A stretch of DNA of 64,000 nt, from assembly GCA_002269645.1 (NCBI GenBank), contig NIVC01000043.1, positions 1-64,000 on the forward strand. The letters run 5' to 3'. Source of the DNA: Macrostomum lignano (lineage: Eukaryota). A program made the position numbers and the translations under genes. Positions 1 through 64,000 of the stretch are shown piece after piece (within the stretch, counting starts at the first letter, position 1; each line of letters begins with the position of its first letter). Below the pieces are notes generated by a model that saw nothing but the letters and a program-made list of their open reading frames with translations, was not told where the DNA came from and made no database searches.

Positions 1-78
1 AGATAGCAAGCATCCTGCACATAGCAAGCATCCCTGGATAGAAATAATCCTATACAAGTAGCCAAGCTTATCAAGCGC

Positions 79-2267
79 AGTAATCCTTGGCTATCGAGTG
101 CAGTAATCCTTGGTTTATTAATAGCAATAATCCTTGATTAATAAAGTGCATTATTCCTTGGTTTATTAATAACAATAATCCTTGGCTTATTGAGTGCAGT
201 AATCCTTGGTTTGCCAGGAGCAATAGTCCTTGGTTTATCGAGTGCAGTAATCCTTGGTTTATTAATAGCAATAATCCTTGATTAATCAAGTGCATTAATC
301 CTTGTTTATTAATAGCAATAATCCTTGATTAATCAAGTGCATTAATCCTTGTTTTATTAATAGCAATAATCCTTGACTTCTTGAGTGCAGTAATCCTTGG
401 TTTGCCAAGAGCAATAGTCCTTGGTTTATCGAGTGCAGTAATCGTTGGTTTATTAATAGCAATAATCCTTGGCTTATCGAGTGCAGTAATCCTTGGTTTG
501 CCAAGTGCAGTAATCCTTGTTTGCCAAGTGCAGTAATCCTTGGTTTATTAATAGCAATAATCCTTGATAAATCAAGTGCAGTAATCCTTGGTTTATTAAT
601 AGCAATAATCCTTGATAAATCAAGTGCAGTAATCCTTGGTTTATTAATAGCAATAGTCCTTGGCTTATCGAGTGCAGTAATCCTTGGTTTGCCAAGTGCA
701 GTAATCCTTGGTTTATTAATAGCAATAATCCTTGGCTTATCGAGTGCAGTAATCCTTGGTTTATTAATAGCAATAATCCTTGGCTTATCGAGTGCAGTAA
801 TCCTTGGTTTGCCAAGTGCAGTAATCCTCGGTTTATTAATAGCAATAATCCTTGGCTTATCGAGTGCAGTAATCCTTGGTTTATTATTAGCAATAATCCT
901 TGGCTTATCGAGTGCAGTAATCCTTGGTTTGCCAAGTGCAGTAATCCTTGGTTTATTAATAGCAATAATCCTTGGCTTATCGAGTGCAGTAATCCTTGGT
1001 TTATTAATAGCAATAATCCTTGGCTTATCGAGTGCAGTAGTCGTTGGTTTGCCAAGAGCAATAGTCCTTGGTTTATTGAGTGCAGTAATCCTTGGTTTAT
1101 TAATAGCAATAATCCTTGGCTTATCGAGTGCAGTAATCCTTGGTTTATTAATAGCAATAATCCTTGATTAATAAAGTGCATTAATCATTGGTTTATTAAT
1201 AGCAATAATCCTTGGCTTATCGAGTGCAATAATCCTTGGTTTATTAATAGCAATAATCCTTGGCTTATTGAGTGCAGTAATCCTTGGTTTATTAATAGCA
1301 ATAATCCTTGGCTTCTTGAGTGCAGTAATCCTTGGTTTATTAATAGCAATAATCCTTGGCTTATTGAGTGCAGTAATCCTTGGTTTATTAATAGCAATAA
1401 TCCTTGATAAATCTAGTGCAGTAATCCTTGGTTTATTAATAGCAATAATCCTTGATAAATCAAGTGCAGTAATCCTTGGTTTATTAATAGCAATAGTCCT
1501 TGGCTTATCGAGTGCAGTAATCCTTGGTTTGCCAAGTGCAGTAATCCTTGGTTTATTAATAGCAATAATCCTTGGCTTATCGAGTGAAGTAATCCTTGGT
1601 TTGCCAAGTGCAGTAATCCTTGGTTTATTAATAGCAATAATCCTTGGCTTATCGAGTGCAGTAATCCTTGGTTTATTAATAGCAATAATCCTTGGTTTAT
1701 CGAGTGCAGTAATCCTTGGTTTATTAATAGCAATAATCCTTGATTAATCAAGTGCATTAATCCTTGTTTTATTAATAGCAATAATCCTTGTCTTCTTGAG
1801 TGCAGTAATCCTTGGTTTGCCAAGTGCAGTAATCCTTGGTTTATTAATAGCAATAATCCTTGGCTTATCGAGTGCAGTAATCCTTGGTTTATTAATAGCA
1901 ATAATCCTTGATTAATAAAGTGCATTAATCCTTGGTTTATTAATAGCAATAATCCTTGATTAATCAAGTGCATTAATCCTTGTTTTATTAATAGCAATAA
2001 TCCTTGACTTCTTGAGTGCAGTAATCCTTGGTTTGCCAAGAGCAATAGTCCTTGGTTTATCGAGTGCAGTAATCGTTGGTTTATTAATAGCAATAATCCT
2101 TGGCTTATTGAGTGCAGTAATCCTTGGTTTATTAATAGCAATAATCCTTGGCTTATCGAGTGCAATAATCCTTGGTTTATTAATAGCAATAATCCTTGGC
2201 TTATTGAGTGCAGTAATCCTTGGTTTATTAATAGCAATAATCCTTGGCTTATGGAGTGCAGTAATCT
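79..2267. repeat. 24-bp satellite (about 90 monomers; 16-bp core of two alternating types plus 8-bp variable linker)
   Basis: Cores gtgcagtaatccttgg and tagcaataatccttgg alternate with linkers tttattaa, cttatcga, cttattga and tttgccaa. The 24-bp period explains the LLLINQG and SAVILG ORFs. Confidence 0.95.
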
Positions 2268-2348
2268 AAGTGTTTTTATTTAGCTTTTAATAAAAAATTT
2301 TACACTACTACTTTTCAGACACTCTCTCTCTCTCTCTCTCTCTCTTCT

Positions 2349-5300
2349 TCTATCTACTAAAGCTGACGTCGTGGTCCGGTGGTAGGGTGGGCCGGTGGGC
2401 CGGGTTTGTCGACGATCTCCTCCTATGATTCTTGCAACTCAACTTTCAAACCGGTACCAAAACATGTCAAATGTCCCGACGATGCTACAATTTAAAATTC
2501 ATTTTCAAATTTCAATTTTAAGTGCTTCAAAAAAGCAGAAAACAGCACAAACCAGACAGCCAGACCAGATGTCTATATATCGCATTCCATGGACTTCCCA
2601 CTTGACGCTATTTTGTATGGTTGCGCCACAACTTTTCTCCTATCTCTGCAGTGTATTTCATTTCAGCTGGGGGAGGGTCGCCGGCACTTGAGAATTGGCG
2701 GCCTACTTGCTCAGTGTTAAAAAGGGGTGGAGGTGCACACTGCGCGAGAATGGATGGCTTGATTTTTTAACTCATCACAGAGTGTACATTGCGCTCTGCA
2801 AGTAAGAAACGGGAAAACTTGCACCTTAATTTCTGCTTTTAATTTTCAAGCTACAGAAAAGTGAATCACACCGTTGGAAAGAGTTTGAAAAACTGAACAG
2901 AATGGTATAATTTTCTGTTCCGAAATCTCAACTGCATCAGAGCAATTTGTCATAGAAAATTTCTTGATTTCAATTTGTCAACCCTGGCTCACTGGCTGAC
3001 TTTATAGATAATTGCGCAATGATATGGCTACTGATAAGTTTTCCTGCCTTTCAATGGGCAGTCCTGTGTATTTGTTGGACATTGAAATTCAATGCATCAT
3101 CTTGCAAGCAGGCAGTGAACGTACACTCGATACTTCAATGCTATAAATCAGACAGTTTCAAACGCTAACTGTTCCTCGAGTTTTAAACTTTGAGAGGAGA
3201 GACTTATATTGCTGGAAAGATCTTGCAACGCTGAGTTCGGGGATATAAGTTGTTTGCTTTAAATATGAAAAGAAAAAGCACAGCATTTGAAAAACGATTT
3301 CCATACTTTTAACTTTCTGCAAAGATTGTACTCTAATCTGCAAAGATTGTTGGGGGAGGGTTCAACTTCTCACTGCTGCTGTGTATTGGAGGGTTGATTT
3401 AGATTGCGCAATGTTTTTGTTAACTTTACCTGAGGCTGATACTGACTGACTGTGAAATCGGTTGCGCAATGAATTGATTCAATTAGTTCAATATTTTTAT
3501 CTGTGCCTTTTAACACGAAGCTGTGCGTAGTTCTAACCCTAACCCTAACCCTAACCCTAATGAATCTGGCGAGTTGAGTTGTTTGACGGAAAAAATTCGA
3601 TTAAGTCAAGTTTAGCGGAGACGATTTCAATGTTTAAATTCTGACGGAGAAGATTTCTGTTTCGTGGAGAGGATTTCGATGATGTTCAGTTTCACGAAAG
3701 GATTTCCATGGTGTTCAGTTTCACGGAGAGGATTTCGATCATGTTCAGCTTCACGGAGAGGCTTTCTGTTTCGCGGAGATAATTTATGATTGATTTCTGT
3801 TTTATGGAGACTATTTTGATGGATTTAAGTTTCAAGGAGAGGATTTCGAAGGAGTCCAGTTTCACTGAGAGGATTTCGATGGTTTTTAGTTGCACAGACA
3901 GGATTTTTGCTTCGCGGAGAGGATCTTGATGGATTTGGCATCTTCAATCAGTCAGAGAAGAGAGTAAAGAGAAGACTGAAAAGAGAAGAGAGAAGAGATG
4001 ATAGAAAACAGAGTATAATTGAGTGGAGAGATTAGACATGACAGATTGGAGATGATAGGAGAGAGAATAGATGAGGGATAAGAGCGTACAGAGGCAATAG
4101 AAGAGAGGGGAGAGTAGAGGAGAAAGAAAGAGTGAGATGAGGAGATGAGGGATGAGAGAGCAGGGGAGAGAGGAGACAGGGGAGAGTACAGACGAAAGAC
4201 TAGGGAGAAGATATAAATAAGGTAGTAAAGATGAGAGGAGAGAGAGGAGAGAGAAGCGAAAGGAGAAGAGAGTGAGGAGAGAGGAGAGAGATGAAAGGAG
4301 CAAGGAAAGGAGAAAAGAGAGAATGGAGAGAATAGAAAAGAGAGAAGAGAAGAGACAGGGGATAGTGAAAAGGAGGAAGAAAGATGGGAGACAAGAAAGT
4401 AGTGTCAGAGCGTATATGAAATATGAGAAATGAGAGCAGAGAGAAGAGAAAAGAGAAGAGAGAGAGAGGGTTAAGAGAGACGATAGATAAGTGAGTAGAG
4501 ATGACATATGAGAGAGGAGAGAAGAGGGAGAGATAAGAGTGAAGAGAGGAGACAGAAGACAGGAGAAGGTACAGACGAAAGACGAGGGAGAAGAGATAAA
4601 TAAGGGAGCAGGGGTAGAGATGAGATGAGAGAGAGGAGAGAGGAGATATGAGAGACTTGAGAGTCTTTGAGCTATGGTCTTTGAAAGATTTTGTAAAGAA
4701 TTTGGAGACGATTTGGAAGATAGGGTTAAAGACATGGAATTTCAGTTGATGGATATTTCAGGGAATAGAATTCCGGTGATGGGAGTTCTTCCCCTTTCTC
4801 CTCCAGAGGAGGAGTTCCACTCGTATATACTAAAGCTGACGTCGTGGTCCGGTGGTAGGGTGGGTGGGCCGGTGGGCCGGGTTTGTCGACGATCTCCTCC
4901 TAGGATTCTTGCAACTCAACTTTCAAACCGGTACCAAAACATGTCAAATGTCCCGACGATGCTACAATTTAAAATTCATTTTCAAATTTCAAATTTAAGT
5001 GCTTCAAAAAAGCAGAAAACAGCACAAACCAGACAGCCAGACCAGATGTCTATATATCGCATTCCATGGACTTCCCACTTGACGCTATTTTGTATGGTTG
5101 CGCCACAACTTTTCTCCTATCTCTGCAGTGTATTTCATTTCAGCTGGGGGAGGGTCGCCGGCACTTGAGAATTGGCGGCCTACTTGCTCAGTGTTAAAAA
5201 GGGGTGGAGGTGCACACTGCGCGAGAATGGATGGCTTGATTTTTTAACTCATCACAGAGTGTACATTGCGCTCTGCAAGTAAGAAACGGGAAAACTTGCA

Positions 5301-8300
5301 CCTTAATTTCTGCTTTTAATTTTCAAGCTACAGAAAAGTGAATCACACCGTTGGAAAGAGTTTGAAAAACTGAACAGAATGGTATAATTTTCTGTTCCGA
5401 AATCTCAACTGCATCAGAGCAATTTGTCATAGAAAATTTCTTGATTTCAATTGTGAAAACGTTAAGTGGCTGGGGAGGGGTTTCATTAATTTCAATTCTG
5501 ACTGTGCAATGCACAAGCCTAGACTCTCCCTGTGCATTTGGGGAGGTGCATGGGCTATAGACTGATTTTCATATTGAGTGATTGGCTGGAGATAATATTG
5601 AGATTAAATAAATGAATCACCGCAGTGTCCAAATAGCGAAAGCTCATTGATTTTTCAACTTTCCTATGATTGAATTCCATATAAACTGATGCTTCTGCAA
5701 ATTGTCCGAGGATGGCTTTAGGCTATTAAAATTTTGCATTATCATATTTTAAGATCCCTAAAAAAGCAGAAATAGTATAAACAATAGGGATTACGATCAC
5801 CTTGCGCACTCTTAATGATTACGCCACAACAGCTGGCCTATCTGTGTAGTGTATTCTTTTAACTGAGGGGGTGTAGCCGGGCCGGTTGACAAATTTTTTT
5901 AGTGATTGCGCCACAACTGTGTGCACTGAGCAATGGAGCAAATAGACCCCCCCGTGTTAGGGGTGTTGAGGCGGCAGTGAAATTCAATGAATAAACGTGC
6001 GAGCCGCCTCCCACTGTAGCAGGCAGTGAATGTACTCTTAAAAATTCAATGCTCTAAATCAGAAAAATTTAAACGTTAACTGTTCCTCGAGTTTTAAACT
6101 TTGAAGGGAGAGACTTATATTGCTGGAAAGGTCTTGCAACGCTGAGTTCGGGATATAATTTGTTTGCTTTAAATATGAAAAGAAAAGGCGCAGCATTCGA
6201 AAAACTATTTTCATACTTTTAACTTTTTTTAAAGATGTGCTCATTTTTGCGAGACATAATAGATAAAGTTCGAGGGTTGAATTTCTAATTGCTCAGTGTG
6301 CTTTAGTGGGGGGGGAGGGGTGCGGTCGCTGTGTATTGGAGGGTTGATTTATATTGCGCGATCATTTTAATTGAGACTCTTACTGACTGACTGAGAAATA
6401 AATGGATTGCGCCATAAATTTGTTTTATTATCTCTGCCTTTCAATAGGCTGCCCTGTGTTATAGCCAGCCTGTGAAATGAATGAATAAACTTGCGAGCCT
6501 CTTTAGTACGCAGTGCACGTACACTCGATTTTTCAATGCTTTAAAACGGGATCATTCAAACGCTAAATTCTCTTTGAGTTTTAAACTTTGAGAGAGGAGA
6601 CTTATATTGCTGGAAAAATCTTTCAACGCTGAGTTCGGGGATATAAGTTGTTTACTTTAAATATGAAAACTTAAAGCACAGCATCCAACAAACGATTTGC
6701 AAAGATTGTACTCATTTTCGGGTTCAATGGCGTTCAACCGACCCCCGAGCAGTTAGGCGGGGGAGGCTTCAATTTCTATCTGCCACTGCGTATTGAAAAG
6801 GGGTGTCGGTCGCTGTGTATTAGAGGGTTGATTTAGATTGCGCAGTATTTTTGTTAACTTTCACTGAAACTGATACTGACTGACTGAGAAATAAATTGCG
6901 CAATCTATACATTCAATTAGCTCAATTTTTTATCGGGCCCTGTAGTCGCAGCTCTGTGCAGCTCAAACCCTAACCCTAACCCTAACCCTAACCAATGAAT
7001 CCTGATATTTTATTCTTTTTGACGGAGAAAATTTTGATTGAGTCCAGTTTCGCGGAGAGGATTTCGATGTTCTTCAGTTTCACGGAGAGGATTTCTGTTT
7101 TGCGGAGAGGATTTCGATGGTGTTCAGTTTCGCGGAAAGGATTTTGATAGATTTGGATAACAGTTGGATGATGGGATTCGGGTCATGGGATTCAGCTGAT
7201 GAATTTCAGAGAATGGAATTCCGGTGATGGGAGTTCTTCCCCTTTCTCCTCCGAAGGAGGAGTTCCACTTATATACTAAAGCTGACGTCGTGGTCCGGTG
7301 GGCCGGGTTTGTCGACGATCTCCTCCTAGGATTCTTGCAACTCAACTTTCAAACCGGTACCAAAACATGTCAAATGTCCCGACGATGCTACAATTTAAAA
7401 TTCATTTTCAAATTTCAATTTTAAGTGCTTCAAAAAAGCAGAAAACAGCACAAACCAGACAGCCAGACCAGATGTCTATATATCGCATTCCATGGACTTC
7501 CCACTTGACGCTATTTTGTATGGTTGCGCCACAACTTTTCTCCTATCTCTGCAGTGTATTTTCTTTCCAGTGGGGGGTGGGAGCGTTCTCAGTGGCTGCG
7601 TGTGTACACTTGGACCCTGGCTCACTGGCTGACTTTATAGATAATTGCGCAATGATATGGCTACTGATAAGTTTTCCTGCCTTTCAATGGGCAGTCCTGT
7701 GTATTTGTTGGACATTGAAATTCAATGCATCAACTTGCAAGCAGGCAGTGAACGTACACTCGATACTTCAATGCTATAAATCAGACAGTTTCAAACGCTA
7801 ACTGTTCCTCGAGTTTTAAACTTTGAGAGGAGAGACTTATATTGCTGGAAAGATCTTGCAACGCTGAGTTCGGGGATATAAGTTGTTTGCTTTAAATATG
7901 AAAAGAAAAAGCACATCATTTGAAAAACTACTTCCATACTTTTAACTTTCTGCAAAGATTGTACTTTAATCTGCAAAGATTGTTGGGGGAGGGTTCAACT
8001 TCTCACTGCTGCTGTGTATTGGAGGGTTGATTTAGATTGCGCAATGTTTTTGTTAACTTTACCTGAGGCTGATACTGACTGACTGTGAAATCGGTTGCGC
8101 AATGAATTGATTCAATTAGTTCAATATTTTTATCTGTGCCTTTTAACACGAAGCTGTGCGTAGTTCTAACCCTAACCCTAACCCTAACCCTAACCCTAAC
8201 CCTAATGAATCTGGCGAGTTGAGTTGTTTGACGGAAAAAATTCGATTAAGTCAAGTTTAGCGGAGACGATTTCAATGTTTAAATTCTGACGGAGAAGATT

Positions 8301-11300
8301 TTTGTTTCGTGGAGAGGATTTCGATGATGTTCAGTTTCACGAAAGGATTTCCATGGTGTTCAGTTTCACGGAGAGGATTTCGATCATGTTCAGCTTCACG
8401 GAGAGGATTTCTGTTTCGCGGAGATAATTTATGATTGATTTCTGTTTTATGGAGACCATTTTGATGGATTTAAGTTTCAAGGAGAGGATTTCGAAGGAGT
8501 CCAGTTTCACGGAGAGGATTTCGATGGTTTTCAGTTGCACGGACAGGATTTCTGCTTCGCGGAGAGGATCTTGATGGATTTGGCATCTTCAATCAGTTAG
8601 AGAAGAGAGTAAAGAGAAGAATGAAAAGAGAAGAGAGATGAGATGATAGAAAACAGAGTAGAAATGAGTGGAGAGATTAGACATGACAGATGGGAGAAAA
8701 AGGGGAGTAAGGCGGGAACGAAGGAGAGAGAAGAGAAGAGGAGAGAGGAGATGAGAGGGGAGATATGAGATAGCAAATGGATACAAGAGAGATAATAGGA
8801 GAGAGAATAGATGAGGGATAAGAGCGTACAGAGGAAATAGAAGAGAGGGGAGAGTAGAGGAGAAAGAAAGAGTGAGATGAGGGGATGAGGGATGAGAGAG
8901 GAGGGAAGACAGGAGAGAGAAGAGAGGAGAAAAGAGGGGAGAAAGGAGAGAGAAGCGAAAGGAGAAGAGAGAGAGGAGAGAGGAGAGAGATGAAAGATCA
9001 TAGATGAGAGAGTTAAGAGAGGAAAGTAGTGCGGAGAGGAGAGATGAGAGATGCGATGAAAAGAGATGCGTGAGAAAATAAGAGAGAAGAGATTAGAGAT
9101 TAGAGATTAGAGAAGAGAGGGGAGAAGATGAAAGGAGCAAGGAGAGGAGAAAAGAGAGAATGGAGAGGATAGAAAAGAGAGAAGAGAAGAGACAGGGGAT
9201 AGTGGAAAGAAGGAAAGAAAGATGGGAGACAAGAAAGTAGAGTGTGAGAGCGTATTTGAGATATGAGAAATGAGAGCTGAGAGAAGAGAAAAGAGAAGAG
9301 AGAGAGAGGGTTAAGAGAGACGATAGATAAGTGAGTAGAGATGATATATGAGAGAGAAGAGAAGAGGGAGAGATAAGAGAGAAGAGAGGAGACAGGAGAC
9401 AGGAGAGGGTACAGACGAAAGACGAGGGAGAAGAGATAAATAAGGGAGTAGGGGTAGAGATAAGATGAGAGAGAGGAGAGAGAAGAGAGTCACGATAATA
9501 GCGAAGAGAGTAGAGAGGAGATATGATAGACGTGAGAGTCTTTGAGCTATGGTCTTTTAAAGGTTTTGTAAAGAATTTGGAGACGATTTGGAAGATAGGG
9601 TTCAAGGCATGGAATTTCAGTTGATGGATATTTCAGGAAATGGAATTCCGGTGATGGGAGTTCTTCCCCTTTCTCCTCCGAAGGAGGAGTTCCACTCGTC
9701 TATATACTAAAGCTGACGTCGTGGTCCGGTGGTAGGGTGGGCCGGTGGGCCGGGTTTGTCGACGATCTCCTCCTATGATTCTTGCAACTCAACTTTCAAA
9801 CCGGTACCAAAACATGTCAAATGTCCCGACGATGCTACAATTTAAAATTCATTTTCAAATTTCAATTTTAAGTGCTTCAAAAAAGCAGAAAACAGCACAA
9901 ACCAGACAGCCAGACCAGATGTCTATATATCGCATTCCATGGACTTCCCACTTGACGCTATTTTGTATGGTTGCGCCACAACTTTTCTCCTATCTCTGCA
10001 GTGTATTTCATTTCAGCTGGGGGAGGGTCGCCGGCACTTGAGAATTGGCGGCCTACTTGCTCAGTGTTAAAAAGGGGTGGAGGTGCACACTGCGCGAGAA
10101 TGGATGGCTTGATTTTTTAACTCATCACAGAGTGTACATTGCGCTCTGCAAGTAAGAAACGGGAAAACTTGCACCTTAATTTCTGCTTTTAATTTTCAAG
10201 CTACAGAAAAGTGAATCACACCGTTGGAAAGAGTTTGAAAAACTGAACAGAATGGTATAATTTTCTGTTCCGAAATCTCAACTGCATCAGAGCAATTTGT
10301 CATAGAAAATTTCTTGATTTCAATTTGTCAACCCTGGCTCACTGGCTGACTTTATAGATAATTGCGCAATGATATGGCTACTGATAAGTTTTCCTGCCTT
10401 TCAATGGGCAGTCCTGTGTATTTGTTGGACATTGAAATTCAATGCATCATCTTGCAAGCAGGCAGTGAACGTACACTCGATACTTCAATGCTATAAATCA
10501 GACAGTTTCAAACGCTAACTGTTCCTCGAGTTTTAAACTTTGAGAGGAGAGACTTATATTGCTGGAAAGATCTTGCAACGCTGAGTTCGGGGATATAAGT
10601 TGTTTGCTTTAAATATGAAAAGAAAAAGCACAGCATTTGAAAAACGATTTCCATACTTTTAACTTTCTGCAAAGATTGTACTCTAATCTGCAAAGATTGT
10701 TGGGGGAGGGTTCAACTTCTCACTGCTGCTGTGTATTGGAGGGTTGATTTAGATTGCGCAATGTTTTTGTTAACTTTACCTGAGGCTGATACTGACTGAC
10801 TGTGAAATCGGTTGCGCAATGAATTGATTCAATTAGTTCAATATTTTTATCTGTGCCTTTTAACACGAAGCTGTGCGTAGTTCTAACCCTAACCCTAACC
10901 CTAACCCTAATGAATCTGGCGAGTTGAGTTGTTTGACGGAAAAAATTCGATTAAGTCAAGTTTAGCGGAGACGATTTCAATGTTTAAATTCTGACGGAGA
11001 AGATTTCTGTTTCGTGGAGAGGATTTCGATGATGTTCAGTTTCACGAAAGGATTTCCATGGTGTTCAGTTTCACGGAGAGGATTTCGATCATGTTCAGCT
11101 TCACGGAGAGGCTTTCTGTTTCGCGGAGATAATTTATGATTGATTTCTGTTTTATAAAAACTATTTTGATGGATTTAAGTTTCAAGGAGAGGATTTCGAA
11201 GGAGTCCAGTTTCACTGAGAGGATTTCGATGGTTTTTAGTTGCACAGACAGGATTTTTGCTTCGCGGAGAGGATCTTGATGGATTTGGCATCTTCAATCA

Positions 11301-14300
11301 GTCAGAGAAGAGAGTAAAGAGAAGACTGAAAAGAGAAGAGAGAAGAGATGATAGAAAACAGAGTATAATTGAGTGGAGAGATTAGACATGACAGATTGGA
11401 GATGATAGGAGAGAGAATAGATGAGGGATAAGAGCGTACAGAGGCAATAGAAGAGAGGGGAGAGTAGAGGAGAAAGAAAGAGTGAGATGAGGAGATGAGG
11501 GATGAGAGAGCAGGGGAGAGAGGAGACAGGGAGAGTACAGACGAAAGACTAGGGAGAAGATATAAATAAGGTAGTAAAGATGAGAGGAGAGAGAGGAGAG
11601 AGAAGCGAAAGGAGAAGAGAGTGAGGAGAGAGGAGAGAGATGAAAGGAGCAAGGAAAGGAGAAAAGAGAGAATGGAGAGAATAGAAAAGAGAGAAGAGAA
11701 GAGACAGGGGATAGTGAAAAGGAGGAAGAAAGATGGGAGACAAGAAAGTAGTGTCAGAGCGTATATGAAATATGAGAAATGAGAGCAGAGAGAAGAGAAA
11801 AGAGAAGAGAGAGAGAGGGTTAAGAGAGACGATAGATAAGTGAGTAGAGATGACATATGAGAGAGGAGAGAAGAGGGAGAGATAAGAGTGAAGAGAGGAG
11901 ACAGAAGACAGGAGAAGGTACAGACGAAAGACGAGGGAGAAGAGATAAATAAGGGAGCAGGGGTAGAGATGAGATGAGAGAGAGGAGAGAGGAGATATGA
12001 GAGACTTGAGAGTCTTTGAGCTATGGTCTTTGAAAGATTTTGTAAAGAATTTGGAGACGATTTGGAAGATAGGGTTAAAGACATGGAATTTCAGTTGATG
12101 GATATTTCAGGGAATAGAATTCCGGTGATGGGAGTTCTTCCCCTTTCTCCTCGAGAGGAGGAGTTCCACTCGTATATACTAAAGCTGACGTCGTGGTCCG
12201 GTGGTAGGGTGGGCCGGTGGGCCGGGTTTGTCGACGATCTCCTCCTAGGATTCTTGCAACTCAACTTTCAAACCGGTACCAAAACATGTCAAATGTCCCG
12301 ACGATGCTACAATTTAAAATTCATTTTCAAATTTCAATTTTAAGTGCTTCAAAAAAGCAGAAAACAGCACAAACCAGACAGCCAGATGTCTATATATCGC
12401 ATTCCATGGACTTCCTTCCCACTTGACGCTATTTTGTATGGTTGCGCCACAACTTTTCTCCTATCTCTGCAGTGTATTTCATTTCAGCTGGGGGAGGGTC
12501 GCCGGCACTTGAGAATTGGCGGCCTACTTGCTCAGTGTTAAAAAGGGGTGGAGGTGCACACTGCGCGAGAATGGATGGCTTGATTTTTTAACTCATCACA
12601 GAGTGTACATTGCGCTCTGCAAGTAAGAAACGGGAAAACTTGCACCTTAATTTCTGCTTTAAGGTTGGGAAGATTGGAAATTATCCGAGGTCGGCTATAG
12701 GCTATTTTAATTCTGAAATTTTAATTTCTAAGATCCTCAAAAAAAGCAGAAAACTGCCTTTTTGACCCCCAATAACCTTCTTTTGCTACTCTGCCTGGGG
12801 CTTCAGCCAGTTTGTAAAAATAGCCACCCCAACCTCCGCCCGCGGGCCGCTGTGTATTGAGGGGTGGTGGGTGCGCGTGTTCTGCGTTCAATGCAAATAA
12901 AACCCCCGCGAGTTGAGGGGTTGAGTTAAATTTAATGATTCCCCCGGAACGGGGGGGTTGGGCTTGGGCTGAGTGTACATAGCTGTTGTAAACAGATAGA
13001 ACTGTGCCGAGATTCAATTGGTTTTATTATCGGCCCTGTGTATTAGCTGGGCAGTGAATTTCAATGAATAAACTTGCGAGCTTCTCTAGCAAGCAGTTGG
13101 GAAATCGGTAAATTTCAAACGCTAACTGTTCCTCGAGTTTTAAACTTTGAGAAGAGAAACTTATATTGCTGGAAAGATCTTGCAACGCTGAGTTCGGGGA
13201 TATAAGTTGTTTGCTTTAAATATGAAAAGAAAAAGCACAGCATTTGAAAAACTATTTCCATACTTTTAACTTTCTGCAAAGATTGTACTCAGTTTTGCGA
13301 GACGTAATAGATAAAGTTGGGGGGAGGGTTCAACTTCTCACTGCTGCTGTGTATTGGAGGGTTGATTTAGATTGCGCAATGTTTTTGTTAACTTTAACTG
13401 AGACTGGTACTGACTGACTGTGAAATCGGTTGCGCAATGAATTGATTCAATTAGTTCAATATTCTTATCAGTGCCTTTTAACACAAACCTGTGCGTAGTT
13501 CTAACCCTAACCCTAACCCTAACCCTAACCAATGAATCCGGAGTTGAGTTGTTTGACGGAAAAAATTCAATTGAGTCCAGTTTAGCGGAGACGATTTCAA
13601 TGTTTTAATTTTGACGGAGAGAATTTCTGTTTCGTGGAGATAATTTATGATTGATTTCTGTTTTATGGAGACCATTTTGATGGATTTAAGTTTCAAGGAG
13701 AGGATTTCGAAGGAGTCCAGTTTCACGGAGAGGATTTCGATGGTTTTCAGTTGCACGGACAGGATTTCTGCTTCGCGCGGAGAGGATCTTGATGGATTTG
13801 GCATCTTCAATCAGTTAGAGAAGAGAGTAAAGAGAAGAATGAAAAGAGAAGAGAGATGAGATGATAGAAAACAGAGTAGAAATGAGTGGAGAGATTAGAC
13901 ATGACAGATGGGAGAAAAAAGGGGAGTAAGGCGGGAACGAAGGAGAGAGAAGAGAAGAGGAGAGAGGAGATGAGAGGGGAGATATGAGATAGCAAAGGGA
14001 TACAAGAGAGATAATAGGAGAGAGAATAGATGAGGGATAAGAGCGTACAGAGGAAATAGAAGAGAGGGAAGAGTAGAGGAGAAAGAAAGAGTGAGATGAG
14101 GGGATGAGGGATGAGAGAGCAGGGGAGAGAGGAGAGAGAAGAGAGGAGAAAAGAGGGGAGAAAGGAGAGAGAAGCGAAAGGAGAAGAGAGAGAGGAGAGA
14201 GGAGAGAGATGAAAGATCATAGATGAGAGAGTTAAGAGAGGAAAGTAGTGAGGAGAGGAGAGATGAGAGATGCAATGAGAAGAGAGGCGTGAGAACATAA

Positions 14301-17300
14301 GAGAGAAGAGATTAGAGATTAGAGATTAGAGAAGAGAGGGGAGAAGATGAAAGGAGCAAGGAGAGGAGAAAAGAGAGAATGGAGAGGATAGAAAAGAGAG
14401 AAGAGAAGAGACAGGGGATAGTGGAAAGAAGGAAAGAAAGATGGGAGACAAGAAAGTAGAGTGTGAGAGCGTATTTGAGATATGAGAAATGAGAGCTGAG
14501 AGAAGAGAAAAGAGAAGAGAGAGAGAGGGTTAAGAGAGACGATAGATAAGTGAGTAGAGATGATATATGAGAGAGAAGAGAAGAGGGAGAGATAAGAGAG
14601 AAGAGAGGAGACAGGAGACAGGAGAGGGTACAGACGAAAGACGAGGGAGAAGAGATAAATAAGGGAGTAGGGGTAGAGATAAGATGAGAGAGAGGAGAGA
14701 GAAGAGAGTCACGATAATAGCGAAGAGAGTAGAGAGGAGATATGATAGACGTGAGAGTCTTTGAGCTATGGTCTTTTAAAGGTTTTGTAAAGAATTTGGA
14801 GACGATTTGGAAGATAGGGTTCAAGGCATGGAATTTCAGTTGATGGATATTTCAGGAAATGGAATTCCGGTGATGGGAGTTCTTCCCCTTTCTCCTCCGA
14901 AGGAGGAGTTCCACTCGTCTATATACTAAAGCTGACGTCGTGGTCCGGTGGTAGGGTGGGCCGGTGGGCCGGGTTTGTCGACGATCTCCTCCTAGGATTC
15001 TTGCAACTCAACTTTCAAACCGGTACCAAAACATGTCAAATGTCCCGACGATGCTACAATTTAAAATTCATTTTCAAATTTCAATTTTAAGTGCTTCAAA
15101 AAAGCAGAAAACAGCACAAACCAGACAGCCAGATGTCTATATATCGCATTCCATGGACTTCCTTCCCACTTGACGCTATTTTGTATGGTTGCGCCACAAC
15201 TTTTCTCCTATCTCTGCAGTGTATTTCATTTCAGCTGGGGGAGGGTCGCCGGCACTTGAGAATTGGCGGCCTACTTGCTCAGTGTTAAAAAGGGGTGGAG
15301 GTGCACACTGCGCGAGAATGGATGGCTTGATTTTTTAACTCATCACAGAGTGTACATTGCGCTCTGCAAGTAAGAAACGGGAAAACTTGCACCTTAATTT
15401 CTGCTTTTAATTTTCAAGCTACAGAAAAGTGAATCACACCGTTGGAAAGAGTTTGAAAAACTGAACAGAATGGTATAATTTTCTGTTCCGAAATCTCAAC
15501 TGCATCAGAGCAATTTGTCATAGAAATTTTCTTGATTTCAATTGTGAAAATGTTAAGTGGCTGGGGAGGGGTTTCATTAATTTCAATTCTGACTGTGCAA
15601 TGCACAAGCCTAGACTCTCCCTGTGCATTTGGGGAGGTGCATGGGCTATAGACTGTACTGTAGATCTTTACTGTACGCTTGCAAGTAACAAGGCCGACAT
15701 AAATGAATAAATTCGGCTAAATGCAGTGTACATTTGTGAGAACCGGGCTGCGACAGTGATGGCGCAATGCATATGCATCAACGGGGGCAGGCGATCGTTT
15801 CAGTAGCTCAATTTCGCTGGCCCAAGAGCTAGGGTTAGGGTTTCGATATGGAGTTCTGCAGATTCAACATTCCAACCATAGGATTCCGGGGATTTCAATT
15901 CAGCGGATTTCTCCTCCAACGGAGGAGTTCCACTTCTATATACTAAAGCTGACGTCGTGGTCCGGTGGGCCGGGTTTGTCGACGATCTCCTCCTAGGATT
16001 CTTGCAACTCAACTTTCAAACCGGTACCAAAACATGTCAAATGTCCCGACGATGCTACAATTTAAAATTCATTTTCAAATTTCAATTTTAAGTGCTTCAA
16101 AAAAGCAGAAAACAGCACAAACCAGACAGCCAGACCAGATGTCTATATATCGCATTCCATGGACTTCCCACTTGACGCTATTTTGTATGGTTGCGCCACA
16201 ACTTTTCTCCTATCTCTGCAGTGTATTTCATTTCAGCTGGGGGAGGGTCGCCGGCACTTGAGAATTGGCGGCCTACTTGCTCAGTGTTAAAAAGGGGTGG
16301 AGGTGCACACTGCGCGAGAATGGATGGCTTGATTTTTTAACTCATCACAGAGTGTACATTGCGCTCTGCAAGTAAGAAACGGGAAAACTTGCACCTTAAT
16401 TTCTGCTTTTAATTTTCAAGCTACAGAAAAGTGAATCACACCGTTGGAAAGAGTTTGAAAAACTGAACAGAATGGTATAATTTTCTGTTCCGAAATCTCA
16501 ACTGCATCAGAGCAATTTGTCATAGAAATTTTCTTGATTTCAATTGTGAAAATGTTAAGTGGCTGGGGAGGGGTTTCATTAATTTCAATTCTGACTGTGC
16601 AATGCACAAGCCTAGACTCTCCCTGTGCATTTGGGGAGGTGCATGGGCTATAGACTGTACTGTAGATCTTTACTGTACGCTTGCAAGTAACAAGGCCGAC
16701 ATAAATGAATAAATTCGGCTAAATGCAGTGTACATTTGTGAGAACCGGGCTGCGACAGTGATGGCGCAATGCATATGCATCAACGGGGGCAGGCGATCGT
16801 TTCAGTAGCTCAATTTCGCTGGCCCAAGAGCTAGGGTTAGGGTTTCGATATGGAGTTCTGCAGATTCAACATTCCAACCATAGGATTCCGGGGATTTCAA
16901 TTCAGCGGATTTCTCCTCCAACGGAGGAGTTCCACTTCTATATACTAAAGCTGACGTCGTGGTCCGGTGGGCCGGGTTTGTCGACGATCTCCTCCTAGGA
17001 TTCTTGCAACTCAACTTTCAAACCGGTACCAAAACATGTCAAATGTCCCGACGATGCTACAATTTAAAATTCATTTTCAAATTTCAATTTTAAGTGCTTC
17101 AAAAAAGCAGAAAACAGCACAAACCAGACAGCCAGACCAGATGTCTATATATCGCATTCCATGGACTTCCCACTTGACGCTATTTTGTATGGTTGCGCCA
17201 CAACTTTTCTCCTATCTCTGCAGTGTATTTCATTTCAGCTGGGGGAGGGTCGCCGGCACTTGAGAATTGGCGGCCTACTTGCTCAGTGTTAAAAAGGGGT

Positions 17301-20099
17301 GGAGGTGCACACTGCGCGAGAATGGATGGCTTGATTTTTTAACTCATCACAGAGTGTACATTGCGCTCTGCAAGTAAGAAACGGGAAAACTTGCACCTTA
17401 ATTTCTGCTTTTAATTTTCAAGCTACAGAAAAGTGAATCACACCGTTGGAAAGAGTTTGAAAAACTGAACAGAATGGTATAATTTTCTGTTCCGAAATCT
17501 CAACTGCATCAGAGCAATTTGTCATAGAAAATTTCTTGATTTCAATTGTGAAAACGTTAAGTGGCTGGGGAGGGGTTTCATTAATTTCAATTCTGACTGT
17601 GCAATGCACAAGCCTAGACTCTCCCTGTGCATTTGGGGAGGTGCATGGGCTATAGACTGATTTTCATATTGAGTGATTGGCTGGAGATAATATTGAGATT
17701 AAATAAATGAATCACCGCAGTGTAAACTGCTTTTTTGACCCCCAATAACCTTCTTTTGCCACTCTGCCTGGGGCTTCAGCCAGTTTGTAAAAATAGCCAC
17801 CCCAACCTCCGCCCGCGGGCCGCTGTGTATTGAGGGGTGGTGGGTGCGCGTGTTCTACGTTCAATGCAAATAAAACCCCCGCGTGTTGGCGGGTTGAGTT
17901 AAATTTAATGCTTCCCCCGTAACGGGGGTTGGGCTTGGACTGAGTGTACATAGCTGTTGTACAGTGTAAAAAGATAGATAGAACTGTGCCGAGATTCAAT
18001 TGGTTTTATTATCGGCCCTGTGTATTAGCTGGGCAGTGAAATTCAATGAATAAACTTGCGAGCTTCTCTAGCAAGAAGTCGGGAAATCGGTAAATTTCAA
18101 ACGCTAACTGTTCCTCGAGTTTTAAACTTTGAGAGGAGAAACTTATATTGCTGGAAAGATCTTGCAACGCTGAGTTCGGGGATATAAGTTGTTTGCTTTA
18201 AATATGAAAAGAAAAAGCACAGCATTTGAAAAACTATTTCTATACTTTTAACTTTCTGCAAAAATTGTACTCAGTTTTGCGAGACGTAATAGATAAAGTT
18301 GGGGGAGGGTTCAACTTCTCACTGCTGCTGTGTATTAGAGGGTTGATTTAGATTGACTGACTGACTGTGAAATCAGTTGCGCAATGAATTGATTCAATTA
18401 GTTCAATATTTTTATCAGTGCCTTTTAACACAAACCTGTGCGTAGTTCTAACCCTAACCCTAACCCTAACCAATGAATCCGGAGAGTTGAGTTGTTTGAC
18501 GGAAAAAATTCGATTGAGTCCAGTTTAGCGGAGACGATTTCAATGTTTTAATTTTGACGAAGAGGATTTCTGTTTCGTGGAGAGGATTTCGATGGTGTTC
18601 AGTTTCGTGGAGAGGATTTCGATGGCGTTCACTTTCGTGGAAAGGATTTCGATGATGTTCAGTTTCACGGAGAGGATTTCGATGATGTTCAGCTTCACGG
18701 AGAGGATTTCTGTTTCGCGGAGATAATTTATGATTGATTTCTGTTTTATGGAGACCATTTTGATGGATTTAAGTTTCAAGGAGAGGATTTCGAAGGAGTC
18801 CAGTTTCACGGAGAGGATTTCGATGGTTTTCAGTTGCACGGACAGGATTTCTGCTTCGCGGAGAGGATCTTGATGGATTTGGCATCTTCAATCAGTTAGA
18901 GAAGAGAGTAAAGAGAAGAATGAAAAGAGAAGAGAGATGAGATGATAGAAAACAGAGTAGAAATGAGTGGAGAGATTAGACATGACAGATGGGAGAGAAG
19001 AGGGGAGTAAGGCGGGAACGAAGGAAGAGAAAAGAGAAGAGGAGAGAGGAGTTGAAGGGAGAGGATATGAGAGAGGAGATATGAGATAGCAGAGAGGAGA
19101 CAGGAGAGAAAAGAAAGGAGGGATAAGAGCGTACAGAGGCAATAGAAGAGAGGAAAGAGAGGAGAGAGGTGAGAGGTGAGAGGAGAGAGATGAAAGATCA
19201 GAGATCAGAGATTCAAGAGTAGAAAGTAGTGAGGAGAAAGAAGAGGGTAAAGATGAGAGTGCAGAGAGGAGAGAAACGAGAGGAGACAGGTGATAGAAAA
19301 GAGTGTAAAAAAACAGGATATAAGAAAGGAGAGGGTGAGAGTGAGAGCATATAGGAAAGTGTAAAAGGGGAGAGAGAATAGATAAGTGAGTAGAGAAGAG
19401 ATATGAGAGAGGAGAGAGGAGAGATTAGAGAAGAGATGAGGGGAGATAAGAGGAGAGAAGAGGGAATGGAGAGGAGAGAAAAGAGAGGAGAGGAGACAGG
19501 TGATGCAGTAGAAAGGGAAGAAAGATGGTAGATAAGAAAGGAGAGGGTGAGAGCGTATAAGAGATACGAGTAATGAAAGCAGAGAGAAGAGAGAAAAGGG
19601 AAGAGAGAAAGTAGAGCGGAGACGATAGATAAGTGAGTAGAGATGAGATATGAGAGAGGAGAGAAAAGGGGAGAGATAAGAGAGAAGATATGAGAGTAGA
19701 CAGGAGAGGGTACAGACGAAAGGCGAGGGAGAAGAGATAAATAAGGGAGTAGAGATGAGATATGAGAGAGAAGAGATAAGCGAGAAGAGTAGGAATAGAG
19801 GAGAGAGAGAAGCGAGAGAAGGGAGAGAGGAGGGAGAAGAGAGATGAAAGATCAGAGATGAGAGAGATGAAAGTGTAGAGAGGAGTAATTAGTGAGGAGA
19901 AAGAAGAGAGTAAAAATAAAAATCAGAGCGCAGGGCGCAAGAGATGAGAGATGGGAGTTGATAGATTGTAGAGGATTTGGAGATGATTTGGAAGATGGGA
20001 TTCAATTCATTGAATTTCAGCTGATAGGAGTTCTTCCCCTTCAGAATTCCGGTGATGGGAGTTCTTCCCCTTTCTCCTCCAGAGGAGGAGTTCCACTCG
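2349..20099 (+). mobile_element. Tandem head-to-tail array of 8 non-autonomous Helitron-like units (family A)
   Basis: Each unit starts TCTATATACTAAAGCTGACG (Helitron-type 5' TC end) and ends with hairpin CTCCTCC-nnn-GGAGGAG followed by TTCCACTCG, with a T just past the array at 20100. Units: 2349(or 2353)-4823, 4824-7269, 7270-9698, 9699-12172, 12173-14917, 14918-15934, 15935-16936, 16937-20099. No TSD and no RepHel coding sequence seen. Confidence 0.8.
8166..8205 (-). repeat. Interstitial telomeric repeat (TTAGGG)n inside a Helitron unit (longest of nine plus-strand TAACCC tracts)
   Basis: (CTAACC)n tracts at 3533-3560, 6966-6993, 8166-8205, 10883-10910, 13501-13530, 18448-18471, 47332-47347, 49677-49694 and 51469-51484. 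Confidence 0.9.
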
Positions 20100-20117
20100 T
20101 AATCTACTAATCATACA

Positions 20118-20177
20118 CTTAGATTCGAACCCAGGTTGCTGCATTAGCAGTCTGGTCTGTTCAGCTCTAGGCTAGCT
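20118..20177 (-). pseudogene. tRNA-derived fragment (Ser-GCT-like anticodon arm) or SINE head remnant
   Basis: Minus strand reads tagcctagagctgaacagaccagactgctaatgcagcaacctgggttcgaatc: A-box-like start, gactGCTaa anticodon loop and B box GGTTCGAATC. The acceptor stem is not intact. Confidence 0.45.
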
Positions 20178-20439
20178 GTCATCGAAGTTATCAGTGAATT
20201 TGTACCACTTAAATAGTTCAACACTCACACAAAGTCAGGTAGAGTAAAAAGTCACGAAGCAGTTATGAGTTATGACATAATCAATTTCTTAGGCAAGTCA
20301 GTACCAGTCTCTATAAAAGTTAACAATATGGTTACGCAATATAAATTGAGTACTGTGCTATGCTTTCACACTCAACGCTGTGACGCAATTCAATTGAGTG
20401 TCTTGTGTATTGTGATGCAATCTATTTTAGAATCAGAAT

Positions 20440-20685
20440 TCAACCAGTCAGTTTTTCTGCTAGCATTCTTACAATGCATTTCAATGCTTGACCTTTGCAA
20501 AAAAGCATGTTTTTCGAATATTTAATCCCTTTAACATTGAGCAATTTCTTAGCCAAGATGCATGTACCGTCACGGAAAAATTTCTGATCGAACAGTGCAA
20601 GTTCGTAGAAAATCGGTCCAGCCATTCAGGAGAAAATCGATTTCGTACAAGCAAGCAAGCAAGATTTTCATTTTTAGTATATGGA
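20440..20685 (-). mobile_element. 5' end of a further Helitron-like family (family D)
   Basis: Minus strand reads A|TCCATATACTAAAAATGAAAAT-(CTTG)n-...ctcctgaatggctggaccgattttctacgaacttgcac, the 5'-TC / microsatellite / 'ggctgNaccgattt' layout typical of non-autonomous animal Helitrons. The 3' extent is uncertain. Confidence 0.6.
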
Positions 20686-21948
20686 TAATGCGTCATGTAC
20701 TTTATCATTAGCAGCTCGTAGTCTATATAGGCGCATATAAAGCTCTCAACAGGCAACCTAAACGATTATATGCATATATTAACTGCTGGATGTCTTCGAT
20801 GCATCTAAAGTTTAGTATAATTGACTAGCCAATTGAACCCCCTTTCGGGTAATGCTGGTCAATTCTTCAACGAGTGATGCTGATTGTTTTTAAGAGCAAG
20901 GTGGCCAATATCGTAGAGTGAACAACTTAAAAGTTTATTTATCGCGCACTTACATTAAAAGTATTTATGCTTCCTAAGCATAAACAGCGATATACCTCGT
21001 ATCTTTATTGCGTATCTAAACTCCACACAGCGTGTCCCAATGCCTAGGCAGTCACGCTTGCACTCGCTGCAACAAAGCATGCAAGCCTGCAAGTTTTTTA
21101 AGGCAGATTTTTAGTTGATTGACACTGCGAACTGTATAGCGTAAAACTTTCCGTTGGATGCGTTGAATTTTTTTTCTTCACAAGTTTTTGCTTTATCGCT
21201 ATAAACTCTAGATTATTCAGAATTTTGAGCCTGTTGTATGCATAACTATACGCTTGTACAGTGTATCATAGCGTTGAGATGCAAAGGAGCTGATCGAGAT
21301 ACAGCCAAATTGGCCAAAATGTATGAGCTCAGTACAAATTACGAAGTATTTTATTACTTTATTAAGTTTTTTATGCAATAATACGAGTAAATAGCAGAAG
21401 AGATCAATATCAACCGCGTTTCAACTAATAAATGATACAAAATTTTACCCTTATCAGAAAGTGTGTTTACTACTTTAAGTAGAAATTGTGACAAGAGCCC
21501 TGACTCATAGGGGCCATGTATACAGTCGTCTGCAAGGACCGCTATAGAATACTCGCAGTAACAGGACAGTAAAAGTCAAAGATCGGGTGATGTTTTGGGA
21601 GGCCAATTCCCTGGAAAACATACACTGCGCAGTGGAATAGGAAAAAATCATTTTTTCTCACAAAATGAATGATCGCATTCGGCAGTGAAGATTAACCATT
21701 CTTTGAAATGGCATATTACTCTGTTGTATTTTTTCTATACTGTTATCCTGTTATCCTGTACTGTTATTTTTTTCAAAGCCTAAAGCTAAAGTTGTAAATG
21801 CTCACAATTGTGGCTTTAGCTGATCTTTTTGTTCTGTTCCTTCTTGAATCAAATATGTTTGTTATAACAATCAAGCTTAAAATTCATACATGAAACTTTC
21901 CAACACTAGGTCAACAGGAATATGAAAAATGATATTGGTAAACGTGTA

Positions 21949-22240
21949 TAATAATAATAATAATAACATTAATTGATTGCAACCGACAGCTCAGCCGCAG
22001 CTATTGCGCGGCGCAGCTGAAGGCTGCGTACGGCTGTTCAGTCCAAGGACTGGGAGGTCGCCACACACAGCCTCAATTACCCCAGCTAATGCTGGCACCC
22101 ATTTTACAGCTGGGTGAACTGAAGCAATGCAGATCGAGTTGTGTCTTGCTCAAGGACACAAATAGTTCCGAGTTGGTCGAGAATCGAACCCCCGACTTTC
22201 CAGTCATGAGTCCAACGCTCTAACCACTGGGCTACAACAA
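21949..22240 (-). mobile_element. tRNA-derived SINE (family 1) with conserved central domain and (TTA)n tail
   Basis: Minus strand has A box TAGCCCAGTGG, B box GGTTCGATTC, then gtgtccttgagcaagacac...cccagctgtaaaatgggtgcc (CORE/Meta-type central-domain-like). (TAA)n tail at 21949-21966. A second copy lies at 55805-56066. Confidence 0.85.
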
Positions 22241-23169
22241 TTTAATACGTATAGATATGTATAAGCATGAACTTACATGTATACCTGTAATAATGACTTA
22301 AAACTACCTGCAGGCAACATTTTAATTACAAACATGATTGATACATGCTGTGCATGCTAAATTAAAAGAATGGTAATCTTTACTGCCCCAGATCAAATTA
22401 CGTGTGTGCTCAGGGGTCAACGGCCAATGGGACCGACTGCTTGCAGCTTCCCGCTCCTTGATTTTCTCGCAATGAACACTTGCCAATATAATTGAGCATG
22501 CGAGAGCTCATCATCTACTTACCAGTAGAAAGTATAGAGTGTATAGTGATATTTTTGCGAGTCAATAAAAATTCGCTAAATTGACTAAATTCATGCCTTT
22601 GTTTCCAGGTTTGCTTTTATTTAAGGAAAACATCAGCTTTCTATCATGAGTAGCTTTCTATCATCTGGGCAACTGTTGGTTTACTGCTAGCGTAAAGTAA
22701 AGTAAGTAAATTTAGATATTTGTATGTACACAGGCACGCTCTCATACAGGTGCAAAACGGTGTAACTTCACATTGATTTTTTCACTTTGTGGTGCATTTC
22801 TCTTTTAAGAATGTCGATGTTGATTAATATGTAGTCATAGGCATTTCAACAGTGAACATATGAGTAGATGCTTTTTATGCATACACATTTCTGCAGTAAC
22901 AAACTACATGCTTGCTAAGTGTAAATGTTCAGTGATTATAGACGCAGGCACCCCTTGAGTCACGGTTGAGAGTGATGGCTTTTATTCTTTCTGTTTTTTT
23001 CGAAAGCAGAGCAAATTCTCGCTTGTTGCTGACGCGAAGCTTACACGGGTTGATAATTTTAAACAAAAGTGAATTCAGACAGAATCGTGGTGCTGTTGTG
23101 ACAGATCCGGTATGCTAACACAAGCTTTGGCTTCCAAATAGGAATCCGGTCCGCTCAAGGCTTGTTTGT

Positions 23170-23198
23170 GTCTCTTCGCAGCTCTCTTCTCTCTCTAA

Positions 23199-23233
<35 letters not shown>

Positions 23234-23364
23234 CTTTTCTCTCCTCTCCTCTTCTCTCGTCTCCTCTCTTCTCAATTCCCTCTCCGCTCTCCCATCCTCC
23301 CAATCACATTCATACGCTAGGTTCTCTATCTGGCCCTTGAGGTAAAAAAGGTTTCTGACCCCCA
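23170..23364 (+). mobile_element. Partial hAT-MITE-like element with CT-rich interior
   Basis: The subterminal ctctatctggcccttgaggtaaaaaaggtttctgacccc resembles the right end of the MITE at 42100-42474 and the reverse complement of 53602-53645. Left end not found. Confidence 0.4.
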
Positions 23365-24204
23365 GGTCTATCTATCCTTACGGATATTTTTTGCGTAAGT
23401 TTACCTCTGGGCCGTTGGTTAAACTAGGAGTAAATCCAATTTGAATTCGCGCCAAAAGGAACGTCGTTTAATAATCGATAAACAACCGATGAGCTATATT
23501 TAAACATCACAAAAGCAGTGGCTCTGAGTGAATTGAGTACTTACCAGAGTCGATAACTAATTGAAAAGAATGGGAAAAATTGCCACCTCGCTAATGCATT
23601 CTGCTGCGATATTGGGTCTTCTAATGAACTTTGCATAATTGCGAATCCTTAAAGTCAAGAAGGCATTTTTGTGTTCAAACTTTTTTCTGCATCAGTTGCC
23701 AAGCAAATCGCCGTTCTAGAAGACTTAGAAGTTCGTGGTTAATATTTGCTATAATTTTCCCCTTGACCAATTCATAGAAATTTATTGAGTAGCTGAACTT
23801 CAAGGTGCTCTGCTCTGATAAGGCACGCTCGCTCCCTTCCTACTCAAAGACTCTAATTTCTCGGACTCTGAGACCAAGCTATTGGTTAACTCTGAGCATT
23901 TTTATTAAACAGGCGTTTCTTATTCGTGTCGCGAGTCAGAAGCAGCGCGAGTGTCGGACAAGCAAACAGAATAACAGAGAGGCCATCTTCTATGTTGTTT
24001 ATTTAATGTCCAAGTCTGTAAACTCTGCTCGCTGCAAAACTTATCTGTCTGTCAATCAGCTGTCATGCCAAGTATCTAACTTTAAAAAGCTCTGCGATTC
24101 TGTATCTACTCAATATTTCCTACGGCTTGAACATAGCCTTGATTTGGTCTCGCCAATCTCATGCCCCTGACTCATATGATCACCATTATTATCCATAAAT
24201 CTTA

Positions 24205-25030
24205 CCTACCTGACTCATCCAATCTCACCTGCCTGACTCATCCAATCTCATCTACCTGACTCATCCAATCTCATCTACCTGACTCATCCAATCTCATCTA
24301 CCTGACTCACCCAATCTCATCTACCTGACTCATCTAATCTCATCTACCTGACTCACCCAATCTCATCTACCTGACTCACCCAATCTCATCTGCCTGACTC
24401 TTCCAATCTTATCTACCTGACTCATCCAATCTCATCTACCTGACTCACCCAATCTCACCTGCCTGACTCATCCAATCTCATCTACCTGACTCATCCAATC
24501 TCATCTACCTGACTCACCCAATCTCATCTGCCTGACTCATCCAATCTCATCTACCTGACTCATCCAATCTCATCTACCTGACTCATCCAATCTCATCTAC
24601 CTGACTCATCCAATCTCATCTACCTGACTCACCCAATCTCATCTGCCTGACTCATCCAATCTCACCTGCCTGACTCATCCAATCTCATCTACCTGACTCA
24701 TCCAATCTCACCTATCTGACTCACCCAATCTCACCTATCTGACTCATCCAATCTCATCTGCCTGACTCATCCAATCTCATCTACCTGACTCATTCAACCT
24801 CACCTACCTGACTTATTTTACCTCATCTACCCGACTCATTTAACCTCACCTACCTGACTCACCCAATCTCATCTACCTGACTCATTCAATCTCATCTGCC
24901 TGACTCACCCAATCTCAACTATCTGACTCATCCAATCTCATCTGCCTGACTCACCCAATCTCACCTGCCTGACTTATCCAGTCTCATCTGCCTGACTCAC
25001 CCAATCTCATCTACCTGACTCATTTAATCT
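24205..25030. repeat. 23-bp minisatellite (cctgactcatccaatctcatcta), about 36 copies
   Basis: Direct inspection; most units contain TGACTCA and CCAAT. Confidence 0.95.
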
Positions 25031-25475
25031 ACAATCCAAAAATATCAAAATTATTACCCAATTGTCAAATCTATCTATTGCCAATTTTTGATATCTTTCT
25101 AATGTAGTTACATGTAGCAAGAAAACAAGTCGCACGTTTTATACTGACTCACAGTCCTTGCATGAAGCGATATGAAGCTCATTCAAACAAATGACTAAAT
25201 AAGCTGTTCCCTTTAACTTTACCCCGGCTACCTGGGCTGCCAGATAGAAGGTTTATGAACAATAGGAGCTAGATAGTTTTACCTGGAGAACTTGTCCCGC
25301 TATATTTGGCTTCAGGATCATCTATCTGATCGTGCACTTCCAGCATTTCCAAATGTGGGCGATGCGGCAGGGTTATCGTATTTTATAACTCTGCTTCCTT
25401 TGACACCCCAGCCTCGCTTCCGCTCTGCTCACGTCACATGACTGTTTGCCCGCCTCCGCCTGCCTGCCGCGCCTG

Positions 25476-26980
<1,505 letters not shown>

Positions 26981-27538
26981 TTATTTTCATCTCTAAAACT
27001 TGATTCGATTACCTGAAGGTTTAAACGTGGTGATCGCGTGATGTTGGCAATCATTAAAGTAGAGAGCGGAGAGCCAGAGTACTGCTCAATACAGAGGCAA
27101 AAATTTTACTGGGAAAAAGTGGTAAAAAATATTATATAATAAAAATAAGTAAAACCTAATCAAATTGATGGCATCATTTTTGGACAATAAGAATTGCTAA
27201 AGAGGAGTCGCACAGTTTTCACGCTGATAAATGGCAATGTCATTGCTTCACTTGGTGTTTGATTTTGTCGTAAAAAAATATTTTTATCTAAGCGGTCCAT
27301 TTTCGATTACAGATCGCTATAATGTAGCGATAGAAAGCCGTAGCCGTTATTCATTTTTATCACCGCAGATTGAACTTCAACACCCTCAATCGATAATATA
27401 CCTATATGAGTCTAGACTCAAAAATTGTCCGATTTTATTTTGTATTATATGTTATGTGAGTAAGATTAGAAACTACTGGTTTACAAAAGTTTAGAAGGAC
27501 AGAAAGAGGGACAGAGGAAGGGGGACAGAGGGAGAGGG

Positions 27539-28033
27539 ACAGAGTGAAACAGAGTGAAACAGAGTGAAACAGAGTGAAACAGAGTGAAACAGAGTGAAAC
27601 AGAGTGAAACAGAGTGAAACAGAGTGAAACAGAGTGAAACAGAGTGAAACAGAGTGAAACAGAGTGAAACAGAGTGAAACAGAGTGAAACAGAGTGAAAC
27701 AGAGTGAAACAGAGTGAAACAGAGTGAAACAGAGTGAAACAGAGTGAAACAGAGTGAAACAGAGTGAAACAGAGTGAAACAGAGTGAAACAGAGTGAAAC
27801 AGAGTGAAACAGAGTGAAACAGAGTGAAACAGAGTGAAACAGAGTGAAACAGAGTGAAACAGAGTGAAACAGAGTGAAACAGAGTGAAACAGAGTGAAAC
27901 AGAGTGAAACAGAGTGAAACAGAGTGAAACAGAGTGAAACAGAGTGAAACAGAGTGAAACAGAGTGAAACAGAGTGAAACAGAGTGAAACAGAGTGAAAC
28001 AGAGTGAAACAGAGTGAAACAGAGTGAAACAGA
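27539..28033. repeat. (ACAGAGTGAA)n 10-bp minisatellite, about 49 perfect copies
   Basis: Direct inspection; lies about 330 bp upstream of the neuropeptide ATG. Confidence 0.99.
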
Positions 28034-28367
28034 GGCAGACAGATACAGACACAGCAGGAGAGAAGCAGTCCAGAAAAAGGCACGGAGGGAGTGGCAAAAG
28101 AATTGAAGCGAAGGTCTGCGTGGGCAGCCAGTGAGCAGTGAGATGTGGGAACTGGCTGAGCGAGCTATTATAGGACCAACTCCCTGGCGCAGGAGCAGGA
28201 TCTCACAATTCCCAGTCTGCGACTCCACTTGGCACCTCGTGCAGCCACAAACAGCAGCAATTTCTTTTAAAGAAGTTTATTCTCTCCACAATTTAATTTA
28301 ATTTAAGCAACTTTCAAGTCTGGGCTGCTTAGTTTAAAAAAAGTGACTTTCTGCCGTTGCTTCCGAA

Positions 28368-31109
28368 ATGCTGCTTCATCTGCGGCCTCAAGTGCTATTG
28401 CTGCTGACTCTGGCTTTGACTGCCACTAGCTGTAAGTATCGCTCATCTGGTCATATTGTGATGCCATGTTCTGCTCATCTGGTCATTTAATAGTCTACTC
28501 ATCTAGTAATGTAATGGCTATTTATCTAGTCATGTAATGGTCTGCTCATCTAGTCATGTAATGGTCTGCTCATCTAGTCATGTAATTGTCTGCTCATCTA
28601 TTCATGTAATTGTCTGCTCATCTAGTCATGTAATGGTCTACTCATCTAGTCATGTAATGGTCTACTCATCTAGTCATGTAATGGTCTACTCATCTAGTCA
28701 TGTAATGGTCTGCTCATCTAGTCATGTAATGGTCTACTCATCTAGTCATGTAATGGTCTACTCATCTAGTCATGTAATGGTCTACTCATCTAGTCATGTA
28801 ATGGTCTGCTCATCTAGTCATGTAATGGTCTGCTCATCTAGTCATGTAATGGTCTGCTCATCTAGTCATGTAATGGTCTGCTCATCTAGTCATGTAATGG
28901 GCTATTTATCCAGTCATTTAATGCTTTGTTTACCCGCTTGTATCAGCAGCGCAATATTAGGCTTACTAAAGTATAATTCCTTTCCTAATTCATCTAAGCA
29001 TGCCATCATCAGACAGTCTACTTATCTGTTCATCCATTATCTCCCAACAAAATAAGATTTCGTTGCAGTTTTGGCTGGGCTAAATTGCACACGATCATAA
29101 TTGATGCATCCACTCGATCCTATTGACAACTTCTTTAGATTGTTTTAATTGATGGCCCCTCAATCGCCAGCTTGTTAATAAATTTTCTACTCCCCAGTCA
29201 AACAGAAAATAACTTCCTCAGCGATTGCAGCGAGAAACCGAATCGGGACAGCTGTAGCGTGCCAGCCAGTCCCCCAGCAGCTCGTTAAAGAACTCACTAA
29301 AAGACATGATAAAATCTCTTAAGTGAGACAAATACATTCTTTACAACGTTGGCCTGCCCTAGCTGTCAGACTATGAATTATGAAGAGTACAAGAAAGGCT
29401 CTTCTCAGGCAGACTTGTTCGCCCGCACAGTTGATAATCTGATTTGTCTGTCTCTCTGTTTAGAATGCTATTGACGATCGTCCACGATGCCATCCTGAAC
29501 TCCATCTTTCTACTTCCATTTCGCACCTTCTCTGCCATTTAGAAACAATTTTTAACACATTTTCAAGCAAAGATTGAATAGTGCTTTCTCAAAATTTTGT
29601 TGCTGCGGAATGCGTCAGAGTTTCAATGAGGAAGAGGAAGAGGATGAGGCGGCTGAGTAGTATCAAAATTTGCTCACGATCGAGTCCTAGTAGCGGTATT
29701 TGATACAATAAGTTTCATTGCTACATCGTCTTCAAAAAGACACTGTGTGCTGCAGTAAACACTGCATACTGATGTCCCTTCAGAAATTCTCTACGCCATA
29801 GAAATTAGTTCAAGCTCGGTTTTTCTATGATAATACAATGGATAAATAATCAGCGGTCCCAGTGCGTGACAACGATTGTCTGGCGAGCGCCGGTAGGTTT
29901 TCTAGGCGCGAGCCATAGACAAATCGTTGTCACGTGCTGCGACCGCTGATTCTTTGCATTGTTTTTCTGTTTGACGATCCTACAGACAATGCATTGTTTG
30001 TAGTAATGGATTGTTATGCATTAAAAATGTGAATAATGATCGTCAAATTGCTAAACAATAACTTGGATGAAGAATTGTTCTGGTGGCAGCAATAAAAAAC
30101 ATGCTGTCCGAAAATTAGCGAATATACCCAAAAATGCGGAATTCACAGCCCTTCCTTCGCTTATCCTCTTTCAGATAATGGGATCGCTTCAGCTGAGGAG
30201 AAAGCAGACGTAAGAGTGCATGTAAATTACGAAAATTACGAATGTTCAATTGACTCAAGTGACTCAACTTGTTTTTTACTGCAGGTCCATTCGTTTGGTT
30301 GGAACTCGGTTGGCAGAAATGAACCTTCGGGTGACGAACTAACGCCTGTAGATGAGGCTGATCACATTGAAGCCAAAGAGAAGAAGTGGTTGGGAAATGG
30401 AATCAGAACGAAGCGCTGGCTTGGAGACGGGATCAGAACGAAGCGCTGGCTTGGAGACGGGATCAGAACCAAACGTTGGCTCGGAGACGGGATCAGGACC
30501 AAACGTTGGCTCGGAGACGGGATCAGGACCAAACGTTGGCTCGGAGACGGGATCAGGACCAAACGTTGGCTCGGAGACGGGATCAGGACCAAACGCTGGC
30601 TCGGAGACGGGATCAGGACCAAACGCTGGCTCGGAGATAGGATCAGGACCAAACGCTGGCTCGGAGACGGGATCAGGACCAAACGCTGGCTCGGAGATAG
30701 GATCAGGACCAAACGTTGGCTCGGAGACGGGATCAGGACCAAACGCTGGCTCGGAGATGGGATCAGGACCAAACGCTGGCTCGGAGACGGGATCAGGACG
30801 AAGCGCTGGCTCGGAGACGGGATCAGGACCAAACGCTGGCTCGGAGATGGGATCAGGACCAAACGTTGGCTCGGAGACGGGATCAGGACCAAACGCTGGC
30901 TCGGAGACGGGATCAGGACCAAACGCTGGCTCGGAGATGGGATCAGGACCAAACGTTGGCTCGGAGACGGGATCAGGACCAAACGCTGGCTCGGAGATGG
31001 GATCAGGACCAAACGCTGGCTCGGAGACGGGATCAGGACGAAGCGCTGGCTCGGAGACGGGATCAGGACGAAGCGCTGGCTCGGAGACGGGATCAGGACA
31101 AAGCGCTGA
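28368..31109 (+). CDS. Prepro-neuropeptide (multi-copy WLGDGIRT precursor), join(28368..28431,30175..30209,30285..31109), 307 aa
   Basis: Exon 1 encodes a hydrophobic signal peptide MLLHLRPQVLLLLTLALTATS with donor gtaagt (phase 1). Exon 2 (ctttcag|...|gtaaga) and exon 3 (tactgcag|) join in frame. An acidic spacer precedes KK-WLGNGIRT-KR and 23 further KR-flanked peptides, ending KR-stop. Repeat variation is at third codon positions in this frame. Confidence 0.85.
28441..28920. repeat. 24-bp intronic minisatellite (ctcatctagtcatgtaatggtctg/a)
   Basis: Direct inspection; begins just after the exon 1 donor of the neuropeptide gene. Confidence 0.95.
29848..29951. other. About 104-nt foldback (MITE remnant or pre-miRNA-like hairpin) in intron 1
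   Basis: aatcagcggtcccagtgcgtgacaacgattgtctggc pairs with gccatagacaaatcgttgtcacgtgctgcgaccgctgatt; an inner gcgcc/ggcgc and tag/cta stem continues towards the loop. Confidence 0.7.
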
Positions 31110-32574
31110 TCCTGAGGAATCGGTAAGATCTTTTGCGACGCGCTATAGAGCGCAGCATTTTTTAAACTTGCTTTTTTAACAGACACTGAATAGTAAATGC
31201 GTTGCTTTGGTTCATTTCAGATGGGAGCCACTGAAGCCTGCTGATCTTCTGAAGTGATTTTGATTTCAATGCGCTCAGCAGTGCACTGTTTTGAACTTTG
31301 AATTAAGGTGTCCTTGCAAAAACTTTGACACTTACAAACGAATCCCATCTTCATTGCTGCCGCATATTATTCTATTTTCGGTTTAATAAATTCGAAAAAA
31401 ATCGGTCGAAAAGACGTCCTTCGAGCCTGCCGCAGTGCATCGGAATGCATATACTTTGGCTGCAGAGAGCCTGCTTTTTGCTTCTTTTTTTAAAAAGCTC
31501 ATATTTGCGCTCACTAGCTCATCATCAGATTATCTACTATAAGAGTTACGTCAGGCCTTGCGTGACGTCCACAAGTACTGCGTATCTTAACACAGACAAC
31601 CTACCGATGCATTATCAAATCAAAAGGTACACTTCCATAATTGCTAATAATATTAAAACTCACGGCGAAGGCTCCATTAAGACCTGAGCTGTGCTAATAT
31701 AGTAGAGGGCCGAGTGGTCTGTGGCATTAAATGTGCCGCTCGTAAACTAACAACACGTCTGTGATTTTGTCTCAAACTATCAGTCTTATCTTATCTTATC
31801 GGGACACGGTGTAGCGATGCTATTTTTAGCAGTGTCATATCGGTTTTATTACTTTCATTTGTAGTAGTGAAAATCAAAAGCGTCCATGTTGACCAAGACC
31901 GAAACATTTCTATTTACGATTAGGCGAAATAATAATAAACACTGTGCCAAAAAGTACTGTCTGCGCGTATGACACTAAATTATAATCAATAAATAAATAT
32001 CACTAATGGTACAAATTGATACAAAGAACGTTTGCTATCCAAGAAGTATCTGAATGGTAGACCTTCCCCTGGTATAAATTGGTAACTCAGCTTGCTAATG
32101 GCACTGTTCGTCAGTTCTGTGGGCCTTAGAAACTAGGGAAAAGAAAGCTACATCAGTGCACAGTTCGAATAGCAGTTCGGTGTCTGCCCACCTATTTATA
32201 AATTATGCAACCTTTTAGAGCGCAAGAAAATAGCAACGGTTGTCATGCCATCGGCACGAAGTGATCTGATGGATCAGATGTAGAATACAGACACTTTCTA
32301 TCGTTTGTACACAGTACCTTTAGATCGTTGAACGTTTTTATGCTAGATCAACGTGCACTTTTATATAAATTGATTCTATCAAGCAAAATTTGTCCTAACT
32401 GTTTTGCAAGATGAGTGAAGAACGCAAATTAATTACTACTAATGTACGCAAAAAATGGAGTTCTCTTCACTTTTTCCTACTACTAAGTAGGCAAATGTGG
32501 GAATTTGAATATATTTTAATTATTACTCAATAGGCGTGTTTAGTTTTCATGTGCTTCAACAACAACAGCAGCAG

Positions 32575-33121
32575 GAAGAGAAGGTGGTGAACTTGATCTG
32601 GGTGCCCCCGCACTGCAGCTTGGCAGGAAACGAGCGGCGAAAGAGGCGTCGACTCGGGCCCAGGACGGCATCAGAGTTCCGGCCAGCAGCAACAAGAAGT
32701 ACATCCAGAGCAAGCTGGGCAGAGACAACGGCAGAAACCACAAGAGAAGCAGGGAAACGTACGGAGAACAGGGAGTGGCGCCCCAGCCGAAGGGCCTGAG
32801 CAAGCAGGATGAGGTTGACTTCAGACGTTTCAGGAGTGGCCACTCTATGGACCCTGCAGAGTACAGGAAGCGTATTGGTAGACAAGAGGAGGGTTGGTTT
32901 ACGAGGTGAGCATGGAGGCCGAGCCGCTTGAGCATGTCATGGAATGCCCCGCCACGCGCAGCCTGAGGGAGAAGCTGGACCTGCATGAGTTACGGGACTT
33001 GAGTAGGAGGCCAGGGAACGCGGTCAAATGCTGGAAGAAGATCCATCCGGAAGGACGTCACTAGTGGCTCGGTGCTAGGCGCACTCACACACATACACAC
33101 AGCAGCAGCAGCAACAACAAC
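32575..33121 (+). mobile_element. 5'-truncated, degenerate non-LTR retrotransposon 3' end (I-group-like: RNase H, R-x-GH motif, CCHC remnant)
   Basis: VNLIWVPPHCSLAGNER (RNase H WVPxHxxxxGNE motif, 32599-32634), then a frameshift, then FRRFRSGHSMDPAEYRKRIG and LEHVMECP, stop near 33064, and a (CAG)n(CAA)n tail. Confidence 0.75.
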
Positions 33122-33420
33122 ACGTGCCGGCCACTGCCCAGACTCGGCATACTACCGAAACCGCTCTGGCATCGCGGTTGGTGGCAACTGTCGGCTCTGC
33201 AGCGTCAGCACAAGCGTCAGCAACAGCACCTCCTGCACCAGACAGTAGGACTCGGCTCGGATGATATGGCCTGCCAGCTGGAGTCGCCAACGGCTTAACA
33301 GTTCGTTGGGACGGGACAGGGCGATGCGGCAATAGAGTGCCGCATTGGTGACTTGCTCGTAGCCGATCTTGAAGGCGACGCGCAGCAGGCCAGCTTGCGT
33401 GCTTCAGTGCTTCACACACG
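33122..33420 (+). mobile_element. Second degenerate LINE 3' fragment
   Basis: RAGHCPDSAYYRNRSGIAVGGNCRLC at 33123-33200 repeats the R-x-GH...Y-R-x-R-x-G...CxxC layout of LINE C-termini. Confidence 0.55.
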
Positions 33421-34411
33421 CTGTACTCGTATTGTTAGCAGGCCTATACACAAACTCACACACGTTAGGTAGGCTTGTAAAAGTGCATGTACACACTCAG
33501 GTGCCTTGGTGGTTGGCTCGCATGAGCAAAAATCGTAATTAGCCAAAAGCGGGCGAGTCGGAACTCAAAGTCAGATGCGACGTGAGCCTTTAACCGCGAC
33601 ATGAATCGTGTAGGATACGTTACCGATGACAATAACGAAACGCAATATAAAGAACTATTTGTTAAGTCAAAAAATAAAAATGTTTCGTAGACCTTGAAAG
33701 TATTATGAAATGTCCTGGTGAGCTGAGCCATTTGTCATCTTACTCATTAGTACCCGTATAGAAGTATCAGACCGGTGCTGTCGAATAGACAATAAACTAA
33801 TAGAACGAGATATAAGTGGTGCAGAAAGGAAGAGAGGGGAAAGAAGTGAAGGGCCTAAGCCGCGGGTTGAAGTTGTATTTATACTAACAATGATGAACAG
33901 GCCAGCCAAATTGTCTGTGGTAAATGAACGGTTACGATAGTCTGTATGAAAGGCATGGTAGACAAAGGGAGACGGCTAACTGAAAAGTACAAGGTAATAG
34001 AAAGTACAAATATTTGGAGGATGGAAATCCGACAGGTGCTATCCTCCCGGTAGGCTTAGAAGCGGAGCCTAACCTCCGAGGCACAGAGTGCGTGCGTGCT
34101 AGACTATGAAGAAGAACATCATGTATCAGTATTTGTCGATTGTCCCCCAGGGATTTGCTGTCGTTTTGATATAAATCAATAGGTTTCAGGTAAAGTGGCT
34201 CGCTTGATCAAGAGTAGATAAATAAAGGTAAATGCATCGGCAACTCAAATAAATCAATAGGTTTGATTACTTCGAAAAATTCAGTAATAATCCAAGATAA
34301 ATTAATGTTCGAAGCGAACAATTATTTCCATTCTTTCTCCCCTTTGTATATTAGTCAACTGCCAGAGTAGGGGAAGCACTCTTATGGCTTATGTAGTGAT
34401 CCGCTAGTTGA

Positions 34412-35115
34412 TGTTAGGCGTCCCACTTTGTCAGCAGTCTCCCTCGCCCTCGCCCTGGGTTGCTGTCTGCCGCTGGTCAGCTTCCCGCCCCCCTTGGCCC
34501 GTCTGTTGCTGCCCTTGGCCTGTTCTGCCCTTCTGCGTCTCTGTTCTCAGCCCTCAGCTTCTCTGCTGTGGGCTGTCTCTGTTTCGTTCCCGTCCCGTTT
34601 TCCTCTGTCATGTGAGCAAGTCACATGACAGACTCTGCGTTCTTCGAGTCCTAAAGTGCAGTAAATATGTTTACTGCACTCGTTGGCCCTGTTTACCGGG
34701 AGAATCACGTGCTTTCGGACCCCTCCCTTCTCTAAGGAGAGGAGTGACTCATGTTGCTAAAAATAGCAACTGAGTCACAGCCGCGTGTACTCTGGCCGGA
34801 GACCTCAAGTGACGTCAGTTCTAAAAATAGAACGAGTCACGAGGTCTTGCGCGCACTGAGACCCTGCCTCGAGACCTCAAGTGACGTCAGTTCTAAAAAT
34901 AGAACAAGTCACGAGGTATTGTGCGTGGGTGTTTCCCGGCTATAAATAGGACCCCTCTCCCCTTGTTTCCGTCAAGGATGTGGCTTCTTATCTGCGGAGA
35001 ATTCACTAAGATCCCGTGTGCGTCAGTGTCTAACTAAGTGCCCTTTGCGTACTGAATCCTTTTGTACTGGTCTGACTGAGACCCCACTAAAGCCCAAGCC
35101 TAAGGGAGGCTAACA
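34412..35115 (+). mobile_element. Solo-LTR-like element (704 bp)
   Basis: Termini TGTTAG...CTAACA (inverted); duplicated enhancer block; TATAAATA at 34941. No matching TSD, PBS or PPT found, so the boundaries are less certain. Confidence 0.55.
34744..34948 (+). promoter_or_regulatory. LTR U3-like promoter: AP-1 sites, 72-bp-period duplicated block with CRE, TATA box
   Basis: TGACTCA and TGAGTCA near 34745 and 34771; TGACGTCA at 34810 and 34882 within a repeated block of about 47 bp; TATAAATA at 34941-34948. Confidence 0.6.
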
Positions 35116-36699
35116 CTGCCTTCCCAGCCACCCCTGAGCCCGGCGGGGATCTGCTGATCAGGATGCCTTGTTCATTAATCTGCAAATCTGCACGCTGTGC
35201 TGAGTTCGTTGACTTGTTTATTTCGTTCCGACGGGAAGCTCACCTCATCGAAGGCCGAGACCTGAAGGAACTGGTGGCAGCACTACCTACGCTACTAAGA
35301 GTTAAGAAGGCTTCTGAGTGAGAGGACGGAGCCCAAGTCACTGCGCTGTACAGCAGGACAACCACAGGTACAACATTGGTGGCAGCGGTGGGATTCAAAG
35401 ACCTACCAGGCCACCCCGAGAAAACCCAAAGTACTTCACTTAGTTGTAAAATATTTCGTGGACCATGAGTGAAGATCATGACATTACAGTACACTTCGAA
35501 TCCCCAGCAACATCCCCTTGGACTGGGCTACGATAGATGAGTACTTAGGATGACAAAGTGAAAAAGGTACAGCTTGAATAAAGTACATAATGTACGGAAG
35601 GATTTGAGAACAAATTAACTTGGTGCAGGTGTCTAGGTCTTTACGACACATCAAAGCTAGTCTTCTGAATGCTGTCCTGTGGTCACCTTTCCAAGCACCT
35701 AGCGAGCTTTCATTAGTTGTCAGTTTTTCAATCTCAATCAACTATCTGTTTTGTTCGGGTCCATCTGGATCTGTAGTTACAGTAGAAAAGTACTGCAGTT
35801 GTGTTCTGTGTGACACACTAAAAGTATGGATCGAACGTCGTGCATGGATTTCGTCAGTCAGCAATAGTCCCTTGCCGTCCTGTCCCCCCACTCTCAGTGT
35901 GTACAGACGTTGATTTTGTGCTGTTATTTCTATTCTGGCGACATTCTCCAACCTATACGCTCGTATGAGGGATTTTGCGATTCAAATCTTTATTCGACTA
36001 CTTTTTCTCAGTAGTCTAAATTGAATCTCACATTCTGTAAAAATGTTTTAATTTGGTGCGGAAACCAACTCTAAATGAAACTAGTGTCCTACTCGTATTT
36101 TAGTTATCCGTGAAGTCCATTATCTATGATTAAGACCAACCAAGACGGAAATATCGTCGTTCTCATTCGAAGTTGTGTTTATTTGAACTTTTGAATTTGT
36201 AATTTTTGGGTCAGTCCCAACAAGACACAGACTTGAAAAGTGCCTTCGTTCCTGACCTACCCATGCGTTTGCGTAGAGCTAATATAAAAATGCAAAAAAA
36301 AAACGGTTCATGTTTGCAACCACCGAAAATAAGACTCTGTAGAATTCACTCGCAAGTCTCCGCGCCTGTGATCAAGAGCAATAAACTCTGTTTGAGCAGC
36401 CCATTTCAACGCAAATAGCTCGTATATACTATGCATGGAGATCCAGCTCTGAGTGCGCGTGCTGCTGAGCATTTTCTCTGCCAAGCGGAAACTCTCAATG
36501 TTCTTCACATGGGCGGCCTTATCTGCCTCATACTGCGACTTCCTGCTGTTTTATAGAGCTTCTATTAAACTGAAGGCTTACATGCATGCTGACTTTCCCA
36601 TGATCACTACATTATACATGTAGCTGTAAGGTTTCTCATGTCCGTCTGCTCTGGTGCCTGCCTTACCTCATTGGATGTCTGTCTTCTCTCGCTTGGTGC

Positions 36700-37051
36700 C
36701 TGTCCTCTCTTGTTTGAAGTCTGTCCTCTCTCATTTGGTATCTGTCCTCTCTCATTTGGTATCCGTCCTCTCTCATTTGGTATCTGTCCTCTCTCATTTG
36801 GTATCTGTCCTCTCTCATTTGATGTCTGTCCTCTCTCATTTGGTATCTGTCCTCTCTCATTTGGTATCTGTCCTCTCTCATTTGGTATCTGTCCTCTCTC
36901 ATTTGGTATCTGTCCTCTCTCATTTGGTATCTGTCCTCTCTCATTTGGTATCTGTCCTCTCTCATTTGGTATCTGTCCTCTCTCATTTGGTATCTGTCCT
37001 CTCTCATTTGGTATCTGTCCTCTCTCATTTGGTATCTGTCCTCTCTCATTT
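36700..37051. repeat. 21-bp minisatellite (tctgtcctctctcatttggta)
   Basis: Direct inspection; source of the MREDRYQ and SFGICPL ORFs. Confidence 0.95.
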
Positions 37052-37380
37052 GATTCCTTCGTTTTATTTGATCAGTCTATAAATCATTGTACTACGCGCT
37101 CGTACTCCTCATTTTAGACATAAAGAGAATGCTCAGACTTAAACAGGAGAAAACTTTAATCAGTTGAATTTCTTCTCGTCCCAAATTATAGCCAACTGAA
37201 GTTTGGAGTGGATTGCTTGCCTGCAAACCCTCTCATTTCGGCAGTGTGTCGTCAAGCCATTGTGCCAAGCCAACGACCATTGTACTATTTTCGCAAAGAA
37301 GCGGTCGCTCAGTGAAGGTAAGACGCCTTGTTGAAAAAAATTATTAAAAAAACCTTGCGCTACTGAGGAACTTTCTCTAG

Positions 37381-37650
37381 GAGGAACTTGCCAACAAGCC
37401 ACAAGAAGCTGAGGTAACTCAGTCTGCAGAAGAGTCCAGAGGAAGAAAATTGGAATCATTTTTGGCCGCACACAACGGGCAAAAAATTCAAGCATCCGAC
37501 ATCAGTTCTCAGCTGGGGAAGGCTGACATGTTTGCATTTGCTAAAACTATTTCTCTGCCACTCACTCTCCAGCTCTCTTTGGTGGACGCTCTGTTGACAC
37601 AGCAAGGTGCAGCGGCTCGGGCGTGGGCCACCCACCGACCGCGCGGTTGA
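37381..37650 (+). CDS. Possible coding exon of an unidentified gene
   Basis: Acceptor ttctctag| followed by open frame EELANKPQEAEVTQSAEESRGRKLESFLAAHNGQK...; an upstream gtaaga donor lies at about 37319. Phase linkage not resolved and no family recognised. Confidence 0.3.
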   Translation, partial: EELANKPQEAEVTQSAEESRGRKLESFLAAHNGQKIQASDISSQLGKADMFAFAKTISLPLTLQLSLVDALLTQQGAAARAWATHRPRG

Positions 37651-37774
37651 AACCAAAATTCTTTCACTGCAACTCAGCACCCAGTCTGCGGCCACCAAAA
37701 GCATACAAGCTAAGCAGCTTATATCTTCAGCTTAAGTAGAAACTATCCTAGGTTGTTTCTTCAACTGAAGAGAC

Positions 37775-37778
<4 letters not shown>

Positions 37779-37826
<48 letters not shown>
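37779..37826. repeat. (GA)n microsatellite
   Basis: Direct inspection. Confidence 0.95.
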
Positions 37827-37829
<3 letters not shown>

Positions 37830-38269
37830 TGAGAGGCTGTAGAAATTCTAGAACTCTCTTACCATCACTCGATTCTCTGAGCTGAGCTGCTCTTCCTACG
37901 GGGGAGGATTTAGTTTCATTGTACTATTAGGCTGAGCCCTGTATCCGATGGCCAGACTGTATACTAGCGACTACCGATCTTTTGGTGTTTGGGCAGCTCA
38001 GCTAAACTTATTATCGATTTTTCCTCATTCATTCTTTATACCTCCTTCAGTCCTAACAGATGCCTGGCTTCGAAGGCAGATGAAGAAAGATTTTGCGTTT
38101 TTTGAGCCACCCTTTTTCGATCGCGAACTTTTATCTGTTGGAATACAAATAGTTATTCAGAAACTGCCGCCAATCAAAGCGACAGTTGATCCACAGGTAG
38201 TGAGGAGGCGAGCAGCCAGGCCAGTCCCGCTGATCCCTCGAGCATGTATACGGAAAGGCATGCAGACAG

Positions 38270-38465
38270 GCACTCGCTCACACGGGGTGTACAGGGGCCC
38301 TGACCTTCCTAATCGTCCAGCCAGTACACTCTCTGTGCCTTGGGAGTTGGTCCTGATGGACAAGAGATGCACTCGACACAATTAACGGCTCGTGTACAGC
38401 GGCAGACGTCGGATTGTTGCAGCAGGAATCGAATCCGGGACACTGTGGCTCTGCTCTGCCCTATA
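38270..38465 (-). mobile_element. Putative second SINE family, copy 1
   Basis: Shares gtgtacag..ccctgac, a reverse B box (gaatcgaatcc) and ctgctctgccc with 41890-42060. Confidence 0.45.
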
Positions 38466-40064
38466 AATCCGTTATTTAGTAGCCATTACAGGAGTACCGA
38501 ATTCTGAAAAGAAAAGTGCAAGTTTGATGAGTCGCTTTTTCTAAAAACTCAATCATATAACAGCTGGATGGAGCACTTTCATTTTGAGTACATTGGACCT
38601 TTGAGTCCAGCAGTGTCTTCAATTTTTACTCGACATCCCCTTTAAACATTGTACGTATGTTTGCTATGAACTTTTAAGGTAGAATAGGCGTAAAAGGTGT
38701 AAATTGGCCCCAACTTTCACATCATCAGGCAGTGTACGCCCTCTCCTAATTTATTGAACAAAAGCAAAGCAAAGCAGCAACCTCGGAGATCAACTGATCA
38801 CTTTCTGTGCATCATTAGCAAGAATATTTACGTTACACAAAACATCAAGGCAGAGATAACTGACAAGCGAATTTCCCAATTGCGCAAAATATTGCCATGA
38901 AGAAGAGCACACAGAAAAGACAGCCTGCAAACAACTGCGCAGCAACATGATGTTTGGTCTTGATCGCGCTTGACAATTATCCAGACAAAAAAGCATATTG
39001 GACAAATTCTAGGCGAGGCATGATGCTGGGAAAATAATCCCAGGATAGGATGAAGTTTTCTGGCCCGAAGGGAAGGGGGATCTGCTGCACAGCAGCCTCA
39101 GCCAGTGGCTGGAGCGGCATCCAGTGATGGAGAGAGGAAGCTGCATGCGTGGAGATTTTTAATAGGCCTTTGGTATGCCTTCACTATTGAGCCTCAATGG
39201 GCCAGTGGGCCAGTGGGAGACTGAGACAGCAAGAGTTGAACAGGTAAATGGAGAAATTGGAGCCGAGTTCCCAGCAGCCTCAGCCGCCCTACGCCTAGCA
39301 GATCGCTTAGTCCTGGCTAATTATGTAAGTAGTCCCGCACCTTGCTTCCTCTCTCTCTTTTGCTTTAATGACATTCATTATCTATTCTGCGTTTGGGCTG
39401 TTCATGCCTGTCCATCTGCCCAGTGCGTCAATTAGGGTCTTGCATGAGCGCTGCTCATGATACTTACTGGTTTAGCTGACTAAGTGTTGAGCACCTCCAT
39501 CTAGCTGCTGTGGGCTATTTTTAGTGAGATCGCTTCACCTGGGACTTCGAAATTGATTACTAAATATCTGTTTTACTAGCGTAGGGATGAAAAGTCAGGG
39601 CGCAGACTGTGCACATGCTGCGTGGGCATATTCATCCGGGCAGGTAACTTTAATAAGCTAATTAGAATAGTATCTATACAGAAATGAAAAAGAGGCGTGC
39701 ATTTGTATGGCAAAGAATACAAGTCCTTCTCAACATGTAGATGTCCGAGTGAAGAAGAGGCTGCAACACGAGTAGATGAAAATGAAACGAGTTTGAGATA
39801 GAAAGAAGCAAGGATGGCTACGGACTTGGGAGGAACAACCAAAAAGGACGCGGCATTTTTGCTTGGTAATTTGATTAGGCCTGCAACTGTGCACGGATCA
39901 TAAAGCATCCTTGCTCGGCCCAGATCCTCTGGCCTGGCCTGGGCGTGTTGCTAAGACGCTGTGGATGCAAGACAAAAAACGCTTGGGTAGCAAACAGTTC
40001 TCTGGTTCTTTGTATTAGTACATGTGCATTCGGACTGGGCTACGAGCTGGCTCCTGTGTGTGAT

Positions 40065-40250
40065 GAGACACTGTGTGTGTCTAGTGTGACATTGTGTTTC
40101 TGATATGACATTGTGGGAGTGCTTAATGTGACATCGTGTGTTTCCAATGTGACATTATGTGCCTGATATGACATTGTGGGAGTTGCTTAATGTGACATCG
40201 TGTGTTTCCAATGTGACATTGTGCGTTCCCGATGTGACGATGTGACATTT
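40065..40250. repeat. Degenerate gtgacat-based tandem repeat
   Basis: Recurrent gtgacattgtg and gtgacatcgtg, with an internal duplication of about 60 bp. Confidence 0.8.
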
Positions 40251-40908
40251 GGTTGCCCAATCAACCGATTCCCAGATTTCATGGACTAAAAGAGCTTGCA
40301 ATTTCGTTACACAGGAAAGTCTGAGAAAGGCACTTTATTTAGAGCTTCAAATGTGATAAGCAATATCTTAAAGGACATATGTGAATGCTATTTATTTGGA
40401 AATGTGCGACTTAGATCAACCTCGAGGATATTGCAGGGAGACAGTTGCTAAATAGGGCCTCCCTTGCACTGCTATTGGGAAGCTACAAGCCCTGCAGATA
40501 TTATACACTGCTTCACCGATAACCAACGAAACAATGATAAAAATCCAATGTATGTATCGTATTGCCATTCAACAGAAATTTATTTCCCGCCTAAATTTCA
40601 ATTCCAGCAGCGATGTCAACTATCCCTCTGTAGCCCTGTGCTCATTCAGAGCAATGAATATATACTGGAAAATACAAATTCAACGGATTAAAAGAAGGGT
40701 TGAGTTGAAATGCATTTCCTTCCTCCGCATGGGAGCATTTGATCTTTTCCAAAAATAAAATGAAAGACCGGTATGCCCGCTGTTATTGCATGTCTTCAAT
40801 TGAATGATGATAAAATATACTGATACTTGTTTCAGTTATTTCATATACCGTCGCGGTAACTAGTCCATTCGCAAAACACCTCGATAATGCAAATACCATC
40901 AGCGAAAA

Positions 40909-41390
40909 GCACCCTCAAACACCCTCAAACATCCTAAAAAACCTTAAACACCCTCAAAGACCCTCAAACACCCTCATACACCCTCAAACGCCCTCAAAGA
41001 CCCTCAAAGACCCTCAAAGACCCTCAAACACCCTCAAACACTCTTCAACACTCTCAAACACTCCCATACACCCTCAAACACCCTCAAACGCCCTCAAATA
41101 CCCTCAAACACCCTCAAACACTCTTCAACACTCTCAAACACTCCCATACACCCTCAAACACCCTCAAACACCCTCAAAGACCCTCAAACACCCTCAAACA
41201 CTCTTCAACACTCTCAAACACTCCCATACACCCTCAAACACCCTCAAACGCCCTCAAATACCCTCAAACACCCTCAAACACTCTTCAACACTCTCAAACA
41301 CTCCCATACACCCTAAAACACCCTAAAACACCCTCAAACATCCTCAAACACCCTCAAACACCCTCAAGCACCCTCAAACACCCTCAAACA
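40909..41390. repeat. 10-bp minisatellite (acaccctcaa) with higher-order blocks
   Basis: The block ctcttcaacactctcaaacactcccataca recurs four times within the array. Confidence 0.95.
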
Positions 41391-41440
41391 CTGATTATCA
41401 ACCCGTAAAACCCTACAAACCGTTCTCCCTCCCTTCGCAG

Positions 41441-41821
41441 GACCCTCTGCCCATGGCTGCACGATGCCTGCAGCAACTATTGGCGACTGGCCCTGTCTCT
41501 ATTCACGCCAGAAAAGAGTGCCCGCGATCCCCGGGCAGCAGCAGCAGCCGGGGTGGAAAAGGCGGCTACGGCATCGACAGCAGCTGCCGAAGGAGTTGAC
41601 GACGACTCCGACGAGGTGTTCCTGCGCGAGCACCAGCCGCAGCGGCAGCAGCAGCGGCAGCCGCACTGCCAGGAGCCCACACGGTTTGTGCGTACCAAAT
41701 TTTCTAGAAGAGATTCTCAACAATCGCAGCGCGAGCGTCAGCGCAAGAAGCGCCAACGAATTTGCCTCGGCGGCTTGCATCATTCGGACTCGAGAAGCAG
41801 TGATGGCGGCCCGATCTACAG
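41441..41821 (+). CDS. Probable internal coding exon (381 nt, phase 2-2) of an unidentified gene
   Basis: Polypyrimidine acceptor ctccctcccttcgcag| and donor |gtgaat enclose the open frame TLCPWLHDACSNYWRLALSLFTPEK...DDDSDEVFLREH...RERQRKKRQR. GC-rich compared with the flanks. Confidence 0.6.
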
Positions 41822-41889
41822 GTGAATGATATTCCTTTACCCGCTCATTTCGCATCTTCGCATCTCGCATCATTTCGTATGCAGAGCCG

Positions 41890-42060
41890 CACTCAACACA
41901 CACAGGGTGTACAGCGCCCTGACTTTCGAATCGCCAGGCAGAGTGTAGTGAGTGTGAGTGAGGGGTCGGCCCTCATGGGCGTGAGGTGCAAGACAAGCCT
42001 CAAATTAACCGAATCGAACCATTGTACCTTGATTTACCGCTAGGGCTGCTCTGCCCATGC
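41890..42060 (-). mobile_element. Putative second SINE family, copy 2
   Basis: Minus-strand B box GGTTCGATTC (plus 42009-42018); blocks gtgtacagcgccctgacttt and ggccctcatgggcgt also occur at 55545-55619. Confidence 0.45.
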
Positions 42061-42099
42061 ACTATGCACTTTAACCGCTTATAACTCTATCATTTACGC

Positions 42100-42474
42100 C
42101 AGGGGTTGGCAAGCTCTTGCCCGCAAAGCCTCTCTATCCGGCCCTCGGGTCCTTTGAAACTTCACAATAGCAATCCGATCCGCACAAGGTTTGCATCTCC
42201 TCTCAGCTCTATTCTCTCACCTTAACTCATCTTATCTCCTCTCTTCTCCTCACCCCTCCCCTCTCCTCTCCTCTCCTCTCCTCTCCTCTCCTCTACTCTT
42301 CTGTCTTCTCTTTTCTCCTCCTATTTAATCTCCATTCTCCTCTCTCCTCTCATCTCCTCTCATCTCTTTATTCCTAGCCTCTTCTTTCTCCTATCTCTCT
42401 TCTCTGTTCCCTCTCTTCTCTCCCTTCCTCTGGCCGGCAGTTTGCCCTTTAGGTAAAAATTTTTCCAACCCCTG
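42100..42474. mobile_element. hAT-superfamily MITE
   Basis: TIRs CAGGGGTTGG...CCAACCCCTG; 8-bp flanks atttacgc and atttaagc (7/8 match, TSD); CT-rich interior. Confidence 0.85.
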
Positions 42475-43124
42475 ATTTAAGCCGTGTCTCCCGAAGCTGC
42501 TCAGTTACTTACTCAGTGGCATTTGATTGCTAAACGCCATCAAAAGATGACAAATAATTCAGTGCAGTTAAATTGAACCCATCTTTATAGATAACCAATG
42601 AGCTTCTCTCCAGCACTGCATATCTACGGGGAATAGTTTAAAATGAATATCACAGATATATCTCGAATATATTACTTTCTTTCTTTAGTCCGGCTGCTCA
42701 GCAAGTTGTAACTTTTTTCGAACGTGATCTCTTGAGTCTTCCGGCTCTAGTAGCTGTTGAGTATTTTTCTACCGCATATTCCTTGACTCATTTCCTCGAG
42801 ACTTGATGAAGCTGTGATTTGGGCAATTTGGGACGTTATCAGCTCGCTCGAGCGGAGAGGATCTCTGATATCTATACTGCTGTGGGCGGTGGGTAAGTTA
42901 TCTCGCAGGTTTAGCAAATTCCGTCATATTTATGAGTCATTTTCCTCGTGACTTTTTGCGACCTCTGTATTTCTATCCCTGTCTTCCATTTCCGAAATTA
43001 TTTTTTCGGTCTTGCTCATCAGGGATTTAGGATTAAGACTCTTAGCGATTAGCACAGCTTACAGCTTCAGTTACAGTTATGAAGATTCGGAAGAGGTGCC
43101 TCGTGGGGATTCGGAGGTGTACCG

Positions 43125-43326
43125 AGAAAATTCGGAGATGGTGCTACGTCAAGATTCGGAGGTGATGCTATGTCAAGATTCGGAGGTAGTGCTACGTCAA
43201 GATTCGGAGGTGATGCTACGTCAAGATTCGGAGGTGATGCTACGTCAAGATTCGGAGGTGATGCTACGTCAAGATTCGGAGGTGGTGCTACGTCAAGATT
43301 CGGAGGTGGTGCTACGTCAAGATTTT
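43125..43326. repeat. 24-bp minisatellite (cgtcaagattcggaggtgatgcta)
   Basis: About 8 copies. Both the RQDSEVML and SRFGGDAT frames are open, but the variation is non-synonymous in each. Confidence 0.9.
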
Positions 43327-46010
43327 GAGAATAAAGTGACGCGCGTAAAGACACAGTGAAGCACGAGTGCTGACTATATTATTACACGTATTACACGTTT
43401 TGTCGCGTACAAATCACTCAACTATCAACGAACACCCCGGTCACACAGTTTTCTGACCTCTTGACCCGTCTGAAAGTTGTTACTGCTAAGTTCATCGCGC
43501 ACGAATTCTCTTACATCTCGTGCATCCGGAGTGGAGGCAAAGTAGACGAGCAGAAGCCGCATTCCGAGCTGGTGAGGATGCTGTTGGCAATTAATCGCAG
43601 CAGGGCAAGAGAAAGCGAGCTCACTAGACTCAAGGAGAAGGCTACTAGAATTTTCGCCACCCCCCCCCCCAGTAGAGAAAAAGAGCAAAGCTTGGGGGAC
43701 GGAAGCTTGTCTTGATTGCAAACAAACCACTGCTGCAGCAGACTCTCCTATCTGATGGTGTTGAACCCCAGAAGTCGGCATGCGAATTCTCTCCACTGCA
43801 CGATGGGGCGACGAGAGGGGCGCTTGCGGGCAGAGAGAAAAGCGGCCTGGACGAGAAAAAAGCCTTAGACTGAAGAGTTGGTTGGAGGGCAAGCGCTTTG
43901 GTGTCGGGCCTGGCCAAGCTCATGGCTATGCAGCGCTGCGCCTCCACCGCACCCCCGACTGGACTTCCGCCTCGATTTTGGAGTGATCTGCAAAGTCAAA
44001 ATCCTCGACTAACCCCCTGCGCCCCCAGTTCCTCCTCCTCTGCGACTAAACTGTGTGGAGTTCTGAACAAACCAAGAAAGTCAGAGGGTCGCTCAGTTTT
44101 GCTGCGGACTTTTTTCGGCTTCTCAAGTTCGAATAAACTCTTTGACTACTGGGTTAGAGCTCGGCTGAGAAGGGCAAATTATTATAGGATTAGTCACGAT
44201 TTGCTCGAATTCGATGACTTGAGTAGGACGCGGCGCACGCTTTCAAATTTTTTCTGTAACTGAACTGCAATTACTTTTTCCTCAAAGTGCATTGTAAATC
44301 CACCCGGGCTTTGTTTTAAAGGGCTTTTTGCGTTTAATTCAAGATCTAAAAAATGACTGTCAGTCAGATTTTTATCATTTTAATGGCTCAGCTTTATCAT
44401 TCAACGCATCAAACAAATAAAACTCTGGCAATGCTTCCTCGAGAACCTTTGCAATACATTTTCCAAGAGTTTGCTTCTAGTGGTCGTTGAAGTAGGTTAT
44501 CCTTACTAGTTTAAACCTATAGAAGCTAGCTGATAGATCCTAGGCTCCTTGATATGAAACAGGCACCCCTCTGTAAGTCATACGCTTGAAGCTGCTCGAC
44601 TTTTGAACTTGGACTATATCTAGAGGCTGGACTGCGCTCTTAAAAGGCCTCATCTTGAATGACCCTTCGGTCTGACCTGAATTTTAGTCCGGTTGCTCAA
44701 CTCCGCTCTAAAGGCTCTAAAAGAGCTCAATTCTCAATTTCTATTCTTTCTCTCTTCTTACCTCTAACCCTTCTCATTCTTCTTCAGCTTTACTGACTTG
44801 AGACCATTCCATCATATAGGGCCTGCTGGCTGAGAGGCCGGGCCCAAAATCTTATTATACACAGTAAGAGCGAGGGAGGCCAAAAAGGGAGAGAGCTAGG
44901 GGAGGGGGGCATTTCCTGGGGCTAGCAGTATAGGGAATCATGCCACAGAGCCCCGCTTTAATCCCCGCCGCCACCGCTGTGTCCCACCTTCCTGAGCTAT
45001 TATCCCATCACGGCTGGCGGCGGCGCAGGTCTGGGGTTGCTCGGGCAGGAAGACCCGATCCCTGGTACAAATCCGTGCCTGATTTTTGAGCAGCCCAGTC
45101 TAAGCTGGGGGGTTGCTTGTGTGCTCAAGACACTGTTCAAACACTGATTTTCAAGAGCGCGCATACTAGTTTTATGCTCCGATGCTCTTTAAAGATTGCG
45201 TGAAGTGATTGCACCTCCTTGCGGTGCAATTTCAGCAATAAGTTCATGCTTAATTGAGTCCTAATTGAGCTGAAAAAACTTCACAATGAGATGCTGCTTG
45301 GAGAACTAATGAATTTTATTAGCCAACTTCCTATGCACTGGGATGGCGTGCTCATCTTCAGTCGCCCTATGCCATCTCAGAATTATCAGATGCTCATCCC
45401 TCATGCCAGCCACCTGACATGCTCTGTTCTTAGAAAAGATCGAATTCCGGATCGAACGGGTCAGCGTGTCGAAAATTCTCCCTCAAGAAAATCCATAGAT
45501 GTTCCATTAGCAACAAAATGAACGGGAAAAGTATTTATACGGCTCGTAGCATGCTAGTTAGGATTTGCACCTGTCTACTCATTTGGGTTCATTTTTATGC
45601 GTACTTTATCCAGTTCTGTGCTAGATTCCTCTCAACTCAACCAGCTGCGTTCAAATCTGTCGCAGGTGAACAGACGCTAAGAAGTTAGTTGGAAATTTGC
45701 ATGTGCATGTAACTCTGCCTATTTTCCACCGTTAAGTTGACGCGCTTCGATCCTAAAAAAATAATCCAGAAGGTTATGCCCTTATTCAAGTTTTTTTGTT
45801 AAAGCGCACAATTAAAGTTTTTGTCCGGTGAAGTTTCTTGATTCGAAGAAAAAAGCGTTCACTTGAAAAATAAAAACACTACTACTCAAGAACAAATCAA
45901 AGGTCAACAAAACATGTCCAATTGTAGAATGCTGGTAGAGTCGCTCGCTTGGCGAGAAGAATAAATAGAAAGCTTAATATCAACATTTGAATATGATTGC
46001 AATTTCTAAC

Positions 46011-46054
46011 AACTTCAACGCGTTTCGCACGCCATGGTGCATCGTCAGGATTTT
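46011..46054 (-). ncRNA. Minimal type I hammerhead ribozyme motif (Penelope-type)
   Basis: Reverse complement of CTGACGA-t-gcac-catggc-gtgc-GAAA-CGCGTT; identical to the copy at 55334-55377. Confidence 0.75.
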
Positions 46055-46383
46055 ATCAGGATGTCAGGATTTTGTGTAGGTCACGTTCTCCGCGTTTTCT
46101 GAACAGTGAGTGACACAGTCGTGCACGCTGTGTACACTTAGCTTGACGTTCAATTACTTAAGCTAGCTACCGCCCCTGATTCTGCCTTTTGACCACTGGA
46201 CAAGAATTGTGTACATTTGGCTTAACTTTCAATCTCAATCTATAATTCTCTCTCCTACCTACTATACCTATGTATGTTGTTAAAGCCAAGTTGTAATCAA
46301 TTGTTTTCAATCTTACCCTCCTTACCTGTGTACGTTGCAAAAACCAATATTTAATCAATCGCTTTCAATCTCAATTTCTCAAA

Positions 46384-49300
46384 TCTCCTAATACTAAAAC
46401 CGACGCGATGTTTGTCTGTCTGTATGTCTGTCTGTCTGTATGTAGCAAGTGAACTCCTACAATTCTGCCAAGTCAACGTCGAAACTTATATGGGAAAACT
46501 GCAAATTTTCCGGAGCAGGCTTTAGGCTATTTTAATTTTTAATTTTCACATTTTAACATCCCTAAAAAAGCAGAAAACTGCTTTTTTAACCCCCAATAAC
46601 CTTCTTTGGTCACTCTGCCTGGGGCTTCAGCCAGTTTGTAAAAATAGCCACCCCAACCTCCGCCCGCGGGCCGCTGTGTATTGAGGGGTGGTGGGTGCGC
46701 GTGTTCTGCGTTCAATGCAAATAAAACCCCGCGTGTTGGGGGGTCGAGTTAAATTTAATGCTTCCCCCAGAACGGGGGTTGGGCTTGGGCTGAGTGTACA
46801 TAGCAGTTGTACAGTGTAAATAGATAGACTGTGTCGAAATTCATTTGGTTTTATTATCGGCGCCTTTTTTCTCCATAGGCAGCCAGCCCTGTGTATTAGC
46901 TTGGCAGTGAAATTCAATGAATTGCGACTGCGAGCTTCTCTAGCAAGCAGTCGGGAAATCGGTAAATTTCAAACGCTAACTGTTCCTCGAGTTTTAAACT
47001 TTGAGAGGAGAGACTTATATTGCTGGAAAGATCTTGCAACGCTGAGTTTGGGGATATAAGTTGTTTGCTTTAAATATGAAAAGAAAAAGCACAGCATTTA
47101 AAAAACTATTTCCATACTTTTAACTTTCTGCAAAAATTGTACTCAGTTTTGCGAGACGTAATAGATAAAGTTGGGCGTATTGGAAGGGGGTCTGCCGCTG
47201 CGTATTGGAGGGTTGATTTAGATTGCGCAACCGTTTATTTAACTTTAAATAAGACTGATACTGTCTGACTGAGAAATGGTTTGCGCAATAAATTGATTCA
47301 ATTAATTCAACACGCAGCTCTGTGCAGCTCGAACCCTAACCCTAACCAATGAATTCTGAGAGTTAAGTTCTTTTTGACAGAGAAAATTTCGATTGAGTCC
47401 AGTTTCACGGAGTATTCTGATGGTTTTCGGTTTCACGGAGAGGATTTCTTTTTCGTGGAGAGAATCTAGATGTATTTCTGTTTTACGGAGACGATTTTGA
47501 TGGATGTCAGTTTCACTCAGAGGATTTCCATGGAGCCCAGTTTCACGGAGAGGATTTCTGTTTGGCGGATTGGATTTCGAAAGGAGTCCAGTTTCACGGA
47601 GAGGGTTTCTGTTTCGCGGAGAGGATTTCTATTTCGCGGAGAGGATTTCTGTTTCATGGAGGGATTTTGATGGATTTGGTATCTTCAGTCAGTCAGTAAA
47701 GAGAGTAAAGAGAAGAGTGAAAAGAGAAGAGAGAAGAGTGAAAAGAGAAGAGAGAAGAGTGAAAAGAGAAGAGAGAAGAGATTATAGAAAAGAGAGTAGA
47801 GATGAGAGAGGACAGATTAGACATGACAGATGGGAGAGAAGAGGGGAGTAAGGCGGGAACGAAGATGGAGAGAGAAGAAAAGAGGAGAGAGGAGATGAGA
47901 GGGAAGATATGAGATAGCAGAGGGAGACAGGAGAGAGGAGAGGAGAGAGAAGAGAGGAGCTGAGAGTAGAGGAGAAAGAAATAGTGAGATGAGGCATGAG
48001 GGATGAGAGATGAGAGAGGAGAGAAGAGAGGAGAGAGGAAAAAACAGGGGATAAAGGAGACAGGAGAGAAAGACGAAAGACGAGGGAGAAGAGATAAATA
48101 AGGTGGTAGAGATGAGAGACGTGAGAGGAGAGAAAAGAGAAGAGAGGAGACAGAAGAATCTGAGTCTGGACAATGGCAGTCAGTTTTTGCGAACAGGGAA
48201 AACAAGATATGGTATTTGAAAGGCTTTACAGAGGATTTGGAGATGATTTGGAAGATGGGATTCAAGTCATGGAATTTCCGCTGATGGATTTCAGGGAATG
48301 GAATTCCGGTGATGGGAGTTCTTCCCCTTTCTCCTCCAGAGGAGGAGTTGGCCTCGTCCTAATACTAAAACCGACGCGATGTTTGTCTGTCTGTATGTCT
48401 GTCTGTCTGTATGTAGCAAGTGAACTCCTACAATACTGCCAAGTCAGCGTCGAAACTTATATGGGAAAACTGCAAATTTTCCGGAGCAGGCTTTAGGCTA
48501 TTTTAATTTTTAATTTTCACATTTTAACATCCCTAAAAAAGCAGAAAACTGCTTTTTTAACCCCCAATAACCTTCTTTGGCCACTCTGACTGGGGCTGCA
48601 GCCAGTTTGTAAAAATAGCCACCCCAACCTCCGCCCGCGGGCCGCTGTGTATTGAGGGGTGGTGGGTGCGCGTGTTCTGGGTTCAATGCAAATAAAACCC
48701 CCGCCTGTTGGGGGGTTGAGTTAAATTTAATGATTCCCCCAGAACGGGGGTTGGGCTTGGGCTGAGTGTACATAGCAGTTGTACAGTGTAAATAGATAGA
48801 CTGTGTCGAGATTCATTTGGTTTTATTATTGGCAGCCCTGTGTATTAGTTTGGCAGTGAAATTCAATGAATAAACTTGCGAGCTTCTCTAGCAAGCAGTC
48901 GGGAAATCGGTAAATTTCAAACGCTAACTGTTCCTCGAGTTTTAAACTTTGAGAGGAGAAACTTATATTGCTGGAAAGATCTTGCAACGCTGAGTTCGGG
49001 GATATAAGTTGTATGCTTTAAATATGAAAAGAAAAAGCACAGCATTTAAAAAACTATTTCCATACTTTTAACTTTCTGCAAAAATTGTACTCAGTTTTGC
49101 GAGACGTAATAGATAAAGTTGGGCGTATTGGAAGGGGGTCTGCCGCTGCGTATTGGAGGGTTGATTTAGATTGCGCAACCGTTTATTTAACTTTAAATAA
49201 GACTGATAGATTCATTTGGTTTTATTATTGGCAGCCCTGTGTATTAGTTTGGCAGTGAAATTCAATGAATAAACTTGCGAGCTTCTCTAGCAAGCAGTCG

Positions 49301-52300
49301 GGAAATCGGTAAATTTCAAACGCTAACTGTTCCTCGAGTTTTAAACTTTGAGAGGAGAGACTTATATTGCTGGAAAGATCTTGCAACGCTGAGTTCGGGG
49401 ATATAAGTTGTATGCTTTAAATATGAAAAGAAAAAGCACAGCATTTAAAAAACTATTTCCATACTTTTAACTTTCTGCAAAAATTGTACTCAGTTTTGCG
49501 AGACGTAATAGATAAAGTTGGGCGTATTGGAAGGGGGTCTGCCGCTGCGTATTGGAGGGTTGATTTAGATTGCGCAACCGTTTATTTAACTTTAAATAAG
49601 ACTGATACTGTCTGACTGAGAAATGGTTTGCGCAATTAATTGATTCAATTAATTCAACACGCAGCTCTGGGCAGCTCTAACCCTAACCCTAACCAATGAA
49701 TTCTAAGAGTTAAGTTCTTTTTGACAGAGAAAATTTCGATTGAGTCCAGTTTCACGGAGTATTCTGATGGTTTTCGGTTTCACGGAGAGGATTTCTGTTT
49801 CGCGGAGAGGATTTCTGTTTCGCGGAGAGGATTTCTGTTTCGCGGAGAGGATTTCTGTTTCGCGGAGAGGATTTCTGTTTCACGGAGGGATTTTGGTATC
49901 TTCAGTCAGTCAGTAAAGAGAGTAAAGACAAGAGTGAAAAGAGAAGAGAGAAGAGATTATAGAAAAGAGAGTAGAGATGAGAGAGGACAGATTAGACATG
50001 ACAGATGGGAGAGAAGAGGGGAGTAAGGCGGGAACGAAGAGGGAGAGAGAAGAAAAGAGGAGAGAGGAGATGAGAGGGAAGATATGAGATAGCAGAGGGA
50101 GACAGGAGAGATGAGAGGAGAGAAAAGAGAGGAGCTGAGAGTAGAGGAGAAAGAAATAGTGAGATGAGGCATGAGGGATGTGAGATGAGAGAGGAGAGAA
50201 GAGAGGAGAGAGAAGAAAACAGGGGATAAAGGAGACAGGAGAGAAAGACGAAAGACGAGGGAGAAGAGATAAATAAGTTGGTAGAGATGAGAGACGTGAG
50301 AGGAGAGAAAAGAGAAGAGAGGAGACAGAAGAATCTGAGTCTGGACAATGGCAGTCAGTTTTTGCGAACAGGGAAAACAAGATATGGTATTTGAAAGGCT
50401 TTACAGAGGATTTGGAGATGATTTGGAAGATGGGATTCAAGTCATGGAATTTCAGCTGATGGATTTCAGGGAATGGAATTCCGGTGATGGGAGTTCTTCC
50501 CCTTTCTCCTCCAGAGGAGGAGTTGGCCTCGTCCTAATACTAAAACTGACGCGATGTTTGTCTGTCTGTCTGTATGCATTAAGTGAACTCCTACAATTCT
50601 GCCAAGTCAGCGTCGAAACTTATATGGGAAAACTGCAAATTTTCCGGAGCAGGCTTTAGGCTATTTTAATTTTTAATTTTCACATTTTAACATCCCTAAA
50701 AAAGCAGAAAACTGCTTTTTTAACCCCCAATAACCTTCTTTGGCCACTCTGACTGGGGCTGCAGCCAGTTTGTAAAAATAGCCACCCCAACCTCCGCCCG
50801 CGAGCCGCTGTGTATTGAGGGGTGGTGGGTGCGCGTGTTCTGGGTTCAATGCAAATAAAACCCCCCGCGTGTTGGGGGGCTGAGTTAAATTTAATGCTTA
50901 ACCCAGAACGGGGGTTGGGCTTGGGCTGAGTGTACATAGCAGTTGTACAGTGTGAATAGATAGACTGTGTCGAGATTCATTTGGTTTTATTATTGGCGCC
51001 TTTTTTCCATAGGCAGCCCTGTGTATTAGTTTGGCAGTGAAATTCAATGAATAAACTTGCGAGCTTCTCTAGCAACTTAGCAAGCAGTCGGGAAATTGGT
51101 AAATTTCAAACGCTAACTGTTCCTCGAGTTTTAAACTTTGAGAGGAGAAACTTATATTGCTGGAAAGATCTTGCAACGCTGAGTTCGGGGATATAAGTTG
51201 TTTGCTTTAAATATGAAAAGAAAAAGCACAGCATTTAAAAAACTATTTCCATACTTTTAACTTTCTGCAAAAATTGTACTCAGTTTTGCGAGACGTAATA
51301 GATAAAGTTGGGCGTATTGGAAGGGGGTCTGCCGCTGCGTATTGGAGGGTTGATTTAGATTGCGCAACCGTTTATTTAACTTTAAATAAGACTGATACTG
51401 TCTGACTGAGAAATGGTTTGCGCAATTAATTGATTCAATTAATTCAACACGCAGCTCTGTGCAGCTCGAACCCTAACCCTAACCAATAAATTCTGAGAGT
51501 TAAGTTCTTTTTGACAGAGAAAATTTCGATTGAGTCCAGTTTCACGGAGTATTCTGATGGTTTTCGGTTTCACGGAGAGGATTTCTTTTTCGTGGAGAGA
51601 ATCTAGATGTATTTCTGTTTTACGGAGACGATTTTGATGGATGTCAGTTTCACTCAGAGGATTTCCATGGAGCCCAGTTTCACGGAGAGGATTTCTGTTT
51701 GGCGGATTGGATTTCGAAAGGAGTCCAGTTTCACGGAGAGGGTTTCTGTTTCGCGGAGAGGATTTCTGTTTCGCGGAGAGGATTTCTGTTTCGCGGAGAG
51801 GATTTCTGTTTCACGGAGGGATTTTGATGGATTTGGTATCTTCAGTCAGTAAAGAGAGTAAAGAGAAGAGTGAAAAGAGAAGAGAGAAGAGATTATAGAA
51901 AAGAGAGTAGAGATGAGAGAGGACAGATTAGACATGACAGATGGGAGAGAAGAGGGGAGTAAGGCGGGAACGAAGAGGGAGAGAGAAGAAAAGAGGAGAG
52001 AGGAGATGAGAGGGAAGATATGAGATAGCAGAGGGAGACAGGAAAGATGAGAGGAGAGAGAAGAGAGGAGCTGAGAGTAGAGGAGAAAGAAATAGTGAGA
52101 TGAGGCATGAGGGATGAGAGATGAGAGAGGAGAGAGGAGAAAACAGGGGATAAAGGAGACAGGAGAGAAAGACGAAAGACGAGGGAGAAGAGATAAATAA
52201 GGTGGTAGAGATGAGAGACGTGAGAGGAGAGAAAAGAGAAGAGAGGAGACAGAAGAATCTGAGTCTGGACAATGGCAGTCAGTTTTTGCGAACAGGGAAA

Positions 52301-52455
52301 ACAAGATATGGTATTTGAAAGGCTTTACAGAGGATTTGGAGATGATTTGGAAGATGGAATTCAAGTCATGGAATTTCAGCTGATGGATTTCAGGGAATGG
52401 AATTCAGGTGATGGGAGTTCTTCCCCTTTCTCCTCCAGAGGAGGAGTTGGCCTCG
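46384..52455 (+). mobile_element. Tandem array of 3 non-autonomous Helitron-like units (family B)
   Basis: 5' end TCCTAATACTAAAAC followed by (GTCT)n; 3' hairpin CTCCTCC-AGA-GGAGGAG then TTGGCCTCG. Units 46384-48356, 48357-50531 (with a 399-bp internal duplication at 48809-49606) and 50532-52455. Left flank ends in A. Confidence 0.8.
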
Positions 52456-55323
<2,868 letters not shown>

Positions 55324-55333
55324 TCGTTCTAAT

Positions 55334-55377
55334 AAAATCCTGACGATGCACCATGGCGTGCGAAACGCGTTGAAGTT
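55334..55377 (+). ncRNA. Minimal type I hammerhead ribozyme motif (Penelope-type)
   Basis: Core CTGACGA at 55340-55346, stem II gcac/gtgc, GAAA at 55362-55365, palindromic stem III ACGCGT, cleavage triplet GUU at 55369-55371. Stem I is weak (4 of 6 pairs). Confidence 0.75.
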
Positions 55378-55804
55378 GTTAGAAATTGCAATCATATTCA
55401 AATGTTGATATTAAGCTTTCTATTTATGTCCAATTGTCTACTTTAGCAAGCAGTAGCAACTCGCGACTTGTTTTTTCAACTGTTAGCAGATCGGCTACAC
55501 AAAGGACAAAATAATTTAATTAAGCAGGCACACGTTCTCACTGTGTGTACAGCGCCCGGACTTTCTCATGGTCAATGACTGTACACTCTTTAGGCCTTTT
55601 TGTTGGCCCTCATGGGCGTAAATCGCTCGAGCTTCAGGACCGATTGGGTTGGTATACAAATTGTGCGGCTCACGCTAGAAAATAGGTCAAGGTCTTGCGC
55701 GCCTGCACATGTGAGGCCTGCCATTGGTCAGGACTAGCTGCTTGGTAGACTGTCGATCAGTTCAGTGCACAATTAATTACAACTACCCGAATTGGGCCAG
55801 ATGT

Positions 55805-56066
55805 GCAACCGACAGCTCAGCCGCAGCTATTGCGCGGCGCATCTAAAGGCTGCGTACGGCTGTTCAGTCCAAGGACTGGGGGGTTGGGGGGGGTCGCCAC
55901 ACAGTCTCAATTACCCCAGCTATGCTGGCACCCATTTTACAGCTGGGTGAAGTGAAGTGATGCAGAGTTATGTGTCTTGCTGAAGGACACAGATAGTTCC
56001 GAGTGGGTCGAGAATCGAACCCCCGACCTTAGAGTCGTGAGTCCGACGCTCTGACCACTAGGCTAA
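55805..56066 (-). mobile_element. tRNA-derived SINE (family 1), second copy
   Basis: Aligns by eye along its whole length to 21977-22235; A box TAGCCTAGTGG, B box GGTTCGATTC. Confidence 0.85.
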
Positions 56067-56079
56067 CCCTACTGATGCG

Positions 56080-56744
56080 ATGAACATAGCCGATGATCTT
56101 AAAAGTTGCGCTGACGTGAATCAAAAGGGTAAATATGCCTTAGAATTTATGAATAAGTTTTGCGTGCTGCGATCCAACCGCTCTCCAGATACGTCAGCAG
56201 CCTGTCTCTGGAACTGCGCCAGGTCAAATCAAACGGCTGCTATTTTTTCGCCGCCGATTCGTCCTATCCAGACGACAAGTTGAGCGATAGCGAAGGCGAT
56301 GACGACGACGATGACGGTGTCAGCCTGGCCAGCTCGGAGCCCATCGACCGGCTTTGGCCGGCGGCCGCAAAACTCGCCGCCGACATGTCGATGTCGCCAG
56401 ACGAGGTCGACGGAGCGCCGGCGGACCTGTTGGCGGCGCAACTGCTCGAACGGTTAGCTGACAACGATCTGTCCGGAGCGATTCGTCACTGCCGACTGCT
56501 GCTCACCTTCCAGCCGCATAGCGGAGAGGCTCGGGAGCTGCTGGCCACCCTGTCGGAGCGCGACCAGCAGCAGCGAGACGATCTGCTCGAGTCGAACTCG
56601 GAATCGACGGACACCGAATCGGAGACCTACTTCAGATACTTTCACCACGATCAGCACGGTCGGAATGAGGACGAGGCGGAGAGTAGGCGGACTTCGTCTG
56701 ACGCGTCGGATCACTTTCTAGATGCTTCGTCGTCCTCTGACTGA
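56080..56744 (+). CDS. Acidic protein with an ERICH2-like helical domain; tentative join(56080..56128,56272..56744)
   Basis: Phase-1 donor gtaaat at 56129 and acceptor tatccag| at 56271 join in frame. APADLLAAQLLERLADNDLSGAIRHCRLLLTFQPHSGEARELL resembles, from memory, the ERICH2 AP-x-EL...A..LC..IL.YEP.N.EA.EF segment; flanked by Asp/Glu/Ser-rich tracts. The true start is uncertain. Confidence 0.6.
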
Positions 56745-58146
56745 CGCTTTTCTATAGCTTAGCTTAACCCTGAAAATTATAAATCCACAGAAGACTATAT
56801 TAACCTGACCTTGGCTATGAACTCCTAAACACATTTGTTTACATTTGAATTGTTAGATTGTTATATATAGTCAGATGCTTTGACTAAACTCGCATATCTT
56901 TCGAAAACAAATTTACCGGATTCTAAACATATAAAACTACATGTATGCATACAGCCAGTTTAGCAAACCTCGATGCTTTTCTAGCTGTCCGTTTAGTAGT
57001 TAAAAATACATTCGATCATTTTATTCAATTATAAATACGAGCGCTCATTTACAGAGCAGATATATTCGATCTTATTAAAAATATAGCTACATGATAGAGT
57101 AATGTGTGTTGTTTTAAGCTTTCCATGGTCTTTTGAATTAAATAATAAATGGCAAGCAAGGAAGTCCTTGGTGGTAAGTTTGCAAGAACCAATAACTTAT
57201 ACAGCCACTACATGTAGATTAAAGTCAACTTGTGATTCCTACATGTATACAAACCGCGCATTAAAAATCGAACTCCATATAGTTAATGTAAAGCTTAATA
57301 TGTACATGCAGCAAATAAGTGGAGGTGTGGCATAGGTAAATTTATTTATGTATGTATCGATGCGTGTGCGTACATAATATTTTTGAACACTGCATTTATT
57401 ATTGCATATATATATGTAAAGTTACAGTACATGTTTGCATTTTAACTAAACAACTTTTTTAACTTAAAACTTTTTTAGGTTTAGGAGTCCTAACTCCTAA
57501 AAGCCTTTAATTATTTATTTTGGATTGTATGGCGAACAATTCTGCTTCGACATGAATGTATCTCGGCCCAGCAAACACATGCAATTGCAAAGATTATCAA
57601 CAAATATCACATGAGCATTCACATTTATCCAAGCAACTACCGGTAGAAGTAGCACTTTGTGGAAGAAAAAAAAATATCAAATCAACAAATATAAAATTTT
57701 ATGCTTTCCGTTCCTGTATGAAAGATAGTTTTCTAATTTTAAGTTACTTGATAGGCTTCTTGAACTGAACAGTCCATCGAAGACCCGCATTAAAATTTCA
57801 ATATGCAACGCTGGAATGGCGTAACCTCAGATTATTAATTCTTAAAATTAATTCATATATTGAACAGACGGCCTATTTTAACTGATAAGTGAAAATAGTG
57901 TGTTTTAATTTTTTTTATAGAATAACTAGAACTACTATTTGTTATAAGTTACATGACAGGAGAGATTTTATTCGATTCTATGAAACTATCGTTCAACATG
58001 TGGCGGGCAGATCCCTCTTACTGAATTCGTATACGTCATCATCTGCATCAGTTTTTTAGATTAAAATTCGAAATTGATTAGCATTAAGTATTAAATAATA
58101 AGTGCAATTGAAATATCACGCTCTAATTCTTAGTAAATTTTAGAGA

Positions 58147-58236
58147 ATGTCCGAAAAAGTCGAAAAAACGGAGAAGCAAGAGAATGCGAAAGCGAATGGA
58201 AAAGCTAATGAAAAAGAAGCAAAGGAAGCAGAGCTG
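58147..58236 (+). CDS. First coding exon (MSEKVEKTEKQENAKANGKANEKEAKEAEL) of a gene continuing beyond a long intron
   Basis: ATG just after an acceptor-like aaattttag; 30 open codons; consensus donor CTG|GTGAGT (phase 0). No downstream exon found in the window. Confidence 0.55.
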
Positions 58237-58692
58237 GTGAGTTAATATGGAGTTAAGGTGTCCCCATTTCATTTTCTGGACTCCATAGGGCCCAGAGTTG
58301 GGGTTCCTTTTTCAGAATTTACCTCTATTATTTATGGCCTATGCTATTGATAGTATAAAATAAGGTCTATCATTTATCTACAGTGTGTCATTTTTACTTT
58401 TATCTCCATCATCTCTATACAACCTATCAAATTTACTTTGGTTGTATGGCATTCTTTCATTGTGCGATTGCCTACAATTGTCCATATGAAGGTTTGAGGC
58501 TTTTGTTATATGAGGCCTAATAAAAATGACTGACAATCTTTATAGTCATTTATAGAATGACATAAAGTGTACATTAGATTTGGCTAATATCTTTACAAAT
58601 GTAGCCTATATGTTCAATTGAATATTATTATTTCAATGCTGCAGGCTCATTCCATATAAGCATGGTCGTAACATGACAGGTTATTTTTACTT

Positions 58693-61600
58693 ATAAAATG
58701 AAATCTAATAATAGAATATACTAAACCAATATTTTAAATGAAAGATTATTTTGTCTAGAATATATTTATAGAGTTTCATATAGATATCATCATTAGTATA
58801 GATGCTATTAAACCTTAAATGACACTTATGGTCGTAACGACAGGATTTTTGACATATAGAAACTAAAAGGTAAAAGTCTTATAACATTTTTCATTTTTGA
58901 TATTTTGCAATACATTTTTAAAATTTGACTAAGAACATCTTTAGAAATCATACTCTTTTATTAGAATATATAAACTCAAAAGGCAACAAAGATACAAAAG
59001 AAAAGGCAGCCTTATGGTTGTAACATTATGGTCGTAACATATTTTTTTCTGTCAATTCAGTAACTTTGAGGTACTAATACATTAAAAATATAATAGATTA
59101 TTTGGTCAATAATGCTTTTATCTGATGATGCAAGTACTATACTTTTATCTATAGTTTGTTTCAACCTTCAAAAGCTTTCTATTTGTTTTTAAAAGGTACA
59201 AAATCTTAATGATGTCTTTTGCTTCGAAAAATGTCCAATTTTTTACAAAAATGACTTTTTGCCAATTGATAACATACTAATCCAACATTTTACCATTCCT
59301 TTATTCTTAGATTGTATATATTGCACAATATAAACATTTGGTAAAAAAATAGGCTAATTAGGCAATGGCAAGCAAAAATATTGACTTTTTTCTATTTTCC
59401 AAATATGTCCATCTTATATGGAATGAGCCTGCAGTCAAGATGCATGGAAATTTGGCAACAATTCAAGCAAATTCAGTGACAAGTCTTTTTAAATCTCTAT
59501 TTATTAGTCACAACCAAGGCTTTAGATATAGCCATCTGCTATTAGACAAACCTATATCCCATAGTCAGGATCATGCTATGTGTGAGCCGGAAACCACCTG
59601 AATTTTTTTAGGTGTGCACCAGGTATGCCAGGCAAAATGCACAAGTGCACTAGGTGTGCCAGTCCTAAATCCCAATCCTAATTTAAAAAAATGCTTGATA
59701 TATACAAAAAACACAATATATTGTAAGTTGTAATAAAATGAAATCTAGTAATAGAATATACTAAACCAATATTTTGAATAAAGGATTATTTTGTTAAGAA
59801 TATATTTATATAGTTTCATATAGATATCATCATTAGTATAAATGCTATTAAACCTTGAATGGCACTTATGGTTGTAACAACAGATTTTTGACACAGAAAC
59901 TAAAAGATAAAAGTCTTATAGCATTTTTCATTTTTGATATTTTGCAATACATTTTTTAAATTTGACTAAGAACAACTTTAGAAATCATATTCTTTTATTA
60001 GAATATATAAACTCACAAAGGCAACAAAGATACAAAAGAAAAGGCAGCCTTATGGTCGTAACATTTTTTCTGTCAATTCAGTAACTTTGAGGTATCAATA
60101 TATTAAAAATATAATAGATTATATAGTCGCTAATGTTTTTATCTGATTATGAAAGTATGATGTAACCGCCCTTGTCGCCTGTCCGCTCCGTAGAGAGACG
60201 AACGCATGACTAGAGGGGGCAATGACCGTAGGCTGCCTATGACCGGGCAATGACCTGACGGACCTCCAGCACCAGACTGTCCCGCCCACATGATTAGTAG
60301 CTTTGGTAGCGCTTCGTGACCAGAGGGCCAAGGACCCACATGGACCCCACCTGTAGCCAAGGTGCAATAGTTGGTCACTCGGTCATAGTATGACCGAGTG
60401 GCTGCCACCACTCTATGTGACCTGGCGCACCTGGATCTTTCTACCAACCTCTCGAGGCTAGAGCCCCGCCTGGATTGGTTACCAGGGGATTTAGGCTAAC
60501 AGGGGAGACGCATGCAGCCGAGTACAGGGACTCTGCTTGGGGCATGATCGGGAACTCTGGGCTCAATCCTGGAGGATTTCTCAGCAGGGGATCCTTTGTG
60601 GCTGTGAGCGAGGCTGACTTGCGACTTTGATTACTAAGAGTAGTATGAGGCGAACATGTACTGTCTACAGTTTAGATTGCTCAGGGCGAAGGGACGCGTC
60701 AGCATGGGGTTGCAACCTTCCTACTGCCATTCTGTGCCAAGACTCGCTAATTACCCTCCACTGCACGCACACGCGACCCCGCAGCACGCACTCACAGGCA
60801 GGCTTTGCACGGGGAGAGGCCATTAGCTTACCCAAACTTCCTTATGCTTTGCCACCCCGGGAGAAAGGCTTAGCAAGCCATGAGTTAAATGATAGTGAAA
60901 GATTGAATAATGATGAAGTTAGTTAGTAGTTAGTAATTAGGCCTTTAGGCGAATAATTAGGCAATTAGGCGGCTTCACTATTGAGTAAAATACAGCAAAA
61001 AGTTACGGTATCACAATTGGCTCAGCTCTCTAATCAGACAATGGGAAATAGGCAAACCCCGGATAAGCAAAGGCAATTAGAGCACAAATTAGTAGTAGGA
61101 ACTTACCGGCAGCTGCACAGAGAGAGAGAGAGGCGGAGTGACCGAGGGCGGCTGTAGGCTGCAGTCAGGCAGACGGTGAAGCGGCGATGCGCTGGAGCGA
61201 CGAGGCGCTGATGTAGATCAGGCGATGCTGATGATGCGGGGCGGTATCAGACCGCTGGCCGATAGGCGAGCTCACTTGGGGAGCTAAGGATAACTTGGCG
61301 GTAACAGACCGCGGGCCGGCAGGGATTCGTCTTATAGACGAATGGGTCAGAACTCAATCTGACAGCAAGTCCAAAGAAGGACGAGGAGAGGAACAGAGAT
61401 AAACTCAGTTGAGTATTCTCATGCCGAAATCGCTTCCTTTTATAGACCTCACAGCCGCCTCCTCAAGGTCGTTACCATGGCTCCCTCTCTCTGATTGGCT
61501 GCCGGCAGAATGACGTCAGAATGAGTCATGATGAGAAGCATGAGACCGGCATAGCAACATGAGAAATCGGGAAATTGCGCAATCCGGAGGTGGGGTGGGG

Positions 61601-62672
61601 GGATAATTGGCGCAGCGGGTGGTCGCAAAAGTGTTGCGCAAGCAAACATTGAGAACAATAGGGCTGGGGTCGAGAACAAAGGAATTGGAAATCGGGGATA
61701 ATTGGGGAAAACTGAGAACAATGGAAAAGTAAACATTGGAGAAAAGGTGATAATTAGGTGCGAAAACGAGAACAAAAGAAAGAGAAAACCGGAGAAAATG
61801 TGATAATTGGTGGGGGTCGAGAGAACAAAAGAAGCAAAAACGAGAACAATAGAAGCGGAGGTGGGGTGGGTGTCACATGAGAAATTTGGGAAGGAGAACA
61901 ATAGCGTGAGAAAAGGTTGCGCAAGAGAGGGGGATGAGTCATCGATGAGTCACCGAGGGGGAGAAGGGGTCACACGACTTGCGTCACCGTTTGGGAGTTT
62001 GAGAGGGGATGGGGAGACGGTGAGCACACAAAGTACTGTAAGTAGACACAGGGAAAGAGGGGACAGCGCAGGAAAAGAGTGCAGAGGGAGACAAAAAAAG
62101 GAGGAGGTAGAGAAAGTACAGGAAGAATAGGGCGGGAACAGAAGAGATAGGGTAGAGGGGGAGGTACAGAAAGGGGTAGGGGCTCCGGAAAGGCAGGTGT
62201 GGCGGCAGGAGAGACAGGACCAAGGCAGCAGGAGGGGTGCAGCAGAGCGGGAGTCTCCAGGCCCGGGCGGAGACCTGGCCGAGTCTCGACAGCTCTATGC
62301 AGAGGGTGCACGGGATAGGAGGCACTTTCGAAAAAGTTCCCATGCCCTATCCCGCGACCAGAGCGTGGTTACATCAAGTACTATAATTTTATCTATAGTT
62401 TGTTGCAACCTCCCAAAGCTTTCTATTTGTTTTTAAAAGGTACACAAAGTTAATGATGTCTTTTGCTTAGAAAAATGTCCAAATTTTTCCAAAAATGAGT
62501 TTTTGCCAATTGATAATATACTAATCCAACATTTTACCATTAATATATTCTTAGATTGTATATATTACACACTTACAACATTTGGCAAAAAATTGGCTGA
62601 TAAGGCAATGGTCAGCAAAAATATTGACTTTTTCTATTTTCCAAATATGTCCATCTTATCTGGAATGAGCCT
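58693..62672. repeat. Diverged tandem duplication of an AT-rich transposon-like segment (copy 1 58693-59429; copy 2 59733-60157 plus 62377-62672)
   Basis: Collinear similarity with a 1040-bp offset; repeated ttatgg(t/c)(c/t)gtaac motifs; copy 2 is split by the LTR at 60158-62376. Confidence 0.85.
60158..62376 (-). mobile_element. Solo LTR (2219 bp), Gypsy-like
   Basis: Termini TGATGTAACC...GGTTACATCA (10-bp inverted); 4-bp TSD AGTA (60154-60157, 62377-62380), supported by the empty site in the neighbouring duplicate near 59130. Minus-strand TATAAAAG near 61444 with CCAAT, CRE and AP-1 motifs upstream (61492-61530). Confidence 0.85.
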
Positions 62673-64000
62673 AAAGATTATAAATTGAAGATTTGAAGAT
62701 TTTTGTTTTTAATTGTAAAAATAAAGAATAAAAAGGAGAAATAAAACACGATTCAGAGAATATTTTAAATGAAGCAATAGTTGTCAATTGTCATAACAAT
62801 ATATTTGCAAAATCATTGTTAAACTTTGTGCAAAATTTCACGTTTCACATACTTTACATTTGAGGTGTGGTGGAGAAAGTTTTCTTGGAAATTGGTAGTT
62901 TGAAATTAGTTGCTGACACCACAGAGGTAGGGTAGATTTCACATTTGAGTTGCCGCCTGCATTGTCTTGGCATTTGTAAAGCTGGAAAAATTTCACAAAT
63001 AGATATGTTTAACTTCTCCTTAATACTCCGTCTGCTGGGTCCTTAATTCTGGGGGAGGGTAGTCGTGATTTGGGGTTGAGCAGTCTTTCAGTGGCATGGT
63101 TATTCAAATGGTTCCTTAGACACTGAAAAATTCATAGTTTGTCAGTATGCTTGGTTTGTTACTGTCAGTAGTAAAGTAGCGCTGCCACCACTGTAATTTT
63201 GTATTACGGAACGTTAAGGATCTCAGAGCTTTCTTTGAGTTCAGACTAATTAGTTGTTTTATGCCTGCGGGCAAATAACTCAATAGAGACTAAAAGCTTT
63301 GATTAGGAACAAATGAATAATTAATTGTCGTTATGTATTATTATTAGTTTCATGGTTATTAGGTTACTAGCAAGTTGGATAGATATTAACTACAATGCAA
63401 TTCTAAATGATTATTATTATTTGGCTAATGCAATGAGCAATGAGCAATGAGCTAGATCAAAATAAAGTTGAAACAGAGTTAGAAACAGATGAAAACAAGT
63501 CAAACAGGGTTAGCAAAAATTGATTTCAAGCAACATTTAAATAGTAGTGGGCACAAATAGACCCAGTGGGTGGGACAATGAATAGGACAAGGGAGGGGGC
63601 ACCCAAAGAAAAAAGGGAGAACCTGGCCAGTGGAAGCAGTAAAACAACTGAAAGCAAGAGAAGGAACAGCAGAAAGAGCAAACAGGGAAGCAAAGGATAG
63701 GATAAATGGGGAAACAGACAAGGGAATATATATTGGAAATAAATGATGTCAACCGCCAGTCATTTGCAAAACAATAGTCTGCCTGGTCTGCACTAAAGAT
63801 CTGCCGTCATCTTCCCCAGTGGTAGACTGGCTTACCATACATTCTTTGATTTTGTCTTTCGCAGTGGCTGTGGCACAGCCTCCTCCAGTGTATGCCATAC
63901 ATGTGCGCCAAGCAGGGTGTGCCAATTGTACATATGCCAAGGTGTATGCCAGAAGACTGTTTCAAAACTTTTGTGCGCCAAGTGTACGCCAGCTATCCCA

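Follow-up and report, generated by a model that had tools for sequence, protein, structure and literature searches.

The question raised by this locus is whether a 30-bp tandem array in a repeat-rich stretch of Macrostomum lignano DNA (the window, 64,000 nucleotides analysed at full length) encodes a peptide precursor, and what kind of product such a precursor would release. The reading favoured here, with a probability of about 0.6, is a three-exon gene for a 307-aa secreted polyprotein, predicted to be processed by convertases and most likely to yield a neuropeptide or peptide hormone. Three exons had been proposed in an earlier note (28368-28431, 30175-30209 and 30285-31109), together with their in-frame joining, and the sequence agrees base for base with that predicted model. 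Its features are as follows.

28368 to 28431, plus strand: exon 1, 64 nt, ATG start and 21 codons reading MLLHLRPQVLLLLTLALTATS, splice sites predicted
28432 to 30174, plus strand: intron 1, 1743 nt, gtaagt...tttcag
30175 to 30209, plus strand: micro-exon 2, 35 nt, coding for (Y)NGIASAEEKAD
30210 to 30284, plus strand: intron 2, 75 nt, gtaaga...ttttttactgcag
30285 to 31109, plus strand: exon 3, acceptor ttttttactgcag/GT
30285 to 30386, plus strand: 5' part of exon 3, acidic pro-region VHSFGWNSVGRNEPSGDELTPVDEADHIEAKE, with its terminal KK at 30381-30386
30387 to 31106, plus strand: repeat array, 24 tandem 30-nt units, each W-L-G-[D/N]-[G/R]-I-R-T followed by K-R
31107 to 31109, plus strand: stop TGA, immediately 3' of the last KR
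31385 to 31390, plus strand: candidate polyadenylation signal AATAAA, recognised by its motif only, the first after the stop and 276 nt downstream

Joined through canonical GT/AG sites, the three exons give an ORF of 924 nt and 307 aa. The final base of exon 1 begins a Tyr codon (donor AGCT/gtaagt), and micro-exon 2 is bounded by the acceptor ctctttcag/AT, with a pyrimidine tract, and the donor CAGAC/gtaaga. This micro-exon is required for the reading frame because exon 1 spliced directly to exon 3 would be out of frame (64 nt), whereas exons 1 and 2 together measure 99 nt. An upstream exon is needed in any case, since exon 3 contains no in-frame ATG. The 10 kb upstream hold just 9 GT[AG]AG donors and 22 pyrimidine-tract acceptors, from which 5 in-frame models can be built, and only the model using the 28368-28431 exon begins with a signal-peptide-like sequence.

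This N-terminus (MLLHLRPQVLLLLTLALTATS/YN) was scored with our own heuristic, which places the cut after A-T-S and finds a basic n-region (Arg6, His4), a 9-residue h-region with a mean Kyte-Doolittle hydropathy of 3.12 and A-x-S at positions -3/-1. The heuristic passes 4.8% of the random ATG-led ORFs of the window, and about 0.2 false positives are expected across the 5 candidate models. It is very probable that the locus is a real gene of three exons, whose secreted precursor would be cut to 24 octapeptides. Splicing itself, signal-peptide function, cleavage, secretion and the cell type of the precursor are what we infer.

The window is crowded with tandem arrays open in several frames, and the 30-bp array is itself open in four of its six frames (frame +2 has 2 stops, and one antisense frame stops in every unit). 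The pattern of variation is what marks the array as coding, beyond one more minisatellite. Its 11 nucleotide unit types encode 3 peptide types. Among units 2-24, seven of the eight variant types are synonymous in the plus-strand peptide frame (7:1), and codon position 3 holds 6 of the 7 variable columns (hypergeometric P = 0.002, or 0.006 once the choice of phase is counted). The diverged unit 1 departs from the consensus in 8 bases and one residue (D to N), against 4 residues in the antisense frame. The other minisatellites of the window whose period is a multiple of 3 served as controls, and none of them, the 24-bp minisatellite of intron 1 (28466-28923, 19 copies) included, shows such a phase bias. 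The peptide frame of the array shows purifying selection.

All the codon variants listed in the earlier note are present (aag/aaa, cgc/cgt, ctt/ctc, gac/gat, aga/agg, acg/acc/aca). Its statement that they are synonymous in this frame only holds for the plus frame as such, but it is not strictly true of the others. On the minus strand, the ORF 30362-31186 is fully open, with an ATG and a stop, and encodes (RLVLIPSPSQ)n; its wobble positions coincide with those of the plus frame, and it is the best alternative, with a 5:3 ratio of synonymous to non-synonymous variants. In none of the four remaining frames is more than 1 variant synonymous (1:7 or worse).

The predicted precursor consists of a hydrophobic N-terminus, an acidic spacer, a KK pair and 24 units, and the pro-region as a whole carries 11 D/E against 5 K/R. 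TRF places the repeat at 30402-31108, counting 23.6 copies of period 30 with 94% matches and a score of 1190. The units had been counted beforehand as one KK-WLGNGIRT, 21 WLGDGIRT and 2 WLGDRIRT, and the ORF contains exactly these 24, the WLGNGIRT unit being the first. Each is closed by KR as claimed (24 of 24), with the TGA directly after the last pair, and every junction reads R-T-K-R/W. The proposed architecture of a prohormone-convertase substrate was therefore recovered in all its parts: a signal-peptide-like N-terminus, an acidic pro-region and 24 peptides flanked by dibasic sites. Peptidylglycine amidating monooxygenase requires a C-terminal Gly. Gly precedes KR in no unit, which bears out the reading of the WLGDGIRT peptides as non-amidated. 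Amide and pyroglutamate are protective modifications common among neuropeptides, and WLGDGIRT carries no modification of this kind. Moreover, R-X-K/R-R is the consensus of furin and the prohormone convertases; since every junction has this furin-type form, processing would not necessarily be restricted to neurons.

Relatives were sought among 1.84 billion representative proteins by an exhaustive HMMER search and a profile search. At this scope, true relatives of the precursor were found only in M. lignano, with the repeats W[IL]GDGFRS-KK and WLSDGFRN-KK. They are four UniRef entries of this species.

P0001 (A0A1I8IJ38): repeat segment within a chimeric model, with 11 copies of W[IL]GDGFRS-KK; phmmer E = 3.7e-49, 61% identity over 119 aa
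P0003 (A0A1I8FF56): repeat segment within a chimeric model, WLSDGFRN-KK; exhaustive HMMER search
P0044 (A0A1I8FXQ2): named 'Secreted protein' in UniProt, WLSDGFRN-KK; exhaustive HMMER search
P0151 (A0A1I8FTA2): uncharacterised; gained by the profile search

Most of the 330 HMMER matches were unrelated periodic proteins and were dropped by a motif check, W-[LI]-x-D-G-[FI]-R-x being present in only 4 of the 151 retrieved proteins. P0073, with (NLGTGIRIKR)n, was excluded as a relative because it has no Trp. The UniProt labels of the relatives are limited to "Secreted protein", "Uncharacterized" or chimeric models, and none of the four has a published name or function.

The relatives share with the window precursor the octapeptide W-[LI]-[GS]-D-G-[FI]-R-[TSN] followed by a dibasic pair, the 10-residue period and 45-62% identity over the aligned parts, as well as a KK directly ahead of unit 1 with an acidic stretch before it. 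They differ at position 6 (Phe in place of Ile), at position 8 (S/N in place of T) and in the dibasic pair (KK in place of KR), and at most 11-12 copies are seen in them against 24 here. Of the two pairs, KR is the stronger convertase site. In the alignment, W, D, G, R and K stand in invariant columns; the dibasic pair is kept together with W1, D/N4, G5 and R7 while the pro-regions diverge, so that selection falls on the peptide and its cleavage sites rather than on the spacers, both within the array and against the relatives. A processed precursor is expected to show just this combination of a conserved peptide and dibasic pair with an unconserved spacer. In BLASTP, the spliced N-terminus with 2 units matched P0044 at E = 3e-10, in an alignment that reaches the pro-region (its last 18 residues) and the terminal KK. 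The similarity of the N-terminus to the relatives is not significant (shuffle p = 0.13-0.31). When the relatives were compared with the window by tblastn, the array alone matched and no homology of the flanks was found; exact look-up returned no recorded genomic context for P0044, P0001, P0003 or P0151.

Judging from these entries, the WLGDGIRT gene is not an orphan, as M. lignano has at least three or four loci with W[IL]GDGFRS-KK or WLSDGFRN-KK repeats. Together they appear to form a lineage-restricted family, W-[LI]-[GS]-[DN]-G-[IF]-R-[TSN] followed by a dibasic pair, detected only in M. lignano.

The earlier note had not recognised the peptide and considered that it could be undescribed, a view that stands as far as tested against the literature, Pfam and the Schmidtea prohormone tables. 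Strings of the WLGDGIRT type have no relevant match in the searchable literature of 8.3 million full texts; the matches dismissed came from AAV capsid papers and from 'LGDGIR' in a cathelicidin review. A published catalogue of Macrostomum neuropeptides was not found in the same literature. None of the supplementary Schmidtea prohormone tables (PMC2953531) contains the strings KRW, KKW, GDG or DGF. The named flatworm neuropeptide families (FLP/RFamide, NPF/NPY, RL/RMamide, Wamide, pedal peptide, planarins and the others of Collins et al. 2010) gave no match either. Membership in the Wamide or MIP group was rejected, since it requires a C-terminal W-G-dibasic, usually with W-x6-7-W, and here there is one N-terminal Trp and a C-terminal Thr without Gly.

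Two Pfam families scored on the whole protein. DAB2_SBM (PF21792, 75.8 bits) adds up 24 weak partial matches, with no stretch passing alone, and Spt5 CTD (PF12815, 37.9 bits) likewise sums weak repeats, its best stretch covering 5 of the 72 profile positions. Both scores are treated as repeat artefacts, and the protein is assigned to no true Pfam family. Furthermore, in a word-indexed search of a 5.8-billion-cluster protein collection the spliced precursor matched nothing exactly or closely, not even itself, which indicates that the gene is unannotated there. Metagenome contigs yielded no match, either in a protein-guided scan or with a degenerate two-unit DNA pattern. Elsewhere in the window, Pfam found no match for 10 other ORFs, the Rfam and tRNA scans were empty, and no homologue of the ORF 56160-56741 was found, M. 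lignano included.

Multi-copy precursors are known from several systems with which this one can be compared. The FMRFamide-type precursors of molluscs and the Antho-RFamide precursors of cnidarians are multi-copy, the latter with tens of copies. These and the planarian npp/spp prohormones (PMC2953531) resemble the window precursor in the signal peptide, the acidic spacer and the identical short peptides between dibasic sites, which are predicted from sequence in our case, and in the synonymous variation among units. They are processed by PC2-type enzymes, known in flatworms and predicted here. However, WLGDGIRT is unrelated to their peptides in sequence and has no C-terminal Gly or amide, and the spacer between its copies is the dibasic pair only.

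A further comparison is offered by non-amidated spiralian peptides. Pedal peptide and achatin-type precursors are multi-copy examples of this kind. The W[I/L] and WLD peptides of Platynereis (PMC3890597) are likewise short, non-amidated, multi-copy and flanked by K[K/R], and many such spiralian peptides are lineage-restricted and recognised by their precursor architecture only. Still, the WI peptides are MIP-like (x-W-x6-7-W-[G/I/L]) and WLD contains Cys, whereas the only Trp of WLGDGIRT is at position 1 and Cys is absent; a relationship in sequence to the W[I/L], WLD, pedal peptide or achatin types was not detected.

The architecture also recalls fungi. Fungal Kex2-processed repeat proteins and alpha-factor-type precursors have a signal peptide, a pro-region and tandem KR-ended peptides cut by the kexin/furin homologue. 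The likeness lies in the working principle and in the high copy number that it allows, not in membership: the locus has a 1.7-kb intron and a satellite-rich context, and the X-Ala/X-Pro dipeptide spacers are absent. Membership among the fungal Kex2-repeat or pheromone precursors was rejected on two grounds: the relatives belong to a flatworm, and the intron and the satellite surroundings do not fit.

The precursor is very probably a new, unnamed member of the multi-copy neuropeptide/hormone precursor class. The N-terminal 21 residues would act as a signal peptide and be removed in the ER. A subtilisin-like proprotein convertase of the secretory pathway (PC2/PC1-type or furin-type) would then cut after the KK of the pro-region and at the 24 R-T-K-R sites, and an enzyme of the carboxypeptidase E/D type would trim the C-terminal K and R. 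Each precursor would yield 21 WLGDGIRT, 2 WLGDRIRT and 1 WLGNGIRT, all non-amidated, which may act as neuropeptide or peptide hormone on a putative receptor. The calculated [M+H]+ values are 917.484 for WLGDGIRT (459.246 as [M+2H]2+), 916.500 for WLGNGIRT and 1016.564 for WLGDRIRT. A PC2 homologue of M. lignano is expressed in neurons and is essential after hatching (PMC4490696). In Platynereis, proneuropeptides were called by a signal peptide together with repeats of x(3-10)-K[K/R], and lineage-restricted multi-copy precursors were common (PMC3890597). A lineage-restricted flatworm neuropeptide is the most likely prediction; because R-T-K-R stands at every junction, 'neuropeptide' is the most likely among several roles of a secreted peptide and not the only one.

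The same precursor, with the same convertase processing, could be made by non-neural secretory cells, its product being a defence or antimicrobial peptide, a pheromone, or a seminal-fluid or gland product. We consider this unlikely, even though R-T-K-R is the preferred site of ubiquitous furin-type convertases and the R-X-K-R context is no less suited to secretory cells of any kind, with constitutive furin processing, than to neurons. The unmodified peptides and the very high copy number recall multi-peptide immune or pheromone precursors, the sole source name on a relative ('Secreted protein') is silent on neurons, and Macrostomum has many gland-specific secreted products (PMC4490696). A net-neutral peptide of 8 residues, with one D and one R, is nevertheless atypical as an antimicrobial, and the strict conservation of W1, D/N4, G5 and R7 against the relatives suggests recognition by a specific receptor. 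Among spiralians, moreover, a signal peptide with short dibasic-flanked repeats mostly denotes neuropeptides (PMC3890597; PMC2953531).

It is much less probable that the protein is secreted uncleaved, its 24 decapeptide repeats forming a beta-rich solenoid or fibre with a structural, adhesive or mucus role. AlphaFold2 on exon 3 without an alignment did produce a regular 8-residue strand per unit, with a mean pLDDT of 64 and a pTM of 0.67 in the best model, but pLDDT exceeded 60 in only 2 of the 5 models and was 28-38 in the others. Perfect repeats can give regular AlphaFold2 models with no evidence behind them. Foldseek found nothing in the PDB at E <= 0.001 (best E 0.02, best TM-score 0.29), and a sequence search of the PDB gave no match. 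The K-R or K-K pair that ends every unit, conserved amid varying neighbours, is expected of a cleavage site and hard to explain in a solenoid, and the stop sits exactly after the last KR.

Least credible is a plus-strand gene without function, that is, an open minisatellite, possibly a decayed pseudogene copy, or a locus whose true product is the antisense ORF: the openness of this and other arrays in several frames, the completeness of the (RLVLIPSPSQ)n ORF with its 5 of 8 synonymous variants and the missing database copy of the precursor would suit it, but only the plus frame has the third-position bias and the 7:1 excess, which the control arrays lack, the 8 changes of unit 1 alter 1 residue in the plus-frame peptide and 4 in the antisense one, the plus strand carries the strong GT/AG signals, the signal-peptide-like exon and the acidic spacer alike, the plus-frame peptide is kept in independently predicted M. 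lignano proteins, and the antisense product has neither a signal peptide nor relatives, its openness being the expected by-product of a wobble-aligned frame.

Returning to the neuropeptide or hormone precursor, WLGDGIRT, W[IL]GDGFRS and WLSDGFRN could tentatively be grouped, at somewhat under even odds, as an undescribed family of non-amidated neuropeptides confined to macrostomid (or early-branching rhabditophoran) flatworms, with very high-copy precursors, furin-type R-x-K-[KR] junctions and an orphan receptor. The locus also illustrates how annotation in satellite-rich genomes misses or mangles multi-copy precursor genes, the M. lignano relatives being either fragments or fused in chimeric models of 700-1000 aa labelled as ankyrin-repeat proteins. 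General concepts are unchanged, lineage-restricted multi-copy precursors being frequent in spiralians. WLGDGIRT would be a simple and abundant target for antibodies, mass spectrometry (m/z 917.48), RNAi and receptor deorphanisation. Macrostomum is a model for regeneration and sexual selection and, if real and neuronal, the peptide would be one more lineage-specific signalling peptide for a flatworm clade.

The precursor gene had been described in the earlier note as a three-exon model encoding WLGDGIRT-type peptides, and its exon coordinates, micro-exon, reading frame, peptide counts and stop were reproduced exactly when 28200-31300 was read and translated:

28368-28431, plus strand: exon 1, beginning with ATG at 28368, gtaagt directly 3'
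1743 nt, plus strand: intron 1, between exon 1 and the micro-exon
30175-30209, plus strand: micro-exon of 35 nt, preceded by ctctttcag and followed by gtaaga
75 nt, plus strand: intron 2, between the micro-exon and exon 3
30285 to TGA at 31107-31109, plus strand: exon 3, preceded by ttttttactgcag

Translation of the exons joined as predicted (924 nt, 307 aa) gives MLLHLRPQVLLLLTLALTATS, the acidic pro-region YNGIASAEEKADVHSFGWNSVGRNEPSGDELTPVDEADHIEAKE closed by KK, and 24 octapeptides each followed by KR, namely one WLGNGIRT (the first unit), 21 WLGDGIRT and two WLGDRIRT. TRF reports the array with period 30, 23.6 copies, 94% matches and a score of 1190. Intron 1 contains a 24-bp minisatellite (28466-28923, 19 copies, 93% matches) that lacks codon-phase bias. 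Directly after the stop there is a possible 3'-UTR intron (31124-31220, plus strand), with a good donor, GGAATCG before gtaaga, and 97 nt further a good acceptor, ttcatttcag before ATGG; an AATAAA lies 276 nt 3' of the stop.

Exon 3 lacks an in-frame ATG and so requires an exon further upstream. Models were enumerated over 10 kb upstream using strong splice sites only, that is, nine donors matching GT[AG]AG and 22 acceptors matching [CT]AG with at least 10 pyrimidines in the preceding 14 positions. Five in-frame models were obtained; in four of them a 75-aa, non-secretory exon starting at 27231 or 27237 comes first, and the three-exon model is the only one whose start resembles a signal peptide. 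This resemblance is supportive of the model, not conclusive: the signal-peptide heuristic is crude, and 4.8% of the window's random ATG-led ORFs also pass it.

Tandem arrays (periods of 48, 23, 4, 10, 24, 21 and 80 bp), many of them open in several frames, are exceptionally abundant in the window, which also holds large segmental repeats, so it had to be asked whether the 30-bp array is a mere minisatellite. Among units 2-24, seven of the 30 columns vary, six of them at codon position 3 of the peptide frame (P = 0.002; 0.006 allowing for phase choice), and this phase bias was absent from all other arrays of the window with a period divisible by three. Eleven nucleotide unit types collapse into three peptide types, seven variant types being synonymous and one non-synonymous, and the first unit differs from the consensus at eight bases with Asp to Asn as the sole residue change. 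The unit types run ABCDDDEEFEGEHIEJEEJEHIIK along 30387-31106, with homogenised interior units and divergence rising progressively in the 5'-most ones, a pattern expected where unequal exchange shapes an array whose peptide is under selection. The coding constraint on the array is real.

A word-indexed protein search with the whole precursor returned no match, not even the precursor itself, and when 1.84 billion representatives were scanned exhaustively with HMMER, exon 3 gave 330 matches, nearly all unrelated periodic proteins. True relatives, selected by inspection and a motif filter, are all UniRef entries of Macrostomum lignano:

A0A1I8IJ38: ...SSSHEVSGYDDDERLTKK, then 11 x W[IL]GDGFRS-KK
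A0A1I8FF56 and A0A1I8FXQ2: ...GVHEV[AT]DYRQETKK, then WLSDGFRN-KK repeats
A0A1I8FTA2: relative found by profile search

Two of them are short entries, named 'Secreted protein' and 'Uncharacterized protein', and the other two are chimeric models of 700-1000 aa labelled 'ANK_REP_REGION domain-containing' (A0A1I8IJ38, 1007 aa; A0A1I8FF56, 710 aa), in which the repeat family is mis-annotated. These chimeras also translate further minisatellites, e.g. (RSASRDAGKM)n. In BLASTP, A0A1I8FXQ2 matched the spliced N-terminus plus two units with E = 3e-10, the alignment reaching 18 residues into the pro-region, to the KK common to both; significant similarity to the relatives was absent from more N-terminal parts and from the flanks. 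The family shares the motif W-[LI]-[GS]-[DN]-G-[IF]-R-[TSN] plus K-[KR]; the peptide and the dibasic pair are conserved while the spacer has diverged, as is characteristic of a processed precursor. These relatives point to a macrostomid or related flatworm as the origin of the window, though probably not to the M. lignano assembly behind UniProt, since ORF 56160-56744 of the window has no M. lignano match.

Applying established secretory-pathway knowledge to this sequence, the precursor would most likely enter the ER co-translationally and lose about 21 residues, subtilisin-like proprotein convertases would cut after KK67 and after every KR, and a carboxypeptidase E/D-type enzyme would trim the C-terminal K and R. 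Each molecule would thus free 24 octapeptides (WLGDGIRT, computed monoisotopic mass 916.477 Da), predicted to be non-amidated because the amidating enzyme requires a C-terminal Gly. Every junction reads R-T-K-R, formed by Arg7 of the peptide and the following T-K-R, and R-X-K/R-R is the preferred site of furin-type convertases. The relatives keep this Arg (R-S-K-K, R-N-K-K), so the conserved residue may matter for cleavage no less than for binding a receptor. Any secretory cell could carry out this processing, and not neurons with a regulated pathway alone. A non-neural secreted peptide, processed identically, is the alternative that survives best: the furin-type junctions and the unmodified peptides speak for it, and we consider it unlikely. 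The M. lignano PC2 homologue is neuronally expressed and its knock-down kills hatchlings (PMC4490696), and planarian PC2 processes many prohormones (PMC2953531).

An uncleaved, beta-rich structural repeat protein is very improbable; AF2 does model regularly repeating beta-hairpins, but pLDDT is 64 in no more than two of the five models, and a structural neighbour was not found. Slightly less probable still is that the plus strand lacks a functional gene or that the product is antisense; the M. lignano relatives, the codon phase of the variants and the splice signals specific to the plus strand contradict this. The antisense ORF (RLVLIPSPSQ)n (30362-31186, minus strand, 274 aa, with ATG and stop) spans the whole peptide array uninterrupted, and its product has neither signal peptide nor relatives. 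Its wobble positions coincide with those of the plus frame, and five of eight variant types are synonymous and three non-synonymous; in the first unit, four residues change. As a coding candidate this frame is plainly inferior to the plus frame, and the openness of such a wobble-aligned antisense frame is judged an expected by-product of a sense strand that is coding. The claim that unit variation is synonymous in the plus frame only was therefore too strong in its "only", although that frame is the best.

Several other features of the window were also recorded. The 10-bp satellite ACAGAGTGAA (27539-28034, 49.6 copies) terminates some 330 nt 5' of the precursor ATG and is 100% identical between copies, an unusual homogeneity across 50 copies; upstream of it lie (TCTA)n (25476-26978, about 380 copies) and a 23-bp array (24198-25030). 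A complex of large, near-identical segmental repeats (2346-19800 and 46400-52500) has a purine-rich plus strand, with K/E/R-rich open sense ORFs and S/L-rich antisense ORFs; examples of the pairs are:

2346-5316 vs 9696-12660: segmental repeat pair, 99.3%
14889-16657 vs 15908-17659: segmental repeat pair, 98.3%
46421-48394 vs 50555-52493: segmental repeat pair, 92.6%

The short ORF '...EAEPLEHVMECPATRSLREKLDLHELRDL...' (32880-33061, plus strand) is probably a truncated LINE fragment; it resembles the Cys/His motif located towards the C-terminal end of ORF2 proteins of non-LTR retrotransposons. The Pfam scan here covered the minus-strand ORF 32540-32986, which overlaps the start of that stretch, and gave no match. 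ORF 56160-56744 (plus strand, 194 aa, acidic, with a DDDDDD tract and a Ser/Asp-rich tail) looks like a genuine exon, with no Pfam domain and no homologue in a 5.8-billion-cluster collection, M. lignano included.

A signal peptide with repeated x(3-10)-K[K/R] is an accepted bioinformatic criterion for proneuropeptides, and many multi-copy precursors are lineage-restricted (Platynereis, PMC3890597). Judged from its sequence, the precursor is in principle a classical multi-copy peptide precursor; its prohormone-like architecture and the coding constraint favour the earlier interpretation as a prohormone-convertase substrate, which is thus partly borne out. The peptide strings and their six-residue fragments had no relevant match in 8.3 million full texts, KRW, KKW, GDG and DGF are absent from 51 Schmidtea prohormones (PMC2953531), the Schmidtea prohormone family list holds no match, and literature searches found no Macrostomum neuropeptide catalogue. 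Pfam matches were rejected as repeat-summation artefacts, and Wamide/MIP membership was rejected because the Trp is N-terminal and the amide absent; the WI and WLD peptides of Platynereis are unrelated. The family, proposed as unrecognised and perhaps undescribed, appears to be unnamed, but uncharacterised M. lignano relatives exist in the databases and it may already be listed in McVeigh et al. 2009 or Koziol et al. 2016. A multi-copy precursor is conceptually unsurprising; this one has value for flatworm neurobiology and can help in correcting annotation in satellite-rich genomes.
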